The notes under the pieces: generated by a model
The model's input: only the letters and a program-made list of their open reading frames with translations
What the model was told of the DNA's origin: nothing
The model's database searches: none
Shown here: piece by piece, positions 1 to 64,000 of the stretch
Position numbering within the stretch: the first letter of the stretch is position 1
How the letters are laid out: the number at the start of each line of letters is the position of its first letter
IMG/VR virus record: IMGVR_UViG_3300037141_000279
Location: 32,296-96,295 of that record
From: a virus
Reading direction: 5' to 3' (one strand)
DNA length: 64,000 nt
Position numbers and translations under genes: made by a program

Positions 1-3000
1 CCCCTTGAGTGTCATTGACTTCATTCGGCAACAGCCAAATATTCGGCTGCGATGATCCGCCATTCTGAAGTGTGCCGACGGCATTGAAATACCCGACCAC
101 ATGCTGCAGAGCAATCAGAGGTGCACCCAACTGAGACAACGTGATGCTGCCGATGACGACATTGCAAAGCGAATACGGTGTTCCATTATTCGCGCCATAC
201 ACGCCGCAATCTCCCCAAGAGTTTGTGTCACGAGCGTAGAGATAATTCCCTGGGTTTTGATAGGTGACCGTCACCTGCACTTCAGCGATATCGACGTTAG
301 GTGTCCCGCTCAGCCCCGTAAATGTGCTCGTGATGTCGAAGCCCAGCGCACCCGCGTTGAACGCAGTCGGGCTACCCCATGTCATCCCCCATGTATCAAG
401 CACGCCGCCAAACGTGACAGTGGTGTTGGCGAGACCCAACGAAAATGTGTGAGATGTGGACCCCATGCCCGCACCCGTCGGTTTAATGGTCAGCGTCAAA
501 TCTCCGCTAATCTCAGACTGCTTCCCGATCACGGTGACCTGAACCCCTTGCACTACAGCAGTGAGCGGAATCAAGGTCAACGGAGTCGTGCCAAACGGAT
601 ATGCCGCGCGTAAAGTTTGCGATGTGCCTGCCGCCGCAAATGTCGCTACCGCATATAATGCAGGATTTCCTGCAGTGATGTTGTTCGGATTCACCCAAGC
701 CGCGCCTGTCCCAACGCTTGTCCCCGACAATGGATTCGCGGGGCCGAGAGTCGAGGTGATGCCACCTGTCGGTGACGCCAGCATGAGGCTGTTAAATCCA
801 ACCGACGTTTCAACTGAACGCAACGCACCCGCGCCGCATGCAGGAAACGCAGGAACGCTCCATGCGGGGACATTGCTTCCATACCGCAGCACTTGGTCGA
901 CGCCGTTGCTGACGAACGTGCCCACATCAAGTCCGTTGCGATGTGTGGTCGCGTAGGTCTTGATGGCAGTGAAGTTTGTCGTCAGATAATCGGAGATATG
1001 TTCGCCGATCTCTAGTTTTTGCGTGCCAACCAATTCAAAATATTGTCGCTGCGTCGTGAACAAACCAACGATTGATCCGTCGCGGAATATCGCGTTCGGG
1101 TTCGAGATTCCAAAGTTGCTCAAGAAATCTGTGGGATAGAAACTGATCGTCTCAGGTCCGCCCAGGATCGCGTTGACGCGGTCGGCCAAGAAAACCATCA
1201 GTCCGACGCCGTCTGCGGTCGGCTCGATGCCGAGTACAGGTCCAGCAAATTGAAAGCGATTGCCTGGAGGCCACGCTTGTTCAGGACGCCCGTTTGTGCA
1301 ATCAGGCCCCGCGTTGAAATAAACATAGTTTCCGTTCACCATCCACAATCGCCCACCCCAGTATGCGAGAATCGTGCCTGCGTTGTAGATGGAGATGGAT
1401 TTGAACAGAGAAGACCCTGGCCCTCCTGGCGGGGGATCGTTCTGGTGGTACAGCGGCGCAACCAGAAGAATATCCAGGTCGGCATCAATCACAAAATCGT
1501 CATAGGTCCAGACAACACCCGCGCCTGGGTTCGTCACCGCACCGTCGAACAGATATGTGCCACCGCCATCACTCGTGCGATAGATTTCAACCGCATTGAA
1601 CGTCGCTGTGCCTGTTTCCACTGTCTGAACATAGTTCGCATTTTCAAAATAAATATGAAACCATGTGTTCTGAGTCCCCACAGGCTGGTCTACAGCGATG
1701 ACCTGGAATTGCTGGCCATTCAGGAATGTCGCACCCGTCATCCCAGCCAAGGTGACCCAAAGCCCGTCTTGAAAATTATTGCTGGCTGTAATCGTCACCA
1801 CGTTCGCTGTGATACTCACCGCGGTAATGGTGGCGATAGAGTTACAAAGAGGTGAGCCTGTCCCGACCCCTGTGATGGTCGCCATCAAAGGAATTGCTAC
1901 CCCTGAATCCAAAGCCAGCGAGACCGCGCCGAGCGTTGTCACGGCTGTCCAATTACCGTTAGCATTCACCGTCCCGATATCACCAGTGGGTCCGTATGCC
2001 ACATGTGCCACAAAACCCGTTGACTCAAACTGGGTCGTAGACAAACCTGTTGCGCTAACTGTGACCGTCAACCCGTTGAGCCATGTCGCGGTTCCAACGC
2101 CGCTAAACGTCACCGTCTGCCCCGCCACCAAATTGTTGATCGCTTGGATAATCAATACTGCGCCGCCCGTCACTTCGACAGAGGTCAGCGGAAAGATTGA
2201 GGATGGCACGGCGGACGTGACCGTGAACGAAAGGTTATTCACCGAGGTGCCTGTCGTCAAACCTCGGACAGTGAAAACATTCCCTATCGCGAAGTTGTTT
2301 GATCCGTAGAACGTAACAATGTTTGGCGTTCCCGCCACGATTTTGAAACTCGTAATCGATCCGTTCAGAGGTCCGAGGATCGCGCCTGTGTTCGGTGAGA
2401 ACGGGCTCGCCGTGGTCAAGTGATCGTAGATCGTACGATAAGCATAAACGTACTCATATCCAGTGAACGCAAGACCTGTGCCTTGCCCGAGGTTTGTCCA
2501 AGTATACGACCCATCAACAGTCAGGCCGCCGTCTGTCGTGTTCCAAACTGGAGGAATGACGCCAGTCACCAACGGTGTCGTTGTCAGCGCCCAGTACGGA
2601 ACGATGAGCGAAGAGCCTGTCGCCGCGTAGGCTGCGGATGGTGTGATTCCTGTGTTGCCCGCGACCAGAGAAATCCAATACTGTCCGCCAAAAGAGACCA
2701 CTTCGCCGACAGCGTACGGGGTAGCCACGTCCCATGCAGGAACTGGGTTCGCAATATATGTGCTGAGTTGCAAATTTCCGTTCGGGTCCAAGATCACTAC
2801 AGGTGTCGGATATCCTGTGACGGGATACCATGTCTGAATGTTTCCGTAATTTGTCCAGGTCAGCCCGCCATCCACCACGTTGTTGCCGACGTTCGTCGGC
2901 CACACAGGTTCGTTCGCGCCCGTGATTCCAGGTCCGCTTTGACCACTTGCCAATGTGTAATATATCGTAACCGTCGGCTGGTTCGGGAAATCAAAACCAA

Positions 3001-4698
3001 CTTCAGGAACCACCGACCCACCAACGATGGAGGAGATGAGTGCCGAGATAGCGACACCGAAACCAGATGGTCCGTTTGCATTAAGCTGCGCCGCTGTCGG
3101 TGTTATTCCCCAGATGCCCGCGACGTTTGTAGGTCCACCATACGTTGCGAATGTGTATCCAGCCTGTGACCAGACAGTTGACGCAGCCACATCTGATCCT
3201 GATACCGAGCCGCCGATCACCAGTTTCACCGAGTGGTCTTGAACTGCGCCGAGCCCCACGTTCCACTGCGGGATCGTCACTTCGATTCCCACGACGGTCG
3301 CGCCAGTAGGAACAGCGTTGTTGAAACTCTGCAAGAATAAATATGGCGTCCACCCTGTCGCGAGCGTGGTGAGCGGAAACACAACCGTAAGCCCGACCGC
3401 TTCGCCTGAACCCGAGAAACTCCATGTCGGACTGGCTGAAGTCACCGCACCATAATATGCATTGGCTAATGTATCAGTGCCGAGCGCGGTGATTGATGCG
3501 CCTGGGGTATATCCAGCGGGCGCGGACCCTGCAAACGATCCAACAAGAAACGACGTGCTGAACACAAGTTGTGTGCCGCTAAATGCTACCGTGCCTGTAT
3601 CGAATGATGTGGGGTGAACCACAAAATTGCTTGCGCTGGTTGTCGCGGTGGCGCTGATGCCTGAAAACTCATGCGCGGTGATCTCAAACGCTGGATTACT
3701 GAGCACGACCGAAATGGTCGGCACCCCGCCGACAGTCACAGGCGTAGTCCAAACCCATTCAGTCGAATAATAATTATTTCCACCACCGCCAGCGTAGACG
3801 CCTGTATGCATTGCCTGCTGAGAGTAGACGTTCCCCAAATCATCGGTCACTGAGATGGCAGACGGAATGACGTTGGTCGTCAGTATACCAAACGTAATTA
3901 CAAGGACGTTGCCGACGGTCACCGCAGAGGGAAGAGTGATCGTCCCTGTTGTGGATGCGGTGGCTGATGCGTTTTGTTGAATGTGGCTATATCCTTCTTG
4001 GACTGCGTACCCACCATGAATTGGATCGTAAGTCCAGGTAAGCGCAAGACTCCCACCCAAAGCCAATGTGCTCGCGGCAGTTGGAAATTCAAACGCACCG
4101 TTCGGAATCAAAATCGCGGTGACCGTCTCCACATTTCCATTGGTATCGAGAATACTGTCGCCGAGACTAAATGTCGTGAACGGCTGCCAAAAACCCAGAC
4201 CATTCACAGTCGGCGTGATCGTCGGAGCCGCAAGACCCCAAATTGACAGATTGGTTCCATCCCACGCATATAAATCTGCAGGAGCCCCGTCTGAATAATA
4301 CGTCATATTGCCGATGGTGTTGATGTACCCCTGGGCAATGGTCGTCTTGGGGATGATGGTCGTAAGCGAGGTATCCGTAAAGGTCGCCAAGCGGTGGTTT
4401 GTGTCCACGAAGGCAGAGACCTGCCCGTTCAAATTTCGCGATGAGTAAAACTGATTGACGATTTCCGAATCCGCCATCGGGATCGGACAGAAAATAGAGA
4501 AGCCAGGGCGGCGCTGCCATTCATAAAGGTCAGTGTCTTCCATGTTCGCGCCGTCAATCACAGGATCGTGAAACGACACCACGTTGATGCCGATGTTTTT
4601 GAACGGGGCAAAAAGCTGACTTCTATGTGTGTAAAAACCGCTTAAAGAAAGAACTCAATTGCAAGTGCGGGATCACTTTGCGATAATTTTCTAGCCAT
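1..4698 (-). CDS. Large tail nozzle / tubular-B-like virion protein, >1500 aa, runs off the left edge; apparent -1 frameshift near 4645
   Basis: Not in the ORF track because it has no stop inside the window. Segments I translated by hand (near 1-250, 800-1400 and 3200-4640) share one frame, e.g. AYWGGRLWMVNGNYVYFNAGP...WPPGNRF. SD AAGGAG and ATG at 4698 open an 18-codon frame that stops at 4642; an in-frame ATG is at 4543. Confidence 0.75.
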
Positions 4699-5360
4699 TG
4701 TGTTCTTTCTCCTTTCGGGCTCGGCGAGCCGCTTCTCTTACTTTCGACGCCACTGATTTTTTCGCACAGGTTTCTTCCGAATCCTTGAACCCCGTGCGGG
4801 CGGCAGATTGTTTATTTCTCGTCTCTAAGGTGACCACATGATTTTGCAATCTCGCGGAGATAGCGGCACACTCTTCAGAAGATTTTACGCGCCCGCGATT
4901 CGCCGCCGCCGTTTTCTCAATAGCGGGCGGACTGCTTGCACCCTTTTCGAGATTGCCCATTCCGCACCAAAGCCACACGACCTTCAGGAGAAAATTCACG
5001 TTTGCGGGTAGATGCCCGTGCAGTTCGTTCAGATGTCCACAGACTTCCGCCTGCTTGGATGTTATATCCATGCGGCTGCTTGGTCTGCAGCAAAATAATC
5101 CAAACTTTTTCAAGATTGTCAAGTTCCTGGGCTGACTGAGCCACGGACAAGGTCTGGTGTTCGAACGACTCCGCACCATATTTGCGAATGGCTTTTGCAA
5201 TCAATGCGCCATATCCAGGGTGATGTGGAAGGCGCGCCGCCGTCAGGTGCTTGCCCCAACGTCGTGACACACCCACAGTCGTCTGCCCCACATACCCCTT
5301 GTCCGAGGCAGTGTTCCAATGCAGATAGATTTCTCCACGAAATGGCGCAGCAGCATTCAT
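4691..5360 (-). pseudogene. GIY-YIG homing endonuclease with NUMOD3-like tail, split by a frameshift near 4927
   Basis: GEIYLHWN...YVGQT...GYN in 4917..5360; basic NUMOD3-like repeats continue in the other frame to 4691. Confidence 0.75.
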
Positions 5361-5419
5361 AATGTGAGCGAGGCGTTTAGCCCTCTATCTATGGTTTGGG
5401 AAGTCTTATTTTGAGTTTG

Positions 5420-8104
5420 TTAGAAGCCCGCAACCGCAGGATACGAGCCCCGCGACCACGCGAGTGCAGGAGCCGTGATCGTGCTATTTAAGGCCCCTCC
5501 TGAAGTCGTCCCCGTGCCGCCACCAGGAGCCGCTGCGTTGGTAAACATCAAGTCACGTACTACTGCCGCATCCCCTGATATCCTGATTCCAGGGGTCACC
5601 GCGTTAGATGTGACAGCTACAGCGTACCACCCTGGAACCATGTTCACGGTCACAGGGCCGCCAGCCAGCGGGATTTTCATATCAGTTGCGTTTGTGGGGC
5701 AGATGGTAGTCCCTGGCAGTGCTCCTGTGTGGCAAACCAGCGGCACGTTTGCCGCGCCGTTTAGACACCCTGGACCATAAATGCCGATGTCGTAAAGATT
5801 TGAGGTATTGTCTGACAAGGTACCTTCATGGTAGGTTATATATGATAAAACAGAAACAAAATATGGGAGGTAAAAAGAATAAAGGAACGTGGCGTTTTGC
5901 GTGAGCCCTAGTATGACGTTTGCACTTGAAGTTGACGCCCCAGTGCTGAACGCAGTGGCTCCTGCTGGAAAAAGCGCCGTCGCCAACACGACCGCACCAG
6001 TTCCTGTCACGCCATTTGAGAGATCAGACGCAGCCAACGTCGCGTCCACATAGTCCGTCCCGTTGCCTCGCAGCACATGCCCTGCTGGCGCTGCGCCACC
6101 GATCTGAAACCCTACAGATGTGTTGATCACCCCTGTCACAGACAGCGGCGCGGGCATAGTTATTAAAGTTGCCCCAGGCGTGCCTGCGTGCGCGAAGACG
6201 AGCGTTGCAGTCGGGTTTGTGCCTGCCCCTATCACATCACTAAGAGACCAACTGTCGTAGGCGGACGCAGCGCCGTTCCAATATTGTCCGGTGATCGCTA
6301 GATACCCAGAACTTTGATTCAAGATGTTGGTCGCGGGGGTTGTCGCTTGAATCGTAATATCCGTAGATGCGAACAACGCAGATGAAGATGTGATATTGCC
6401 CGCGTTAAGCGTTCCGACGAAATTAAATCCACCACCACCACCATACCCAGCATTCGTGAATGTCGTCACCATGCCTGGGTTTGTGCCTGCCGAGACCGTT
6501 CGCGTAATCGTGAACGAAGCATCTGCGCTCGCAGCGCCATTCCAATAAGTCGCCCCGAGTTTGAAAATAGGCGAAGACTGGTTTGCCCCGCTCGTCGCAG
6601 CGATCTTCAAATCAAGCGAGGTATTTCCGACGAAATTTACTTTTCCGCCTGCTGCGTATATGGCATAGTTGTTCGCGCCTGTCCCGAAGTCCTCGATGTA
6701 CAAACCGTAATTGTTCGTGGCGATGCTGTTCGCCTCCGAATAGAACCCATAAAGATTCGTGATAGTCGGAGTCGCTAGGTTATTTGCAAAAGTCAGCGCC
6801 TTAAAAGCGATGGCATTTGTAATGGTCGGAATGCCGACGGTTCCCAAAGTTGATTCTGTCTGACCCCCAGCACGCACTCCGATAAGGTTAGTTATTGAAG
6901 TACCCGCATCGTGCGAAACCCCAACCGCAAAGTGTCCGCCTACTGCGGTATCGGCATGGCTCCCATCCCAAACGGTCGCCTGAACCACAATACCCAATAG
7001 GGCGGCATTGGATGGAATATCGCCAGTCAAATTGCAATGGTCGTAAAGATCAACGTCAAAAAATCCGGCAGAAACAAAAGAATTTGGGTCTGTGACGCTT
7101 CGTAAACCTGCAGATGCACGAATTCCGACAGTATCGACAACGCTTCCCGTGACATTAGATACAAGGTTCCAACACGCGATAGCCGCGCCAGGGCCATTCT
7201 GCGCGATGACCTGAAACGCCGGAAGGTCTGTCGTGTCTGCCGTTCTGCTAGGGCTTATCTCGGTGATCTCATTTCTTGCTGTGACACCATATGTGAGAAC
7301 ATTTGTAACCCAATAAGGATCGATGCTAGAGTTTGGGTCTCCGAAATGCGTACTCGGTGTAATGATTGAAGGACTGGCAACTGTAACTAGCCCAGTGATT
7401 TTATTGTACGTGAATCCCGCGTTGCCGCCGAATGCACCACTGTCGTTGAATTGCACATCTGTGTTCAATCCGCCTGGAGTCGCTGGCGGAACAAGACCTG
7501 TGATATCCGCTGCGTTAATCGCACGAAACGTCGGCAACGCATCTGATCCACCCGAGCCAGGACCTGCCAAAAAGAAATGAGGATGTTGAGGAAGCAGAGT
7601 CGGTGTCAGCGTTCCAATAGCTGTGACAGGCGCACTCGCTGTCGCGGTGAACAGCACGCCATCCCCTGTAAACGAAACAGAGGTGACCCCCGCAATAAAA
7701 GTAGTCGGGTAAAAAATGATGTTCCCGCCCGTCGTCGCATACGGCACCATCTGCCCGATGTCCACCGTTGTGCCCGTGGCTTCAGGGAACTGCCACCACA
7801 TTGGAGATTTGTTGATGCGCGCGCCATTTTGGTCATAGAACGTGACCAAATAATATGTGCCCAATCCGTTCACATTCTGAGGATTCAATTCTGCGTTGCT
7901 GTAAATTTGGGCAATGGGGTCAGGAGCGTTCGGCAGAATGTCGCCGTTTGCATCAAATTGAAAATACACCTCTAACTCTGCGGGCACAATTCCGTACGGA
8001 GCCGCGATGATCGTCGCATCAACATTGAGTTGAAACGAGATCGACCCGTTCGGCACCGCCAAACTTGAGATGTTCTGTATATGCCCGTTCACTAAAGTGA
8101 TCAT
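5420..8104 (-). CDS. Tail fiber / tailspike
   Basis: 895 aa, G/T/A rich; PGGLNTDVQFNDSGAFGGNAGFTYNK fiber repeat; SD GAGG before MITLVNG. Confidence 0.75.
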   Translation of the reverse strand: MITLVNGHIQNISSLAVPNGSISFQLNVDATIIAAPYGIVPAELEVYFQFDANGDILPNAPDPIAQIYSNAELNPQNVNGLGTYYLVTFYDQNGARINKSPMWWQFPEATGTTVDIGQMVPYATTGGNIIFYPTTFIAGVTSVSFTGDGVLFTATASAPVTAIGTLTPTLLPQHPHFFLAGPGSGGSDALPTFRAINAADITGLVPPATPGGLNTDVQFNDSGAFGGNAGFTYNKITGLVTVASPSIITPSTHFGDPNSSIDPYWVTNVLTYGVTARNEITEISPSRTADTTDLPAFQVIAQNGPGAAIACWNLVSNVTGSVVDTVGIRASAGLRSVTDPNSFVSAGFFDVDLYDHCNLTGDIPSNAALLGIVVQATVWDGSHADTAVGGHFAVGVSHDAGTSITNLIGVRAGGQTESTLGTVGIPTITNAIAFKALTFANNLATPTITNLYGFYSEANSIATNNYGLYIEDFGTGANNYAIYAAGGKVNFVGNTSLDLKIAATSGANQSSPIFKLGATYWNGAASADASFTITRTVSAGTNPGMVTTFTNAGYGGGGGFNFVGTLNAGNITSSSALFASTDITIQATTPATNILNQSSGYLAITGQYWNGAASAYDSWSLSDVIGAGTNPTATLVFAHAGTPGATLITMPAPLSVTGVINTSVGFQIGGAAPAGHVLRGNGTDYVDATLAASDLSNGVTGTGAVVLATALFPAGATAFSTGASTSSANVILGLTQNATFLYSFYLPYFVSVLSYITYHEGTLSDNTSNLYDIGIYGPGCLNGAANVPLVCHTGALPGTTICPTNATDMKIPLAGGPVTVNMVPGWYAVAVTSNAVTPGIRISGDAAVVRDLMFTNAAAPGGGTGTTSGGALNSTITAPALAWSRGSYPAVAGF

Positions 8105-8112
8105 GATTCCTC

Positions 8113-8472
8113 TTATGGCACAAACGGCGTCATCTGTCCGATATCTACTGTGGACCCTGCGACCTGGGAGAACTTCCACAGAAGGGGTGACTTATGAAGC
8201 CGAGCACCATTTTGGTCGTAAACCACCACCAAATAATACGTCCCCAACCCATTGGCACTTTGCGGATTCAATTCCGCATTGCTGTAAATCTGGGCGGGTT
8301 GGATCAAACTCCCCACACCATCAAACTGAAACGTGACCTCTTGCTGCGCTGGAATCTGTCCATATGGCGCTGCGACGACACGCGCATCCTTGTTCAACTG
8401 AAAGCTGATGCTCCCGTTCGGTTGAAATATACTGCACGGGTTTTGGATGTTCCCATTGATCAGCGTAATCAC
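8113..8472 (-). CDS. Stand-alone paralog of the tail fiber N-terminal domain
   Basis: MITLINGNIQN...NGSISFQLN...AQIYSNAELNPQ...GLGTYYLV...YDQNGAR closely matches the first ~125 aa of 5420..8104. Confidence 0.8.
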   Translation of the reverse strand: MITLINGNIQNPCSIFQPNGSISFQLNKDARVVAAPYGQIPAQQEVTFQFDGVGSLIQPAQIYSNAELNPQSANGLGTYYLVVVYDQNGARLHKSPLLWKFSQVAGSTVDIGQMTPFVP

Positions 8473-8483
8473 ACGGCACCTAT

Positions 8484-9194
8484 CTATGGAACCAAAAGTC
8501 TTATCTTGGCTTGTCGTGCTTTTTGCGATGCCGACATTTTCGCTTTCGTTTCCTCAGATGCAGGCTTGCGATGAGCATCTGCATTCTTGCGTTTCGATTC
8601 TTCGGAGTGCTGTCGACCAAAAAAGGGATTAGCTTCGCCGACCATCGTGCCTTGGCGAATCTCACTCGCCCGCCTGCGCTGTTCTACAGATTTCTTTTTC
8701 CCCAAATTCGCTTGCCGCAGTTTTTCAATATGGTCCGCCGATGGATGAAATTGCGGTCCCAATTCCTGACGCATCGCCAACCATTTCGCTGACTGTTTCT
8801 TTCCTTTCATCCCCGCTTGACCGCCCGCGTCATAATATGCTTGCAGGCTTTCACTTCGTTTGCGCCGAGTCTCCTCCGACTGCGGACCTGTGTTCCCTTC
8901 GCCGCCACGACAAATGTTGTATCCCACTTCTGGGTGCTGAGTATTCAACGCTTTAATCAGCCACCGCTCCCAATAGTCGCACTCTTCTCTCGTCTGCAAG
9001 TCCGAAATCAGAGGATGAATACTCCACGCTTCTTTCGAGTGCAGCCGCATGGATGCGAACAAATGCGAGTTACCACCTCGTCCTTGTTTTGCGTCAGATA
9101 GTTTCGTCTGCAAATATTTCTGCAGAGTCTGCCCCTTATGCTGCCCAATGTAAATCTTCAGTGTTTCCGAATTAACGATTGCGTAGATGAACAT
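8484..9194 (-). CDS. GIY-YIG homing endonuclease, NUMOD3
   Basis: IYAIVN...KIYIGQ...GYNICRGGEG; GEANPFFGRQHSEESK. Confidence 0.9.
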   Translation of the reverse strand: MFIYAIVNSETLKIYIGQHKGQTLQKYLQTKLSDAKQGRGGNSHLFASMRLHSKEAWSIHPLISDLQTREECDYWERWLIKALNTQHPEVGYNICRGGEGNTGPQSEETRRKRSESLQAYYDAGGQAGMKGKKQSAKWLAMRQELGPQFHPSADHIEKLRQANLGKKKSVEQRRRASEIRQGTMVGEANPFFGRQHSEESKRKNADAHRKPASEETKAKMSASQKARQAKIRLLVP

Positions 9195-9238
9195 GATACC
9201 CTCCACACTTATGGTATCATAAGTCTACTTTCCTGTCA

Positions 9239-10639
9239 TTACATCATGAGAGACCGCAGCGGAGTCAACCCTTGTACTGAATCCTCCCTGTCTTCGCTCG
9301 CTAATGCCGCCATCAAAGCCATTTGGGCTGATTGGGCTTGCGCCTGAGTTTCTGATGCGGTTATTCCGTAGGCAAAACGATGACCCTGCCAAAGCAACAT
9401 TTCAAACAGCACGTAAGACAGATCATCAGGCCATTGAAAAACCGATTGAGGGCTCGTGAACTTCGGCGACTTCGCCTGATACACGACGTTGAATGCGAAT
9501 GGATATGTGCTGACAGGCTGCGACAACCGAAACTTCACTACACCGTTGCCGTAATCAATTTCGCAAGACAGGTTGACCGCGTCTCCTGTCGATTGGTATT
9601 CAGGTGCGAGCCGATGCACAGCGTCAATCGGAGTCACGGGCAGAGGAAAACTCGGGTTGTTGATATCCACAAGGGCTGCCGATTCCACCCACGCCAAATT
9701 CCAAATTCCTGGTGCACCTGATGCTGCCGCGTGGATCGTCCCACTGTCCGCGCCATTCGTGATGACTACCCCTGTCGGTGTTGTGAACGTCACCGTTGTG
9801 GATGTCGCCGAAAGCAGTGTCACAGTTTTCCCGATCAATCCAGGGTTAATCGCCACGCTCGCGAATGTCATGATGTCGCCCGCCGTCAAGGCGTTTGAAA
9901 CCTGAACTGTCGTCACGCCGCCCGTCGCCGAGATATTCGTGATCGCACCCGACTGCCCTGGCGTCCCCTGCAGCACGATGTGAAAATTATCAGGGATCGC
10001 GATCAAGGTGTAGCTGTCGGTCCACTGGCTGGTCTGAGTCAGTTGATTGTACGTGAACGTGCTGTTGAACGCGGGATTGACGACACCCGCAATAAGAATT
10101 TGTGAAGTGCCGATGTTCCCCACCTGAAACGGATGAGGATCAAGAAATTGAACAGTAAAAGTGCCAGCAACAGGATCAAATACGATACCCGCTGTTTGCC
10201 AGTTCCCTGAAGGACCATAGGAGTTACCCCCATTGAACGGACCGTAGACCACTTTCGCGGCTCCGTTCTGGTACGTCCCTGGGTTCAGGTCAATGCCCGC
10301 GCCGCCTGCTGGCAGTTGTCCGCCAGGAAGCACGCTGTTGATCAGAGCGAAGCAGGACGCACCTGCATGATGAAAATCTTGGAAGCCCATTTGCGTAACA
10401 AAAAAATGAGGGTTTACTGCAGGGTTGTTGGAACCCATCTGGACCCGATTCCACTTCCATGGCATACGCCTCGTCAAAAGCATCTGTTGCACATTTTCCG
10501 AAAGACGCGCCATCGGTTGCATATTGATTCCACCAACCGCGAAAAAATTCTGCAATTTTGTATGAATTTTTAGAGCATCAGCCATGGCCTGCATCGTGGT
10601 CGTCATGTTGACGTTCGGAACCAAATTAAAATTTGCCAT
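9239..10639 (-). CDS. Virion protein, probable head-tail adaptor / tubular-A-like, with beta-rich insertions
   Basis: 466 aa in the structural cluster; PWKWNR motif; context. Confidence 0.5.
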   Translation of the reverse strand: MANFNLVPNVNMTTTMQAMADALKIHTKLQNFFAVGGINMQPMARLSENVQQMLLTRRMPWKWNRVQMGSNNPAVNPHFFVTQMGFQDFHHAGASCFALINSVLPGGQLPAGGAGIDLNPGTYQNGAAKVVYGPFNGGNSYGPSGNWQTAGIVFDPVAGTFTVQFLDPHPFQVGNIGTSQILIAGVVNPAFNSTFTYNQLTQTSQWTDSYTLIAIPDNFHIVLQGTPGQSGAITNISATGGVTTVQVSNALTAGDIMTFASVAINPGLIGKTVTLLSATSTTVTFTTPTGVVITNGADSGTIHAAASGAPGIWNLAWVESAALVDINNPSFPLPVTPIDAVHRLAPEYQSTGDAVNLSCEIDYGNGVVKFRLSQPVSTYPFAFNVVYQAKSPKFTSPQSVFQWPDDLSYVLFEMLLWQGHRFAYGITASETQAQAQSAQMALMAALASEDREDSVQGLTPLRSLMM

Positions 10640-11192
10640 ATCTATCCTCGTGTGCTTTTCTGCGTGCTGCCGACCACGGCTGCCCTCGTTTAGTGGCTGC
10701 CATTTTTTCTACCGACTCCGCTGACATTTTTCGTCCTGTCGCAGAGATACGCAAATTGTTCTTATGCTCTTCCGAAAACTGTAAGCCTTTGCTCCAAGGT
10801 ACCTGCCCTTGACTGGAGTGGCGCATTTTTCGTTTCGTTTCGTCCGAATGATGTCGACCTGTCATCCCAAGGGTTTTAGGGTGACCCGACAGCGCCAAAC
10901 TTATTTTCTGCTTGGCGGATTCAGAGTGCTGCATCCCTGAAACTCCATCACCACCAGCAGTCAGGTTCCGCAGACAACCTGTGCCTTTATCTTTGCGTCC
11001 AAAAAATTCAATCAGTGCGACTTCAGACTCAAACGCATCCGCTTCACTATCTTGCGGGAAAATCACAATCCGAGCACTATTTTTTGGAGGATGAATGCGG
11101 ACATGAGAAACAAACGCCCGCCGTCCTGTCCCCTTCCCCGCATAATACGGGGTGCCGTCTTCCCGAAGCCAAAGATAAGCGTAAAATCCCAT
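10626..11192 (-). CDS. GIY-YIG-like homing endonuclease, NUMOD3
   Basis: FYAYLWLREDGTPYYAGKG...NLTAGGDG...HSDETKRKM; TATAAT 6 nt before the ATG. Confidence 0.85.
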   Translation of the reverse strand: MGFYAYLWLREDGTPYYAGKGTGRRAFVSHVRIHPPKNSARIVIFPQDSEADAFESEVALIEFFGRKDKGTGCLRNLTAGGDGVSGMQHSESAKQKISLALSGHPKTLGMTGRHHSDETKRKMRHSSQGQVPWSKGLQFSEEHKNNLRISATGRKMSAESVEKMAATKRGQPWSAARRKAHEDRYGKF

Positions 11193-11224
11193 GCCCACAT
11201 TATACCACAAAACCCTAAAATGAC

Positions 11225-11260
11225 GAAAGCCGCCCCGTCAGTGATGACGAGACGGCTTCG
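11225..11260 (-). terminator. Terminator-like hairpin
   Basis: GAAGCCGTCTCGTCA-tcac-TGACGGGGCGGCTTTC on the minus strand. Confidence 0.5.
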
Positions 11261-11338
11261 CCTGTTCGGAGCATCCAACGAGTTTTTAAGGGTTCGTGTG
11301 AGCAGCACGCCCCATCTCAATTGGAAGATCGGTGATGC

Positions 11339-11638
11339 TTAGATTTTCTTTAATTCGGCTTCGACAAAAGCGACGGCCTTGCCCGCTTCGACTTCGGCTT
11401 CGGCCAACAGCTTCTTGGCTTCGGCTTCCGCCTTCGCCACTTCGGCCTTCAACTTCCCCAGCAGGTGATAGCCAGCCTGGATCGCGCCGTCAACAGCGTT
11501 GACATTCGCGATGGCTTGCTCTTTCTGCTTGATGAAGTTACCAATTTCTTGCTCAATCAACTGAATCGCCGTCAGGGCTTTCTTCGGGGCCGCAACGGGT
11601 GTTTCCACTACGGGTAGTGCCTGTTGTGAATCGCTCAT
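11339..11638 (-). CDS. Small coiled-coil protein
   Basis: SD GGAGG; A/E/K-rich helical ORF. Confidence 0.65.
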   Translation of the reverse strand: MSDSQQALPVVETPVAAPKKALTAIQLIEQEIGNFIKQKEQAIANVNAVDGAIQAGYHLLGKLKAEVAKAEAEAKKLLAEAEVEAGKAVAFVEAELKKI

Positions 11639-11741
11639 TTCTATTTCCTCCAAACGTAGAGTTTACTTCTGGTACAAAATCGGAGCGGGGGTCATTACGC
11701 CCAACGGGCGCTCAAAGAATGACCCCGTAGCTCAGAACTTT

Positions 11742-12605
11742 TTACTGATACAGCGGGATGTGGTACGTCGCGCCGTTCACGGACACCACCAAGTACGACG
11801 TGGTGATTGTGCCGAGCCCAGCACCTGAGTGCTGGAAGAAATGCTGTCCGCCTGCCGCCAAATCCGTCACGTCGAACAAGTTCGTGGCGTTGGCTGTGGC
11901 CTGGAACAACGAGTTGATAACCGCAGCCGTTGTGTTGGTGACGGTAATCGCGTTGATGTGTGTCGAAGCGGCGATGATGGCTGCCGATGCGGTTGCGCCC
12001 ATGTCGATCCACAAACCTTGCAGCGGAGACGTTACAGCAACAGCAGCGGACAGGTCAAGTTGACCCTGCAGAGCTGCCGAGTACTCGCCGTTCGTGGTGG
12101 CGAGAGTGCCGCGCACGATGATCTTGCCCTGCACGCCGTACAGGTAACCCTTGATGATGCTGGTTGCAACAGTCACCGTCGGATCAACGCCCGCAGTGCC
12201 TGTTCCGGCAGTAGCGCCCGTGTAAGTGCCACCAATCGTGATCGCGCCGCGCACCGAAGCGATGCTGGCAGCCGCCGCGTTCGTCGGAGCCCCGAGAGGA
12301 AATGGGTTCGTCTGAATCGAGACGCCCGTTTCATGAGGATAGTTGAACAAAATTTCAGAGTCGATGGGGCGAATGTTCCCAGGAACAAACGCTGCGCCGA
12401 AAGCCGTGTATGCGCCAACACTGAACGGCACATTGGGATGAGACCCAGGAGTGCTGTTAGGTCCAACAACAGAAGCCACGCCGTTTTCGCCGCCTTCATG
12501 CGCGAAGGATGACACGTTTCCGCGTTCGTACAGTACTGCGTCGCGAACATGCAGAGGACGAAAGTTCGCATTGGAATAAATCTGGTTCTGGGTTCCTGTT
12601 GACAT
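11742..12605 (-). CDS. Virion structural / fiber-like protein
   Basis: A/T/G rich; C-terminal YLVVSVNGATYHIPLYQ is typical of phage fiber ends. Confidence 0.6.
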   Translation of the reverse strand: MSTGTQNQIYSNANFRPLHVRDAVLYERGNVSSFAHEGGENGVASVVGPNSTPGSHPNVPFSVGAYTAFGAAFVPGNIRPIDSEILFNYPHETGVSIQTNPFPLGAPTNAAAASIASVRGAITIGGTYTGATAGTGTAGVDPTVTVATSIIKGYLYGVQGKIIVRGTLATTNGEYSAALQGQLDLSAAVAVTSPLQGLWIDMGATASAAIIAASTHINAITVTNTTAAVINSLFQATANATNLFDVTDLAAGGQHFFQHSGAGLGTITTSYLVVSVNGATYHIPLYQ

Positions 12606-12620
12606 TGCCGTAACCGCCTT

Positions 12621-13832
12621 TTATAGTAAGAACCAATCGTATTCTTGAGCCACGGGGGTTGCAGCCACCAGTGACGAGTTTGCGTACCGCACGCGAATGA
12701 TCGCGGCGCGCCCTTGCGAAGTCCATGTGACGCTGCCGTCGATGGTTGTTGCGCCCTTCGCGAAATTGAAAGCCTTGATCCCGATGAAGGTCGAGGCAGT
12801 GGTTCCTGCCACGGTCGCCTTGTAGAGATATCCGTTCAAAACGATGTACGCGGCGGGAGTATAGTCCGCCACAACAGCCTGCGATGTTCCTGGGTACACA
12901 GGAGCGTTGCAATCGCATCCGTCGATGGTGATTCCTGGTGTTTCGGTCACGCCATTCGGTCGGGCAAATTGAACTGACTTCTGAGCCTTCCACTGCGCGC
13001 CTGTGTTCGGAACCACGACGACGTAATCTGCCGTGCCATTTGCGGGCACGATAGGGAGCGGGTTCTGAATGCCAGCAACCAACCCGCCGAGTGGGTTTGT
13101 GATGACCATTGCCGCTGCGATTGTGACCGCACCGTTGCCGCTGCCGACTGCCAGCGCGCGTCCGACGAGAGTGCCGCCACCCAAAGTGATCGAGGTGACT
13201 GCCAAAATTGTTCCGACCATGTTCGATGTCGCCACCGAGGTGAACGAGGAACCAACCAGCCAGATGACAGTGGTGTTGGCCGCAGTTGCGCCGCCTGAGA
13301 ACGTGACGGACTGACCTGACGCCAAATTGATTGTCGAGGAGCCCTTGAAAATATATACACCTGGGCCATTCAAAACAAGCCCAGCAGAGCAGGTGGCCGC
13401 GCCGAAGGAATAATTCCCTGGCACGACGATGTTGGAACCAGTGAACGCGGTAGATAAATCCAGCGCGCCGCCCAAAGATGTGAAACTCAAAGCCGCATAC
13501 GCCGTATACGCAGCAAGGCCATCGATGCGAGCCTGAGCCGCACCAGCGTTGTCAATGACGTACGGAGGGATGATTTGACCAGCGCCACCGTCAGACTGAA
13601 AGATTCCTGTGATGGACGCAGTCGGGAACGATCCGACGTTGCCGCCGTTAATCGTGGACGAGCCTGTGTTGGTCACGCCGCTGTATGCCAGAAGAGCATA
13701 CTTGCCCGCCGCGCCAAGGGCTGCGGGGGATGCGGGGAGAGTGCCGAAGTCGGCGGGGTTCACTTGGAAATATGCCCCAGGCACGTTGGTGCCGCGATAG
13801 CTTGACGTGTAACCTTTAGACGATGTGGTCAT
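12621..13832 (-). CDS. Probable virion protein with DUF3494 ice-binding-like domain
   Basis: YALLAYSGVTNTGSSTING-NVG, AAQARID, PGNY, GVYIFK, GGATAAN-VIWLVGSS, GTILAVTSITL, GRALA. Confidence 0.85.
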   Translation of the reverse strand: MTTSSKGYTSSYRGTNVPGAYFQVNPADFGTLPASPAALGAAGKYALLAYSGVTNTGSSTINGGNVGSFPTASITGIFQSDGGAGQIIPPYVIDNAGAAQARIDGLAAYTAYAALSFTSLGGALDLSTAFTGSNIVVPGNYSFGAATCSAGLVLNGPGVYIFKGSSTINLASGQSVTFSGGATAANTTVIWLVGSSFTSVATSNMVGTILAVTSITLGGGTLVGRALAVGSGNGAVTIAAAMVITNPLGGLVAGIQNPLPIVPANGTADYVVVVPNTGAQWKAQKSVQFARPNGVTETPGITIDGCDCNAPVYPGTSQAVVADYTPAAYIVLNGYLYKATVAGTTASTFIGIKAFNFAKGATTIDGSVTWTSQGRAAIIRVRYANSSLVAATPVAQEYDWFLL

Positions 13833-14092
13833 GATATTTTTCCTCTAACCATCGGGAACCGATGGGACGCCCGCAAATTTGCTGGGCTTCACTTATGGTT
13901 TGGAAAGTCAACTTTCTGTTCGGGCCAGTATCCATACATCAGCGCAAACGCTCGGCATGAATAACAAACACCGATGAACTTTTCTTTCTCGGCCTTCAAT
14001 TCCTTCTTGCAGTGAGGACAGGTTTTCATAAAATGAAAAACCCCCAGGTGCATCTTGCTCCTGGGGGTCGTCAATGTCAAGTTTTTTTTCGT

Positions 14093-14605
14093 TTAGGCCA
14101 CAGATTCAAGCTGCAGCACGATTCGGTAGTCCTTGTGCGCCTCGACCAAGTACGCCTTGCCGCGAGGATTCTTGTCGTCCATGACACCGATGCGCCATTC
14201 GCGCGGGTGAATCCAGTCATGACAGACCACGCAAATGCCGCGCGGCTGATGATCGGGCTGGTTATGCACGAGATTGATGGAACTGCGCCCGTTCTTGTCC
14301 TGGTGCGGGCACGCGGCGCGCCGTGCGGCGGTGATGCGCGCGATCTCGGCTTCGTCCTGCTTAGATTTCAGGGATTCGCGATCTTCACGCAGGATGCGCG
14401 CAAGAAATTTCGGGTCCGCATCTACGCGGGTTGCTTCACGAAACTTCTCAGGCGTAAACGCCATATCTTTGAAAGCAGGCATGAGACCTGCCAGCAATGC
14501 GCCGACGGCGTCTTGGACGGCTTTGGCTGTGGTGGTATTGATGATTGCCAGGGCTTCTGGCGATAGTGCACTGCTTCTGTTATTGTCGTGCTCGTTTCCT
14601 GCCAT
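14093..14605 (-). CDS. Hypothetical protein with Cys/His cluster
   Basis: SD GGAG; CPH...CVVC; late motif upstream. Confidence 0.65.
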   Translation of the reverse strand: MAGNEHDNNRSSALSPEALAIINTTTAKAVQDAVGALLAGLMPAFKDMAFTPEKFREATRVDADPKFLARILREDRESLKSKQDEAEIARITAARRAACPHQDKNGRSSINLVHNQPDHQPRGICVVCHDWIHPREWRIGVMDDKNPRGKAYLVEAHKDYRIVLQLESVA

Positions 14606-14681
14606 GATGATGCTCCTCTGAATGCTTGCGTGCTGGATGCCCTTCACTCATGGTTTGATTAGTCAGTTTTGTAACAAGATT

Positions 14682-15278
14682 TCAGCAGTCTCCGATGACG
14701 TTCGCCAGATTCCGATGCACGATCCCGTCGCCGCCGTAGCGGAAATCCGCAGTGATTTCGCACCATCGCTGCTCGTTCCACGAATCGTTCGGTTCGCCGA
14801 AGTTCGCGACCACTTGATCCCAGGTCAGCGCACCCTTCATCAGACAGTAAACCAAGACTGTCCGCCAGCCGCGCCGTTCTTCGGTCGGCAGATCGCGGTC
14901 ATCCACGAACGCGTAACTAAACTCTGTGAGCCAGTCCTTCGGCAGACCTGTCAGAAATTGAATGCGCCCGAGCGCGGTTGCGTATAGTCCCCAATCCTCG
15001 GGAAAATTATACTGGGACTGCACTGCGATATGCGGGTTCAGTTGCTGCAGGCGGTAGATCAAATCTGACGAGTGCATCACCACACCCTTGCGCCGCGAAA
15101 AATCCTTGAACCAAGAATGATCGGATTGGCGGTACATGGTGAGCATCGGCTCAACTTTTTCGGCGATATATCGTTCGCGTGCTTCTTCCCATGGCTCAAA
15201 GTCACTTGGCTTGGATGTCCGAATGCGCTCCCAGTTTTTCTGAGCGAAGTGTTCCGCCGAAAATAGATCGAGCGGCAT
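14682..15278 (-). CDS. Hypothetical protein
   Basis: 198 aa; TGATG coupling to the upstream small ORF. Confidence 0.65.
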   Translation of the reverse strand: MPLDLFSAEHFAQKNWERIRTSKPSDFEPWEEARERYIAEKVEPMLTMYRQSDHSWFKDFSRRKGVVMHSSDLIYRLQQLNPHIAVQSQYNFPEDWGLYATALGRIQFLTGLPKDWLTEFSYAFVDDRDLPTEERRGWRTVLVYCLMKGALTWDQVVANFGEPNDSWNEQRWCEITADFRYGGDGIVHRNLANVIGDC

Positions 15279-16092
15279 CACGCCCCCTTGATCTGCTGAA
15301 TTAGATGCACCCAATTGTTGATCGCCTGAGATTGTTCCCGACCTGCCCCGCAACTACACGGTATAGATGGAGCAATCTTCGGGCATCCCATTTTATGCCC
15401 GAGCACCCGCACCAATTCACTGCCCACTACAATCAGTGTTTCTTCACGAGCGGTCATTTACGGAACCTCCAGATGGTGTACCAGCGATGAACAAACCCCG
15501 CGACGATCATCACAATAAGATAAGCCACGACCCACTTTTTCACCATTTGACACTCGCTTCAGCAAGAAATTTTTCATCATCTGGCGTCAATCTAAATATG
15601 GTAGAGGATTTCACGAGCGGGGCGGGGTGGGATGGTTTAGAAGTAGCCACGTCGTCGTAATTCGCGGACAAGGTAATACCATTCTCCGTCCAACTTGCGC
15701 AATCCATCGGATGATGGACGGTGTTGTGGGTGTTGACGCGACCAGCAAGACCAAGGAGAGTCTCGCCGTGCAGAAAGATGCCGCAGTGCGTGCAATAGTA
15801 TCTATGGTTTGAGGCTGCCATTATCGCGCTGCTCCGCGCAAACAAAAACGACGTAGGATTTTCGTACTTCACTGCTTTTCAAACATTCAAAACATGTGGT
15901 CTCGTCATGGTCAGAGACTCGGGTCCCCAGTGGATACAAATGGGTCATGATGTGACCTCTCTCGCACTTAAAGGTGAACCTCCATCGCGTCGCTGCCATG
16001 GCTCCACCTCCTGGTCCCAGAAAAAGTATGTCGGCGTATTTCTTGATTGGCCCCAATTCAATGATGAGCCTTGGCGCGCCGACCTCGCACAA
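15278..16092 (-). CDS. Run of small coupled hypothetical ORFs (15278-15457, 15454-15546, 15540-15872, 15802-16092), several Cys/His rich
   Basis: Overlapping stop/start codons; starts uncertain. Confidence 0.45.
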
Positions 16093-16101
16093 ATTTGTCC
16101 T

Positions 16102-16710
16102 TCAATGTTGTTTCAAAAGTCTTATTCTAATTTTCTGTTTTGTCTTTTCAGACACAGCATGCCCCATCAAAGCGGCGCTGATTTTTCGTTTTGTCTCTTC
16201 CGAACGCTTAGTGCCTGTCAGCCTAACCTTCATTCCCCATCTCGTCGCATCAGAGTGTTTTCGCCCCACGCCAGCCTTGCTAATTTTCTCTCTGGTTTCA
16301 GGAGACGCTTTCTTTCCTTTTCGGTTATGATTACCTAAAGCGGAAATTCGCATTTTTTCTCGGGCGGCAAGAGTCATCTTTTTTCCTTTATTCCACGGGA
16401 CGCCCGTATGCCCTTCGCCACCCCGACAAATGTTGTAACCAACTTCGGGATTCTGGGTATTCAACGATTTAATCAGCAATCGTTCCCAGTAGTCGCAGTC
16501 TTCTTTAGTCTGCAAGTCCGAAAACAGTGGATAAATACTCCACACACCGTGAGGATGAATTCTCATAGATGCGTAAAGATGCGACCGAGTTGAAATCCCT
16601 CTCTTCGCTTCGTACATCTTCTGCTGCAAGTACTGCCGCAGGTTGGTGCCTTTGTGCTGCCCAACATAAATCTTTAGAGTCTCGCTGTTGACAATCACAT
16701 AGACGAACAT
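16102..16710 (-). CDS. GIY-YIG homing endonuclease, NUMOD3
   Basis: Close paralog of 8484 and 60063 (ETLKIYxGQHKG, PEVGYNICxGGEG). Confidence 0.9.
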   Translation of the reverse strand: MFVYVIVNSETLKIYVGQHKGTNLRQYLQQKMYEAKRGISTRSHLYASMRIHPHGVWSIYPLFSDLQTKEDCDYWERLLIKSLNTQNPEVGYNICRGGEGHTGVPWNKGKKMTLAAREKMRISALGNHNRKGKKASPETREKISKAGVGRKHSDATRWGMKVRLTGTKRSEETKRKISAALMGHAVSEKTKQKIRIRLLKQH

Positions 16711-16755
16711 GATTTATTCTCCCACTTATGGAGAGAAAAGTCAACTTTTAAGTCA

Positions 16756-17238
16756 CTACGAATTTATTCGGTTCAACCACCCTTTCAAAAACTCTCGATT
16801 GGTAGGAGTCGCGTTTGCAATATTCAATGCGTGGGCTCGCAAATGAGTTCGATACTGTTCAAGAAAATTTGCCGACGTTCCATCCATTGCGTTCGTCGCC
16901 AGCAACGACTGTGCGTCAAATACCTTCGTCCAGAAAGAAGGCGCAAAATTCAACGCGCGCTGCAAAAGGTATGCCGCCTCCCCAATCCCGAAGAGAACTC
17001 CCATATCGAAAAGTTTGGTCGCCACGGCTTGCGAAGCGATTTGCGCGTACAAGGGTTTCCAGTAATGTTCGCGATAATAATTCGTCGCCTCAATGACAGA
17101 CAACATGGCGATGTCCGCCCCGGGCATGTCCGCATGCGTGATCCCGTATTTGGTCTCTCCGCCTGAGTCATTTGGGTTGTTGACGTATCCTCCCTCGTAC
17201 TGCAGGGTGATTGCAACCGCTAGGTTAAAATCTGCCAT
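16756..17238 (-). CDS. Endolysin, glycoside hydrolase family 108
   Basis: EGGYVNNPNDSGGETKYGI; FLKGWLNR. Confidence 0.9.
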   Translation of the reverse strand: MADFNLAVAITLQYEGGYVNNPNDSGGETKYGITHADMPGADIAMLSVIEATNYYREHYWKPLYAQIASQAVATKLFDMGVLFGIGEAAYLLQRALNFAPSFWTKVFDAQSLLATNAMDGTSANFLEQYRTHLRAHALNIANATPTNREFLKGWLNRINS

Positions 17239-17256
17239 TTCAATTCTCCCAAACTA

Positions 17257-17286
17257 ATAGTACCAAAGTACCAGTTGCGCTGTCAA
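17257..17286 (-). promoter_or_regulatory. Sigma70-type promoter with tandem TGGTACT repeat
   Basis: TTGACA-18-TACTAT; TGGTACTTTGGTACTAT shared with the promoter at 35874. Confidence 0.6.
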
Positions 17287-17487
17287 GACTTTTCTGATAT
17301 TCTTTCTGCATGTCCGAATCTTCATACAAAGAAGCCGCCGAAAAAGGATGGACTCAGCCGCATGTTTGCGAAATCTGCGGCGCGGAATGGGAGTGCATGT
17401 ACTCATTCTGCTGGGAGCCGTTCACCACAACCTGCGCTGCGTGCAAGTGCGGCCCCCTAGTCTGCGGCTTCAAAGAACCGTTCAGTC

Positions 17488-18818
17488 TTACTTGAGCCTG
17501 TTCTTTTTTCGGTACTCCCGCACCGTAGCCACATAATGGTCCGCACATCTCTTAGTCGGAAAATGCGCGACGTAGTCCACCATCTGCGCGCACCATTCTT
17601 CCCCATGATACGCAGTGATGTCTTCCCAAATCTCATACAGTGCGTGCGGCATTAAGACCCTCCAGTCGGACAGTGATAACCAGATTGCCGCCCATGCGCT
17701 CGACCGAATAGTAGTTGGCGAGGTTGAGTGCAACCGTGCCCATCTTTGCACGCAGGTCTTTCTCGAATTGATTCACTGCGTCGGTGATAACTCTCTCTTT
17801 CAAGTTCGTCACATGTTTGGCGATATCAGCGTGAAAATCCCGCATTAGACGATCTTCAAACGTGCCTTGGGGCACTGCGACTACTGGTATCATCGGCTGT
17901 TCCAATTCTCGCGCACAAACGACACCACCCAGACTGCGACGCCAACCATCAGAATTGAGAACCCGATCTTCATAATCAAATCACCAGTCGTTTCCATATT
18001 TCCTCCCGTCGATTATTCCTGAGACGACATTTCCTGTTCCATTGCTGCCGTTCGACCTTGATTGCGAGCATGTTGAACCATCGTCTTCCCTGCTTCGGCA
18101 TCCACACCATGCATCGCACGATATCCTGCGAACGTGAACACAAAGCGCGCCGTGCGCCCTTGGGGAGCCAGTTCAACGTATTTGAATTCCCACCAGGGAT
18201 AAAGTTCATCCAGGCGCGTGGCCGTCTGCATTAGGATATCATCGATGCCGTCGGGGTTGAACCCCTGCTTTGGTCCCGCGTGCTGAACGAAAGTTTTCGT
18301 TGGAAAGATCGCATCGGGATACACGATCTTGACCGTCACCTTGCGGAACAATCGGTTCCCAGCTTTATCTTTCATCATTGAAAACATCCTCCACTGTTTG
18401 GATGATGATGGTCTCATCCTGTATCTGGGCGATCTGTTCAAACGTCACTTCACCTGATGGGTACCGCTGGCAGAACACACAATCTTCTGCCCGAGCCTTG
18501 CCGTGCTGGCATGGGTCGCACTCGCAGTGATCGCACATACACGCGTCGCAGGTGATGCAGACGCCTACAATGTGTCGGCAGAAATCGCAGTCAGGGTCTC
18601 TCATGTTAAACCTTTTCGGCCAGAGCAGCACCCAACTTCACTTGCAGGGCGTCATACTGCGCCAACAGAAAACGCTGGTCGCCTGGGGTGACGGCGAGGT
18701 TCGCGCCGAGGTTCCCACGGATCGCCTTGAAAATTTCTTCCAGCGTGCGTGTCTCTTTTACTACACGCTGGCTGTTCTTGACCGCGCGGGCTGCCTGTTC
18801 GCTAACTGAGTGAGCCAT
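17488..18818 (-). CDS. Run of small hypothetical ORFs (17488-17652, 17633-17905, 18013-18378, 18365-18604, 18606-18818)
   Basis: Tightly packed, several with SDs; downstream of the promoter at 18899-18927. Confidence 0.5.
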
Positions 18819-18898
18819 ATATTCTCCTAGCAGATTGAATTTTAAGGAAGCGACGGATTGTCTGCTCACAACCCGTCGCCATATCGCTGTCAGATTGC

Positions 18899-18927
18899 AT
18901 CTTGCCAGAATCTCAACCCAATGTCAA
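18899..18927 (-). promoter_or_regulatory. Sigma70-type promoter
   Basis: TTGACA-17-CAAGAT with upstream A-tract. Confidence 0.55.
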
Positions 18928-18938
18928 GTCTTTTCTTT

Positions 18939-19363
18939 GGGAATTATATAGTTGACTACCTTGATCCAACGTTCCGCAACGCAACCAAGGATATTTCTCT
19001 AAGGGACTCCCCTGCATTGTGTTCGCAAAAATTGTGGCGACTCACAATCCATTCGGCCCACTCTTCTACAGAGGGGTTTCCAACCAAAGTCTTCCGTAAC
19101 TCATCGGTCGGCATTCCATCAATCAGATAACGAACCATTTCTTCGGCTTGCGTAGCGTCGAACAAATTAGTCCCTACGGGTTCGTGCTTCATCGGATAAG
19201 CCGTATGCTCGTTGAAGTTTGGTTTGAAGCTAATTCCTGCATCGGGGTTGAAGTTTTCAGGTAGCCTCCATTCAAGGAAACGATCTACCATGTACTTAAT
19301 TTGTTCATCGTTCATCTGGCATATCTCCTTTATTTTCATGTGGGAGTTATCTATATAATTCCC
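18939..19363. mobile_element. Non-autonomous TIR cassette 1 (IS1595-like ends), 425 bp, one passenger gene
   Basis: TIRs GGGAATTATATAGTTGACTACC (18939-18960) and GGGAGTTATCTATATAATTCCC (19342-19363); direct repeat TTTTCTTT at 18931-18938 and 19364-19371. Confidence 0.8.
18956..19315 (-). CDS. Cassette 1 passenger, hypothetical protein
   Basis: AAGGAG SD just inside the TIR; MNDEQIKYMVDRFLEWRLPENFNPD; stop TAG lies in the other TIR. Confidence 0.75.
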   Translation of the reverse strand: MNDEQIKYMVDRFLEWRLPENFNPDAGISFKPNFNEHTAYPMKHEPVGTNLFDATQAEEMVRYLIDGMPTDELRKTLVGNPSVEEWAEWIVSRHNFCEHNAGESLREISLVALRNVGSR

Positions 19364-19370
19364 TTTTCTT

Positions 19371-19706
19371 TTATGGTGTTGGAATAATCGCAGAGACTTC
19401 ATTCGAAAATGCAGACTCTGCCGTGCTGTTTACGGCAGTCACTACGTAGAAGTAAGTCACCCCTGCGATATCATTTTTGTCTGCAAATGAAGTCGCAGTC
19501 GATGAGCCGATCTTGGTGTATGGGCCGCCGTGGGTTCCCGAAACATACACGTTGTAGGAGGTGGCACCTGTCGATGCAGTCCAGGTAAGCGTGACCACAT
19601 GACCCACCACCACCACATAGGTTTTTGATGCTTTATCCTGTGCCCTCGCGCCGACAGCCGAAGCCATCAGCGCGAGAGCCAGGACGAATGTGCGAAGCCA
19701 CTTCAC
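19371..19706 (-). CDS. Secreted fibronectin type III domain protein
   Basis: Signal peptide; VTLTWTAS...YNVY...YFYVVTAVN...ESAFSNEV. Confidence 0.85.
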   Translation of the reverse strand: MKWLRTFVLALALMASAVGARAQDKASKTYVVVVGHVVTLTWTASTGATSYNVYVSGTHGGPYTKIGSSTATSFADKNDIAGVTYFYVVTAVNSTAESAFSNEVSAIIPTP

Positions 19707-20371
19707 GAACGATTGCCTCTCACGAAGAGAGAAGCAACTTCAATTCGTGCCTTGATTTCCATCTTGACGATGTTTGTCGCAGAATCAGTGACTGTAATCG
19801 TAAACGTGAACGACCCCGCCGCCGCTGGTGTACCAGAGATCACACCTGTGGAAGACAACGTGAGGCCTGTCGGCAACGATCCGGTAGTGACTGCGAACGT
19901 ATATGGAGTCACACCGCCTGTGGCAACAAGGCTTGTCGTGTAGTTCACGCCAATATTAGCCGCGGGCAGAGATGAAGTTGAAACGGAAAGCGTTGGAATC
20001 ACAGTCACAGTGTACGCCTGTGAAGCAGCGACCGTAGGCGTTTCTGCGTCTGCAACGTGAATTGTGAATGTGCCGGAACCTGCAGTCGTCGGTGTACCTG
20101 AAATCACACCAGTGCTTGCCGCAAGCGTGAGTCCCGCAGGAAGGGTGCCTGCCGCCACAGAAAACGTATAAGGTGCAAGTCCACCAGCGGCGCTGACTGT
20201 AGTTTGATAAACAAGACCAACCATCCCACCAGGAATACTTGTCGGTGTGATTACCACCGCACCTGCGTTGACGGTCAGCGTGAGTGATTTGGTTGCTTTA
20301 TCCTGAGCCCGAGACAGCCCAGGAAGAAACAACATGAACACCAATGCAAAAAGAATCTTACGAATTCTCAT
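19703..20371 (-). CDS. Secreted protein with two putative Ig (He_PIG-like) domains
   Basis: Signal peptide; 2x GGxxPYTF...GxLPxGLTL...GVISGTP. Confidence 0.85.
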   Translation of the reverse strand: MRIRKILFALVFMLFLPGLSRAQDKATKSLTLTVNAGAVVITPTSIPGGMVGLVYQTTVSAAGGLAPYTFSVAAGTLPAGLTLAASTGVISGTPTTAGSGTFTIHVADAETPTVAASQAYTVTVIPTLSVSTSSLPAANIGVNYTTSLVATGGVTPYTFAVTTGSLPTGLTLSSTGVISGTPAAAGSFTFTITVTDSATNIVKMEIKARIEVASLFVRGNRS

Positions 20372-20705
20372 CTGTCTTTCCTCCTATTTGAATGTCAGCC
20401 GAGGACGCAGCCGAGTCGATTACTTGAATTGTAAAACTAAACGAGCCCGAACTACTTGGAATGCCTGAGACCACACCAGAAGAACTCAAGGTGAGACCAG
20501 CCGGAAGACCTCCAATCACAACACTCCATATGTATGGTGCCGTCCCTCCAGTCGCCGTGAATTGTTGAGCGTACACCTCTCCAACTGTTGCGGCTGGAAG
20601 ATTAACAGTGATCGTCAACACTGGCGGGGGTGGCGCAGGCGTTGGTGACGTACACCCCGCCAGCATCACCACAAACAACAGAGCCAACAGATAAACAAAT
20701 CGCAT
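20358..20705 (-). CDS. Lipoprotein with putative Ig domain
   Basis: Lipobox LAGC; GGTAPYIW...LPAGLTLSSSGVVSG. Confidence 0.85.
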   Translation of the reverse strand: MRFVYLLALLFVVMLAGCTSPTPAPPPPVLTITVNLPAATVGEVYAQQFTATGGTAPYIWSVVIGGLPAGLTLSSSGVVSGIPSSSGSFSFTIQVIDSAASSADIQIGGKTDENS

Positions 20706-20725
20706 TGATATCTCCCTCGCCCAAC

Positions 20726-20754
20726 ACTCTAATCTGCGTTCAACTCAATGTCAA
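20726..20754 (-). promoter_or_regulatory. Sigma70-type promoter
   Basis: TTGACA-17-TAGAGT with upstream A8 tract. Confidence 0.55.
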
Positions 20755-20765
20755 GGATTTTTTTT

Positions 20766-21230
20766 GGGAATTATATAGTTAACTCCCTCGCTCTTAGGCC
20801 AGCGTGAAGTCAACATAGTATTCTTTGCCTTGCTCGAATTGAGCTAAAGCTGCGTCGTTGAGTACATTTAAGTTGAGGTTTCCGCCCGGAGTAGATGCGA
20901 AGAATTTCTTATTCTCCTCGCTGCCGGAGTAAACCGGATACAAGTACACTGTTTTGTTCTTTTCATCCTTGAAACTGCATACCATTTTTGCTCGAACTGA
21001 CATTTGGTGCTCCTTTTGCAAGGCCATTCGTGCGGCCTCGACAAGCTTAACGAGCGCATCAGAACGCTCCCTAATCTCTTCTGCTGTGGGATCATCATGG
21101 CGAGGCCCGAGACGAATATGCTCGATGCAATCACAACGCCTGTCTATAACCTGACCGTCGCCAACCCATTTATTTTCATCATTGAGGACTTTCATCGCTT
21201 CTCCTTAAGGGAGTTAACTATATAATTCCC
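20766..21230. mobile_element. Non-autonomous TIR cassette 2 (IS1595-like ends), 465 bp
   Basis: Perfect 22-bp TIRs GGGAATTATATAGTTAACTCCC (20766-20787) and its reverse complement (21209-21230); T8 on both flanks. Confidence 0.8.
20794..21195 (-). CDS. Cassette 2 passenger(s), hypothetical; second in-frame start at 21003
   Basis: AAGGAG SD before 21195 and again before MSVRAKMVC at 21003. Confidence 0.7.
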   Translation of the reverse strand: MKVLNDENKWVGDGQVIDRRCDCIEHIRLGPRHDDPTAEEIRERSDALVKLVEAARMALQKEHQMSVRAKMVCSFKDEKNKTVYLYPVYSGSEENKKFFASTPGGNLNLNVLNDAALAQFEQGKEYYVDFTLA

Positions 21231-21648
21231 TTTTTTTTTCATATTTCTCAAACCAGAACACTATCGGAATTTTTACCTCAACAACCAAACCAAATCTCTC
21301 TGCGTGCCGAAAAGCAGAATAGTTTCGCCGACATACGTCTACCCGCCTCTGCATCTGCTGTCGCCATGATTCAAGCGGAGATGCATGTTTGTCTATATTG
21401 CACGCTCGACAAGATGGAAAGAGATTGTCTAACCTATCGTTCTCTGGTCGCTCGAAGCCCGCCACCGAGCCAGGATGTCTCAAAAGCCATTCCGCAGTCT
21501 TCCACCACTCCCGATGGACAGGATCAACATGGTCTGCGTGCCACCCTTTTTCGGGAAGTTCACAACCACAATATGCACACTTCCCTCCAAACTTCAAACG
21601 TAAAACAGAGCGTTGTGTTTTATTTAATGTCATTTCTTTTTTGACCAA
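21214..21648 (-). CDS. HNH endonuclease
   Basis: CAYCG...WHADHVDP...NLFPSCRACNIDK; stop codon lies in the cassette 2 TIR. Confidence 0.9.
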   Translation of the reverse strand: MVKKEMTLNKTQRSVLRLKFGGKCAYCGCELPEKGWHADHVDPVHREWWKTAEWLLRHPGSVAGFERPENDRLDNLFPSCRACNIDKHASPLESWRQQMQRRVDVCRRNYSAFRHAERFGLVVEVKIPIVFWFEKYEKKRELYS

Positions 21649-21974
21649 TGTGGCGTGCGGTCACTGTGCGCATCCTGGTGGCACTTCGGGCAGATGAAGA
21701 CCGAATTATCCAGCGAGATTTCGCCACCCTTGCCGCGGTGCTTCTGTTCGTGCATGTGTCCTGACTTTTCAGTCACTGGCGTGGCGCACAACTCACATTC
21801 ACCTTTACATCGGAGCCAAAGTTGATGCCTTATATCTGCGACGACAGGCGCATAAAACGCTTGGGTGATATCCTTGCCTGATGCTTGTGCGAATGCCTGT
21901 GCTGATTTTCGATTTTTGAAAATACGAATCGCATGCTCTGTTTTGTTTATCTCTATCCAAACAAGTTTTCTCAT
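21630..21974 (-). CDS. HNH endonuclease-like protein
   Basis: CELC...HMHE...RGKGG...NSVFICPKCH. Confidence 0.75.
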   Translation of the reverse strand: MRKLVWIEINKTEHAIRIFKNRKSAQAFAQASGKDITQAFYAPVVADIRHQLWLRCKGECELCATPVTEKSGHMHEQKHRGKGGEISLDNSVFICPKCHQDAHSDRTPHWSKKK

Positions 21975-22420
21975 TTATATTTCTCCAAATAATCGGCGCA
22001 GGCACGCAAACGCTCCACTGATTCTTTGGCGTTTCCAATGGTAAAATTGCACGGATGGCATAAAATTCCACGAATCTGCTTCGTGGTGTGGTTGTGGTCC
22101 ACACACCAAGGGTTAATCATTTTGCGTTTTTTAGGATAATACCCAACTTTAGAACTTCTGCATGATGCGCACTTACGCCCCTGCTTTTCAAACTTGATTG
22201 CTTTTTCTTCTGCTGTGATGCCGTAGGTTCTTTTTACTCTGGACCTGCTTGCAGTTAACGCGTGCTGTTTCTTATGACTTCGTCCCCACAATTTAGAACG
22301 AAGCCGACCGCAAGAAAGACAGTACGAATCAACTTTTCCTTTTCGTGTGATTTGACGAGGCTTCCGATGACATCTGCAACAGAGGCCTTTCGGCTTTACC
22401 CATGTCTTATTCTTCTGCAC
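21971..22420 (-). CDS. Endonuclease VII-family nuclease
   Basis: QGRKCASC...VDHNHTTKQIRGILCHPCN. Confidence 0.85.
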   Translation of the reverse strand: MQKNKTWVKPKGLCCRCHRKPRQITRKGKVDSYCLSCGRLRSKLWGRSHKKQHALTASRSRVKRTYGITAEEKAIKFEKQGRKCASCRSSKVGYYPKKRKMINPWCVDHNHTTKQIRGILCHPCNFTIGNAKESVERLRACADYLEKYK

Positions 22421-23033
22421 TATGCGCCCCCAAAAACTCCATAGCCCATTTTAGCACAACATCCTTCCTTTGCATAGACGCAGAAATAGTTTTTTTCGTC
22501 GCGGGCTCGCAGTGTTCAGCCGCTTTGATTGCATCTTCAATCGTCGCGCGGTCTTCAGGCGAGACGTAGAAAGAAAAATCTAAGTCCATCCAATCCCCCG
22601 ACTCTTCAGGCATTTTGAGGGTAGTAGCTATCAGTTTGTGAAGGTCTTTAACTGTGATTTTTGAGTCAAGAGCCGCCTCAAATAGCGTTTGAGGTAAAAC
22701 GATGGCATAGTCCTTGGCTTGCCTCAACTTCATCGCCTTTGATATACCCATAACCTCTAATTGGGCGAGAGTAAACGTGTCACTTAAATCCCTAACTGTC
22801 AAGAAGTACCGATGAAGGACTGCCGCTGATTTCTTCGACACCATCGCAACCTCCCGCAGATAGTCGCGAAAGGTATCATGGTTGATTCGCCAATATTGCA
22901 TCTCGGAAACCTCAAGCAGCAACCACCCCAAAGTTGCGTACCCACGCTCGCACTCATCTTCAGCTTCTGAGAGACCACACGCTTGGTTATTCACACGACC
23001 CAAGACGTACTCACCTGTTCTTGGTTCTTCCAT
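22407..23033 (-). CDS. Hypothetical protein
   Basis: 208 aa, coupled to both neighbours. Confidence 0.6.
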   Translation of the reverse strand: MEEPRTGEYVLGRVNNQACGLSEAEDECERGYATLGWLLLEVSEMQYWRINHDTFRDYLREVAMVSKKSAAVLHRYFLTVRDLSDTFTLAQLEVMGISKAMKLRQAKDYAIVLPQTLFEAALDSKITVKDLHKLIATTLKMPEESGDWMDLDFSFYVSPEDRATIEDAIKAAEHCEPATKKTISASMQRKDVVLKWAMEFLGAHSAEE

Positions 23034-23034
23034 A

Positions 23035-24690
23035 TTAGGCTCCACACTCCCCACCTTTTGAAAGTTCACAGGCGTTACCTGCCTCTTCAAATACCTCACC
23101 CACATGTTTCAACGCTTCTGACAGCGGAGCGGCGTTCAGCGGCTGCCCGTCCCGAGCCCCGTCTGGGTACACAGTGATGCCGCGCATCTTCGGAAGATAT
23201 TTCAAAAGCATCTTACCGAACGACTGCACGGTGTTTTCGTTGTTCAGCTTAGAACCCCAAGCGGGCAGATTTATTGTGCTGGATATTGAATGATCAACAT
23301 ATTGCTGAACCCACGCCTGAAATGCTGTGCGGCGTTCCACATCTTCAGCTAAGGAATAGGCATCTTCAATCAAGTCCAGGGACACACCAGAGTCTAGCAG
23401 TCGTTTCGCAGTCGGGTCAACCACAAACTGATATTGCCAATTTGACCCCTTCAGATATCGCCGTTTGTATGCGGCGCAGAAAATCGGTTCAATTCCAGTT
23501 GTGGTTTCCGCGATGATGCCGATAGTCCCGACAGGAGCAATCGCGCGGGTCTTGACGGGTTGAGACAAATCCCATTTGTCCGCGTACGGTTTCACCAGCA
23601 CGCCCGACTGCGCGTAGACCTGCAGATATTTCTCCAACTCTTCGTCTGCGCCGTACCTCTTACCGTGTACCAGCAACCATTCGTGAATCCCCATCAGGCC
23701 GAGACCCAGGCGGCGGTTCTTGCTGCGGACTTGGTCAACTTTCGGAAATGGGACATTTGAATAAACCGTACCTGCGAGCAGGAATGCCGCACCCAGTTCG
23801 GTCACTTCTTGCATTTCACCCAACGATTCAATACGGGCTAGATTGATGGAGCCCAAGTTACACACGTCGTTGTCATCCGCCGATGTGACTTCCGTGCATG
23901 CGTTGCGGAGTGTTTCCTTGGAGTTCTTGCCGCAGTCAATTGAAAACCCAGGCTCCCCTGTCTGCAGCATGTGTCGTAAGGCGGACCAATACACCATCTG
24001 AGCCAGAGAGTGTTTTGTGTGTTTCTCGTCGAAATATGCTTCAAAAAATTCATCATTGATTTGAACGCTGATGTTCGTCCCGTCCATCGTCGCTGGGAAG
24101 TTGTAATCTTTCGCTTTCAACGCGCGAACTTCAGGGCTCCAGTTTTTGAGTGTGATGAATTTCATGATGTCGGGATGATCCCAACGAAGCCCCGCCCAAA
24201 TAGCAGAGCGGCGGCTACCACCTTGCATGATGTATCGCCCTGCCTCGTTGACCATCTGCATCAGAGCGAGAGGTCCTGTGGAGAATCCACCTGTTTTCCG
24301 AATCAACCGACCTTCGGCGCGTACCTCACTATAGTCGCTGCCTATTCCACCGCCCGTCATCAAACTGAGTGTAGCCTTCTGCATCAGTTCAGACCAACCC
24401 TCGCGAGAGTCTTCCGCGCGGAACAGGAAGCAATTATTCACTTGGTGGTACAACCGACCTGTCGCCGCCAGATATCGTCCGCCAGGGATAAACTTTCGCC
24501 GAGCAATCAATTGCTGCAATCTCTCGGTGGTTCCTTTTCCAGCATGGACGGCGCGCATCACATGCTTCGGAACACGGTATGCAATGTTATGCCACTGTTC
24601 AGGCATTCCATTTTCTAACGTATGGCTGTACTTCTGCAGCATGATAGTCTCTGCAAACTTACTCAATTCAACCTTCGGTAGTTCAATCAT
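23035..24690 (-). CDS. nrdJ: Class II (B12-dependent) ribonucleotide reductase
   Basis: PGGR, NNCF, GGGIG, RRSA, NACTE, CNLGSINL, GLGLMG, IAPVGT, GIEP; no small-subunit gene in the window. Confidence 0.9.
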   Translation of the reverse strand: MIELPKVELSKFAETIMLQKYSHTLENGMPEQWHNIAYRVPKHVMRAVHAGKGTTERLQQLIARRKFIPGGRYLAATGRLYHQVNNCFLFRAEDSREGWSELMQKATLSLMTGGGIGSDYSEVRAEGRLIRKTGGFSTGPLALMQMVNEAGRYIMQGGSRRSAIWAGLRWDHPDIMKFITLKNWSPEVRALKAKDYNFPATMDGTNISVQINDEFFEAYFDEKHTKHSLAQMVYWSALRHMLQTGEPGFSIDCGKNSKETLRNACTEVTSADDNDVCNLGSINLARIESLGEMQEVTELGAAFLLAGTVYSNVPFPKVDQVRSKNRRLGLGLMGIHEWLLVHGKRYGADEELEKYLQVYAQSGVLVKPYADKWDLSQPVKTRAIAPVGTIGIIAETTTGIEPIFCAAYKRRYLKGSNWQYQFVVDPTAKRLLDSGVSLDLIEDAYSLAEDVERRTAFQAWVQQYVDHSISSTINLPAWGSKLNNENTVQSFGKMLLKYLPKMRGITVYPDGARDGQPLNAAPLSEALKHVGEVFEEAGNACELSKGGECGA

Positions 24691-24968
24691 CAGTTCACCT
24701 TTGGCCGATAGTTGCTCGGCGCGATACCTGGATTCTTTTTCTTGGTCGGCTTCTCGTCGTCTTTCTCGTCGTCAATGGAAGTGAAGATGGTGCCGACGGT
24801 CTGCCGTTTCGATTGCGCGGCACCTGAGGATGCAGGACGCACACAGGGCCAGCAGGCAGATTGCCACTCCCCCTTCGCGTCTTTCTTGGCGTACCCTGCT
24901 TCTGCTTTTCCGCAGAAGCCACACTTGCCGCGGGCTTCAGGGAACGTGTAGTCTGTCGCCTTCACCAT
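24690..24968 (-). CDS. Small Zn-finger protein
   Basis: CGFC...CWPC. Confidence 0.55.
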   Translation of the reverse strand: MVKATDYTFPEARGKCGFCGKAEAGYAKKDAKGEWQSACWPCVRPASSGAAQSKRQTVGTIFTSIDDEKDDEKPTKKKNPGIAPSNYRPKVN

Positions 24969-25303
24969 AAAGTTGCCTCCTGTCGTCTCCAGTTCAGGTA
25001 TCCGGCGATGATGTCGCCGTGACAGAATTCAGGACGACACCAACAACCGAGAATCTCATTATCGTCGATTGTGATGTCAGCCATGTGGCGCAATTTCCAC
25101 TGCTCAGGATCATACCAGTACGCGGCGAATTTTGCAATCACTTCCGCGCGCGTGCCGTCTTTCCCGATGTGGAATGGGTTGTGAAATGGTGACGTCGGGA
25201 TGCCGCCATACTCGCGCCCGATGTAAAGGGTGCACGTTAGTTTCGTGTTCAGGGTGATCTTCACCACTTTAACGGGCACTGGATGCTCGCCTTCTGCGGG
25301 CAA
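24962..25303 (-). CDS. DUF4326 family protein
   Basis: YIGR...NPF.IG.DG.R..VI..F...LGCWC.P..CHGD. Confidence 0.85.
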   Translation of the reverse strand: MPAEGEHPVPVKVVKITLNTKLTCTLYIGREYGGIPTSPFHNPFHIGKDGTRAEVIAKFAAYWYDPEQWKLRHMADITIDDNEILGCWCRPEFCHGDIIAGYLNWRRQEATLW

Positions 25304-25769
25304 GAATAACCGCGCTCGCTCCGCTGCCGCCGTTCGCGAAAAACGTCCGCATGGCTGTTTTCAATTCTCGTTCTGTCAACCCATCGGCGAATTCGGTGAG
25401 TGCCGCTTTGATTTCATCGCCAGGATAAAGATTCAGCAGTTCGGCGACCGAGGTTGCCGACGGCAAAGTTCCCGTCAACTCATAAGTGAGCGAAGCCAAC
25501 TCACCAACGACTGGGTTCTTCAAATCAAGCGGCGCGGGAATTTCACCAGCTTTGCCGAGCCGCGAATCCACCACTTTTAGGTATTCTGAGATAGGGTATC
25601 GAGGCGTCTCAGCCAGCGCGGTGCACCATTCATCGAAATCCCGCGCGACGGCGGCAGCCCCATACGCTTCAGCAAGGAGCCCCAAACGGCTTTTCAGTTC
25701 AGGATACACCCCTCGGGTGTTCTTCAGCACCCGCGCGGCGATCCTGGGTAGTTCTTTCATCAGGTTCAT
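25269..25769 (-). CDS. Hypothetical protein
   Basis: 166 aa; SD GAGG. Confidence 0.6.
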   Translation of the reverse strand: MNLMKELPRIAARVLKNTRGVYPELKSRLGLLAEAYGAAAVARDFDEWCTALAETPRYPISEYLKVVDSRLGKAGEIPAPLDLKNPVVGELASLTYELTGTLPSATSVAELLNLYPGDEIKAALTEFADGLTERELKTAMRTFFANGGSGASAVILARRRRASSAR

Positions 25770-25790
25770 TGTTTGATCCTCTCGCAGTCA

Positions 25791-25987
25791 AATACATTTG
25801 GACATTTGGACAAAGACGGTAACCCCTTGATAATAAGAGAAATGAACGTGTCCAGAAGTCTATCCAGAAGTGTTTGGGACTTCTGGTTACGTGACCAAAT
25901 GTCCAAATGTCCAGAAGTGGTTAAAAGACTTTTGGTCATAGATATATATAATAGAATCATATACATACAAACTTGTCCAAATGTATT
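25791..25987. repeat. Putative replication origin (iteron-like repeats)
   Basis: Multiple TGTCCAAAT / TCCAGAAGT repeats in both orientations, a 14-bp flanking inverted repeat and an AT-rich tract, next to the primase gene. Confidence 0.65.
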
Positions 25988-26000
25988 GTAACTTTCGCAG

Positions 26001-27905
26001 CTAGGAGACATCATCAACACCCTCATAGTGAAGTAAAGGCGAACGCTCCCCATCCATTTCTACCTTCTCTGCCCCAACTTCGTGCATCTCAGGGAGAGAC
26101 CACATCACGCAAGACACAGTTCGATCTTTGTTGTTCGGCGGTTTTGTGCTTGTGGCAGGAACAATAATTGATTGAATCTCCGATTTGATGGGGATTGCAT
26201 CCGCCGCGCGATTCAACGTGCTCCGACTGATGCGTGCTAACGCCTCCGCGCGCGCATAAACCACCTTACTCTCTTTCGGGCCAGATTGAAGTTCCTTCTC
26301 CAGCCACTCAATGGCTTTTTGTTGGGCGATGTTGGGTCGCCCCATCTGTTTTTGTTCAGGCTCAGGTTCTTCCGTGGCTTGGACAGGCACCAAACGCCCG
26401 CCCTCGAACTGAAGAGTGAATTTCTCGGCAGGAGCGTTGCGTGGAAGTATGGTTAAGACCCTCTGGGGGGCTGTGCCGTCGTCATCCTCGGAGAATTCGA
26501 GTACACAGACCGTTTCACAGTTCCGACCCCATGCTTCGCTTCCTGACAGCTTATCCCGCTTGGCGGCGTAATCCTCTCCCCGCTTGGTTTTGGGTGCGCC
26601 GACACTACACACCAAAGCGATGTGGAAGTGAGCGGCGGTCTCTTGTAGTTGGCGCATGAACGGCGACACGACAGACTTCTTGTTGGCATCATCAAGAAGC
26701 ATGTCCAGCCCCTCGATGAAGATGACGTTTGGGGTTGGGTTCATCTTTTCAATTTCATTGATAATCCCCTGCACAGCGTCCGTCCCGAAAGCAAGCGGAA
26801 GCGGAGTCGTAGGGATATCTGTCGGAAGGAGGTTCAACCTTCGCATTGTGCGTGTAAACGCGTTCCTGCCTCGGTCGTAAGCCAGGACTTGAAACGTGTA
26901 TTTATGGGTACTGTGTTCGAGCACAGGATATCCTTGCTTTTGTTTATGCAGCATTTCAAAAATCCAGGTTGTCTTTCCTGTGCCGCTTGCCCCGCCGATC
27001 AGGCTGATGTCACCGAGTGGAAACCACCCATCCTCTTGTCCATTCGCAGGCGCAACCACATAATCACCATCAGGGTCAGGCAAAGCAGGAGTGTGAAATT
27101 CAATAGACTCAGAGACGAACACAGGTTTGCCCGTGCGTTCTGTGTCTATCGCCGCTTTGATGGTACGCTGGCGATAATCGGCACGATCCCGCCATTTATC
27201 CCGCTGCCCAAGAGCCGAGAACCCGAAAAACTTCTCCATCTTCGCAGGATCGTTTTGCGTGAGTCGTGCCAATTCACGCATCAGGGCGTAGTCGGCACTG
27301 GAATCATCCCCCTCGAATGTGGACGTATCTCCCAACCACAGCAGCTTGAATTTTTTATCTTTATTTTTGGTGATCAGCATGTACGGGAGGGTCATATCGG
27401 CGATGGGGTTCACATCATGGCCGATGACTTTTTCCCCTGTCATTGTGAAATATCTGCCGCCCTCTCGACCGTGGTAGATTTCAATGCCGACGTGACCTTG
27501 AGATAGTTTGCGCCCGCCCTCGGGGAGAACGTCACACTCCACAAAAGCGTGCAGACCTCGCCCACTGGGAGAAGTTTCGGTGTACGGACTGCCGAGAAGG
27601 TTCAAAATCGATAAGGCGTATGGGTCGATGATGCCTTTGTTCGTGATGGCGCTGTCAAAATCAATTCCCACAAGGTTGGTGCCGCCGAGTTCAAATCCAA
27701 CGCCGTTGTAATCCCCACCTTTTAGGACATCGGCAGCATCCATCGCCTGTTCAAAAGTAGTCCAGGTGTTGGGGTCGTCCGCCTTCGCCATGGCTCCTGT
27801 CTTTGCATTGAATGGGACCTTGGTTTCCTTGCCATCTCGAACAAGTGCTTTCCAGCACACCCAGTTCGGGCGTTGTTTGAGCACATCAGGAATATCATTC
27901 AGCAC
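26001..27905 (-). CDS. Primase-polymerase (NrS-1-like) fused to AAA helicase
   Basis: NWVCWK...KVP, DFD, ETSPSGRGLH, RYFTMTG, DDSSAD; Walker A GASGTGKT. Confidence 0.85.
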   Translation of the reverse strand: MLNDIPDVLKQRPNWVCWKALVRDGKETKVPFNAKTGAMAKADDPNTWTTFEQAMDAADVLKGGDYNGVGFELGGTNLVGIDFDSAITNKGIIDPYALSILNLLGSPYTETSPSGRGLHAFVECDVLPEGGRKLSQGHVGIEIYHGREGGRYFTMTGEKVIGHDVNPIADMTLPYMLITKNKDKKFKLLWLGDTSTFEGDDSSADYALMRELARLTQNDPAKMEKFFGFSALGQRDKWRDRADYRQRTIKAAIDTERTGKPVFVSESIEFHTPALPDPDGDYVVAPANGQEDGWFPLGDISLIGGASGTGKTTWIFEMLHKQKQGYPVLEHSTHKYTFQVLAYDRGRNAFTRTMRRLNLLPTDIPTTPLPLAFGTDAVQGIINEIEKMNPTPNVIFIEGLDMLLDDANKKSVVSPFMRQLQETAAHFHIALVCSVGAPKTKRGEDYAAKRDKLSGSEAWGRNCETVCVLEFSEDDDGTAPQRVLTILPRNAPAEKFTLQFEGGRLVPVQATEEPEPEQKQMGRPNIAQQKAIEWLEKELQSGPKESKVVYARAEALARISRSTLNRAADAIPIKSEIQSIIVPATSTKPPNNKDRTVSCVMWSLPEMHEVGAEKVEMDGERSPLLHYEGVDDVS

Positions 27906-27913
27906 GAGAGCCT

Positions 27914-28291
27914 CTATTCAAAAAGAATGGTGTTGATTCCTAAATCTGCGCACGCTCGCAAGAAACCTTTTTGTTCTGGTTCGACGATAGACGCTAGTGC
28001 GTAGGTCTCACTCTCGCTTAGTTGGCGCATCGTATGGGTGTTGGCGGGCATAGCGTTAATACTGAGTGCACCTTTACCCCCATTGCACTCTCTACAGGCT
28101 GTGATGTAGTTGCTGAGAGAGTCAGGACCACCGTTCGCCTGCGAAACCATGTGGTCACACTCCAGCGACACCTCTGGCGGTTTTCTGCCGCAGTATTGAC
28201 AGGTGAAATTATCCCGCTGAAGGGTCAGAAAGCGGTCTCGTGGTCTGATACACATAAATGATATTCTACTCCGATTCCTTGCCAAAGTCAA
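27914..28291 (-). CDS. HNH endonuclease
   Basis: RDNFTCQYCG...ECDH...NGG...NYITACRECNGGK. Confidence 0.9.
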   Translation of the reverse strand: MTLARNRSRISFMCIRPRDRFLTLQRDNFTCQYCGRKPPEVSLECDHMVSQANGGPDSLSNYITACRECNGGKGALSINAMPANTHTMRQLSESETYALASIVEPEQKGFLRACADLGINTILFE

Positions 28292-29441
28292 ATTCGTCCA
28301 GTTGTTTTCTCTCTAACAGCATGTCCCGCAGTTCAGGCTTGTTCGCGCAGATGCCTCGCATGCTGCAATTTTCACATTTATTGTTGGGCCAGCGCACGCC
28401 TGATTGCATGGGCCAGAATTCCTTTTCATTCGCCGCCGCGATGTTGATCACGTCGCGCTTGATGGACCGCCCGATATCCTCGGCGCTGTCGGGAGTGATG
28501 ACGGCGCTCTTGAATTGCACGCGCTGCTTGGTGAGTGTGTTCGCCAGCACATGTTTGCCGTGAAGTGAGATGTACTCCGTTTTTGCCGCCTCCACCGCTT
28601 TACTTTTGCCGACGAACAACGTGTTCATTTCCTCTTCGACCTTGGGGTCTGCTGTGACCCAGATGCCGAAATCATCTTTCGCCATGACAGTCACAGCAGT
28701 TCCAGGCAGAAGCCCTGCGTACGGCTCCAGCATTGTCGCGGCATCTCCCTTGGAAATCTCGCGACCCATTTTGCGGAACCACAGGAACGCGACGTTCGGG
28801 TAAGACTTCACCCAGGAGTAGCTGCGAAGCTGCGGGTCCATCACAGTCAACTCGGGTACATCCTTGCCCGACGTTTTGATGTCGATAATGAGCGGTTGAC
28901 CGCCAGGGACGACAGAACTTGAAGTTGGTTTCGTTTCAGCAATCAAGTCGATATACGACGTGAATTCAATCCCTGCCAACTTTGTGCCTGGGAAAACTTC
29001 AAAGTCGGTTTGGACTTGAAAATCCTGCGGGTTGTTCACGACGTACGGAAATGTCGGGTAGAGAATGGCGTATAGCTTGATCAGTTCCTGCCCTGTGCGG
29101 TTCAAGCTATCCCAGTCACGGTCGGTTTTGGAATATTGGTAGCGAATGATTTTCGGCTGACCCTCTGCGGGCTCCACATCCTTGTGCTCGGCCCACAGGC
29201 GGACGAATTCGGCGACAGCGCCCGCGACATCAAGACGGCGCTGGTGATAGAACGTGATGCCCTTCTCCAGCGCGATGCCGAAATGTGTGGACGACCGCTG
29301 CACTTTCTCGGCCCAACCCTGCACGCGCTCAAGGTAATATTTCCTCGCACAATAATTGAAAGAATCGGACCCGCTGTAGGAATGGCGGGTGACGAAAAAT
29401 CCCTTACTGTTGATGTAAAGATGTGGCTTCATTGTGCTCAT
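28266..29441 (-). CDS. PD-(D/E)XK exonuclease (RecB/Cas4-like)
   Basis: SYS...CARKYY; IDL...IIDIKTS; QLRSY; C-terminal CxxC...C. Confidence 0.85.
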   Translation of the reverse strand: MSTMKPHLYINSKGFFVTRHSYSGSDSFNYCARKYYLERVQGWAEKVQRSSTHFGIALEKGITFYHQRRLDVAGAVAEFVRLWAEHKDVEPAEGQPKIIRYQYSKTDRDWDSLNRTGQELIKLYAILYPTFPYVVNNPQDFQVQTDFEVFPGTKLAGIEFTSYIDLIAETKPTSSSVVPGGQPLIIDIKTSGKDVPELTVMDPQLRSYSWVKSYPNVAFLWFRKMGREISKGDAATMLEPYAGLLPGTAVTVMAKDDFGIWVTADPKVEEEMNTLFVGKSKAVEAAKTEYISLHGKHVLANTLTKQRVQFKSAVITPDSAEDIGRSIKRDVINIAAANEKEFWPMQSGVRWPNNKCENCSMRGICANKPELRDMLLERKQLDEFDFGKESE

Positions 29442-30022
29442 TTTACCCCTCGCTGAACCAAAGAATCAATGCCTCGTTGAATGAATGTGGAAAAGTCACA
29501 CAATGCTTGATAGTATACCATCAAAACCTGCTGTATTTCATTTTGGTCCCAGGTAGGGTCCTCTTTTGCCGCCAACAGTAACTCCATCTTCCCTTGCACA
29601 AATTTGAGCCTCTCTTTCGCCATGCTCAAGCATCGGGTGTCGCCCACATTCAGCGGGGTCAGGGAGATTTCCAAAGATGGAGCTTCGGTATTTTCATACC
29701 CCTCTGGGTTGAACGGGGTGTCTGGATTGTCGGAACTTGATGGAGTTGGGGTGATAATCCCTACCGACTCTTTGTATCTATCTATCCAGTAATAAGCGGT
29801 TTTGGGAGGAATCCCCACTTTATGCCACATTGCATAAAGTCCAGGCTCTCCTCGACGGTTCCCTTGTTTCTTCAATGTTTGCTGCCAATCAAAATTCACG
29901 CGGCCAAAAGCCAGCCCATGTTTGTCCGTGGATTGATATGCCAGCCATGCCGCTTGGATTTGCTGTTCGGCGAGAGTTTGGTCAGTATCCTGCATGTTTG
30001 GAATTTCGGCAAGGTGTGTCAA
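29438..30022 (-). CDS. Hypothetical protein
   Basis: ORF track; start uncertain. Confidence 0.55.
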   Translation of the reverse strand: MTHLAEIPNMQDTDQTLAEQQIQAAWLAYQSTDKHGLAFGRVNFDWQQTLKKQGNRRGEPGLYAMWHKVGIPPKTAYYWIDRYKESVGIITPTPSSSDNPDTPFNPEGYENTEAPSLEISLTPLNVGDTRCLSMAKERLKFVQGKMELLLAAKEDPTWDQNEIQQVLMVYYQALCDFSTFIQRGIDSLVQRGVK

Positions 30023-30896
30023 AGTAAGGTAGCCCCCTCTCTAAGTCTTTCACGTAGGCGATCTTGCCTGATTCCTTTTTCATGACGGCAGACCCATCTG
30101 CCAAGGCAGCGTGAAGTTTTTGAGCGATACCGATTCGCTCCGTAGGGATTTTCGGCACCCAAACCCATCGGGTTCCGTGGCGGTGTTTCTCTTCCCGAAG
30201 GATTTTTTTGTCTTCGGGGACCTGATTCCAAAAATCAGGCTCGGAATGGTAGTTGTTGTATTGGTCTAAATTGCGAATGGGATACCGCCGCCCGTTCCAC
30301 CAAATCGCTTTTGTTTTCAGAACCTCTTTGACTTTATGAAACCCAGTGGCTCGATATATCAAACCTGTGTGTTTTCCGTCAGGATGGTCGGCACGTACTT
30401 CGTTCGGGTCGGCGTAGCTGAGGACCCGCTGGATTCCCTCTTGTCGGAGAAGTCGAAACATCACACTAAGCACTCGACTCTCGCTGTTTTTAGGGGCGGC
30501 GTCAAGAAGCACTAATCTCCGCAATTCAACAAGGCGCAGATTCCCATTACCGTTGTATTTACGTAGAGTTTGAGTCTGACCTGGAATTCCAAAAATCGCC
30601 GCCCCAAGCATTCGACCTGTCTGTTTATTAACCACCCGATAAGTATGCGTCGGAGTCATACCTTTGGCTGAGTGAGTGTAATGGTGCGCCACAACAAAAG
30701 CCGCAGCTTCTCGGGCAGAGCACGGCTCGACACAGAATTCTGGAAGTTTTTGTTGACTACCTCCGCTATGGTGTTTGTGAAAATGTTTTTTCCGTTGGTT
30801 GTTGGACGGAAACACAAGACTGCAAACCTCACAAATATGGAGCGGAGGAGGCGGAATCGAACCGCCGTCCACGATAGGACTCGTGTGCTCTGCCAT
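29982..30896 (-). CDS. mom: Mom-family GNAT DNA adenine-modification enzyme with N-terminal C2H2-like zinc finger
   Basis: FVVAHHY, GAAIFG, ELRRLV, PKNSESR, VLSYAD, HTGLIYRATGF; CEVC...HFHKHH. Confidence 0.85.
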   Translation of the reverse strand: MAEHTSPIVDGGSIPPPPLHICEVCSLVFPSNNQRKKHFHKHHSGGSQQKLPEFCVEPCSAREAAAFVVAHHYTHSAKGMTPTHTYRVVNKQTGRMLGAAIFGIPGQTQTLRKYNGNGNLRLVELRRLVLLDAAPKNSESRVLSVMFRLLRQEGIQRVLSYADPNEVRADHPDGKHTGLIYRATGFHKVKEVLKTKAIWWNGRRYPIRNLDQYNNYHSEPDFWNQVPEDKKILREEKHRHGTRWVWVPKIPTERIGIAQKLHAALADGSAVMKKESGKIAYVKDLERGLPYFDTPCRNSKHAGY

Positions 30897-30910
30897 TAAA
30901 CTACCTCCGC
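30838..30910 (-). ncRNA. tRNA-Gly-like cloverleaf overlapping the mom RBS and first codons
   Basis: GCGGAGG TA GTTT AATGGCA GAGC A CACGA GTCCTA TCGTG GAC GGCGG TTCGATT CCGCC T CCTCCGC T CCA. Confidence 0.8.
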
Positions 30911-30917
30911 ACTACCT

Positions 30918-30946
30918 ACTTTATCAAACCGATGCAGGGATGTCAA
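30918..30946 (-). promoter_or_regulatory. Sigma70 promoter starting at the tRNA-like element
   Basis: TTGACA-17-TAAAGT, 7 nt upstream of G1. Confidence 0.7.
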
Positions 30947-31586
30947 CTGAAATCGACATCCCTTCCCGAAAATCTTCAACGAAGCGTTCGGGGACTCGGG
31001 CAAAAATGGAATCAAGGTCCTGAACCTTCCCGAGTTTGAATTTTAACTCGTCGAGCAAGAAATCCAGAACGAATTCCCGAGCCTGCATGCTGACTTTGTC
31101 AGAATTATCATGGTAAACCGTGCTTACCACCTGGGTTGCGTCGAGGAGTTGGTTCCCCATCCCGTGGTTATCCGCTACGACGGAGAAGGATCGTCCTTGG
31201 GTGGCGTCGGTGCTCACGGTCAAGGTCTCGCCGACCTCATAGTCCACGTGGTGTGCGTCGAGCAGGTTTTTGGTATCATCGAATGATTTGGGTGGGGTGG
31301 AGACATGGAACTTTGCTTCATGTGACGCCAGCCATCCCGCGATGCGGTATGCGATAGGGCTTTGGCGAATCACATTAACGCTGGATTGATACTTCTCTTC
31401 TCGGGTGAGTTTCGGGGCGGGAGCAGGGGATAGCGCCAGTAGGTTCCACGCACCCTCAAAGCCGTCTTTGAGTAAGCGTAATCGAACCCAAAAAGGTTCC
31501 GCAGGAAGGGTGTCTATAACTTGAGCCTTGCCTTCTCCTCTTACTTTAACCCAGGCTCCAACTTTCAAATCATCTTTGCTCATCAT
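30924..31586 (-). CDS. Hypothetical protein
   Basis: 220 aa; SD AAGGAG; TTGACG-17-TAGCAT upstream. Confidence 0.65.
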   Translation of the reverse strand: MMSKDDLKVGAWVKVRGEGKAQVIDTLPAEPFWVRLRLLKDGFEGAWNLLALSPAPAPKLTREEKYQSSVNVIRQSPIAYRIAGWLASHEAKFHVSTPPKSFDDTKNLLDAHHVDYEVGETLTVSTDATQGRSFSVVADNHGMGNQLLDATQVVSTVYHDNSDKVSMQAREFVLDFLLDELKFKLGKVQDLDSIFARVPERFVEDFREGMSISVDIPASV

Positions 31587-31613
31587 GTCAGTCTCCTTGA
31601 CTACACCCCAATG

Positions 31614-32153
31614 CTACCAGATAGGCTTCGGACCGTCAATAGTACTTTCGTACTGGTCCATCCACTCTTGGAAAATGGCGGAACTGGTGATAGGGTGAAA
31701 TTGAGAGGGGTCTCCGAGATACACCCGATCTCGTTTATTTTTGATTTTGGTTCCGTTTTTCCAGCATCGATCTGTTCGCAATTCTCGACCAGTCATCCAC
31801 CCTCGAATCCGCATTTCAGGGAAATGCTCGGCGGACACAGAAACGAAGCGGCAATCAGGGCCTTTCCAAATATCGTCCTCTCGATACATCACCCCAAAAA
31901 AGTCTTTCGACACAGTCTTTACTTCGGCGATTGGCGAATCTAGCGAGTAGATGGGGTGCCATATTAGTGGTAAACTTGCCTCCATCTTAAACGCTAGTTC
32001 TCCCCATTGCCCGAGCAAACGGTCCTCGAATTTACCCTCCTCGGGGTGACCGTGACTTTCTTGTTGGCCGACAGACTCGGCAGTAGCCATATCGGTCTCC
32101 GCAAATATCTTCGCAGTCCACTGGACCATGGAATGAAGGATGTGAGGTATCAT
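31614..32153 (-). CDS. Hypothetical protein, possibly PD-(D/E)XK-like
   Basis: GQWGELAF...D...EVKT. Confidence 0.5.
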   Translation of the reverse strand: MIPHILHSMVQWTAKIFAETDMATAESVGQQESHGHPEEGKFEDRLLGQWGELAFKMEASLPLIWHPIYSLDSPIAEVKTVSKDFFGVMYREDDIWKGPDCRFVSVSAEHFPEMRIRGWMTGRELRTDRCWKNGTKIKNKRDRVYLGDPSQFHPITSSAIFQEWMDQYESTIDGPKPIW

Positions 32154-33730
32154 ACAAAAAGTTTATGCTGTTCCTGCAGTCGATCCACGTCAGTGGCGTG
32201 TTCCCTTAATTTGTCGAGAATTTCGTCCGTGAGATACTTCCGTAGATACGGCGACGGTGTCCCTGCGAACGAGATGCGCAGCATGTCAATGGCGCGCGAG
32301 ATCGCCACAAAATAAATGCGTTTCTCCTCGGTCGGGTCGCCCTTCGTGTGCGGGAACCCTTTGGCGTTCGCGCCGATCACGTAGACGTTGCGCCATTCAC
32401 CTCCTTTTGATTGATGTACAGTCGAAATTGAGACGCCCTTCGGGTCGTTGCGGCGGTGCATCATCTTGTTCGCATACACACAGAAATCTTTCGCCATACG
32501 AAAATCTTTGCCGATCAGGCGAATCACTTTCAAATTCTCCAGAGCGTCGTTGTCTCGTTCTGTCCGATCCTCCACCGCGTACTTGGATTCCAGGTGCGGC
32601 AGTGTGAGATTGAACGCGACTTCCGTTGACATCGTCGGATAATCTTTCAGCGCCTCAACTGCCTTGCGAATCTCGTTCTGCTTCCAGAAGCCTGATTTCC
32701 CCATCAGGTGGTATCGGATGCTGTATCGATTGCACAGACGCTCCAGCAGGCCGACCATTCTATTCGTGCGGGCAAGAATAATTGAATTGAGCGGGTCTTT
32801 CTGCGCCAGCGCCAGGGCGGACTCAGCCTCAGCGTCGTCAGACCAATACATCTTCAGCGATATCGGCGCGCCCTTGACGTTCCGCGCAGCCTTCATGCGA
32901 TCAAGCAGTTCCTTCGGCGTGTCTTCAGGCGCGTTTTCGCGCACGAAGTCGACGATGTTCTGCGTGCTGCGATAGTTCAGCCCAAGGTAAAACTTCTTGC
33001 CTGCTGGAAACCACTGTTCGAAGTTGGTGATGTTGTCAGGCTTCGCTCCACGGAATCCGTAGATCGCTTGGTTCGGGTCTCCGACCACGGTGATGTTGCC
33101 GTGCTTCTCGGTCATCAACTGCATCATGCGCCATTGCAGATCGTCGGTGTCCTGGGCCTCGTCGACGATCATGTATTTCGGCTGCCACCGCGCGCGACAC
33201 TGCGGATTCTTTTCAAGCATGTCGACGGAGTCGCGGAGCATCGAGTCGAAATCCATCCATCCTTCCGCCGCTCGGGTGTTCTCATACATCACATATGCGC
33301 TGGCGTAACCATATTCATATTCGCCGCTCTCCATCGCTTCGGTCGGACTGACATTCGCGCGCCGCATCTTCGCGATGAAGTGGTCGAGTTCTTTGTAATC
33401 CAGTCCCCACTTCTTGCAGAGGCGACACATCAGACGATATCGGAGTTCGGGTTCGACAGGTTTACGTTCAACTTCCGAGCAGATCAAATATCCCAGGCTG
33501 TGGAATGTGGACACCACGCCTTTTACTCCTGCCCGCTTTTCCAATGCGCCTGCCATTTCTTTGGAGAACGTGACGGCTCGAATTTCGGAGGGGCTGACGC
33601 CAGATTCAATCAACGTGTTGATAAACGCCACCATGGTTGCGGTTTTGCCGCTTCCTGGTCCTGCGACGACAGATCGGGGTCCGTCAGGGCTGTCAATGAT
33701 GCCCTGCTGATCAACGTTCAGTTCGGTCAC
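32150..33730 (-). CDS. UvrD/Rep-family SF1 helicase
   Basis: AGPGSGKT, TFHS, VDEAQD, VGDPNQAIYGFRGA, NYRS, STVHQSKGGEW. Confidence 0.95.
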   Translation of the reverse strand: MTELNVDQQGIIDSPDGPRSVVAGPGSGKTATMVAFINTLIESGVSPSEIRAVTFSKEMAGALEKRAGVKGVVSTFHSLGYLICSEVERKPVEPELRYRLMCRLCKKWGLDYKELDHFIAKMRRANVSPTEAMESGEYEYGYASAYVMYENTRAAEGWMDFDSMLRDSVDMLEKNPQCRARWQPKYMIVDEAQDTDDLQWRMMQLMTEKHGNITVVGDPNQAIYGFRGAKPDNITNFEQWFPAGKKFYLGLNYRSTQNIVDFVRENAPEDTPKELLDRMKAARNVKGAPISLKMYWSDDAEAESALALAQKDPLNSIILARTNRMVGLLERLCNRYSIRYHLMGKSGFWKQNEIRKAVEALKDYPTMSTEVAFNLTLPHLESKYAVEDRTERDNDALENLKVIRLIGKDFRMAKDFCVYANKMMHRRNDPKGVSISTVHQSKGGEWRNVYVIGANAKGFPHTKGDPTEEKRIYFVAISRAIDMLRISFAGTPSPYLRKYLTDEILDKLREHATDVDRLQEQHKLFV

Positions 33731-33737
33731 GGAAGCC

Positions 33738-33905
33738 TCACTTGGAAAAGTAGTCGTGGATCGTGTGAAAGAAGTGCTCTGGATCAAGTTTATGCGCCAC
33801 CATCCGATGGATGATGTGCCACCCGATCCAGAGCACCAGGAAGGATAACTCTACACCAAATCCTTGCCAGAGTCCAGCCCAAACGAGATTGAGAATAGTT
33901 TTCAT
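33738..33905 (-). CDS. Small membrane protein
   Basis: Hydrophobic 55 aa. Confidence 0.5.
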   Translation of the reverse strand: MKTILNLVWAGLWQGFGVELSFLVLWIGWHIIHRMVAHKLDPEHFFHTIHDYFSK

Positions 33906-33919
33906 AAAATTGGTCCGAG

Positions 33920-34062
33920 AGTTTGGCATTCTTACTGGGTTACTCGGATCGCAAAGGGCGACATGGTCGGCTGCTTACGCGCACCGTCCTATGCTCGGTA
34001 ACAAGCGAGCCGTATCCTTTGCTACACCAGATCAGTCAGTGATCAACCTGACAGCGCCAACT
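33920..34062 (-). ncRNA. Putative structured RNA downstream of ssb
   Basis: Nested stems TTGGC/GCCAA, CTGG/CCAG, GCAAAGG/CCTTTGC and GCTCG/CGAGC. Confidence 0.35.
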
Positions 34063-34066
34063 TCGT

Positions 34067-34585
34067 TTAGAATCCGATTTCGTCGTCAACTTCTTGCGGT
34101 GCAGGACGTGCTGCAGGACGAGCCGCAGGTGCCGCCTGCCGTTGCGCAGGACGAGCCTGTTGTGCTGGGCGTCCTGGGTTTGAGCGTCCTGGCAGAGCAG
34201 GTCGGGTTTGTTGGGTTGGGCGCGCCGCGGGTTGTTCGGCGACGGGTTCGGTGATCAACCCCTTGATGTCCGTGACGTTGATTTCGGTGGTGTACTTCTT
34301 CACACCCGTCTGCTTGTCTTCCCACGAGCGGGTCTGCAGCTTGCCTTCGATGTAGACCATGTCGCCCTTGTGGATGTACGGCTGAATGAAAGCCTCAACC
34401 GAATTGCCCCACGCGACGATGTTGTGCCACTCGGTTTTTTTCTGTTTCTCGCCCTGAGCGTCTTTGTAGGATTCGTCCGTTGCGAGGCTAAAATTCGCAA
34501 CAGCCTTGCCGCTCTGGGTATACTTGATCTCTGGGTCTTTGCCCAGGCGTCCGATCAGAATTACCTTGTTCACTGAATTTGCCAC
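34067..34585 (-). CDS. ssb: Single-stranded DNA-binding protein
   Basis: VNKVILIGRLGKDPE...TEWH...EGKLQTRSW; acidic tail DDEIGF. Confidence 0.97.
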   Translation of the reverse strand: MANSVNKVILIGRLGKDPEIKYTQSGKAVANFSLATDESYKDAQGEKQKKTEWHNIVAWGNSVEAFIQPYIHKGDMVYIEGKLQTRSWEDKQTGVKKYTTEINVTDIKGLITEPVAEQPAARPTQQTRPALPGRSNPGRPAQQARPAQRQAAPAARPAARPAPQEVDDEIGF

Positions 34586-34630
34586 TATGTCACCTTTTCC
34601 TTTTTTGAGTTTACCCCGAAGGGTCGTAGC

Positions 34631-35617
34631 TTACTGCTTCTCTTCAAGCCCGTTGAATTTGTTGACCAACTTCCCGAGATTGACGAGTCCATTCTCCAGT
34701 GCCAGCGCCTGATCGACGCGAGCAAAGAAATCGTCCCATTGAATTCTGGAAATCTTCGTGGCGTCGCTTGCCTTGGTGATGCTGAGCAAGAACACCAACA
34801 GTTTGCGATTGACGGGCAGACCCTTGCTGGCCTTCAGTTTGCCGTTCGCCGTGAGGTCATCGCCCAGGTTTTTGAACTTCGTGCGATATGCCGCGAGTTC
34901 TTCTTCGGTCGGCAGTTCGTCGTCGGGACCCTCATAAGCGTCGCCGTGTTCGGGAGCCACATCGGGTCCCTGGTTCTGCTCTTCCACGGGAACGGATGGT
35001 GGTGGGGGTGCAAGCGGTGCGTCAATAGACTCCGCAGGGGGTCCTGCAGGGCGGTCGGCTGGCTTCTGAGCCCTCGGCGCAGGCAACGGATTCGGAGCCG
35101 CGTGTTGATCCTCTCGGAATTCAGGCTCTTGCGGCTGGTATCGGCTGGACGTACTGAAATCGGTCGCATTGTCCACCGATTGGTCGGCTTCAGGGTCCAT
35201 CGCGTATGGGTCAGCAGCATCAGGCAAGAGAGTACCATTGCGTAGTGCGTTCTTGGTCGCGCCTGTCTGCGCCTTGAAAATCCCCTTGTCGCCCGAGTCT
35301 GCGCCGTCGCCGAGCCCGCTGATGTTCAAGGTCTCGTCGGAGTCCGCATCCATCAAACGGATGAATGCCTTCACCGTTGCGGTGTGCATCGTGCCGCCGT
35401 TGTTGGTCTTGATGTCGTACGTCCCCAACAGATCGTAATTGGTTTCGGCGTAAATGCCGAATTTGGCGAACGCGTTGCGAATAGATCGCAGCACGTCAGC
35501 AGCGCGCACGAAATCATACTTCTGCTTTTCGTTCCGGCCAGCTTTTTCAACGTGGTCGATTTCGTTGTAAACTTGAATCAGTTTCTGCCTCAAATTCAAC
35601 TTCGATGTGTCGGTCAT
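34631..35617 (-). CDS. ERF-family single-strand annealing protein
   Basis: SD AAGGAG before MTDTSK; KAGRN...YDFV...GDGADSGDKGIFKAQTGA; frame stays open upstream to 35875. Confidence 0.8.
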   Translation of the reverse strand: MTDTSKLNLRQKLIQVYNEIDHVEKAGRNEKQKYDFVRAADVLRSIRNAFAKFGIYAETNYDLLGTYDIKTNNGGTMHTATVKAFIRLMDADSDETLNISGLGDGADSGDKGIFKAQTGATKNALRNGTLLPDAADPYAMDPEADQSVDNATDFSTSSRYQPQEPEFREDQHAAPNPLPAPRAQKPADRPAGPPAESIDAPLAPPPPSVPVEEQNQGPDVAPEHGDAYEGPDDELPTEEELAAYRTKFKNLGDDLTANGKLKASKGLPVNRKLLVFLLSITKASDATKISRIQWDDFFARVDQALALENGLVNLGKLVNKFNGLEEKQ

Positions 35618-35910
35618 GGTGCTCCTTTTATTGGGCTGCTTTTGGCCTGTAATCTCTTCTTGAATTTTTTGCGTGATCCAGTCCCGATTATCCAGTAGCA
35701 AATTCACAGGGACATTCAAATGCATCTTTGTCGGACGATGGTAGAAGTGAATCTGCGCAGGCTCAAGGTCGCAGGTGTTGAATGGCATTTGTAAACCATC
35801 CCACTCACATCCTGCTTCAACCACTGCGATTCGAGCCATGTCGAGAAATGCGTCGTTGCTACTCACGTTGTCCATAGTACCAAAGTACCATTGATTTTGT
35901 CAAGCTAATT

Positions 35911-38211
35911 TTAGCCTTTTTTATAAACTGGGCTGGTGTACCCTTCCGCGCCTAGGATAAGCCCTGGAGCCCACCACGGAATTTGCACCATGCACCAGAT
36001 AAGGTCTTCCAGCCGCAGACCGAACGGGTCGTCATCATCTTCTGTGGCGACTTCGTCGTGGAAAAGCCCCCATATGCCGAAACCCATCTCGTCCGCCAAG
36101 AACATGCTGTTGAGGAGGTCATCACGGGACATCGCCTGAATCGCATTCTCGCAGATTTTGCCGCCGTACGTCTTGACGCGGCCCCACTTGTGGCGCTTCT
36201 TAACCTGCTGGCCATCCGAGCCCTGGGTCGCACTGTGTTCGATGCCGTCGTAGTAGATCGTATGCGAGGTATACGTGTATGGCAGGCCCGTGCGCTCGTC
36301 TAGTTTCTTTCCTGTCCGCACTTCATCTTCGATGGTGGCGTTCAAATAATGAATGCCGCGGCCCGAAGGTAGCTCCATGCGAATCGTGTACCCGCCGCCC
36401 TCCATAGGGATGCGTGTAAATGTGAGGACGCACTGCTTGCCATGCGTCGGGTGCTCGACCCACTCTCGGGATTGCTTGTCCCAGGTAACCTCGCCGACCT
36501 TGATGACGCCGCCGCGCTTCAGTACCTGCTTAAAAGCCTCTTCTAAGTCAGTCCAAAACTGTACGACTTCAGGCCATGCCTTGCGCAAAATGTCCACGGC
36601 TTTGTGAGCTAGTTCTTTGGGCATGTCGACGCCGCAGACGCTGAGAGCATATCCCCACAGCCCGCCGCGCACGGTATCCCCGTCTGAATTGGTGTACATC
36701 TCGCCGCCGCCGAGACCATAGCCGCCGCCCAATACCGGGGGTTTTGATTGTTGGCGCTTCTCTTCAAAGTCGGCATTCTTCGGCTTGTGGTTTCCCTGCG
36801 CATCGACCTTATACCACTCTTCGTATGGAATGCCGAACAGTTCAACGCCAAACGACATGTAAGGGTCGCGCCCTTGTCGAAACACGTCTAATATTTTCTC
36901 GCATCCTGCAGCCCAGCCGAGCATGCGGTTTTCAATCGCGTTCTTGTCGACAACGTGGAAAACTTTCCCAGGTTTGGCTTGGAACAAGGACCGCAGCAGT
37001 GTGATGACAAACTCAACCACGGTGAGTGAATCCTTCGGGTCTTTCGTATTCGTGAATTTTGCAATGATGCCGTCGTAATCTTCCTTATCCAACAGATCGA
37101 GAGCCAGCGTCAGATTCTTCTTGACCGCTTTGTCGCCCCGAGGGAGATTCTGCACCTGCATGGAGGTATCTTCGCCACCGCCGCTCGCCCAGCGCCCTGT
37201 GCGCGCCGCACCCATGTACCGAAGTTGATAGCGCAGGCGATCATCCGACGACAACAGGCTCAAAAATTTGATCAGCTTCGTATACGACGATTTGCGGGCA
37301 GATGAACGAATCTGCAGAGCCTCGCGACATTCTTGTGTGATCGGCGAGTTCGGGTTGTTGATTTCCGCCTGGACCGTTGGCGCACGCATCGAGTTCCACG
37401 GATATCCTCGCGCAGTCACCCATGCCTTCATCTGCACATCGGAATTGGGATTCTCTAATCCCGTTTTCGCTTTGAGGATCGCTTTCTGCAATTCGATAAA
37501 CTTCAGGGAGAGGCGCAAACCTTTCTCTGCAAGATCGCGCCGCCCAGGGATACCGAATGCATTGATCTTCTGGTCGAGCAACCACCCTTGCCAATCTGCC
37601 TCGGGGAATGGAATCTTGCGCAGGCGATACCAAAGGTCGCGCTCGGCGCGTACGTCTTGTTTGCAATACTCGATGTATTCCGCAAACTCGCGCGGGTGGC
37701 TGACGTGATCGCGAAACAGCGGCGGCGCAATACCGAACAGCGTCATCTCGCCGCCCTTGCTGACAGGTTCGCAGAACATGAATTTCAATTCGTCGCCGCG
37801 CGGGTCTTTCTGATTTTTCATCTTCAGAATTTCGCCGACTGTTTCCAATTTCCCAGGGAGCGAGATATTGTGCGCGAGGATGATGGGGTCCCGCCATTCG
37901 GACATAGGGACCTCAAATGGCGGAAGTTCTGTGCCTCGCCCGCTGCGATGGAGCACATACTTTGTGATGTTGTACTCGAACGAGGAATTCCACGCCACCT
38001 TGATGATCTTGGGGTCCCGCAACGCATCGAGGAGTTTCTGAGGCATCGGTTCGCAGTGCGGCAGCCATATTGAGACTTCCTCATGGTCAAGAGCCCAGGC
38101 GAGCATAGAGATGCCTGTCGACGGATGTTTGACGTAATTATCCAACCCGACTTCCGTCAGATCGGCGAGCGAGAACGTCTCATAATCCGCAAACAGGAAC
38201 GTGTACGCCAT
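35911..38211 (-). CDS. Family A DNA polymerase
   Basis: Exonuclease DYET; TGRWA; DKNAIENR; RQQSK...GYG; HDE. Confidence 0.92.
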   Translation of the reverse strand: MAYTFLFADYETFSLADLTEVGLDNYVKHPSTGISMLAWALDHEEVSIWLPHCEPMPQKLLDALRDPKIIKVAWNSSFEYNITKYVLHRSGRGTELPPFEVPMSEWRDPIILAHNISLPGKLETVGEILKMKNQKDPRGDELKFMFCEPVSKGGEMTLFGIAPPLFRDHVSHPREFAEYIEYCKQDVRAERDLWYRLRKIPFPEADWQGWLLDQKINAFGIPGRRDLAEKGLRLSLKFIELQKAILKAKTGLENPNSDVQMKAWVTARGYPWNSMRAPTVQAEINNPNSPITQECREALQIRSSARKSSYTKLIKFLSLLSSDDRLRYQLRYMGAARTGRWASGGGEDTSMQVQNLPRGDKAVKKNLTLALDLLDKEDYDGIIAKFTNTKDPKDSLTVVEFVITLLRSLFQAKPGKVFHVVDKNAIENRMLGWAAGCEKILDVFRQGRDPYMSFGVELFGIPYEEWYKVDAQGNHKPKNADFEEKRQQSKPPVLGGGYGLGGGEMYTNSDGDTVRGGLWGYALSVCGVDMPKELAHKAVDILRKAWPEVVQFWTDLEEAFKQVLKRGGVIKVGEVTWDKQSREWVEHPTHGKQCVLTFTRIPMEGGGYTIRMELPSGRGIHYLNATIEDEVRTGKKLDERTGLPYTYTSHTIYYDGIEHSATQGSDGQQVKKRHKWGRVKTYGGKICENAIQAMSRDDLLNSMFLADEMGFGIWGLFHDEVATEDDDDPFGLRLEDLIWCMVQIPWWAPGLILGAEGYTSPVYKKG

Positions 38212-38219
38212 GAATCCCC

Positions 38220-38633
38220 TTATGCCATCGCAATTAGAAGGTCTCGTACTTTTTCCCAGTTTTCAAAGTGCGTGACCTGGGGCAGATGATGAAAGATGTT
38301 CTCGTACTCGGCTCCGACCACGAAGATGGGAATCTTGCGGGTCAGCCCTATGCCGATGGCGATACCAAACTCCACATGGCGGCCCGCGCGGATCACGGTC
38401 TTTGTGGGCTCGTTGAAGAATACCAGAATCTGTGCGTCGCGGACATCTTTTACGTCACGAATGGCATACTCGCGAAGCGTCTCGACAGGGACTTCAGCCA
38501 TTTGAACCGTTGGTGCGAACGTCTCGTTCAGCCAACTGGATGTGATGTGCACGCCTGTATCGCACAGAGAACCTGCACACTTCTTGATGTAATCCTTCTG
38601 GCTATATGGTGCCGCTAGATATACTTTCAGCAT
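38220..38633 (-). CDS. Nucleoside 2-deoxyribosyltransferase-like protein
   Basis: VYLAAP...DVKDV...GRHVEFGIA. Confidence 0.75.
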   Translation of the reverse strand: MLKVYLAAPYSQKDYIKKCAGSLCDTGVHITSSWLNETFAPTVQMAEVPVETLREYAIRDVKDVRDAQILVFFNEPTKTVIRAGRHVEFGIAIGIGLTRKIPIFVVGAEYENIFHHLPQVTHFENWEKVRDLLIAMA

Positions 38634-38645
38634 GCATCCTCCGTG

Positions 38646-39119
38646 TTAGAATCGTTTACCGCCTGCAGCCGCGCGCCCTTCCTTGCTGTGGTCTTTCCGA
38701 TTGCGGTTGTACTCGTTCTTTGCCACGATAGCTTCTGCGACTCGCAGATTACGGTCGGTGGAGTAGTTCATCAGACGGATGAAGGCATCTGCGACCTCGG
38801 CCTCTTCCGCCGAGAATGTTGGGATGTGTTCGTCCTGGCTTATATTCTTCCTGACCGCTTCCAGGGCTTCACCGATCTCGCCCACGACAAGGGCCAACTT
38901 CAGACCGACACGGGCATTGCGAAACGCCGCAAATAACGGCTGATATTTTTCTCGGTGGGCGTCCTTCGCCGTGTTCCATTTGAACCACTGTTCAAATTCA
39001 TCAATCAATGTTTCGTCGGTGTTGAATCCTTTCGCTGCGTTGATGGACGCCATGTCCGACTGCATCTCATGAAACGAGAGAATGAAATCGTGTTCACGAC
39101 AGATTTGATCGGGGTTCAC
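38646..39119 (-). CDS. MazG-like NTP pyrophosphohydrolase
   Basis: LALVVGEIGEALEAVRK...EAEVADAFIRL. Confidence 0.8.
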   Translation of the reverse strand: MNPDQICREHDFILSFHEMQSDMASINAAKGFNTDETLIDEFEQWFKWNTAKDAHREKYQPLFAAFRNARVGLKLALVVGEIGEALEAVRKNISQDEHIPTFSAEEAEVADAFIRLMNYSTDRNLRVAEAIVAKNEYNRNRKDHSKEGRAAAGGKRF

Positions 39120-39640
39120 TTGGTCTCCTCGGGGAATCTCGCCCCTCGCGCGATAGGTGCACCTTCCGCTTCCAGTTCGAGTTGCAGTAGCGCCAGCGCC
39201 CGCCATACCAGCTTGGCTGAGTGCCGCTGACCATCGGTGTCAAATTTGCCGCGTTCCATGAAGTGGCGGATAATCGTGTCGTCCTGGTCGGTGGACTTGC
39301 CACGAGCCCAGTGCAGTGGTTCTCCTGGGTTGTGTTGCTCGTTCCCCGCGAACGAAACCTTAGCGACTTCAATCAGGGCGCTGGTGAAGTAATCTAGCAC
39401 GCCTGATGCCAGCGGAACCTTCTTGCGTTCCGCAGCAGAAGAGGGAAATAGAGGGTGCTGAACAACGGGAGGAAGTTCGATAATCGGGAGGGACTGCCAT
39501 TGACCTGGGAATGCCCCTAACGAAAGCACCACCTTCGTCGCTGCGTCCAGAGGCGGGATTCCATTATATCGCAAGCGATTGCTTCGGCACACTGAGCACT
39601 CCGTTTCCCCATTATGTTTGCATGCTGATGAAAGGTCCAT
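39116..39640 (-). CDS. DUF5664 dATP/dGTP diphosphohydrolase-like protein
   Basis: RKKVPLASGVLDYF...EVAKVSFAGNEQH...W.RG...RH...H...WRALALL. Confidence 0.75.
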   Translation of the reverse strand: MDLSSACKHNGETECSVCRSNRLRYNGIPPLDAATKVVLSLGAFPGQWQSLPIIELPPVVQHPLFPSSAAERKKVPLASGVLDYFTSALIEVAKVSFAGNEQHNPGEPLHWARGKSTDQDDTIIRHFMERGKFDTDGQRHSAKLVWRALALLQLELEAEGAPIARGARFPEETK

Positions 39641-40644
39641 TATTTAGCCTCTTTCGGAAAAAGTTTACTTCGTAATTCTACATCAAGACTGTTGGCAATG
39701 TCAACATGATTCACGAGAAAAACCCGCGTATTCTCTGCGCCCTGGCCCAGCTTCTCACCGTTGTAGTTGAACCAATTTCCTGTTTTGGTGACGACGTTAT
39801 TGGCTTCGCCGACGGTTAGCAAATCCCATTCGCGTGATATGCCGTGACCGTAGTACAGGTGCACTTCGGCTTCCGTGTGAGGGTTGGCGACCTTGTTTTT
39901 CACAACCTTGATGCGTGTCGCGGCTCCGATTTTCTCCTCGCCGTTTTTAATCCAGTCAAATTTGCGAATGTCCAGGCGCACCGAGGCGTAAAACTTCAGC
40001 GCGCGTCCGCCTGTGGTAGTCTCAGGGCTGCCGAACATCACGCCGATCTTCTCACGGATTTGGTTGATGAAAATCAGAATCGTTTTGGTGGAGTTCGTTA
40101 TGCCTGTGAGTTTGCGCAGCGCCTGGGACATCAGGCGGGCCTGCAGGCCCATCTGGGGGTCACCCATGTCGCCTTCCAGTTCTGCCTTCGGAACCAGCGC
40201 AGCGACCGAGTCAACCAAGACGACAGCGATCTTATTCGACTTAATAAGGGACTCGGCGATTTCCAGCGCCTGCTCGCCGTAGTCAGGTTGCGATATCAGC
40301 AGGTGGTCGACATCCACACCCAGCTTGCGCGCGTAAACTGGGTCTAGCGCGTGCTCTGCATCAATGAATGCGGCTTTACCTCCTAGTTTCTGCGCTTCAG
40401 CGATGATATGCAATGCTAGGGTAGTCTTACCGCCCGACTCGGGTCCGTAGATTTCCACGACTCGACCACGCGGGATGCCGCCGACGCCTAATGCCACGTC
40501 CAGCGCAAGCGAAGACGTGGAGACCACGTCGATAGATGCGAAAGTTTTCGCCCCCAGCATCATTATTGAACCTTTTCCAAATTGCTTTTCGATGCCTGCC
40601 ATGACTTCAGACAAGCTCTGAGATGATTCTTCTTGCTTGCTCAC
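39640..40644 (-). CDS. recA: RecA recombinase
   Basis: [49 protein letters not shown]. Confidence 0.98.
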
Positions 40645-40665
40645 ATTGCCTCCGAACGAATTACG

Positions 40666-41721
40666 TTAGTCTACGAAGATCGGCGCGACCATTGTTTTTT
40701 CGCCGTATTCCTTGTTGATTAGAAAGAAAGTCTGCGACGGCTTCTCGTAGGACGCTTTGATTGAAACCGCGTATGCGTTATAACCAATCAGGCTGCTGTT
40801 GGCGATGAAGTTTCCGCCATCAAATCGCGTGTGGAAATGACCGAACACGTCAAGTTTGACGGGGTTGGCTTTGTTCCACTGTGCGATTGCTTTGTTGACG
40901 GGGATAGTGATGCCGCCCACGCCGCCGCCGTAGTTTAGCTGGTGCCCGTGGTGGTACCGAACAGGAAATTTGTCAAAATAGTTCACAATCGTGTGGTACC
41001 CCGTTGCGATGATAAACTCAAAGCGCGGATCGTTTTTGAAGTGATCGCGGATTGTGTAAAACATATATTGCTCAAGCGAATTGCCCGTCTCAGTGGCAAT
41101 GCGCTGGTCGATGGTCATGCGCCCGTGATTGCCGCCGTGGCACACGACGAGAAGTTTCACACTCTTCGGAGTGTTGTCCCGCAGATATTGCAGGCCGCCG
41201 ATCAGTTGGTTCTGCGCGCGATAGATCGCCTGCGTCGGAGCCAGCAGGTTCGCTTCCGCAAGGTCGGCATGAATACTGCCTGTGATGAAATCACCCAGCA
41301 GCGCAACAGTCAGACTCTTGATGGTCGTCTTTGCGCTTTCGATGTTGAACCACGCGAGGGTGCCATGAACAAGCTGTTGAAAACGGCGGTCGTTGATTTC
41401 CAAATTGTGTTCATTCCGTCCGCTCACCTGCCCAGGCAGCACGCGCTCTTCGCTGTGATGATCGGACCAGACCACAACCGCGGCGGATTCGCTGGTGCCT
41501 GATTTGGTCGTCGGATTGATGGTGATCGCTTGCGGCGTCTGTTTCTGGAAACTGACCAGCGCATCTAGTTCAGCCTCAAGATGGACAACTTTTTCACGCA
41601 GTGCCGCGATTTGAACTTCCTTCCCTTCGCGCTTGTCCCGCAGTTGCTGCAGGGCGATATCTACTTTCGCGGTCTCGGAGATCGGCTTGCTCTTCGCAAG
41701 CACATCTTTAATTTTGGCCAT
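40666..41721 (-). CDS. Calcineurin-like metallophosphoesterase
   Basis: SDHH, LGD, GNH, HHGH, GHFH. Confidence 0.8.
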   Translation of the reverse strand: MAKIKDVLAKSKPISETAKVDIALQQLRDKREGKEVQIAALREKVVHLEAELDALVSFQKQTPQAITINPTTKSGTSESAAVVVWSDHHSEERVLPGQVSGRNEHNLEINDRRFQQLVHGTLAWFNIESAKTTIKSLTVALLGDFITGSIHADLAEANLLAPTQAIYRAQNQLIGGLQYLRDNTPKSVKLLVVCHGGNHGRMTIDQRIATETGNSLEQYMFYTIRDHFKNDPRFEFIIATGYHTIVNYFDKFPVRYHHGHQLNYGGGVGGITIPVNKAIAQWNKANPVKLDVFGHFHTRFDGGNFIANSSLIGYNAYAVSIKASYEKPSQTFFLINKEYGEKTMVAPIFVD

Positions 41722-41998
41722 GGGACTCCTCGGGTTCAGCTAATTGTTTGCGTAACTGTGCGATGGCTTTACGACTCCCCCAGAACACTTTACTGTCAAC
41801 TTTCTCGTGATAATCTCGCAGCGCAAATTCCTGCGTAATCCCCCCACTCATTGGGAACGTCGCCAGATCGGCTAAATTCGCCGTGGTGACCAATTCATCC
41901 GAAGGCAGTGCGTCCAGCACCTTGATGACTCGTTGGACTCGCGGCGAGATTTTTGGAACTTTCAAGCCGTTCACTTTGAAGCCAACAGGTATACGCAT
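41708..41998 (-). CDS. Hypothetical protein
   Basis: Coupled ORF. Confidence 0.55.
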   Translation of the reverse strand: MRIPVGFKVNGLKVPKISPRVQRVIKVLDALPSDELVTTANLADLATFPMSGGITQEFALRDYHEKVDSKVFWGSRKAIAQLRKQLAEPEESHGQN

Positions 41999-42738
41999 CA
42001 GAGCAGCCCCCGAACAATCAACCCGCCAGCAAAACTGGCGACCGACGCCCAGAACCCACGCTTCCTATCTTTCGCTGCTTGCTTGTCGACGCGAACGTCA
42101 CAGGCAGAGTTATCAGCTTTGATGGTGGAGATCAATTCGATTTTGTCAGCAACGATCACTTTATTTGCAGTGTCTAACTCTACTTTGGAATCAGAAGTCA
42201 GTATCTTTTGCGCATCCAACTGACCCTGGAGGTTCGGAATATCACTCTGCGCCTGCTGCAATAAATCCAGGTCCGTGACGACAATCCGCGTGAGCGGTAA
42301 CGTCATCGTGACAAGGTCGTTACTCGTTGTTACGTCGCTCGGGTTGGCTTTCGTTTGCAGAACGAGACGCGCTGCGGCGGCCTTCGCATCGATGGTAGCG
42401 TCAGTCTTAATCTGTTGATCTGTCTGCGCATGCTGCTGCGCCATTTGAGACACGAGGGATTTGATCAAGGTAAGCTGGGCAGCATCGCGGACAAGATTAT
42501 CCGCGTGTTCTTGCTGGAATTGAGCCATCAGCGCGGCCTGCGTGGCGGTGTCAACACCTTCCTTGGCAAGTGTGGCTGCGGCGACCCGCTCGTCGTGCTT
42601 GGTGTTCAGGTATTCAATCAGCGAGATGCCGCCGAAGATGGTGCCTGCGATCACGACAATCGCCAGCAGGGCGACCAGGATGTGACCTTTGATCCAAGCG
42701 ATGTCTTTTTCAATCGCGACAATCGGTGTGTCAGTCAT
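41998..42738 (-). CDS. Membrane-anchored coiled-coil protein, spanin-like
   Basis: N-terminal TM segment, long coiled coil, hydrophobic C-terminus. Confidence 0.5.
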   Translation of the reverse strand: MTDTPIVAIEKDIAWIKGHILVALLAIVVIAGTIFGGISLIEYLNTKHDERVAAATLAKEGVDTATQAALMAQFQQEHADNLVRDAAQLTLIKSLVSQMAQQHAQTDQQIKTDATIDAKAAAARLVLQTKANPSDVTTSNDLVTMTLPLTRIVVTDLDLLQQAQSDIPNLQGQLDAQKILTSDSKVELDTANKVIVADKIELISTIKADNSACDVRVDKQAAKDRKRGFWASVASFAGGLIVRGLL

Positions 42739-42783
42739 AAAGCCTCCAATGCTTCATCAGAGTACCAAATTACCGACTTTGTG

Positions 42784-43266
42784 TCAAGACTTTTTTAGGC
42801 GCGCTTGCAAATAATCTATCACAGGCAAAAGATTTTCGGGATGACGAGCGGCGTCGAAGAATCGCTCGATGCACCCGAGACCATAGTTGCACTTACCGCA
42901 GAGTATACCGCGGATCGACCACGGCATCGTATCTTTTTTCACGTCCGCAATGGCTGCTGCTTTTGTTTTCGCATGCCGATGAAACAGCGGTTGGCGAAGT
43001 TCGTCATACGATTGCGCACACCACTTACAGCCCACGGCGATCATGGCCGCATTAGTCTCTCGCCACGCTTTCACATAGAAGTGGAAGTGATCTACGCAGG
43101 GATATCCATGCGCGTCGAGGGCACCACCGCAGATTTTGCAGAGGTTGTTTTGTTCGTAGGCTCGACGTTCTCGATCTTCGATGGAGATTCCAAACTTTTT
43201 TCGGAGCCGCTTGTCTTTGGCGATTCGCTTTTCTTCGTCTGTTGCAATCTTTTTTGCTCTCGCCAT
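42784..43266 (-). CDS. Endonuclease VII-family nuclease
   Basis: QNNLCKICG...VDHFH...[insertion]...RGILCGKCN. Confidence 0.8.
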   Translation of the reverse strand: MARAKKIATDEEKRIAKDKRLRKKFGISIEDRERRAYEQNNLCKICGGALDAHGYPCVDHFHFYVKAWRETNAAMIAVGCKWCAQSYDELRQPLFHRHAKTKAAAIADVKKDTMPWSIRGILCGKCNYGLGCIERFFDAARHPENLLPVIDYLQARLKKS

Positions 43267-43397
43267 TTTGCTCGCTCCTCAAATCGTTCTTTCGCCATCC
43301 TGTGAACTTCCCGCTCGTAAAATCGGATAGCCTCGCCCTGGGCGACGATCCACATCAACAGCAGAACGTCAATCACGGACATGATGTGATCGAACAT
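43092..43397 (-). CDS. Small protein with N-terminal TM segment
   Basis: TTGACA-17-TAGTAT then ATG 7 nt later; 3' part overlaps the EndoVII gene. Confidence 0.45.
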   Translation of the reverse strand: MFDHIMSVIDVLLLMWIVAQGEAIRFYEREVHRMAKERFEERAKWREQKRLQQTKKSESPKTSGSEKSLESPSKIENVEPTNKTTSAKSAVVPSTRMDIPA

Positions 43398-43415
43398 AGA
43401 AACCATACTACGCTT

Positions 43416-46031
43416 TTATTTGGATGCTGTCAAGACTGGAGGTTTCATGATGGCGCGAACCTCATCCCCAGATAATTTGCCTCGTGCTGCGATATGGCTG
43501 GACACGTTCTTGATGTGTTGCTGAACCGCAGGATCAGCCAGAAGTGCATCAACCCTCGCTTTGCCTTCGGCAAGTGTTTGATTGTTCTGCAGCATTGGGT
43601 CCACCCCATGCACGCCTCCAGTTGCAAGGCGTTGGATGCCCTGCCACATGGCACTGGGTGCACCGCCGAGAACCTGTTTCCGCTCGGCAAGGTCGCCGCT
43701 CGCGTGTTTCGATGTCGTGCCTCCTGGTTCCATCATACCGCCCGCGAGGGACGTGGCAACCATGTTGCGAACTTCATCAGGGGCTAGTTGCCCAACCGTA
43801 GTCTTGCCTGCAGGGGGCTGAATGTCGGTGACGCCGCCGCCTGTCGTTAATCCTGTTGAATTGACGGACCCAGGTTCCAGCATTTCACTGACGACCGAGT
43901 GCGCCGCCTCATGTTCGGCTGCCGCCGCGCGTGTGGCAGGATCGCTCATGTTGTCATGCCCGCTCTGCTTCAGTTTCTTCGGGATCGGAGCCTTCGCGGA
44001 TGTTTCTGACTCTTTCAAATTGGAGATTGGATGCCAATTATTATCTTCTCCCAGAATCTCTATTGCTTCAGGTTGAATCACCTTTTTCGTATAGACATCC
44101 CCCGTAGATTCGGTTTTGAAGTGAATGTCGGGTTTGGTCCTAATCAAAACGGGTTTGCCTTCCTCTGGAGCAAATTGCCACGTATGTTCTGCAGTTTTTG
44201 TGAAATAGTTTCGTTTTTCCCTTGTCCCATCAGGCCAAGTGTATTGGTCTGTAAACTCCGATGGACCATGTTTTTTGAGCCCATCAGACGCGATATCATA
44301 GGCTCGGTCTTCATTCGTAGCGTGATATACATACCCTTCATCTGATGGTTCAGATTTAGTGACTTTCTTTAAGGCTAACGGTGTGATTTCTTTCGGAGCC
44401 TCTGCGGGCTTTACTTGTTCGAGTTGTGTTATCCCTTTCGTTGGACTGCCGTGATACATTACCGATGCAGCTTGTGCTGCGGACTTTGCTTGGTCGGGAT
44501 GCACGCCGATTTCTTTCGCCATGTCGTCGATATGGCGTGGAGACACCATTTCTTGATAGACAGACTTGGAATCTGATGGTTTATCTGCCGTTTCTAATAA
44601 CAGGCTCCCGCGACTCTTCATTCCTTGCCCGACCGCTTGTTTCAAGGCGTCAACCTGATTGGGGGTAATACCATCTTTAGGTACCTTTATACTAAGTGTT
44701 TTTCCTGACGCATCGGTAGTCGGACGAATATTCATCACACCTGTGTCATTTGAAAATGCAACCCGATTGTCGGGAATCCGCATTGTGGGGCGATCTGGAT
44801 TCGCGCGTTCAATTGTCCTATCATGGTCCGCCCCCGCAGGCAAGCGAACGAACTTTCCGTCAGGGGTCACGAAATGTGCCGCATCGGTCGCCTGCGATGC
44901 GTCTCGGTGAACCGTCACGCCTGGGAGGTCCATGACCTTTTGCAGATCGGGATGGTACGGCTCGGCAGGTGCCGCTGGTGCTGCAGGCTGTTCGGGAGTT
45001 TTCCCGACAAACTTACCACCTACGGATGCGAATGCTTCAGGTTCTGATGTAGGTTTGGTAGTATCGATAGGCACATATGCCTTGATTGTTGGTTCTCCGC
45101 GTAATTGCGCTGCAGCTAATCGATGATTGCCGTCTCGAATTCGTCCATCGCCGTCTAAAACTATCGCGGGAAGCTGTCCTTTTTTATCCGCGTATTTTTT
45201 CGCTAATTTCGGGTCGTAGTCATCGCCTGCTTCTAAACTCGCAGTCGGGACATCAGTCAAGCGATAATTCCCGCCTGAGTCTAGACCAACCCGTTGATGC
45301 GCCTCGGCTCGGCTAATTTTTTCTGATGTTGTATTTTGAAGATGCGTAACGACATCTTCTCCGCTCACAGTGTCTGCGGCTTTCGCTTTGGGTGTTGCGG
45401 AGCGGCGGGTCTTGCCGCCGAGTTTTGCAAAGCCTGCTTCGAGGCCGCCCTCGGGCGCAGTCGCTGTGACGGCTTGATGAATGCCTTCGCCTGTATCTTC
45501 CATCACATGTTTGGCGAGTTCTCCTGTGCGTGATACAACTTTTTCAGCGCCTGCCTTGGCGGCTTCGCCGAGCGGTTCCGATATTTTGTCGCCTGCCTTT
45601 ATCGCGAGGAGGTTCCCCACGACGGTGCCTGCCGCGCCCGCAATATCGCCTGAACCCGCCTGCTTACCTGTCTCTTCCGCCACTTGCGCGGCGTACGGAC
45701 CAACGAGGGGGATTCCTTCTGCGATTGAATATCCAATACTCTCGGCAGGAGTTTTGGCTGTGCGCGCCTTCATCTCCATGGCGGCTGCAGGATCAATAAC
45801 CAACTTGTGAGCGATGTCTTTAATTTTTTTTACTTCGGTGTCGCCTTCGGGGAACAAAATCTCTTTGCCCATGCCCGCTGCACCTTTAGCGGCGTTGACG
45901 ACGGCTGTAGCGGCATTATGGATGAATCGTTCGGGTGCGGATGGCTCATCCCAAGAACCACCTGCACCGCCAGTGTTACCTGGGGGTGCGGCGGCGGGAG
46001 TCGCTGGTGTCGGTATCGGTTCGTCTGCCAC
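43416..46031 (-). CDS. Large multidomain (polyvalent-type) protein: ParB-like, ART-like and HExxH peptidase-like domains
   Basis: PAIVLD...DGNHRLAAA; YVYHAT...IASDGL; AEHEAAHSVV. Confidence 0.65.
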   Translation of the reverse strand: MADEPIPTPATPAAAPPGNTGGAGGSWDEPSAPERFIHNAATAVVNAAKGAAGMGKEILFPEGDTEVKKIKDIAHKLVIDPAAAMEMKARTAKTPAESIGYSIAEGIPLVGPYAAQVAEETGKQAGSGDIAGAAGTVVGNLLAIKAGDKISEPLGEAAKAGAEKVVSRTGELAKHVMEDTGEGIHQAVTATAPEGGLEAGFAKLGGKTRRSATPKAKAADTVSGEDVVTHLQNTTSEKISRAEAHQRVGLDSGGNYRLTDVPTASLEAGDDYDPKLAKKYADKKGQLPAIVLDGDGRIRDGNHRLAAAQLRGEPTIKAYVPIDTTKPTSEPEAFASVGGKFVGKTPEQPAAPAAPAEPYHPDLQKVMDLPGVTVHRDASQATDAAHFVTPDGKFVRLPAGADHDRTIERANPDRPTMRIPDNRVAFSNDTGVMNIRPTTDASGKTLSIKVPKDGITPNQVDALKQAVGQGMKSRGSLLLETADKPSDSKSVYQEMVSPRHIDDMAKEIGVHPDQAKSAAQAASVMYHGSPTKGITQLEQVKPAEAPKEITPLALKKVTKSEPSDEGYVYHATNEDRAYDIASDGLKKHGPSEFTDQYTWPDGTREKRNYFTKTAEHTWQFAPEEGKPVLIRTKPDIHFKTESTGDVYTKKVIQPEAIEILGEDNNWHPISNLKESETSAKAPIPKKLKQSGHDNMSDPATRAAAAEHEAAHSVVSEMLEPGSVNSTGLTTGGGVTDIQPPAGKTTVGQLAPDEVRNMVATSLAGGMMEPGGTTSKHASGDLAERKQVLGGAPSAMWQGIQRLATGGVHGVDPMLQNNQTLAEGKARVDALLADPAVQQHIKNVSSHIAARGKLSGDEVRAIMKPPVLTASK

Positions 46032-46045
46032 AGAGCCTCTTCGAA

Positions 46046-46606
46046 TTAAGGATTCAACACATGAAGATTCGGATCAATTTTCTGAGCGTCCGCAATTCGT
46101 TCTCTCGGAATGTCGTGAATGCCTCCGTCAGAAGCCAAAATGCGGTGCATTGATTCATCAATCGGCGGCAGATGGGGCTGCCCGTCCAATCGTGGCGCTA
46201 GGGGCGTCGCTGGAGCCTTGGGGGTCTTCGTACCCTTGTCAGAACCGTTCGTCGCTCCTGCGGCTTCCTGAGGCGCTTTTTCAGGGGCTGTGAACGCCTT
46301 AAGCAGATTTGGGTGCGCTTCTGCGATTTCTCGTTTTTGGGGGTCAAGTTGGGCAATGTGGTCAACAGCAGAGGTGACTTTGTCCGCAGTCGCAGGAACA
46401 GGCATAGATGCCTGCTTCGCCTGGAAGAGACGATGCTTCGTGTCGTCGGGAACCGCCATCGGTGCCAGCTTCTGCACCAGTTCATTCGGGCTCTTAGACC
46501 CATGAAACGCGTCCCACAAATCAGCCCGGTGTTCATCTGTCAGGGCAGGATCGCCAGCTAGGACAGGTGCGGCGTGATCCATAAACGGTGAAGATGGTGT
46601 CGACAT
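46046..46606 (-). CDS. Hypothetical protein
   Basis: 186 aa. Confidence 0.6.
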   Translation of the reverse strand: MSTPSSPFMDHAAPVLAGDPALTDEHRADLWDAFHGSKSPNELVQKLAPMAVPDDTKHRLFQAKQASMPVPATADKVTSAVDHIAQLDPQKREIAEAHPNLLKAFTAPEKAPQEAAGATNGSDKGTKTPKAPATPLAPRLDGQPHLPPIDESMHRILASDGGIHDIPRERIADAQKIDPNLHVLNP

Positions 46607-47247
46607 TAGCTCACTCCTAGTTCTGTTTCGATTTTGCCCAGCAAAACTTCAAAACTGCATTCCCCTTTTTCGTCTAGGTACACCCCGACTATGCCACCAG
46701 GAGAACAAGCTTCTTTCACGTTGTCAAGACCCATTAACGCTTTGATCACGGAGTTGTGGATAAAGCAAGCGGTCGGCAAGCCATGATATGGAGCCAGCAG
46801 GTATTGAAAAACCACCTGCACGCGAGCCTTTAGTTGGTTGCGGCTCTCGCCGCCTGGAATGACCAAGTCAGGATCGTCCATATATTTTTGGAAATCCGCA
46901 AGTCGCTCGGGGGTTTTTTCCTTGCCCGTAAAGTCGGAGACAAACCATGGTCGGAGACTTGAATCGCACGCCATGTACGGGCTGCACACGCAGCCAGTTT
47001 CCATGAGGTACTGTGCGGTGTGCATGGTGCGAGGGACATCGGAGGAAATGACACGACCGATGCGTTCAAAGGATAGCCACTGTGCGGCTTTCTCTGCCTG
47101 CTGCCGACCTTCTTCGGAGAGGTCGAGGTCTCCCCACGAATCCCACACCGACATGTCGGTCAGTTCGCCGTGACGGATCAGCCAGCCAATCAATTCACGA
47201 GACGGGGTCAGGTTTATTGGATTGACCGCCTGATTTTCATTCCACAT
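46606..47247 (-). CDS. Histidine phosphatase (phosphoglycerate mutase-like)
   Basis: LIRHGE, GRQQA, SSDVPRTMHTA, PGGES, FIH; start trimmed to lie outside the tRNA. Confidence 0.85.
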   Translation of the reverse strand: MWNENQAVNPINLTPSRELIGWLIRHGELTDMSVWDSWGDLDLSEEGRQQAEKAAQWLSFERIGRVISSDVPRTMHTAQYLMETGCVCSPYMACDSSLRPWFVSDFTGKEKTPERLADFQKYMDDPDLVIPGGESRNQLKARVQVVFQYLLAPYHGLPTACFIHNSVIKALMGLDNVKEACSPGGIVGVYLDEKGECSFEVLLGKIETELGVS

Positions 47248-47261
47248 TTCATTCCTCAATT

Positions 47262-47335
47262 TGGAGCCCAATCGACGAATCGAACGCCAGTCTCGGAGGT
47301 ACAGGCTCCGCGTCCTGCCACTGAACGAATCGGGC
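47262..47335 (-). tRNA. tRNA-Thr(TGT), atypical C33
   Basis: GCCCGAT/ATTGGGC T CCA; CGGAG-CCTGTAC-CTCCG. Confidence 0.7.
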
Positions 47336-47343
47336 TCAAACTC

Positions 47344-47372
47344 ATCATACCGCGCGCCGCGCGCGCTGTCAA
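47344..47372 (-). promoter_or_regulatory. Sigma70 promoter with an all-GC 17-bp spacer
   Basis: TTGACA gcgcgcgcggcgcgcgg TATGAT. Confidence 0.7.
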
Positions 47373-47380
47373 TCAAAATA

Positions 47381-47454
47381 TGGAGCGAGACCTGGGGTTT
47401 GAACCCAGGCTTTCAGTTTGGAAGACTGACGTGCAGCCGCTACACTAGTCCCGC
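47381..47454 (-). tRNA. tRNA-Gly(TCC)
   Basis: GCGGGAC/GTCTCGC T CCA; TCAGT-CTTCCAA-ACTGA. Confidence 0.92.
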
Positions 47455-47464
47455 TTAGAAAATT

Positions 47465-47541
47465 TGGTTGCGAGGGCTGGATTTGAACCAGCGACCTGTT
47501 GCTTATGAGGCAACCGAGCTACCAGACTGCTCCACCTCGCA
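47465..47541 (-). tRNA. tRNA-Met(CAT)
   Basis: GTTGC-CTCATAA-GCAAC; GGTTCAAATCC; ACCA end. Confidence 0.9.
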
Positions 47542-47587
47542 CCAGTTTGGTCGGAACCCTGCGTGAAACTTACCCGACCATGATATT

Positions 47588-47935
47588 TTAGTACTTCAAT
47601 TTATAAGATTCAAGCAGTCCAGCGGCACCCTCTTGCTTGATAATCTCCCACCAACCTAACATCAAATTGCAGCGAGAGCAAATCCAGCCGCGTCGTAAAC
47701 CTGTCTTATGGTTATGATCCTGACGAAGCTGCAGAATTCGTAAACAAATCTCACAAGGGGCCTTTTTCGTCTCTCCAGTGGCGTTTAACACGCCTCGCGC
47801 TGTTCGGCGGCGCTTGCGCCGACCATCTGGATTACTCTTCCTCCAGTCCTTAGTGCGTTGAATACATAAGGTCTGGTGTGCAACGTACCACTCATGCTTC
47901 TTAACTTTGTCGTGCTCGGTCGGTACTCGTTTCAT
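47588..47935 (-). CDS. Endonuclease VII-family nuclease
   Basis: CEIC...QDHNHKTGLRRGWICSRCN. Confidence 0.85.
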   Translation of the reverse strand: MKRVPTEHDKVKKHEWYVAHQTLCIQRTKDWRKSNPDGRRKRRRTARGVLNATGETKKAPCEICLRILQLRQDHNHKTGLRRGWICSRCNLMLGWWEIIKQEGAAGLLESYKLKY

Positions 47936-48118
47936 AACCCCATCATAACCTCTTTCAGGGGGATTTGCAACAAAATAGTGATGGTCTGCGCGACGGCCCG
48001 GTTACCGAAACCTATTCTTGCCGCCGCGCGCCATCCGTGGTGTTTTACACCGTTGACCTGGGGAAAGCCGTCCGTTACCACCATCGGCACATTTCGGATT
48101 CACGACCCAGTTCAAATT

Positions 48119-48192
48119 TGGTGGACATGGCGAGAATCGGACTCGCATCCCCTGCTTGCAAAGCAGGTCGTCTCCCGTTGACATACACGCCC
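48119..48192 (-). tRNA. tRNA-Ala(TGC)
   Basis: G3:U70 pair; CCTGC-TTTGCAA-GCAGG; ACCA end. Confidence 0.85.
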
Positions 48193-48200
48193 GAAATCAT

Positions 48201-48626
48201 TTATATCACAGAATCGTTTTGATGTCCAGTTTGTGTTGCCGCAGCAAGTAAATCCGCAGCGTCGGTCGTGTTCATGCCCGGAGTCGTCCCAGGATTGCCC
48301 GCGATAGGGTTGGACGCAGGCACGGATGCCAGAGGCCAGCCTGGAGTAATCAACGCGGACGCGAGTGACGCGGTTCCTACGCCGATGTTTGGTGTGACTT
48401 TTGCCATGGTTTTGTCCCCTTATGTTGTTGCGCGATAGAGCCCTGTGAGGTTCTGACCTGCCACGACTGCAGTCCCAATCTGCGATTGAATCTGCGCGGG
48501 CAGAAGAGACTGGCTGTTCGGAGTCGGCTCAGTTCCAAAAGTTGCCTGCTCTTCAGAAATCAGTACGCCATGAATCTCCGTGCCTTGGGCGTGAAACCCG
48601 CCGACGTTATAAAGTAGTCCTGACAT
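48201..48626 (-). CDS. Two small probable virion proteins (48201-48407, 48420-48626)
   Basis: SDs; A/T/G/P rich; downstream of the capsid gene. Confidence 0.55.
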
Positions 48627-48641
48627 GGTCTTGCCTCCCGA

Positions 48642-48681
48642 AAATAGAAATGCCCTTGAGAATTGCAAGTCCCAAGGGCAT
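48642..48681 (-). terminator. Rho-independent terminator
   Basis: ATGCCCTTG...CAAGGGCAT followed by TTCTATTTT. Confidence 0.6.
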
Positions 48682-48721
48682 CTGTTTGGGCTTGCGCCCG
48701 AAGATGATGTTCGAGCCGTTT

Positions 48722-49333
48722 TTACACGAAGTTCAGTGAAAATTCGTTCAGGTTCAGGATGACGCCAGTTTCTGCGGCGCCGAGTGTCGCCGAAAGAACG
48801 AAGTTCAAATCAGCTTCACCGACCAGACCCGCAACCACCGTGGTGGCTGTTTTTGCGGTCGTGGTGGCGTTGGAAATCTGCGCTGTGTACCAGCCATCCA
48901 GTTCGCCGTTCGCGCTCAACTGAACATAAGCATCATACGACCAAGAATCTGATGCGGATGCCACTGTGAGTGCTGCCGTTGCGCCAATCAAGGTCGCGCC
49001 TGCGGTGACGAGGTTGGCAGTTGTGACAACCGTCGACGCCAGCGGGAGGGCCGAAGCCGGAACTTGATACAACCCGATCAGCAACGTGGTTGTGGTCGGG
49101 GTTGCGCCTGTGATAGTCCCAGCGGCGTGAATCCAAATGACCTGACCAGTTCCCGAATACAAGCCCGTGACGCCAGCGGACAGAGGGATAATCCCGCCGC
49201 CAGTCAGAGTCAGCGCGTTGTTGTTCAACGAGAACGGAGTCGCTGTGGTGGTGATAACGGTTCCGCTGAGCGGAGCCAACGTCAATTGCTGGGTGCCGCT
49301 AACTTGCCGACGGATTGTGGATGCGTTAGACAC
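48722..49333 (-). CDS. Capsid decoration-like protein
   Basis: T/A/G rich, downstream of the major capsid gene. Confidence 0.55.
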   Translation of the reverse strand: MSNASTIRRQVSGTQQLTLAPLSGTVITTTATPFSLNNNALTLTGGGIIPLSAGVTGLYSGTGQVIWIHAAGTITGATPTTTTLLIGLYQVPASALPLASTVVTTANLVTAGATLIGATAALTVASASDSWSYDAYVQLSANGELDGWYTAQISNATTTAKTATTVVAGLVGEADLNFVLSATLGAAETGVILNLNEFSLNFV

Positions 49334-49348
49334 TGTAGTTCTCCCTTT

Positions 49349-49834
49349 TCAAACTTTCTTGAACGAAGTCAAGTACGAAATTGCCGATTCTAAAATTTCG
49401 ACGCTGTCATGAGCCGAGCCCAGAAGCGTGTTGCAGTTTGTGCAAAGCCTGCCGCGTCTGCATTTGTCACAGGCTGTCTTTTCGGGACAGCATCCGTGCC
49501 TATGGTCTTGTGCAAGTTTGCATCGACCTTGTTGGGGTCTTTTGCAGATGTCGCACAAAAGCGGTGCTTCGTACTGTTCGCGAGTCAATCCATATCGGTT
49601 GGCGTTTTGATCTCGTTTATAATCCGCCACTTTTTCTGGATGTCTCGCCCGCCAGTCTCGCTGCGTTTCAAGTTTGCGAGTCTTGCGTTCGGTTTCGGAT
49701 TTTTTCGGTTTCAGCGATTGCTGGAGTGCGGCACCCGCTAAAACCATCCGACCTTCTGCGTATGCTCTTGCGAGCGATTCGCTTTGTTTCCGCCGAGTTT
49801 CTTCGGACGGAACGTACCCTTTACGTTGACCCAT
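49349..49834 (-). CDS. Endonuclease VII-family nuclease with NUMOD3-like N-terminus
   Basis: SEETRRKQS; CDIC...QDHRH...RGRLCTNCN. Confidence 0.85.
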   Translation of the reverse strand: MGQRKGYVPSEETRRKQSESLARAYAEGRMVLAGAALQQSLKPKKSETERKTRKLETQRDWRARHPEKVADYKRDQNANRYGLTREQYEAPLLCDICKRPQQGRCKLAQDHRHGCCPEKTACDKCRRGRLCTNCNTLLGSAHDSVEILESAISYLTSFKKV

Positions 49835-49872
49835 TTTCTCTCCCTACTTATGGAAGAGAAAGTCAGAATATA

Positions 49873-50868
49873 CTAGACAGCACTCACTTCGCCGCGAACC
49901 CTGCGGAAACCTGGTGTATTATTGGTGTTCGGTCGGGCCACAACGCCAAGGAACCAGTCGTAGCTCACGATTGCTCGTGTCTGCAACATCGGGTTCGAAA
50001 GATCGATGTCGTTATCGCCGAAGGCCTTCACGTTCACCTTGAAGCTGGGATTGCGCGGGACCTTGTTACCAAGTAACTCACTCGCCATCATTGCTTCACG
50101 ACCTACAACATAAGTCGCGTAGCCCGTTTTCCCTGTCGAGGGATAGTTGGCGTAAGTCGGCACGGTCTGCGTGCGGATGATGCGGACGCCGCTCCACTCC
50201 AGCACGGTGTAGCCGCGAGTCATGTCCGATTTCAGGACGGACGCGCCAGCTTCCGAACGCTTGAGTGTGTCGACTGCTGACCCTGCGCTGTTGTCTGACA
50301 TGAAGTCGTACACGACGTAGGGGTGCATGGCCGAGGTGTAGAGCCCACCATCGCGACCAGGAACTGCGTTGCCCATCAACTGGGATTCGCACTTGCGGAT
50401 CGTGTTGGAAAGCATGAATTCGTTGTCGAGCAAATCGATGCGGGCAGAAGCCTGGGCGGTTGCAGCGGCTTCAAAGCCGTTGATCGCGATCAGGTTGCTG
50501 GTCAGCGCGCCGCGATAGGACAGGTTGCGGCTGGCATCCAGCGTGATGTCCGCGAGGAACATTTGCTGGGCGACGTTCGAGATGCTGATCCAGTCACCGT
50601 ATTCGTCGGCGAAAGCATCGCTGAACACTTGGTTCAGTTGGAGCGACGGTCCAGGGATTCCTTCGGACAGATCGTAGGTCGCAGCAGCGAACGGGGTCTG
50701 CCCGTAGAACTGGAGCGTCCGACCCGACCGACGGGGCAGAGGACGGAAGTCGCACAATTCCTCTAAGAAGGGAGTATTGAGCTGCCACTCAAGGATCGCA
50801 GTGCGATCATAGGCAATTTGCGGGAAAGCAGCAAGCGTTGTAGATTGGACTCCAGGCGGCAAAATCGT
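49873..50868 (-). CDS. Major capsid protein (N4-gp56-like)
   Basis: LPRRSGRTLQF, LSEGIP, EYGDW, HPYVVYD; follows the scaffold gene; start codon non-standard (see findings). Confidence 0.8.
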   Translation of the reverse strand, partial: TILPPGVQSTTLAAFPQIAYDRTAILEWQLNTPFLEELCDFRPLPRRSGRTLQFYGQTPFAAATYDLSEGIPGPSLQLNQVFSDAFADEYGDWISISNVAQQMFLADITLDASRNLSYRGALTSNLIAINGFEAAATAQASARIDLLDNEFMLSNTIRKCESQLMGNAVPGRDGGLYTSAMHPYVVYDFMSDNSAGSAVDTLKRSEAGASVLKSDMTRGYTVLEWSGVRIIRTQTVPTYANYPSTGKTGYATYVVGREAMMASELLGNKVPRNPSFKVNVKAFGDNDIDLSNPMLQTRAIVSYDWFLGVVARPNTNNTPGFRRVRGEVSAV

Positions 50869-50951
50869 ATAGGTACCCTCTTAATCCCCAGTTGGGATTT
50901 TTCGGAAGGTATCTTGCTCAAGGACAGCCTTCTATCTATGAAACAGATAGT

Positions 50952-51374
50952 CTAAAACTTCACACGCACTCGCAAAATTTCCTTCTTGTGGTTGTGGTTA
51001 CAGCAAAGGGTTTGGTATCCTGAAGGGTAGTTTTCATTGCGTAATCGGCGATATAATTCATGCCCTTTATCTTTGTTAAAGGCGGCGCGGCGCTCTTGCG
51101 CCCCATTGTCATTCACATGGTCGAGCACAAGCATGTCAATATCTGTAATCTCACACCCTGCCCAAGAGCATTGCATCTTTTGCTGCGGACCATAATGAGA
51201 TAGAACATCTGTTTTAATAGTAGTTCTGGATTTCACGGTATACTGCTGCACCTTTGGTGCTCTGCGGTCATAGACACATTGCCGACAGATGCCCGCGTTT
51301 CTTGAATGAAATTTTTCGGGGTCTATCTCGCCGCACTTGCAAATTCGTGGTTTCCTGCTACCTTTTGCTGCCAT
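50952..51374 (-). CDS. HNH-like homing endonuclease
   Basis: DIDMLVLDHVNDNG...YPSGYQTLCCNHN; paralog of 53063. Confidence 0.8.
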   Translation of the reverse strand: MAAKGSRKPRICKCGEIDPEKFHSRNAGICRQCVYDRRAPKVQQYTVKSRTTIKTDVLSHYGPQQKMQCSWAGCEITDIDMLVLDHVNDNGAQERRAAFNKDKGHELYRRLRNENYPSGYQTLCCNHNHKKEILRVRVKF

Positions 51375-51382
51375 CGTTTCCT

Positions 51383-51496
51383 CCCTTAAAGGAACCTGAG
51401 CGGGGGGCTGTTAAGGGCAGCCCCTCGTCTCGGCTAAAAGATGGTGTCGGATCAGGACACCAAACTCATGATACTCTTGCCCGATAAAACTGTCAA
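51383..51496 (-). promoter_or_regulatory. Promoter plus structured 5' leader with an SD-occluding pseudoknot
   Basis: TTGACA-17-TATCAT; two hairpins; loop CCCTTAA is complementary to TTAAGGG at the SD. Confidence 0.6.
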
Positions 51497-51511
51497 GAGA
51501 AATCTTTACGC

Positions 51512-52561
51512 CTACTTGCGATTATACGTTTCATACAGCGCCGCGTCAGGATGTTTTCCAGCCGCAATTTGCGAGTCTTTCCACGCAGCCATGATCTCTT
51601 GCGGTGATGCATTTTCCGCAAGCGTAGCCGCTGCTTTTTCAGCATCCGTTCTGGTCGGAGTAGCAGGTGCCGCAGCGCCGCCGCTCACGCCAGAACTTTG
51701 ACCGAAGAGCGAAGAGGACGATGCCGCCACGCGCGCGGGGACTACGGGAGTCACAACCGCAGCAGGAGCAACCACAGCAGCAGGGGCTGCAACAGCAGCA
51801 GGCGGTGTGTATGGAAACACAATGTTGCTTGCTTTCATTGATTGAAACGCTTGAGCCAGCGCGGCGACTTTATCTGTCGCTTCCGTCAACTCGAGCGCAG
51901 CGATTTCGCGACCGATCAGTTTCAAATTCTGGTCACCTCCAGGCCAGTCATGCCCTGCGGGACCAGTTCGGAATTCTTCAGCGGCAGCCGCCCACGACTG
52001 CTCTTCTCTGTTGCTCTCGTTCTGTTCAATCACAGCCTTCAAAGATGCAACAGGTACGCCTTGCTTGGCGAGGTATTCAGTCATCGCGCCCGATTGTTCA
52101 ATGTAATCGGCTGCGGTAATTTCACCACGTTTGAATTTCAATTCCAGTTCAATCTTGGCTTCCGCCTCGGCAGCCGCAGCTTGCGCGGCGATGGCGGGAT
52201 CAACCACAGGCACAACGGGAGCCGCTTCATTCGGCTGCACTGCGTATGCGATCTTGTATGCATTGAGAACAGCGCGATCCAGTTCAACTTCACTCAGCGC
52301 TTTGAAGGTGAATTCGTGCCCACCGATAGTCTCGGTACGCGAGAGTAGCACAGATGTTTCACCAACTGCAGCAGCGTCGGCAGCCTCTTTTTCAGCCGCT
52401 TTGTCCGCCGCCGCCTGGGCGGCAGTAGCCGTCGCAGCCGTGGCGTCCTGCTTCGCCAGTTCAGTCTGCACCGCTGCGCGGATATCGGCAGGGTTCATAG
52501 AGGCGAGAATCGCTTGGGTCAGTTCTTCGTTCGTCGGGATAGTGCGTGCATCAGTGCTCAT
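51512..52561 (-). CDS. Scaffolding protein
   Basis: A/E-rich helical protein between portal and capsid; SD GAGGAG. Confidence 0.65.
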   Translation of the reverse strand: MSTDARTIPTNEELTQAILASMNPADIRAAVQTELAKQDATAATATAAQAAADKAAEKEAADAAAVGETSVLLSRTETIGGHEFTFKALSEVELDRAVLNAYKIAYAVQPNEAAPVVPVVDPAIAAQAAAAEAEAKIELELKFKRGEITAADYIEQSGAMTEYLAKQGVPVASLKAVIEQNESNREEQSWAAAAEEFRTGPAGHDWPGGDQNLKLIGREIAALELTEATDKVAALAQAFQSMKASNIVFPYTPPAAVAAPAAVVAPAAVVTPVVPARVAASSSSLFGQSSGVSGGAAAPATPTRTDAEKAAATLAENASPQEIMAAWKDSQIAAGKHPDAALYETYNRK

Positions 52562-52634
52562 GGTGGTATGCTCCTCGAAAATACGCTTCACTTATGGAAT
52601 GGATAGTCTAAAACTGTAATAAGATTTCAGCAGA

Positions 52635-53081
52635 TCAATAGCTTCCAGGCGAACGCTGGTCGGCATCCATCGTCTCGAAGTTTTGCAGGACATGCTGGCG
52701 AACGAGGTCCCCTTGATCCATCATTTCGGTGGCGGTCATCGCGGGCATAGTTGGGAGCGTCGCCTTGGCTTCATCAAGTCCCGCTTGAATTGCGTTCTGC
52801 ATGCGTGTGATCAAGGCTTGATGCATTTCTTTTGCGGCTTGCATGCGAACCTTTAAGACGATGATCTGTTGTGAATCCCATCCACCAAAATCAGCACAAG
52901 TGTCGGCAGCATCTTGCACGAGGGTTTGAGACAGGCGAAGCAAATCCAAAAATCCTGGATGAGATCGCAAGCCAAGAAGGCGATTAGCCCTTTCGATGTT
53001 TGGTGTTGTTGCGGGTATAAAGGGAGAACCTGCCTCCGAAATCGGAATCGTTGGATTGTCGCTCATAGCAAGCCTCGGCAT
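52635..53081 (-). CDS. Hypothetical protein downstream of portal
   Basis: Context. Confidence 0.6.
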   Translation of the reverse strand: MPRLAMSDNPTIPISEAGSPFIPATTPNIERANRLLGLRSHPGFLDLLRLSQTLVQDAADTCADFGGWDSQQIIVLKVRMQAAKEMHQALITRMQNAIQAGLDEAKATLPTMPAMTATEMMDQGDLVRQHVLQNFETMDADQRSPGSY

Positions 53082-53416
53082 CTAAGAATTTCTTTTTTCT
53101 GATTGTGATTAAAGCACATGGTCTGAAAGCCTGCAGGAAAGCCACCCGTACGAAGCAGGGTGTAAATTGACATACCTGCACCTGGGGTTTTTCTGTCGTC
53201 CTTGCCGTTGTTGTTTATGTGATCTAGGCATAGCATGTCAATATCCGTCACGGGGCATGCAGGCCAAGAGCATCCCAGTATTTGGTTGGGGCTGTAATGC
53301 GTGAGCGTTTCTTGTTTGAGTTTGACACGATATGCAGTACGAACCGCTAGGTGCCTAGTCGTGTCTTTCAACCAATATGCATTGGATTTGCTTCCTGGTT
53401 TTTGTGGTCTGCCCAT
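53063..53416 (-). CDS. HNH-like homing endonuclease
   Basis: DIDMLCLDHINNNG...FPAGFQTMCFNHN; TTGACA-17-TATAAT 5 nt before the ATG. Confidence 0.8.
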   Translation of the reverse strand: MGRPQKPGSKSNAYWLKDTTRHLAVRTAYRVKLKQETLTHYSPNQILGCSWPACPVTDIDMLCLDHINNNGKDDRKTPGAGMSIYTLLRTGGFPAGFQTMCFNHNQKKEILRCRGLL

Positions 53417-53453
53417 GATTAATTATACCGACCCCCGAAGGTCTTGTCAAGCA

Positions 53454-55682
53454 CTAAAATACTGCTTTGTCCATAGTCGCGAACGCACCCTTGGCTGCCC
53501 GATCCATTCCCGCAGCTTGCGGTGTTGCGGCTTGCGCCTTCTCACGGGCTAGTTCCAAATCGTTGTTCTGATCGGTGCCCTTACCTTGTTCCTTCAAGGT
53601 GTGCTTGCCTGTCTCGACCAGCATGCGGTTCTCCGCGGCGTTGTTGTCCACATCTTTCTTCACTTCGCCTTGAGCCTTCACGATCCCCAGCTTGCCCTGC
53701 ATTGCGGCCTGCTGCGTGTTCGCCATCATGCGCTGCTTGTCGCTGTCGTCCATCGGGACGATGATCTTTTCCTTGTACGGCACGCCGAAGGAATCGTACA
53801 GTGCTTCGAACATCGCATTGTAGTCCAGTTTCATCGCTTGGACTGCGAGGTTCTCAACAGTCCCTGGAGACTGCAGGAATGTCTGCAAGATACCCATGTA
53901 CTTGTTCAAGGCTTCGCGTGACGCAAGTTTGGTACCCGCAGAGATGTCGACACGATACGTGCCATTCAAAATATCCAACGGAGTGGCTTTGAACGCCGAT
54001 CCGAGAGCATCCGACAACAGCCCGCGAATTTGCGACGGCTTCAATTTCTGGTTTTGCTCCATGCAGAATTCAAGGAACGGAATGAACACTTGTTCCGAGA
54101 TTACGTCGACCAAATCCTGCAACTTCACAGATTCGCCGCCCGTTACCGCTGCGACGCCGCCTGGAGTGCGCATATCGCCCGCTGCGCCAGGATTTGAGCC
54201 CATGGTGCTCGGACCTGCGCCTGAAATGCTCGCCGCCCATGCTTTCATCTGTGCTATGACCGCCAAAGGTTCTTGCGCGTTCACTGAGTTGCGCGTGAGG
54301 GGCTTGATTTCTCCCTGCGCATCACTTTTGAAGATTTTTCCTGGGAAAATCCACTGTGCCTGCGCGGAATTGTTCGCGCCAGCAGGTGACGTGTAAGTTC
54401 CCATCAAATTCAAGTTCATGTCGTCCAAAAACGCGTTGATGACGCCCTGGCAGACGCGTTGGAAGTCGGTCAGCCAATAAGCAATGCCGTAGCCGTGCGC
54501 GGAGTCAGGCGCATTGCGGAAACAGAAGCCCAAAAACGGGACGCGACCGAAATTATGCGTTTCGTTCAGAAGAATGTACTCTTTTCCGAGCACGACGCAA
54601 TGCCGAGTGGCCGTCCAGTAGTCAAATATCTCAAATTTGCGCATCAACGGGTCGTGCGCGGTGCGTTCGGTGTAATTTTCGGGCAGCGCCTTCTGTGGCG
54701 TGGTCGTTTGCTGAAAAATTGGGTTTCCAGTATTCGATCCGAGCGTTTCCAGCGGGTTTGTAGCGGACTGACTCTGCATTTGCGGAGTCGTCAACTTCAC
54801 AATCTGTTCGCGGGTGGGAATCTTCCAGCCGTCGGTGTGCCGCAGCGCATCGAGGTCGTAACCTGTCGAGTAAATAATGCGTCCGAACCATTCCGCAACG
54901 CGGGGATCGCCGCGGCGCAGGTCGGGGGCGTAGCGGGCGCGCCGAATAGGCACATGCTCCAGCTTCGGCATGTTGATTTCGATGATGCTGACCACTTTTT
55001 CTTCAATATCGTCTTCATCAATGTCAGGTACATTGAATAGAACGCCGTTGATGGATGTAGACACATCATGGCGCTTCTGAACTTTCTTGATGATATTCTT
55101 TTTTATCTTCTGCCAGCCGTAATGCGCGACGCCGAACCCATAAAACAGTCCGTCGTACGTGATTTCCCGCATTTCAGTTTTGGCTGAGACGCCTTTGTAC
55201 CCACAGGTCTTCAATTGCGCGTTCAAAATAGCTTGCTGGGCCTCGGCGCACTCCAAAGGTGTGCCTGAAGTTGCATCTATCTTGAAAGACTGGTATCCGC
55301 CGAGCAATGTTTGGTTAACGACGCTGTGAATGCTGTAAAATTGTTCTGCGACGAGAGGCACGCCGAGGTGAGAACGCAATTGATCGCTGCCCTTCCACTT
55401 GACGGGGTCGACCCAGGCGCGCAACATGATCTCGGCGAGGTTCCATCTGCCGATTAACCCTCTAGTTGCAATGAATGATTCACTCTCTTCTCGGTTGAGG
55501 TTCGCCTCTTTAAGAAGGCTGAGATCAGATCGAGATTGGTCAGGAAAAGCAACCTCAGTAGGTCCAATAGGCAGTGCTAACTCACCATAAGGCTTCGCCC
55601 CAGGAAGGTCGAGAATCCGCATCTGGCCAGAATCTACGAAGTGCGAGGTCGAATCGATGTCTTTTTTGTATTCGTCAGCCAC
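53454..55682 (-). CDS. Portal protein
   Basis: ~740 aa after terminase; DGLFYGFGV, HNFGRVPF, YGIA, Q-rich C-terminus. Confidence 0.8.
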   Translation of the reverse strand: MADEYKKDIDSTSHFVDSGQMRILDLPGAKPYGELALPIGPTEVAFPDQSRSDLSLLKEANLNREESESFIATRGLIGRWNLAEIMLRAWVDPVKWKGSDQLRSHLGVPLVAEQFYSIHSVVNQTLLGGYQSFKIDATSGTPLECAEAQQAILNAQLKTCGYKGVSAKTEMREITYDGLFYGFGVAHYGWQKIKKNIIKKVQKRHDVSTSINGVLFNVPDIDEDDIEEKVVSIIEINMPKLEHVPIRRARYAPDLRRGDPRVAEWFGRIIYSTGYDLDALRHTDGWKIPTREQIVKLTTPQMQSQSATNPLETLGSNTGNPIFQQTTTPQKALPENYTERTAHDPLMRKFEIFDYWTATRHCVVLGKEYILLNETHNFGRVPFLGFCFRNAPDSAHGYGIAYWLTDFQRVCQGVINAFLDDMNLNLMGTYTSPAGANNSAQAQWIFPGKIFKSDAQGEIKPLTRNSVNAQEPLAVIAQMKAWAASISGAGPSTMGSNPGAAGDMRTPGGVAAVTGGESVKLQDLVDVISEQVFIPFLEFCMEQNQKLKPSQIRGLLSDALGSAFKATPLDILNGTYRVDISAGTKLASREALNKYMGILQTFLQSPGTVENLAVQAMKLDYNAMFEALYDSFGVPYKEKIIVPMDDSDKQRMMANTQQAAMQGKLGIVKAQGEVKKDVDNNAAENRMLVETGKHTLKEQGKGTDQNNDLELAREKAQAATPQAAGMDRAAKGAFATMDKAVF

Positions 55683-55683
55683 T

Positions 55684-56205
55684 TTAGCCCCACGCAACAG
55701 TGTTCAAAAATTTAGTTAAGGATTCTTTTGCCTTTGATTCGGCGGACATTGTAAAACCGCCTCTTGCTTGTCGGGTAGCAACTCGTTTAGCGATCACATC
55801 GTCCGACCAGACTCGCCCTTTATGCATCTGTGCTAAGTTCTTTTTGAACTCAGGAGACCGAGCGGGTCCTGCCCCGAGTTTGCGACCCAAACGACTAAGA
55901 GACATGCTGGTTTTGGCTTTCTGTGTATGTCGGTACCCACTAATGCCTTCACCACCATCGGACATATTGCGGAGGCAGCCCAAGCCAAGGTCTTTGCGAC
56001 CAAAAAACCGAATCAAACCACGCTCAAACTCAAATGCGGCATCCTCATTCACCTGCGGAAACACCACAATCCGAGAACGATCTGTCGGAGGGTGCTGGCG
56101 ATGCCCGATTCCTTTAATAAACGCCCTATTTCCACACCCTTTGCCTGCATAGTAGGGTGTTCTGTCGTCCCGAAGCCACAGATAGGCATAGAATTGGGCG
56201 CTCAT
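55684..56205 (-). CDS. GIY-YIG-like homing endonuclease
   Basis: FYAYLWLRDDRTPYYAGKG; paralog of 10626. Confidence 0.85.
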   Translation of the reverse strand: MSAQFYAYLWLRDDRTPYYAGKGCGNRAFIKGIGHRQHPPTDRSRIVVFPQVNEDAAFEFERGLIRFFGRKDLGLGCLRNMSDGGEGISGYRHTQKAKTSMSLSRLGRKLGAGPARSPEFKKNLAQMHKGRVWSDDVIAKRVATRQARGGFTMSAESKAKESLTKFLNTVAWG

Positions 56206-56236
56206 ACCATTCACTTATGGAACCAAAAGTCTTGTT

Positions 56237-58195
56237 TTACTCCATGCCGCAGGCTTGCGAGCCGTCGTTTCGTCCATCACCCTCAATAATCTGTTCTTGA
56301 GCTAAACTCTTGAGCCAACCCTTCATCGAGTCCACTGGCCGTAGGGCGGTGGTCTGATAATTCGTCGGTGCGGCAATTACCATGCCTGCCGTGTCTGCGA
56401 AATCATCGTGACGACCCAGTTTCGGCCACTTCACAAGCTGGTTCGTGAGAATTTGGTACCCAGGCATGCCCGCGTAAAACCACAACCGACCCTGGTCAAG
56501 CGGACCTTTGACCGAACCGATCCGAATCAGCTTCGCGTTATCTGCTTGGGACCCCTTCTCCCATTGAATCGGAACTTTCTGAAGCCCCTTGGTCATGGCA
56601 GCGGCGCTGATGACATTGTTGTATGCTTCCCAACCATTGAATTTTTCGTAATACAGGATGTTAGGTCTCCACTTCCATAGCGCGGTGAGTGTGTTTTCCG
56701 CAACAGCACTGGAATCCCAATTACCATAGAGACAGTCAAAGATGAAAATCTGGCCTTGGGAGAGACGGCACGCGAACAGCACGGAAAAATCACGTCCCTC
56801 TTGACCCACGTACGCGAGGTCGCCAACCACAAAAGTCAGGCCCATCGAGTAGTCGGGAATCTGAGTCAGGTTGTGCAGAGTCTGCCGCCCGATCAGAGTC
56901 TCTGTGAACGTCTGCGAACCTGTGGCAATCGGTTTGTTCTCATACTGGTTCGCGAAAAACTCTGCACCCAACAGAATCCGTTCGCCTTCCAGAAACTCCA
57001 ACGTATGCCCGATAGACCGACCGTCGTGCGTGCGCGTCTGTGGGAAAAGCACACCCTTGTTGCCGCGGGCTTTGAACCCAATGCAACCGCACCCAGGCAC
57101 AATGCATGGAGGCTCCAGCATGTTCACGTTGTAGTCGTGGTACACGTCGGTGTGAGTGCAATTCTGGCAGCCCATGCTCCAGCAATCGCGGATAGAAAAC
57201 TTCCAAATCGTGCGTCCCAGTTCGCGCTCTTCTTTCTTCGCGGTATCCTGAATCAATTCGTATGTGTCTCCGAAAGTGTAGCGCGTTCCCGTCATGTTGA
57301 TGTAACCTGTCGGCTCCAGAAGCGGGCAGATAGCGATGTAATCGTCAAAGCACTTCTCCAGAAGTTTGGCGCTTTTGTAATTGTTTTCGTTCACCAAGTC
57401 GTCAATGAAAATCGCTTCGTAGTGCGACCCTGCTTTGACCGACCGCGCTGTTGATATCGCAAACGTCGGTTCGGCGAAGATATCGGTGGTGCGGCATGGG
57501 ACTGTAAATTCATGAGCGTTGCCCATCTTGGCTGGCACATCTTCCCAGGCCCGCACAGAAACCATCTTTCCGATCACCTTTTCCCCATTAACTACTTGAA
57601 CTGTGTTCCCTTTCGGGTCCTCTTGGAAGAGTTTGCGTTTCACTTCCTTGCTGACCAAACAATATTCGGGAAATAGAAAGGAGAAGCGTTTCGTCGGCTT
57701 TTCGAACACACGCTTGACACGCGCGAGTTGGCGTTTCGCAAGGGTGTCGCCGCCCGTTAGAAAGCAAATGCGGACGTTCGGATAGTTCAGAATCATCTGC
57801 GTGATGTATACCACAACAGATGATGTTTTGAAGATACCGCGAGGCCACAGAATCATGCGCTTCTTGGTGACCTGATCCAAGTCGGACAGAACTAGACCTT
57901 CGCCTGGACGAAATTGCACGTACTGGTCGAAGAGTAGTTGGTGCGGATCGGGCTGGAAATCCATGCCTATGATTGGCACGAATTCGTCAGGGAGATTCGG
58001 GTCTCCGATTTTTTCGGCGACGGCGAAGCCACTCAAATATAGGGGGTACTTCAGGCACTTGAACCGCTCGGTGTACCATTTGCTTTTTTCGTCAGAAGTG
58101 GCGTTCTCAAGCCAATGCACGAACTGTTTGGGGAAGTTCGTGAGGTCAACAGATGCACGGTACTTTTCGAAGATGATTGGGTCTACTTCAAACAT
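56237..58195 (-). CDS. Terminase large subunit
   Basis: ILWPRGIFKTS, IFIDDL, GTRY, FANQYEN, GDLA, HDDFAD. Confidence 0.9.
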   Translation of the reverse strand: MFEVDPIIFEKYRASVDLTNFPKQFVHWLENATSDEKSKWYTERFKCLKYPLYLSGFAVAEKIGDPNLPDEFVPIIGMDFQPDPHQLLFDQYVQFRPGEGLVLSDLDQVTKKRMILWPRGIFKTSSVVVYITQMILNYPNVRICFLTGGDTLAKRQLARVKRVFEKPTKRFSFLFPEYCLVSKEVKRKLFQEDPKGNTVQVVNGEKVIGKMVSVRAWEDVPAKMGNAHEFTVPCRTTDIFAEPTFAISTARSVKAGSHYEAIFIDDLVNENNYKSAKLLEKCFDDYIAICPLLEPTGYINMTGTRYTFGDTYELIQDTAKKEERELGRTIWKFSIRDCWSMGCQNCTHTDVYHDYNVNMLEPPCIVPGCGCIGFKARGNKGVLFPQTRTHDGRSIGHTLEFLEGERILLGAEFFANQYENKPIATGSQTFTETLIGRQTLHNLTQIPDYSMGLTFVVGDLAYVGQEGRDFSVLFACRLSQGQIFIFDCLYGNWDSSAVAENTLTALWKWRPNILYYEKFNGWEAYNNVISAAAMTKGLQKVPIQWEKGSQADNAKLIRIGSVKGPLDQGRLWFYAGMPGYQILTNQLVKWPKLGRHDDFADTAGMVIAAPTNYQTTALRPVDSMKGWLKSLAQEQIIEGDGRNDGSQACGME

Positions 58196-58218
58196 GGGCT
58201 GCTCCCCACATAAAAAAC

Positions 58219-59979
58219 TTATTTATTCTCGTGCGGTCCTGTTATCGTTCTGATTCGCGTCCGTTGAAAGATGTTCGTGCTGACGTAAGAGACGAAAGGC
58301 ACGGAGGACGTAGTGATCGTCAACGCACCCGCCAGGGTTCCAGTTTGCGTGTCTGCGTTCGTGACGGTGACGTCGCGCGCGCCCAGCGGCGTGGTGCAAT
58401 CTACGGTGATATTCGCGGTGATCGTTGTCGAGTTCTGAACCGAGTAAGAATTGACTGTGATGCCTGATGCCGAGACACTTCCCGCAACGAAATTAGTCAC
58501 GGTCGTGTCTGACTGTACTACGGCGAAATCCACGTTCAATGATGGACTGCCCGATGCCGTTGTTGCATCGGTTACTGAAATAATCTGAACGCCGTTATGT
58601 AAAACAAAGATTGTTGTCCCGATAGCCCCTAATGTGACGACATCCCCAGTTGAGAGAGTGCCAGATGCCGTACCAATCAGTGTAAACGCTGCAGTATACA
58701 GGGTGAATGTACCCGGTGAATAAGTAATAGCATACCCAGTCGATTGTGCGAGGTTAGTCCTAATGTACGGATATGCGCCTGATGCAAGTGCACCCATCGT
58801 AATTGAAACGTACTGATCGTTGGGAAAAGAAATTCCTGTATACATGTCTGCGCCATAGAAGTCGGTCGGCCCGCCACCAACGCAGACATTGCTTAGAGTT
58901 TGAAGTGCGGGATATCCTCCTGTGACCTCAGTCCACTTCGCGGGATTGAGCGGACCATCCGCTTGGTGGAAATTGTCCGTCGCCAAGGGTGTGAGTACAG
59001 GACTAAACGACAAAGTGCCTGTATGGAAATTGGTTCCTGTGACCGTGATATTAAAGGTTCCGCACTGCGCGACGGTCGGCGGCGAGACAGAAACAGGAAC
59101 AGGGGCACCAGAAGTGACCGTGAACCCGCCGCTTGTTATGGCCGAGATCGTTCCAGTTTGGGAGTCAGCGTTCGTGACAATGACATCTCGTGCGGTCAAA
59201 GCAGCATTGAATGCGATGGTGATATTGGCAACCAACGTCGTCGCGTTGCGTGTGCCGTAGGAATTGACTGTGATTCCCGTACCAGAGAATGAAAGAGTTG
59301 CTGGTCCTGTGAGAGCAGGTGTAGTTGCAGTAAAGCCTGTGCCCTGTACCAACGCTGGGACTTGAGTCAGGTTTCCAAGCGGGGTGTATTCGGCAATCAC
59401 AATATCGGTAACACTAGACCCATAAGATACGGTAACGGTATTGGCTCCCGCCGCGCAGTTTGGTGCATACCAAGCCTGTTGCCAATAGTTGGTGAGACTC
59501 ATATGCTGACTGAACAGAGGCAACCAAACGTTACCCTGCGAATCGACTATCGTCATCGGAAAGTTACCGTAGTTTGTAGCAGATACGATTAGGGTGTTGC
59601 CAACTGTATTGGCCGATCCATACGCCAGCACGTTAGTAAGGCCAGCACTAAATTGGCTCAGTCCCTGAACAAAGGTTGGGGCAACTAATCCATCAAAAGC
59701 CGCTATGGCCGAGAACCAATTCTGGGATGTATTTATAGTAAAACTCGCTGTCCCGTTCCCGTCGACACTTACTCCATGACTAATTTTGTTGTTTGGTCTG
59801 GTTGGTGTAGCATCTAGTGAGGGAGTCCCTGCGATAATAGAGGTACTTCCACACCCCGCAAAAGCAATAAAGTTCTCCGTGACAGACGGAGTAAAGTTCG
59901 TGCCTGTGACTGTAACGTTTCCTGTAAAGCCTTGCGCATCGCTTGACGGCGAGATGCTGACTGGGTTTGGGGGTGGCAT
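58219..59979 (-). CDS. IPT/TIG-domain virion surface protein
   Basis: 2x SxSP...VTGTNF...ANIT...ARDVxVTNAD, each interrupted by a beta-rich domain. Confidence 0.7.
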   Translation of the reverse strand: MPPPNPVSISPSSDAQGFTGNVTVTGTNFTPSVTENFIAFAGCGSTSIIAGTPSLDATPTRPNNKISHGVSVDGNGTASFTINTSQNWFSAIAAFDGLVAPTFVQGLSQFSAGLTNVLAYGSANTVGNTLIVSATNYGNFPMTIVDSQGNVWLPLFSQHMSLTNYWQQAWYAPNCAAGANTVTVSYGSSVTDIVIAEYTPLGNLTQVPALVQGTGFTATTPALTGPATLSFSGTGITVNSYGTRNATTLVANITIAFNAALTARDVIVTNADSQTGTISAITSGGFTVTSGAPVPVSVSPPTVAQCGTFNITVTGTNFHTGTLSFSPVLTPLATDNFHQADGPLNPAKWTEVTGGYPALQTLSNVCVGGGPTDFYGADMYTGISFPNDQYVSITMGALASGAYPYIRTNLAQSTGYAITYSPGTFTLYTAAFTLIGTASGTLSTGDVVTLGAIGTTIFVLHNGVQIISVTDATTASGSPSLNVDFAVVQSDTTVTNFVAGSVSASGITVNSYSVQNSTTITANITVDCTTPLGARDVTVTNADTQTGTLAGALTITTSSVPFVSYVSTNIFQRTRIRTITGPHENK

Positions 59980-60062
59980 TATCGCACCACACGCCTGATG
60001 GGATTAGCATCCGCGCTGATAAAATTGTCCGATATTGATGGAGTGAGGATCAAAGACATCGG

Positions 60063-60803
60063 CTACACCTTTGTTAATTTTGAGTCGCACAAACTACAAT
60101 TTGAATTCAAAACCCCGCGATTCACATGCCAGCGGGTGTGTCTGGCTCTGTCTAGTGCGCTGTGCTCGTCCGCAATCTGTTCGACAGTGTATCCACTTCG
60201 CGTTTGAGCCCGACTTTCTAGTCCTTTGGTGATTTCTTCAGGAGACCGTTTCTGCCCGAGACGCGCTTTCATCCCTTTGTTTGCGATACTGATTTTGGCT
60301 CTCGTTTCTTCTGAATGACTTTTCCCCGAGCGGTACTTGTTTCCTGCGCTGCGCTCTGTCATCATCTGGCGAAACTTGGGGTCAAGCCATCGCTCGGTCA
60401 TGTGATGGCTGATACGAATATGTCCTTCGGGTTTCTCCCAATATGCCTGAACCCTCGCAAGAGTTTCTCGTCTCCACTCTTCGGTATGCGGTCCCGTGAA
60501 TCCTTCGCCGCCGTCACAGATGTTGTACCCAACTTCAGGGTGTTGCGTTTTCAAAACTTGGATGAAGTGTTTTTCAAGTTCATCCAGTTCTTTTCGGTCT
60601 GCGATGTCCGAAACCAGCGGATGAATGCTCCACGATTCCCGAGGATGTTTTCGCATCGAGGCGTAAATATGTGACCGTGTGCCTGACGTGTGGTGATTAG
60701 CGTCCCAAAACTTCCGAGACAGATACTTCCCCAAATCATCACCTTTGTGTTGCCCGACGTAAATCTTCAAAGTCTCGTTGCAAACAATCACATAGATGAA
60801 CAT
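60063..60803 (-). CDS. GIY-YIG homing endonuclease, NUMOD3
   Basis: Paralog of 8484 and 16102; HSEETRAKIS. Confidence 0.9.
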   Translation of the reverse strand: MFIYVIVCNETLKIYVGQHKGDDLGKYLSRKFWDANHHTSGTRSHIYASMRKHPRESWSIHPLVSDIADRKELDELEKHFIQVLKTQHPEVGYNICDGGEGFTGPHTEEWRRETLARVQAYWEKPEGHIRISHHMTERWLDPKFRQMMTERSAGNKYRSGKSHSEETRAKISIANKGMKARLGQKRSPEEITKGLESRAQTRSGYTVEQIADEHSALDRARHTRWHVNRGVLNSNCSLCDSKLTKV

Positions 60804-60848
60804 TTTGGCTCTCCTATCTATGGAAAGGAAAGTCCAAAAGTTACGAAA

Positions 60849-61487
60849 CTAATACAGCAACGAAACTTGAACGCCGCAATTTGACGCCGCGCTCCCGAAG
60901 ATGAAAATTCGGTCGGCAGGAATGTTGCAGCCTTCGATCACGAGGGCCATCTGACCAGCCAACGTCAGCGCCGCCATGTATCGGGTTGCAGAGACGTTCA
61001 GATCGCCGACATAGACGATGTTGGTGCTGTTGGTCTGCGAACATTCCAAACGAACTGCGCGATAATGTTCGGACGGAGCGGCTGCGGTGTTGCCTGTGTC
61101 CGCCGTGACGCCAACGTCAGCGTGGTTGAAATAAAATCGGAACGAATCTGTGCTCGGATCGCAATCCAGCACGGTGACAGTGCATCCGTTGAAATACGTT
61201 GCGGTAGTCCAACCCCACAACGTCACTTGATTTCCCATTCCAGAAATACCTGGAGCAACGCCGCCATGAATATCAAATTTTGACCCTGTGGTTCCATTCT
61301 GTGTGGGGAACCCGTTAGCGCCATTATACCCCGTTTTTGGTAGCGCCCCTGAACCCAGTTTGATGGTGGCGATTCCGTTCAAAATCGAGAAGGACACGGC
61401 GATAAGCACAGGTCCAGAATATACTGGCGTTCTCCAGCCAGCAGTTGCAGGTGCCGCCACAATCCCGAGCGTCCTAATAGCTCCCAT
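60849..61487 (-). CDS. Probable virion protein
   Basis: Beta-rich; NSTNIVYVGD. Confidence 0.5.
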   Translation of the reverse strand: MGAIRTLGIVAAPATAGWRTPVYSGPVLIAVSFSILNGIATIKLGSGALPKTGYNGANGFPTQNGTTGSKFDIHGGVAPGISGMGNQVTLWGWTTATYFNGCTVTVLDCDPSTDSFRFYFNHADVGVTADTGNTAAAPSEHYRAVRLECSQTNSTNIVYVGDLNVSATRYMAALTLAGQMALVIEGCNIPADRIFIFGSAASNCGVQVSLLY

Positions 61488-61488
61488 G

Positions 61489-62019
61489 TTATTTCACCTC
61501 GTTAAACTGAACTACGCGTCGAGCCCAAGTTAAAAAATCAGATACTGAGTATGTAAGTTTCGCCTGATTGCATTTCTGACAACACGGCACGACATTGCCC
61601 AATACATACCCTTTAGTGTTATTCACTCGGTCGATCCCGTTGTATACAAAGGAGCCGTTATCTCCAGGGTTTGTTGATACCATAGCGGGCGCGCATCCGC
61701 AATATTGACATGCGGACTGAGTTAAACACTCAAAATCAACGTCGGACAGACCCCATTCAAAATCTCTCTCCCGAGCCGAAAACTTATATCGGCTAAGGAC
61801 ACTTCTTTTTGCAGAAACGCCCGGGTCTTTCGTCTTATATTTATTGGTGCAGCCACAACTTTTTGTCCCGCTTTTTCGCCGAGTGAGATTCGACGCAAGC
61901 ACCGTCGTGATGTCTCCGCAAGCGCAAGAACAAATCCAAGCCGCACGTCCTTTAAGGTCCCTAAGAAACCCTACGGCGGTCAGTTGGTTAAATACTCGTC
62001 CTGTTAAATCGATCATCAT
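61489..62019 (-). CDS. HNH homing endonuclease
   Basis: DLTGRVF, WICSCACG, SCGC, NGIDRVNNTKGY...NVVPCCQKCNQAK. Confidence 0.9.
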   Translation of the reverse strand: MMIDLTGRVFNQLTAVGFLRDLKGRAAWICSCACGDITTVLASNLTRRKSGTKSCGCTNKYKTKDPGVSAKRSVLSRYKFSARERDFEWGLSDVDFECLTQSACQYCGCAPAMVSTNPGDNGSFVYNGIDRVNNTKGYVLGNVVPCCQKCNQAKLTYSVSDFLTWARRVVQFNEVK

Positions 62020-63856
62020 TATGGTTTTATCACTCGTGCTGCGTCTCTAGCAATACCGCCTTCGGGGCGAATTTTCGGCGTCACGCGGACGCTGCCTTTT
62101 GTAATCGCCTTCGGAGACCCAGCCGCCGCTTTACTCGTGCCCGACGCATGCTTTAGATTACCTGCGTCAATATGCGCTGTCTTGTTTTCGGGGCGCAGTT
62201 TGGGTACGTTCGGCGTCTTGGTCATGCCTGGGCCGGATGCCACCAGACCCTTGATGCCTTTGAACACCGTCACCTGTTTCGGTGTGGGTGCCTTTTCACG
62301 TCCGCTGTTACCTTTTGCAGAAATCATTGTCTTACTCCTTAACTTTCTTTCCTGACTTTGCTAGAGATTTAAGCCCACTTGCCAGAATCGCGTGTTTTCT
62401 CGCCAATTTCGCTTCGGGCTCAGTAAGCACATGTTCACCAGCCTTCAACTGATATGCGCCATCGGACAGGACAGGGCCGCCGCTGTGCATCTTTGGCAAG
62501 CCTGCTGCTTGACGACCTTTTTGAACCATGCCTGCCTTGGCGTTCAATTCATCGCCCAGGGTTGGCGTAGCTTTTGCGGGGGCCGCGGGTGTAGCGGCAC
62601 CTGTTGCTGCTTTCGGACTCGGGAACGAGGTGTTCGCATGTGCGAGTGCAGCTTTGGCGTCACTAAGTGCGTCAGGCATTGTTCTATCCTTAGATGGGTA
62701 AACCCCCATCTACATATGGTTTGGAAAGTCTTATTTCATGGCTACGGTCTTATTGTGCCAGCGAATACAGGACAGCGAGGTCCCTGGCGAGTTGCTGCTG
62801 CAGACGAGTCAACGCCATGACGTTCTGCGGGGCGACAGGGAGAGAGGCGAGAATACCAGTAAACAGCACGACAGTGGCGACGACCGCAGCGATTTGATCG
62901 CTCAAATATAGATCAATGGGTAACGGTATCATATTGGCATCCGACGACAGGTAATTGATTATGCGCCCGTAGTTCATAGTCAATCGGTCAAGGATGGAAG
63001 GTTGTCCAGGCACTGAAAGGTCAAGGAGATACCGCGTCGGCAAACTGGTCGTCAGGAACGCCGCGCGGCGCGCAACAGTGATGCATGAAAATGTGGTGAC
63101 GGCTGCAACCAATTGATTGGTATATCGTGCTACTGGCGGCGGTGGAGCCTGTAAACGGGTGGCGATCAGCGCGGCTAACACGGAACGTCCATCAAGAGAT
63201 GGTTGGCCATGGTCACGGATGCGTTCGCGACTTTGGATTGCACCTGCGCCAGAAAAACGCTATTTTGCGATGTCGGGGAGATGGCCTGGACAATCGCGTT
63301 CAGATCGCAGATCGCTTGACCTGCGTCATTGATGATTTGCTGCCTGATGACGGCTTGATTCGGCACATCCTGGTGACAAATTTGATGGTACACACGAAGC
63401 AAGAGCGCATAATTCAACTGCAGCGCAGAAATTTGAGGAACGTTGGTCGTGAGATGTCTTGCGTTTCGGTTCGCGAAGATGCAGGCAAACACCGTTACTG
63501 CGGTCGTCTCTCGTCGCGAAAAAGGAAGCATAGGCTTACCTCTTGGCGTTCTTCCCTGGCTTCGATAGCCCAGCTTTTGACAACGCGATTGCGATCATCT
63601 GCTTCTGTTGCCCCTTGGCGGATTTGCTGGCGTCCACGGTCTTCGGTTTGTTGTGAAACACCTCGTGGAACGCGGCATCCTTACTCATCTTCGCCATGGG
63701 TTTTATCCTCGCGAGTTCTTTCGCATGCTGGCGCTCTTCGCCTTGAATATGCCGAATCACTTTGGCGTGCGGCGCAGGAACTTCGCGCGCTTTCTCGCCG
63801 TAATCTTTCACTGCCTGATGCTCATCGGCGATTAGATTAGAGATGGTCTTCGCCAT
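62019..63856 (-). CDS. Five hypothetical ORFs (62019-62327, 62332-62679, 62750-63181, 63175-63531, 63536-63856)
   Basis: Packed, co-oriented; the last has EE..H and KQMIAIALSKAG. Confidence 0.55.
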
Positions 63857-64000
63857 GACATACGCCCTCACTGTTGAATGAAAAGTCTTAAAAACCATAC
63901 CTCGGGGGTGCTTCGGGGGTTGGTGCACGTTCAATAACGGATTTCTTCTTGGGTTTGCGTGCAGCCTTCTCCGCATCAAGCACGCTTTGGGGGATGGTCC

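Follow-up and report, generated by a model that had tools for sequence, protein, structure and literature searches.

Two segments of a phage genome from a peat soil metagenome are very probably mobile insertion cassettes, i.e. non-autonomous derivatives, each carrying one gene, of an insertion sequence (IS) of the IS1595 family. They lie within the 64,000-nucleotide stretch analysed here (the window), which is part of a virus record of 96,295 bp. Elements with the same ends encode an IS1595-family transposase, and one of the two segments occurs at another site in a different contig; we therefore place both segments among the non-autonomous mobile cassettes of an IS1595 lineage.

The initial annotation described two cassettes with 22-bp inverted ends (TIRs) and perfect 8-bp target duplications, and both proved real in every structural detail (Table 1). 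The 22-mer is found four times in the window with 0–2 mismatches; these are its sole copies across the full virus record, and none is expected by chance (100 shuffles). Each cassette holds one small gene with its SD near one end and its stop in or beside the other, as had been proposed: cargo gene 1 has AAGGAG 9 nt ahead of its ATG and stops inside the left TIR, for cargo gene 2, AAGGAG is located 13 nt into the cassette from its right end, and the stop is 6 nt short of the left end. The layout is that of mobile insertion cassettes (MICs): IS-type inverted ends enclose a passenger gene, here a single ORF that matches no Pfam family, and there is no transposase between them. One additional T is present at 21239, directly after a T8 copy of the cassette 2 duplication.

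Table 1. Positions of the cassettes and of neighbouring features in the window
Feature	Positions	Strand	Remarks
Cassette 1	18939–19363		425 nt, ends included
Cassette 1 left TIR	18939–18960	+	22 bp; contains the cargo 1 stop codon
Cassette 1 right TIR	19342–19363	-	22 bp; upstream end relative to the cargo gene
Cassette 1 target duplication, promoter-side copy	18931–18938		TTTTCTTT on the + strand
Cassette 1 target duplication, second copy	19364–19371		TTTTCTTT; 1-nt overlap with the stop codon of the upstream gene 19371–19706
Cargo gene 1	18956–19318	-	120 aa; N-terminal module of ~70 aa conserved, C-terminal part variable
Promoter 1	18899–18927	-	TTGACA 18922–18927, 17-nt spacer, CAAGAT 18899–18904; drives gene 18606–18821
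Cassette 2	20766–21230		465 nt, ends included
Cassette 2 left TIR	20766–20787	+	22 bp
Cassette 2 right TIR	21209–21230	-	22 bp; provides the final five HNH codons and the HNH stop
Cassette 2 target duplication, promoter-side copy	20758–20765		T8 on the + strand
Cassette 2 target duplication, second copy	21231–21238		T8; falls within the 3'-terminal part of the HNH gene
Cargo gene 2	20794–21195	-	133 aa; predicted long helix and small OB-like beta-barrel
Promoter 2	20726–20754	-	TTGACA, 17-nt spacer, TAGAGT; drives lipoprotein-like gene 20358–20705
HNH endonuclease gene	21214–21648	-	tail replaced by cassette 2; outside the element

The cassette moved as a unit: both sites are empty in a relative of this phage, and cassette 1 sits elsewhere with a different duplication. 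The phage with empty sites, 92–99% identical and from a different study and metagenome, lacks each cassette together with one copy of its duplication: in contigs of run X7, 18928 is joined to 19362 (433 nt skipped, equal to 425 + 8) and 20757 is joined to 21232 (474 nt skipped, equal to 465 + 8 + 1), the support for both junctions being contigs, not raw reads. The first junction falls 2 nt away from where it was predicted, the local stretch being ~7% diverged; the second is off by one T, within a homopolymer run. This cargo-free relative retains no 22-mer, and whether it did had been named beforehand as a check capable of refuting the transposon reading. Occupied alleles are found as well, in contigs from other peat runs that cross both cassettes with zero differences. 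At its second site, on a different contig, cassette 1 is 92.7% identical in DNA and 98% identical in its cargo, and its duplication is TAAGTAAA; another phage carries a cassette with a 60%-identical homologue of cargo 2 and the duplication CAATGAAA.

These alleles bear on a different reading of the 22-mers, namely that they are regulatory palindromes (operators or terminators) around moron genes gained by illegitimate recombination, the 8-mers matching by chance within A/T tracts. The two window duplications do differ by a single base, and on the plus strand each right end with its T-tract scores as terminator-like, but that is the strand opposite to all local genes. Such palindromes should have stayed behind in cargo-free relatives, which are without any 22-mer, and cassette 1 recurs with other flanks. 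Moreover, hundreds of unrelated contigs have these ends around genes that are themselves unrelated, and duplications there, such as CTAATGAG or AGATCATG, are more than simple tracts. We regard this explanation as extremely improbable.

At least 83 distinct (non-redundant) elements in viral and MAG contigs are bounded by the same ends, and all 83 have perfect 8-bp duplications of diverse sequence. A transposase (~305 aa, IS1595-family) is present in 39 of them and 44 carry cargo only; element sizes range from 171 to 3089 bp, the 171-bp member (L204) having no ORF. Many transposase-bearing copies also contain passenger genes, in elements of up to 3.1 kb, and dozens of different cargos are found under this one pair of ends. 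The target 8-mer beside the ends is 78% A+T vs 42% in the next 8 nt, with the consensus H-W-W-N-N-W-W-D. The lineage is frequent in viral contigs but not phage-specific: many MAGs, from Acidobacteriota, Alphaproteobacteria and other phyla, have it too, between ordinary genes of the chromosome.

A cognate autonomous element with the same ends and 8-bp duplications does exist; its absence was the other outcome that the initial annotation had named as refuting. It is ~1.3 kb long and has a promoter directed inwards, with the −35 box (TTGACT) located within one of the ends. The transposase that it encodes combines a zinc ribbon at the N-terminus with a D-D-E-K catalytic core. The transposases of same-end elements match DDE_Tnp_IS1595 (PF12762; E about 7e-40 to 4e-47), Zn_ribbon_IS1595 (PF12760; E 1e-8 to 3e-12) and the NCBIfam model transpos_IS1595 (NF033547; 187–207 bits vs a cut-off of 75). 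Twelve transposases, 55–87% identical to the sequence that heads the alignment, all have D135, D205, E241 and K248. K248 follows the third catalytic residue, E241, by seven residues, in line with the family pattern of D, D, E (or N/H) and a K/R seven residues on; the D-D-E-K form reportedly defines particular subgroups (Siguier et al. 2009). The nearest plasmid-borne IS1595 transposases, at 34–45% identity, have no similar ends and gave no named IS to which the lineage could be tied; because their identity is this low and their ends are unlike, the family with the present ends is, as judged from sequence, a distinct sub-lineage of IS1595. The ends in the window read GGGAATTAT; with GGnnATTAT as the end type of the ISNwi1 subgroup, the lineage is a candidate member of that subgroup. 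A long antisense ORF across whole autonomous elements was considered as a gene and set aside: it has no Pfam match, and its simplest reading is a shadow of the conserved transposase frame.

The same enzyme argues against tyrosine-recombinase sites, the alternative raised by the initial annotation because each TIR is itself a near-palindrome (8-6-8). Under that alternative, the segments would be invertible or cassette-exchange modules. The dyad is indeed present, but it is weak: as RNA, its folding energy is −5 to −8 kcal/mol in three copies, and the fourth copy has lost it. The virus record does encode one protein with a Phage_integrase domain, but its gene lies ~33 kb from the cassettes, and no resolvase was found in the record. 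Same-end elements encode a DDE transposase and not a recombinase, the 8-bp direct duplications differ from site to site in the 83 elements, and the empty alleles keep no 22-mer; on these grounds we reject the alternative and leave it only a negligible probability. No strand-changing joints were seen, which says little as the material consisted of contigs only.

In agreement with the initial annotation, the window contains no transposase, and because the whole 96-kb record has no IS1595 transposase either, the cassettes would have to be moved in trans. The existence of autonomous copies in phages and bacterial chromosomes from comparable peat, bog and soil metagenomes lends this indirect support: a transposase from elsewhere, made by a copy in the host chromosome (where the lineage also lives) or by a co-resident phage, would bind both ends and move the cassette. 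Insertion takes place at an A/T-rich 8-mer with G/C-richer DNA on both sides, and this 8-mer is duplicated. In the present phage both cassettes landed in an A-tract just upstream of a promoter of the sigma-70 type, 3 nt short of its TTGACA, and the duplication leaves the promoter intact, A-tract included. The family data support both the putative delivery of accessory genes and the putative movement in trans.

Among the described members of the IS1595 family are 'transporter IS', which carry passenger genes (Siguier, Gagnevin and Chandler 2009, as cited in PMC3129680). Our lineage is like it in several respects: the transposase of the autonomous relatives combines an IS1595 DDE domain with an N-terminal zinc ribbon; the duplications are 8 bp long and A/T-rich; the ends are ~22 bp and start with GG; and passenger genes stand beside the transposase in many copies. 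It differs in that the window elements are without any transposase, that the lineage is frequent in viral contigs, and that it shows a bias for sites 3 nt upstream of TTGACA which, as far as we found, has not been described for the family. MICs, such as MIC231, derived from IS231 in Bacillus cereus (De Palmenaer et al. 2004, as cited in PMC3129680), share with the cassettes the passenger gene or genes within IS inverted ends, the missing transposase, the target duplication and the presumed dependence on a cognate transposase in trans. The present cassettes differ from MIC231 in belonging to the IS1595 and not the IS4/IS231 family, in being located in phage genomes, and in that usually a single small gene fills the cassette end to end, with dozens of cargos under one end pair.

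Phage morons and the mycobacteriophage mobile elements MPME1 and MPME2 likewise are extra small genes between essential phage genes, beside promoters, present or absent among close relatives. The MPMEs, which have 11-bp repeats, are not known to make a classical 8-bp duplication, and morons are not known to have a defined insertion machinery, whereas ends, duplication and transposase family are all identified for the window cassettes. Like MITEs, the window elements are non-autonomous, bounded by TIRs and located in phage sequences, and the family includes the 171-bp member without an ORF. A survey of viral genomes found MITEs in 0.01% of viral sequences and treated them as non-coding, with no mention of IS1595, cargo or passenger genes (PMC11602168); unlike those MITEs, the window elements carry genes. 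We found no publication on IS1595 cassettes in phages.

Both window cargos are small phage-type proteins. Neither has a Pfam, PADLOC or NCBIfam match, and PHROGs gives only phrog_6978, a widespread phage module (PHROGs class: unknown function) that makes up the C-terminal 70 aa of cargo 2; the atlas neighbours of both are unnamed clusters, mostly viral. The structure model of cargo 2 (pLDDT 78) has weak PDB matches that are OB-fold-like only (E >= 0.1), and that of cargo 1 is poor (pLDDT 62). The cargos of sister cassettes include DNA methylases/methyltransferases, Mom, SAM lyase, PAPS reductase and SieB, and by analogy with these the window cargos may be accessory genes useful to the phage. 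Both cargo genes are oriented with the surrounding operon, each has its own ribosome-binding site, and neither cassette in the window has an evident promoter of its own; they are probably expressed by read-through from the upstream gene.

Cassette 2 also changed its neighbour, as the HNH ORF extends into the cassette end. When cassette 2 and one duplication copy are deleted in silico, the HNH C-terminus is restored as the initial annotation had predicted. In relatives, the tails beyond the conserved FWFE(K/R)Y are variable and 5–12 residues long; because these tails vary, only a non-conserved HNH tail was altered by the insertion. Neither the HNH protein nor the 71-aa protein encoded downstream led to syntenic relatives when used as a query: 80 HNH loci have the HNH gene alone in common, with no further synteny and no cassette ends, and a cultured-phage collection contained no close relative of this phage.

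A gap of exactly 3 nt separates each window insertion from a −35 box downstream, as first described: on the minus strand, the A-rich duplication is followed by 3 nt and then by a common 15-mer that starts with TTGACA (18913–18927 and 20740–20754). Beyond TTGACA, this 15-nt sequence is absent from other promoter-adjacent insertion sites; it is a feature of this phage's promoters and not of the target. The term 'promoter-targeted', used by the initial annotation, captures a real enrichment, since 15 of the 83 insertions have TTGAC at a distance of exactly 3 nt downstream vs ~0.3 expected (~50x chance), but it overstates the case, as about four in five insertions are elsewhere. We found no description of such a bias upstream of TTGACA for the IS1595 family in the literature.

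There is roughly an even chance that the same kind of element is at work but that its association with promoters is pure survivorship, any A/T-rich 8-mer being hit and harmless insertions persisting in compact phage genomes. The ~80% of insertions not beside TTGAC fit such an origin, as does a target consensus that is simply A/T-rich with G/C brackets; UP-element A-tracts lie at a fixed distance from the −35 box, set by RNA polymerase geometry, and this alone could set the register. Strong purifying selection has, moreover, been held responsible for the rarity of IS in phages (PMC11602168). The enrichment nevertheless remains ~28-fold when the null consists of A/T-rich 8-mers outside long ORFs (0.64% vs 18%), and the offsets form a sharp spike (15 sites at 3 nt, one each at 2 and 4 nt, none at 5–12 nt). 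The bias is similar in the MAG set, where 8 of 37 insertions have the promoter register, and in the viral set. Both orientations occur at promoter-adjacent sites (12 co-directional, 5 opposite), which also speaks against survivorship.

It is conceivable, though we hold it rather doubtful, that the transposition complex itself recognises promoter architecture (A/T tract, 3 nt, TTGACA) and delivers cargo to a 'safe harbour' upstream of promoters, the duplication rebuilding the A-tract. The target layout resembles the element's own end, in which an A/T-rich stretch precedes TTGACT, the −35 box of the inward promoter. The idea that the target mimics the end was rejected in its own right: the spacing differs, since in the end TTGACT is 13 nt from the tip and in the target the edges of the duplication are at distances of 3 and 11 nt from TTGACA, and the 3-nt spacers are unlike the end too. 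We keep it only as part of the promoter-recognition reading.

The gain of single accessory genes between essential genes of phages is mostly ascribed to unspecified illegitimate recombination. For two such genes in one phage, our analysis points to a defined machinery: IS1595-type ends, an 8-bp duplication and a transposase that would act in trans. Conspicuous among the cargos with a name are DNA methyltransferases, Mom, SAM lyase, PAPS reductase and SieB, which are of the kind that decides phage–host and phage–phage conflicts. IS are regarded as rare in phage genomes, almost any insertion being harmful (summarised in PMC11602168), and the sharp preference for sites 3 nt ahead of a −35 box would account for the tolerance of insertions such as these. 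If the register is a property of the enzyme, the lineage would offer a rare example of promoter-directed transposition; and if the complex recognises promoters, moron-type genes, including those for DNA modification and exclusion, would have a defined transposon route into the positions between transcription units.

Both cassettes in the window are real, recently inserted, transposase-less cassettes of the IS1595 family. The 22-bp sequence GGGAATTATATAGTTAACTCCC occurs there four times with 0–2 mismatches, where none is expected by chance, and no further copy is found in the whole 96,295-bp virus record (IMG/VR; CheckV completeness estimate, 97%); the copies form two inverted pairs enclosing segments of 425 bp (cassette 1) and 465 bp (cassette 2), each flanked by a perfect 8-bp duplication. 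On the minus strand, the strand of all local genes, each cassette carries one ORF of nearly the whole cassette length, with its Shine-Dalgarno sequence 13–26 nt inside the upstream end and its stop codon inside the downstream end or 6 nt from it; 3′ of each cassette follow the A-rich duplication, 3 nt, and a promoter starting TTGACA. Cassette 2 lies in the final codons of an HNH endonuclease gene, and as the C-termini of HNH relatives extend 5–12 variable residues past a conserved FWFE(K/R)Y motif, its insertion swapped only a non-conserved tail. Direct reading of the sequence thus bore out all that the initial annotation had described: ends, duplications, single genes, promoter position, and HNH C-terminus.

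Coordinates of the cassettes, their surroundings and related loci (window positions unless prefixed; L, loci in other viral, MAG or metagenome contigs; G000:C1, own coordinates of the whole virus record)
Feature	Coordinates	Strand	Remark
Cassette 1	18939–19363		
GGGAATTATATAGTTAACTCCC copy, cassette 1 left end	18939–18960	+	sequence match
GGGAATTATATAGTTAACTCCC copy, cassette 1 right end	19342–19363	-	sequence match
Direct repeat TTTTCTTT, cassette 1	18931–18938 and 19364–19371		directly outside ends
Cassette 2	20766–21230		
GGGAATTATATAGTTAACTCCC copy, cassette 2 left end	20766–20787	+	sequence match
GGGAATTATATAGTTAACTCCC copy, cassette 2 right end	21209–21230	-	sequence match
Direct repeat T8, cassette 2	20758–20765 and 21231–21238		directly outside ends
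HNH gene	21214–21648		upstream of cassette 2
HNH gene	21630–21974		consecutive with preceding
Endonuclease VII-like gene	21971–22420		consecutive with preceding
Ribonucleotide reductase gene	23035–24690		
Three genes between cassettes	19371–20705		
TTGACATTGRGTTGA	18913–18927 and 20740–20754		15 nt, in promoters adjoining cassettes
Palindrome related to TTGACATTGRGTTGA	8019–8033		perfect
Phage_integrase-domain gene	G000:C1:17729–18175		E 2e-16; ~14 kb before window start, ~33 kb from cassettes
Cassette 1 remnant	L300:1452–1760		same contig as L386
171-bp element	L204:949–1119		Candidatus Acidiferrales MAG
Autonomous copies with TTGACT in end	L030:9836–11143; L007:343–1757; L113:2459–4230		others also
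Antisense ORFs	L113:2472–4229; L115:644–2338; L007:344–1744; L039:9067–10719		in autonomous elements

The decisive test named by the initial annotation was the existence of empty alleles, and these were found for both cassettes. The stretch is present in public peat, bog and soil metagenomes, and contigs from four runs were aligned with window 17500–22500. Contigs in two peat runs (records 11 and 14) span both cassettes with zero differences and represent the occupied alleles; in X7, a soil run from another study, a related phage (92–99% identical) has both sites empty. One X7 contig joins 20757 straight to 21232, with 8 nt that fit either side of the joint, so that 474 nt are absent (cassette, 465 nt; duplication, 8 nt; and a single T from the homopolymer run); a second joins 18928 to 19362, lacking 433 nt, exactly 425 + 8. 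Neither empty site retains a 22-mer, which excludes an operator. A regulatory palindrome or terminator is likewise contradicted by the strand, the empty sites and the occurrence of these ends in unrelated contexts, and an assembly artefact by independent contigs spanning the junctions. The alternative that the near-palindromic ends are sites for a tyrosine recombinase, or for any site-specific recombinase, fails on the duplications, the 22-mer-free empty sites and the transposase that sister elements encode; the dyad within the ends is weak, and not every copy retains it. In the other peat runs X5 and X6, contigs match the inverted repeat only (window 20749–20791 and 21203–21236) and continue into unrelated sequence, which indicates other elements with the same ends in the same communities.

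A pattern derived from the 22-mer, with 19 specified bases, matched at least 117 stretches of viral contigs and 97 stretches of genome and MAG contigs. Defined as inverted end pairs with identical 8-mers outside, at least 83 non-redundant elements, from 171 bp up to 3089 bp in size, are present among the matches listed; their duplications are diverse (e.g. CTAATGAG, CTATTCTG, AGATCATG) and are therefore not a by-product of simple tracts. At least 39 elements, five of those listed being truncated copies, supply the autonomous form that the initial annotation had called for: they encode a protein of ~305 aa with DDE_Tnp_IS1595 and Zn_ribbon_IS1595 domains, the NCBIfam IS1595 signature and invariant D135, D205, E241 and K248, and so confirm the proposed family. 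The smallest complete one among the matches listed measures 1308 bp, and larger ones have passenger genes in front of the transposase gene or behind it. At least 44 further elements have unrelated cargo and no transposase, the other cargos that had also been sought. The 171-bp element, with two identical ends, duplication TAAAATTG and no ORF, is a true MITE. This range of size and content corresponds to the known series of IS, IS with passengers (“transporter IS”), mobile insertion cassette and MITE, as defined previously (PMC3129680). On every testable criterion, the window cassettes agreed with the IS1595 family and with mobile insertion cassettes. By their end sequence, they may belong to the ISNwi1 subgroup.

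Many autonomous copies have TTGACT in the end that precedes the transposase gene, with TAGTTA (conserved TAGTTATCTT) 17 nt further on; they appear to have an inward promoter that draws its −35 box from the inverted repeat. Separately, an ORF antisense to the transposase, with its ATG inside the inverted repeat, is open over the whole element (396–586 aa). It has no Pfam match and probably reflects the conserved transposase gene as a shadow frame, but that it persists at 35% identity is striking.

The cassettes of the window have themselves moved. In a metagenome contig (L384), cassette 1 lies between ends of the same type (92.7% identical in DNA, 98% in cargo), with duplication TAAGTAAA and unrelated flanks, and in another phage (L303) a cassette flanked by duplication CAATGAAA contains a homologue of cargo 2 that is 60% identical. 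In a cassette 1 remnant, the left end and first 80 codons survive, and a deletion has removed the C-terminal part and right end as far as the duplication; this duplication, too, precedes a TTGACA promoter by 3 nt. Here the cargo gene looks to have been fixed through loss of one end.

The 8 nt adjoining the ends are 78% A+T, vs. 42% in the next 8 nt, and the duplication consensus is H-W-W-N-N-W-W-D. Among the 83 sites listed, TTGAC pointing away from the element lies exactly 3 nt past the duplication at 15, at 2 nt and 4 nt at one each, and at no other offset up to 12 nt; most have a credible −10 box 16–18 nt further on. By comparison, 0.19% of all consensus-fitting 8-mers in the same loci have TTGAC at the 3-nt offset (0.64% outside long ORFs, both sides counted). 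Over 321 distinct ends, 19 cases fall at 3 nt vs. 0–4 at other offsets; the window itself has only six places where an A/T 8-mer is followed after 3 nt by TTGACA (up to one mismatch), two of them occupied. The promoter association behind the targeting proposed initially is thus real and sharply placed at 3 nt, but it involves no more than roughly a fifth of the insertions, and cassettes lie in either direction with respect to the promoter (12 co-directional, 5 opposite). The enzyme may prefer this DNA, through a G/C-bracketed A-tract structure or by recognising TTGAC in some way, a sequence present also in the transposon's own end; about equally likely is pure selection, whereby insertions elsewhere in compact genomes were removed and the register would be fixed because UP-element A-tracts occupy a constant position in promoters. 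We found no paper on such a promoter-register preference.

The reported lack of a transposase in the window extends to the whole virus record, so movement of the cassettes must depend on a copy elsewhere, and we infer that the donor for this phage lay outside the record. MAGs of Acidobacteriota, Alphaproteobacteria, Nitrospirota, Verrucomicrobiota, Bacteroidota and other phyla also carry these ends, flanked by genes that include those for enolase, exonuclease VII, Dus, LepA and Lgt; the lineage thus resides in phages and bacterial chromosomes alike. A Phage_integrase-domain gene suggests that the phage is temperate, making a prophage stage plausible.

In cargo 1 (120 aa), an N-terminal module of ~70 aa recurs at 75–90% identity in hundreds of small, mostly hypothetical proteins, and the C-terminal part is variable; the structure model is poor. 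Cargo 2 (133 aa) is predicted to form a long helix followed by a small beta-barrel, the barrel being a widespread phage module of 70–75 aa. The PDB matches of cargo 2, which are weak, are OB-fold-like. Most homologues of the barrel module lie outside cassettes, so the cargos are ordinary small phage genes, picked up. Most family cargos are unnamed; those with names serve mainly in DNA modification, anti-restriction and exclusion, and comprise three N6/N4 DNA methylases, a C5 methylase, a Dam-type methylase, Mom, a SAM lyase, a PAPS-reductase-domain protein, SieB, a mycobacteriophage L5 gp82-like protein, an HTH protein and a zinc-finger protein.

Around the cassettes, the three small nuclease genes next to cassette 2 on its upstream side form a local cluster of mobile-type genes and adjoin the ribonucleotide reductase gene. 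The products of the three genes between the cassettes have signal-peptide or lipoprotein-like N-termini and Ig-like repeats, with weak PHROG matches to Hoc-like decoration and tail proteins. The promoters adjoining the cassettes have TTGACATTGRGTTGA in common, which, with its related palindrome, may represent a phage-specific promoter or operator class.

Published surveys report that IS are rare among phages and treat viral MITEs as very infrequent, non-coding elements (PMC11602168); we found no published work on IS1595 cassettes in phages. In conclusion, both cassettes belong to kinds already known, the IS1595 family and mobile insertion cassettes; their broader interest lies in how large this family is and how varied its cargo is in environmental phages, and in the sharp insertion register upstream of −35 boxes, the cause of which is directly testable.

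Follow-up and report, generated by a model that had tools for sequence, protein, structure and literature searches.

The window analysed here, a 64,000-nucleotide stretch of a 96-kb peat virus (positions 32,296 to 96,295 of IMG/VR record IMGVR_UViG_3300037141_000279), contains a Mom-family DNA modification gene whose first codons lie inside a deformed tRNA-Gly-like RNA of 73 nt, and a deformed RNA of this type is found with Mom genes at more than 50 distinct loci of viral or metagenomic origin. Because the same deformed RNA recurs at so many Mom loci with strong covariation, the element is neither a chance structure nor an assembly error. We think it probable that the RNA derives from tRNA-Gly, can no longer decode and has been maintained by selection in partnership with Mom, most likely to carry glycine for that enzyme alone. 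A pseudo-tRNA inside mom homologues is already known from Dehalococcoides (McMurdie 2011, PMC3146451), where no function was proposed for it.

The initial annotation of this DNA had described a promoter, a 73-nt cloverleaf with a 6-nt anticodon loop and an extra T, the glycine identity set and an encoded CCA, and all of these are present on the minus strand (Table 1), as are the Shine-Dalgarno sequence and ATG that it had placed within the fold. The two promoter hexamers, TTGACA (30946-30941) and TAAAGT (30923-30918), are separated by 17 nt with TG preceding the -10 element, and the promoter sits within the 3' end of the upstream ORF, whose TGA stop codon is at 30926-30924. Its end is separated by 7 nt from G1 (30910) of the tRNA-like RNA, which puts the expected transcription start at the first base of that RNA or next to it; comparable promoters that end 6-9 nt before G1 are found at 10 of 34 distinct Mom-linked elements, versus 0.3% of control positions. 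The fold reaches from 14 nt upstream of the mom ORF to nt +59, and a TAG codon in the mom frame at 30914-30912, six codons upstream of the ATG, makes a start of the ORF further upstream impossible. In relatives with the same fused arrangement GGAG(G) is mostly 7-8 nt ahead of the D-loop start. The DNA of this locus is identical in contigs of four peat metagenome runs; run X1 may be the source sample, the contigs of X6 cover the whole stretch, and those of X4 and X5 cover only pieces of it.

Table 1. Features of the mom locus and of the canonical tRNA-Gly gene in the window (window coordinates)
Feature	Position	Strand	Remarks
Sigma-70-type promoter, TTGACA-17-TAAAGT	30918..30946	(-)	10/12 consensus matches
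73-nt tRNA-Gly-like RNA	30838..30910	(-)	G1-C72, C2-G71, G3-C70, U73, encoded CCA
Shine-Dalgarno sequence GGAGG	30904..30908	(-)	Bases 3-7 of the fold, in the 5' acceptor strand; ATG 7 nt downstream
mom start codon ATG	30894..30896	(-)	In D loop AAUGGCA; bases 15-17 of the fold
6-nt anticodon loop GUCCUA	30875..30880	(-)	Retains the CC read by bacterial GlyRS
Extra base between T stem and acceptor stem	30849..30849	(-)	3' side of T stem; hallmark of the family
mom ORF, 304 aa	29982..30896	(-)	Residues 1-20 encoded by the tRNA-like RNA; 22-42, C2H2-type motif; 54-236, Mom (GNAT) domain
Insertion C-x2-C-x12-H-x3-H (C22, C25, H38, H42)	30768..30833	(-)	Putative, from motif spacing
Canonical tRNA-Gly(UCC) of the same phage	47381..47454	(-)	7-nt loop, unbulged T stem, Rfam tRNA 59.7 bits; G000 79679-79749; internal contrast

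The acceptor stem of the tRNA-like RNA (GCGGAGG/CCTCCGC) consists of seven perfect pairs, the D arm is GTTT-AATGGCA-GAGC, the anticodon arm is CACGA-GTCCTA-TCGTG, the variable region has 3 nt, and the T arm, GGCGG-TTCGATT-CCGCC, is followed by the one extra T and then by U73 and CCA. Energy minimisation gives the cloverleaf as the most stable fold (-29.4 kcal/mol, z = -2.3). Bacterial tRNA-Gly identity is set by G1-C72, C2-G71, G3-C70, U73, C35 and C36, and this set is complete in the window element. The look-alike shares with canonical tRNAs a covariation-backed cloverleaf with the D-loop GG and the T-loop UUCRA, but lacks their 7-nt anticodon loop and regular 5-bp T stem, and its 6-nt anticodon loop is too short for normal decoding. 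ARAGORN reports it as "tRNA-???" at 30838-30910(-) with a two-base "anticodon" that corresponds to the 6-nt loop, and with the Rfam tRNA model (RF00005) it scores 26.6 bits, under the 29-bit cut-off, whereas the four canonical tRNAs of the same phage score 42-68 bits; with a covariance model of the family (R1) it scores 68.8 bits. The only Rfam cmscan report for the region, a partial tmRNA match of 19 bits, was treated as clan cross-talk. The canonical tRNA-Gly gene that the initial annotation had also listed is real, and since the phage thus already encodes a tRNA-Gly(UCC), the look-alike is not needed for decoding. The loop of the window element, GUCCUA, differs from the usual loop of the family, NUUCCA.

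A covariance model of the element finds matches adjoining Mom genes in dozens of independent loci. In an alignment fitted to that model, paired cells amount to 96.5%, versus 73.5% in shuffles and 45-52% with the partners slid, and, in the same fitted alignment, two-sided changes occur in 21 of 21 pairs and the observed values are reached by none of 500 shuffles; in an unfitted MAFFT alignment G1-C72, C2-G71 and G3-C70 are invariant (39/39), and the acceptor, D and T stems covary. One alignment has the extra T-stem base in 53 of 53 Mom-linked elements and in none of four canonical tRNAs, with U73 in all 53, the loop CC in every element and a standard 7-nt anticodon loop in none; loci L049-L124 have the extra base and UCCA by construction, since the pattern with which they were found required both. 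Among the elements from loci fetched by protein similarity, the extra base and U73 are present in 18 of 18 and an encoded CCA in 16. In most relatives the extra base is a bulged A that follows the third T-stem pair. The first bases 3' of the CCA are 79-82% A/T, compared with 54% in the gene body, which fits a processing trailer. Distant members in L012, L020 and L048 have weaker or odd T loops, and decayed copies of the element are seen in L023 and L001.

The association with Mom is close from either direction of search. A search for the odd T arm followed by UCCA, written as a DNA pattern, matched 76 viral contigs: in 48 a Mom gene comes directly after the match, and in about 58 a Mom or DruA-like gene is no more than about 2.5 kb away. 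Conversely, of the loci retrieved through similarity to Mom proteins, about half have the RNA, always on the Mom strand. The RNA model matched none of 11 cultured-phage Mom loci (hosts Bacillus, Geobacillus, Vibrio, Aeromonas (two), Synechococcus (two), Enterococcus (two), Exiguobacterium and Acinetobacter); in S-SSM7 only ordinary tRNAs came up. A blastn search of a phage collection with a 76-nt family member gave no match, and a Mom profile search of genome contigs found no relative. As 0 of 11 cultured-phage loci have the element and Mu Mom works with ordinary host tRNA-Gly, it is not required family-wide.

In 22 of 23 distinct loci an ATG or GTG in the D loop is in frame with, and open into, the Mom core without a stop, and this holds over 10 different distances; by this reading of the sequences the element is both RNA and coding. 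The same conservation of frame suggests that mom is translated from the acceptor-strand Shine-Dalgarno sequence and the D-loop ATG. A true start downstream of the CCA, which the initial annotation had named as the observation that would overturn it, is contradicted by these loci, and the homologues keep both the fold and the GGSIP-type N-termini whose conservation it had proposed as a check. Where the D-loop start has been lost, there is instead an in-frame ATG 6-22 nt upstream of G1 or a new Shine-Dalgarno sequence and start past the CCA. We rejected the idea that loss of a loop base and gain of a T-stem base merely preserve the frame, since insertions or deletions anywhere would suffice and both features persist in untranslated RNAs.

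The position of the RNA relative to mom varies among lineages. It is fused in frame with mom in the window, L022, L024 and others; it lies upstream of a mom gene with its own Shine-Dalgarno sequence and start after the CCA in L002, L030 and L056; it is 0.5-1.3 kb upstream of mom in L023 and L035; and it is downstream of mom in L012, L013, L018, L020, L021, L048, L082-type loci and L083. Elements that are apart from the mom start keep the same acceptor end and the extra T-stem base. Because an RNA that follows mom or precedes it by up to 1.3 kb cannot occlude the mom start, hiding of the ribosome binding site cannot be the general role of the RNA; the feedback switch that the initial annotation had put forward as its main function is therefore not upheld, and such occlusion would be a lineage-specific extra. 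The other possibility raised there, a dedicated non-decoding glycine carrier that would be excised from the messenger, fits the family-wide evidence better.

The assignment of the protein to the Mom family was borne out by both sequence and structure comparisons. It matches Pfam PF25680 over residues 54-236 with 79.1 bits (cut-off 27.1 bits; E = 4.8e-22), and its AlphaFold model (mean pLDDT 80, core above 85) has Mu Mom as its top Foldseek matches (8bv8_A, E = 6.4e-10; 8bv8_B, E = 3e-9), ahead of other GNATs. A phmmer search of the PDB with the protein returned only a His-tag artefact, and 8bv8 was reached by profile search. In the profile alignment to 8bv8, ELRR, NSES and YAD of the window protein are opposite ELNR, NSE[A] and FAD, and its R127, S140 and D163 are opposite Mu R111, S124 and D149 (the Mu numbering assumes an inferred 9-residue offset of the crystal chain), so that family, fold and the catalytic Arg/Ser/Asp motifs are common to the two proteins. 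R127, E139 and D163 are invariant in the homologue alignment, and H72 and Y73 (Mu counterparts H58/Y59) are nearly so. None of the 23 homologues in the alignment (24 other rows, with the window's own gene call among them) has the C-x2-C-x12-H-x3-H insertion. The insertion may be a zinc finger, a reading that rests on the spacing and on two sub-threshold Pfam matches (zf-met, E = 0.005; zf-C2H2_4, E = 0.006), as AlphaFold gives residues 1-50 low confidence and no usable model. The automatic gene call for the contig (P0001) begins at a GTG, codon 28. In most relatives the CCA runs directly into the conserved Mom N-terminal block LQDLWV and leaves no room for another start.

Mu Mom uses Gly-tRNA-Gly, does not accept Gly-tRNA-Ala and depends on the terminal adenosine (Silva et al. 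2026, PMC13219725), which confirms the donor substrate that the initial annotation had named. Mu Mom and two mined homologues are the only enzymes shown to carry out glycyl-tRNA-dependent N6-adenine modification of double-stranded DNA, and the terms "tRNA-like", "upstream", "leader" and "mimic" are all absent from that paper (PMC13219725). Mu itself has no tRNA of its own, and any isoacceptor of host tRNA-Gly will serve it, whereas the window phage encodes a look-alike.

We favor the following course of events. Transcription would start at the first base of the look-alike, as the promoter position implies, and the RNA would fold into the L-shaped tRNA-like body, a fold that covariation shows; it would then be cut or trimmed after the encoded CCA, within the A/U-rich trailer. 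Host GlyRS would charge it by means of G1-C72, C2-G71, G3-C70, U73 and the loop CC, and the look-alike would pass its glycine to Mom, which would use it to modify adenine at N6 in the phage DNA, as homology with Mu Mom suggests. The short anticodon loop and the extra T-stem base would keep the RNA off the ribosome and probably off EF-Tu, the extra base lying in the T-stem region that EF-Tu contacts, and glycine for DNA modification would then be supplied without competition from protein synthesis. In the lineage of the window the RNA gene has been absorbed into the mom reading frame. Since the acceptor strand contains the Shine-Dalgarno sequence and the D loop the ATG, RNA folding and translation initiation should be mutually exclusive on any one molecule, and Mom synthesis may be confined to the short interval before the 3' acceptor strand is made, the fate of each transcript being split between messenger and carrier. 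One point against a carrier is that its excision from a fused transcript would remove that transcript's Shine-Dalgarno sequence and start codon, and for this reason the carrier model works only if the two uses follow one another or if there are two separate pools of transcripts. It is possible, and we suggest it only tentatively, that each transcript has two consecutive lives: the messenger might be translated for no more than about a second, until the 3' acceptor strand emerges and locks the Shine-Dalgarno sequence and ATG, Mom might load in cis on the tRNA-like 5' end of its own transcript, and a cut behind the CCA might then turn that end into a private carrier excluded from the ribosome, gene, throttle and co-substrate thus being the same 73 nt.

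Three other explanations of the RNA were weighed against a private glycine carrier. It might act only in cis, staying in the mRNA as a mimic that is never charged, on which Mom, GlyRS or another tRNA-binding protein locks the Shine-Dalgarno sequence and ATG to give feedback on a toxic enzyme. In Mu, mom translation is held back by an inhibitory mRNA structure that the Com protein opens. Such a mimic would be well placed in the window and about 22 other distinct loci, where the acceptor strand is the Shine-Dalgarno sequence and the start is in the D loop; the promoter puts the fold at the extreme 5' end of the transcript, and Mom recognises acceptor-end features of tRNA-Gly. We nevertheless consider it unlikely, as in other lineages RNAs with the same acceptor end and extra T-stem base follow mom or are hundreds of bases away from the mom start, and mom has its own signals past the CCA in L002, L030 and L056; moreover, it is not obvious why a pure operator should conserve an encoded CCA or the core of the L shape (D-loop GG and T-loop UUCRA), and it need not disable decoding. 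An RNA that works in trans but carries no glycine, either as a structural subunit or activator of Mom or as a sponge for a host factor (a tRNA-targeting defence nuclease, a deacylase or EF-Tu), would agree with the tight linkage to Mom; the conserved and unusual T-stem bulge could be a mark for protein recognition, and the odd T loops of L012, L020 and L048 may make poor synthetase substrates. Its most strictly kept parts, however, are the bacterial glycine identity set and the CCA, as a chargeable donor needs, and the reaction of Mom depends on an aminoacyl ester at the terminal adenosine, so we regard this explanation as quite unlikely.

The least credible explanation, to which we give hardly any weight, is a decaying tRNA pseudogene or integration-site remnant that gene callers read through, with the true mom start downstream. 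The sub-threshold Rfam tRNA score, the automatic call at codon 28 and the decayed copies in L023 and L001 would be expected of such a remnant, but the covariation shows selection on the fold, both deformities are conserved rather than random, the frame is kept in 22 of the 23 loci, a start at codon 28 would remove both cysteines of the putative zinc finger, and most relatives have no room for a start between the CCA and the LQDLWV block. A remnant of a tRNA gene used as an integration site was rejected in view of the conservation of the full-length fold and its two deformities across unrelated contigs.

The arrangement in the window has a described counterpart. In the ssrA genomic islands of Dehalococcoides a conserved tRNA-Gly-like "pseudo-tRNA" of about 76 bp lies within the first 150 bp of a mom homologue (McMurdie 2011, PMC3146451); it was treated there as an annotation curiosity and primer target, in a report that predates knowledge of the tRNA dependence of Mom by years. 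From that description the arrangement is the same as that of the window element, but it belongs to an integrative island in a bacterial genome, whereas the present one is in a 96-kb peat virus and has a promoter at +1, a Shine-Dalgarno sequence in the acceptor strand and a zinc-finger-like insertion. The best functional analogy for the proposed carrier comes from Staphylococcus aureus and S. epidermidis, whose extra, non-proteogenic copies of tRNA-Gly(UCC) receive glycine from the ordinary GlyRS, interact weakly with EF-Tu and serve as donors to the GNAT-fold aminoacyl-transferases FemXAB/FmhB, which act outside the ribosome (PMC7826273). These copies are free-standing host tRNA genes outside the ORF of the enzyme, with no bulged T stem reported and with a peptidoglycan precursor as acceptor, whereas the window RNA is written into the mom ORF, has an extra T-stem base and would have DNA as its proposed acceptor.

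Other tRNA mimics in messengers likewise overlap or adjoin translation signals. In the E. coli thrS operator the mimicry is confined to the anticodon arm, and the operator is untranslated; the tmRNA ORF lies between the halves of its tRNA-like domain, and the tRNA-like structures of plant viruses are at the 3' end; tmRNA and the viral structures are charged by a synthetase. The window element, like the thrS operator, overlaps both a Shine-Dalgarno sequence and a start codon, but unlike the window element none of these mimics is read in frame as the N-terminus of an enzyme that uses the matching aminoacyl-tRNA.

The use of charged tRNA-Gly by Mom on DNA was shown only in 2023-2026, in work that assumed scavenging of host tRNA. 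If the carrier reading is correct, many phages would bring their own glycine donor reserved for DNA modification, and the idea of a non-proteogenic tRNA, so far tied to cell-wall synthesis, would extend to DNA hypermodification. The element accounts for a "pseudo-tRNA" annotation that has been a puzzle for 15 years, and it is a rare and clean case of one sequence under selection for an RNA fold and for protein coding at once. It also carries a warning for annotation: these Mom genes come out of gene callers too short, and their RNA is overlooked or wrongly labelled by tRNA finders.

On the minus strand of the window a 73-nt cloverleaf overlaps the 5' end of the mom gene and is the minimum-free-energy fold of its sequence (-29.4 kcal/mol, z = -2.3). 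ARAGORN labels it 'tRNA-???' with a two-base anticodon, which corresponds to a 6-nt anticodon loop, and in the Rfam tRNA model it scores 26.6 bits, below the 29-bit threshold. The 96-kb virus also encodes four ordinary tRNAs, which reach 42-68 bits, and the canonical tRNA-Gly(UCC) listed in the initial annotation is borne out with them in that range. The putative mom start is a D-loop ATG 7 nt 3' of the acceptor-strand GGAGG, with an in-frame TAG six codons 5' of it and an open reading frame of 304 codons beyond. This DNA is found repeatedly in peat metagenomes, and the stretch is without differences in contigs from four runs (X6 covers it whole, X4 and X5 only piecewise, and X1 may come from the source sample), so the odd loop and extra base are unlikely to be assembly errors. 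We note that the X4 and X5 contigs, from two independent peat assemblies, end within the tRNA-like RNA (window 30835-30880), which is expected if many related community copies have k-mers in common with it.

Features of the mom region in the window, and the tandem RNA genes of locus L082
Feature	Coordinates	Strand	Details
Promoter TTGACA-17-TAAAGT	30946-30918	minus	TG before -10; sequence reading
73-nt cloverleaf	30910-30838	minus	starts 7 nt after promoter end
Acceptor stem of cloverleaf			GCGGAGG/CCTCCGC
D arm of cloverleaf			normal, GG present
Anticodon arm of cloverleaf			CACGA-GUCCUA-UCGUG
Variable region of cloverleaf			3 nt
T arm of cloverleaf			GGCGG-UUCGAUU-CCGCC
3' end of cloverleaf			one extra U, then U73 + CCA
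C2H2-type zinc-finger motif (C22, C25, H38, H42)	30768-30833	minus	residues 22-42, exact C-x2-C-x12-H-x3-H spacing
194-aa ORF 3' of mom	29438-30022	minus	overlaps mom by 41 nt, other frame
Two tandem 75-nt tRNA-Gly-like genes	L082:1953-2106	minus	oriented 4052-4206; same pair in L088, L103, L118

The 6-nt loop and extra T had marked this as not a normal tRNA; both are real, and they are family-wide rather than particular to the window. The 3' strand of the T stem contains one additional base in all 53 Mom-linked elements (44 A, 5 C, 4 G) and in none of the four ordinary tRNAs aligned with them; U73 is likewise present in 53 of 53 and an encoded CCA in 51. Of their anticodon loops 32 are 6 nt long and 20 are shorter, and every one contains CC, most commonly as NUUCCA. 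The DNA pattern used to find 76 viral contigs (unusual T arm, acceptor 3' strand and UCCA) is biased for the extra base and UCCA, which it required; in the bias-free set of 18 protein-fetched elements the extra base and U73 occur in 18/18 and CCA in 16/18. This conservation makes the 6-nt loop and extra T of the window a family hallmark rather than local damage.

Covariation supports the fold on both a fitted and an unfitted alignment. In the former (57 matches), which leans to the model, 96.5% of cells pair, against 73.5% in shuffles and 45-52% with slid partners; compensatory changes occur at 21 of 21 pairs, and the observed values were reached in none of 500 shuffles, a test inflated by relatedness. 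In the unfitted MAFFT alignment of 39 sequences, G1-C72, C2-G71 and G3-C70 are invariant, and acceptor pairs 4-7, the D stem and the T stem covary. The effect size and slid-partner controls clearly indicate selection on RNA structure.

The element is widely conserved. The conservation check proposed in the initial annotation came out positive, and homologues keep both fold and N-terminus: at 42-68% identity they begin M-x-E...GGSIPxPSLQDLWV, where GGSIP is the codon reading of the T arm (GGSNP in one homologue is GGUUCGAAUCC), and loci retrieved by Mom protein similarity alone have the same fold in the DNA directly 5' of mom. A Mom gene directly follows in 48 of the 76 pattern contigs, and further checks found a Mom or DruA-like gene within ~2.5 kb in about 58; a covariance model constructed with 39 members matched about half of 48 protein-fetched loci, every match on the Mom strand. 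Counts throughout are of related sequences and not independent events. Among 11 Mom loci sampled from cultured phages, none has the element. One viral contig, L124, has two tandem modules (4013-4085 and 4638-4709); each pairs one Mom paralogue with a tRNA-like RNA fused to it, and the two RNAs (73 nt and 72 nt) differ in their loops. In L097 the ORF overlapping the RNA (8936-9727) is closer to DruA of Druantia (E = 1e-9) than to Mom (0.003), so Mom-like enzymes that are classified under the name of a defence system may be served by the RNA as well.

The same sequence is apparently also coding. Of 23 distinct Mom-linked elements with a D-loop ATG or GTG, 22 read from it into the Mom core in frame and without a stop, where chance would give one in three in frame, over ten different distances of 81 to 195 nt. 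Often a stop lies just 5' and no other start precedes the core (L024, L089, L022, L061, L078, L112), and in the L059 group, with its 5-nt loop, the T arm is in another frame and the D-loop ATG is still in frame. In most relatives the CCA codons continue directly into the conserved LQDLWV block, which with the frame data argues that, in this lineage, mom starts inside the fold and not downstream of the CCA. Elements without a D-loop ATG have an in-frame ATG 6-22 nt 5' of G1 (L090, L096, L102 and others) or, in L002, L030, L056 and L025, a mom gene whose SD and start codon are separate and lie 3' of the CCA. L023 has an intact RNA at 914-986, 530 nt upstream of mom, whose N-terminus (MEQQPEIF..., ~1440-1512) reads like a translated second copy that has decayed and lost its acceptor stem.

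Residues 1-20 of the window protein are the translation of the tRNA-like RNA, and residues 54-236 match Pfam Mom (E = 4.8e-22). Its AlphaFold model has a confident core and is closest to Mu Mom (8bv8, E = 6e-10); in a family profile ELRR, NSES and YAD lie opposite the Mu motifs with R111, S124 and D149, which are required for activity (PMC13219725). Between the tRNA-coded peptide and the core lies a zinc-finger motif with two sub-threshold C2H2 Pfam matches, an insertion found in none of 23 aligned homologues; the public gene call (P0001) takes the GTG at codon 28 as its start, which would remove both cysteines of the motif. In Mu, mom translation is controlled by a separate zinc-finger protein, Com, and a connection with the insertion seen here would be wholly speculative. 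The 194-aa ORF has no Pfam match, and in four homologues of 406-454 aa (P0005, P0007, P0014, P0015) its sequence is joined to the Mom C-terminus, which reflects gene fusion or fission, or possibly a frameshift site. The mom gene belongs to a block of replication and recombination genes that all lie on one strand (22000-40700, minus), together with ribonucleotide reductase, NrS-1-like primase-polymerase/helicase, HNH nuclease, PD-(D/E)XK nuclease, UvrD helicase, ERF and RecA genes.

This arrangement is anatomically known, since McMurdie et al. (2011) described a conserved 76-bp tRNA-Gly-like locus, called 'pseudo-tRNA' by annotation pipelines, in the first 150 bp of a Mom homologue in Dehalococcoides ssrA islands and a marine fosmid (PMC3146451); as in the window, the fold lies within the 5' end of the gene. 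They proposed no function, the terms 'tRNA-like', 'upstream', 'leader' and 'mimic' are all absent from the Mom papers, and the functional reading, family-wide hallmarks and dual-coding evidence are not in print.

In the window the SD is sequestered by a G+C-rich acceptor stem of 7 bp and the start codon is also within the fold, so folding and translation initiation must, as read from sequence, exclude each other. Mu mom is toxic and translationally controlled, and a plausible kinetic throttle, in which translation of mom would stop once the 3' acceptor strand has been transcribed, fits this. The proposed feedback switch would have Mom or GlyRS bind the tRNA-Gly-like leader. Hiding of the RBS and start holds in this window, but probably not as the reason the RNA exists. 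Elsewhere the RNA lies immediately downstream of mom (L012, L013, L018, L020, L021, L048, L083), 0.5-1.3 kb upstream (L023, L035), upstream of a mom with a separate RBS, or as a tandem pair ~430 nt downstream, just before a small-terminase-like ORF; in that pair the T stem is bulged but the loops are 7 nt long (CUUCCCG, with C at position 37). At all these positions the RNA has GCG...CGC-U ends together with the extra T-stem base and cannot hide the mom start codon, so the function that these RNAs share must presumably act in trans, and we regard the throttle as a lineage-specific by-product of fusion.

Ten of 34 distinct elements have a strong promoter that ends 6-9 nt before G1 (0.3% of control positions), and the first bases after the CCA are 79-82% A/T against 54% in the gene body, which hints at release of a free RNA; we infer all steps after folding. 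Conservation is strictest for the glycine identity set and CCA, decoding is by all appearances disabled, the extra base is within the T-stem region that EF-Tu contacts, and a normal tRNA-Gly(UCC) is present elsewhere in the phage. The glycine donor of Mu Mom is Gly-tRNA-Gly; Gly-tRNA-Ala is rejected, and the terminal adenosine is required (PMC13219725). Together these point to a glycine donor for Mom that can be charged but is kept off the ribosome, with a published parallel in the non-proteogenic tRNA-Gly of staphylococci, weak EF-Tu binders that supply Fem transferases (PMC7826273).
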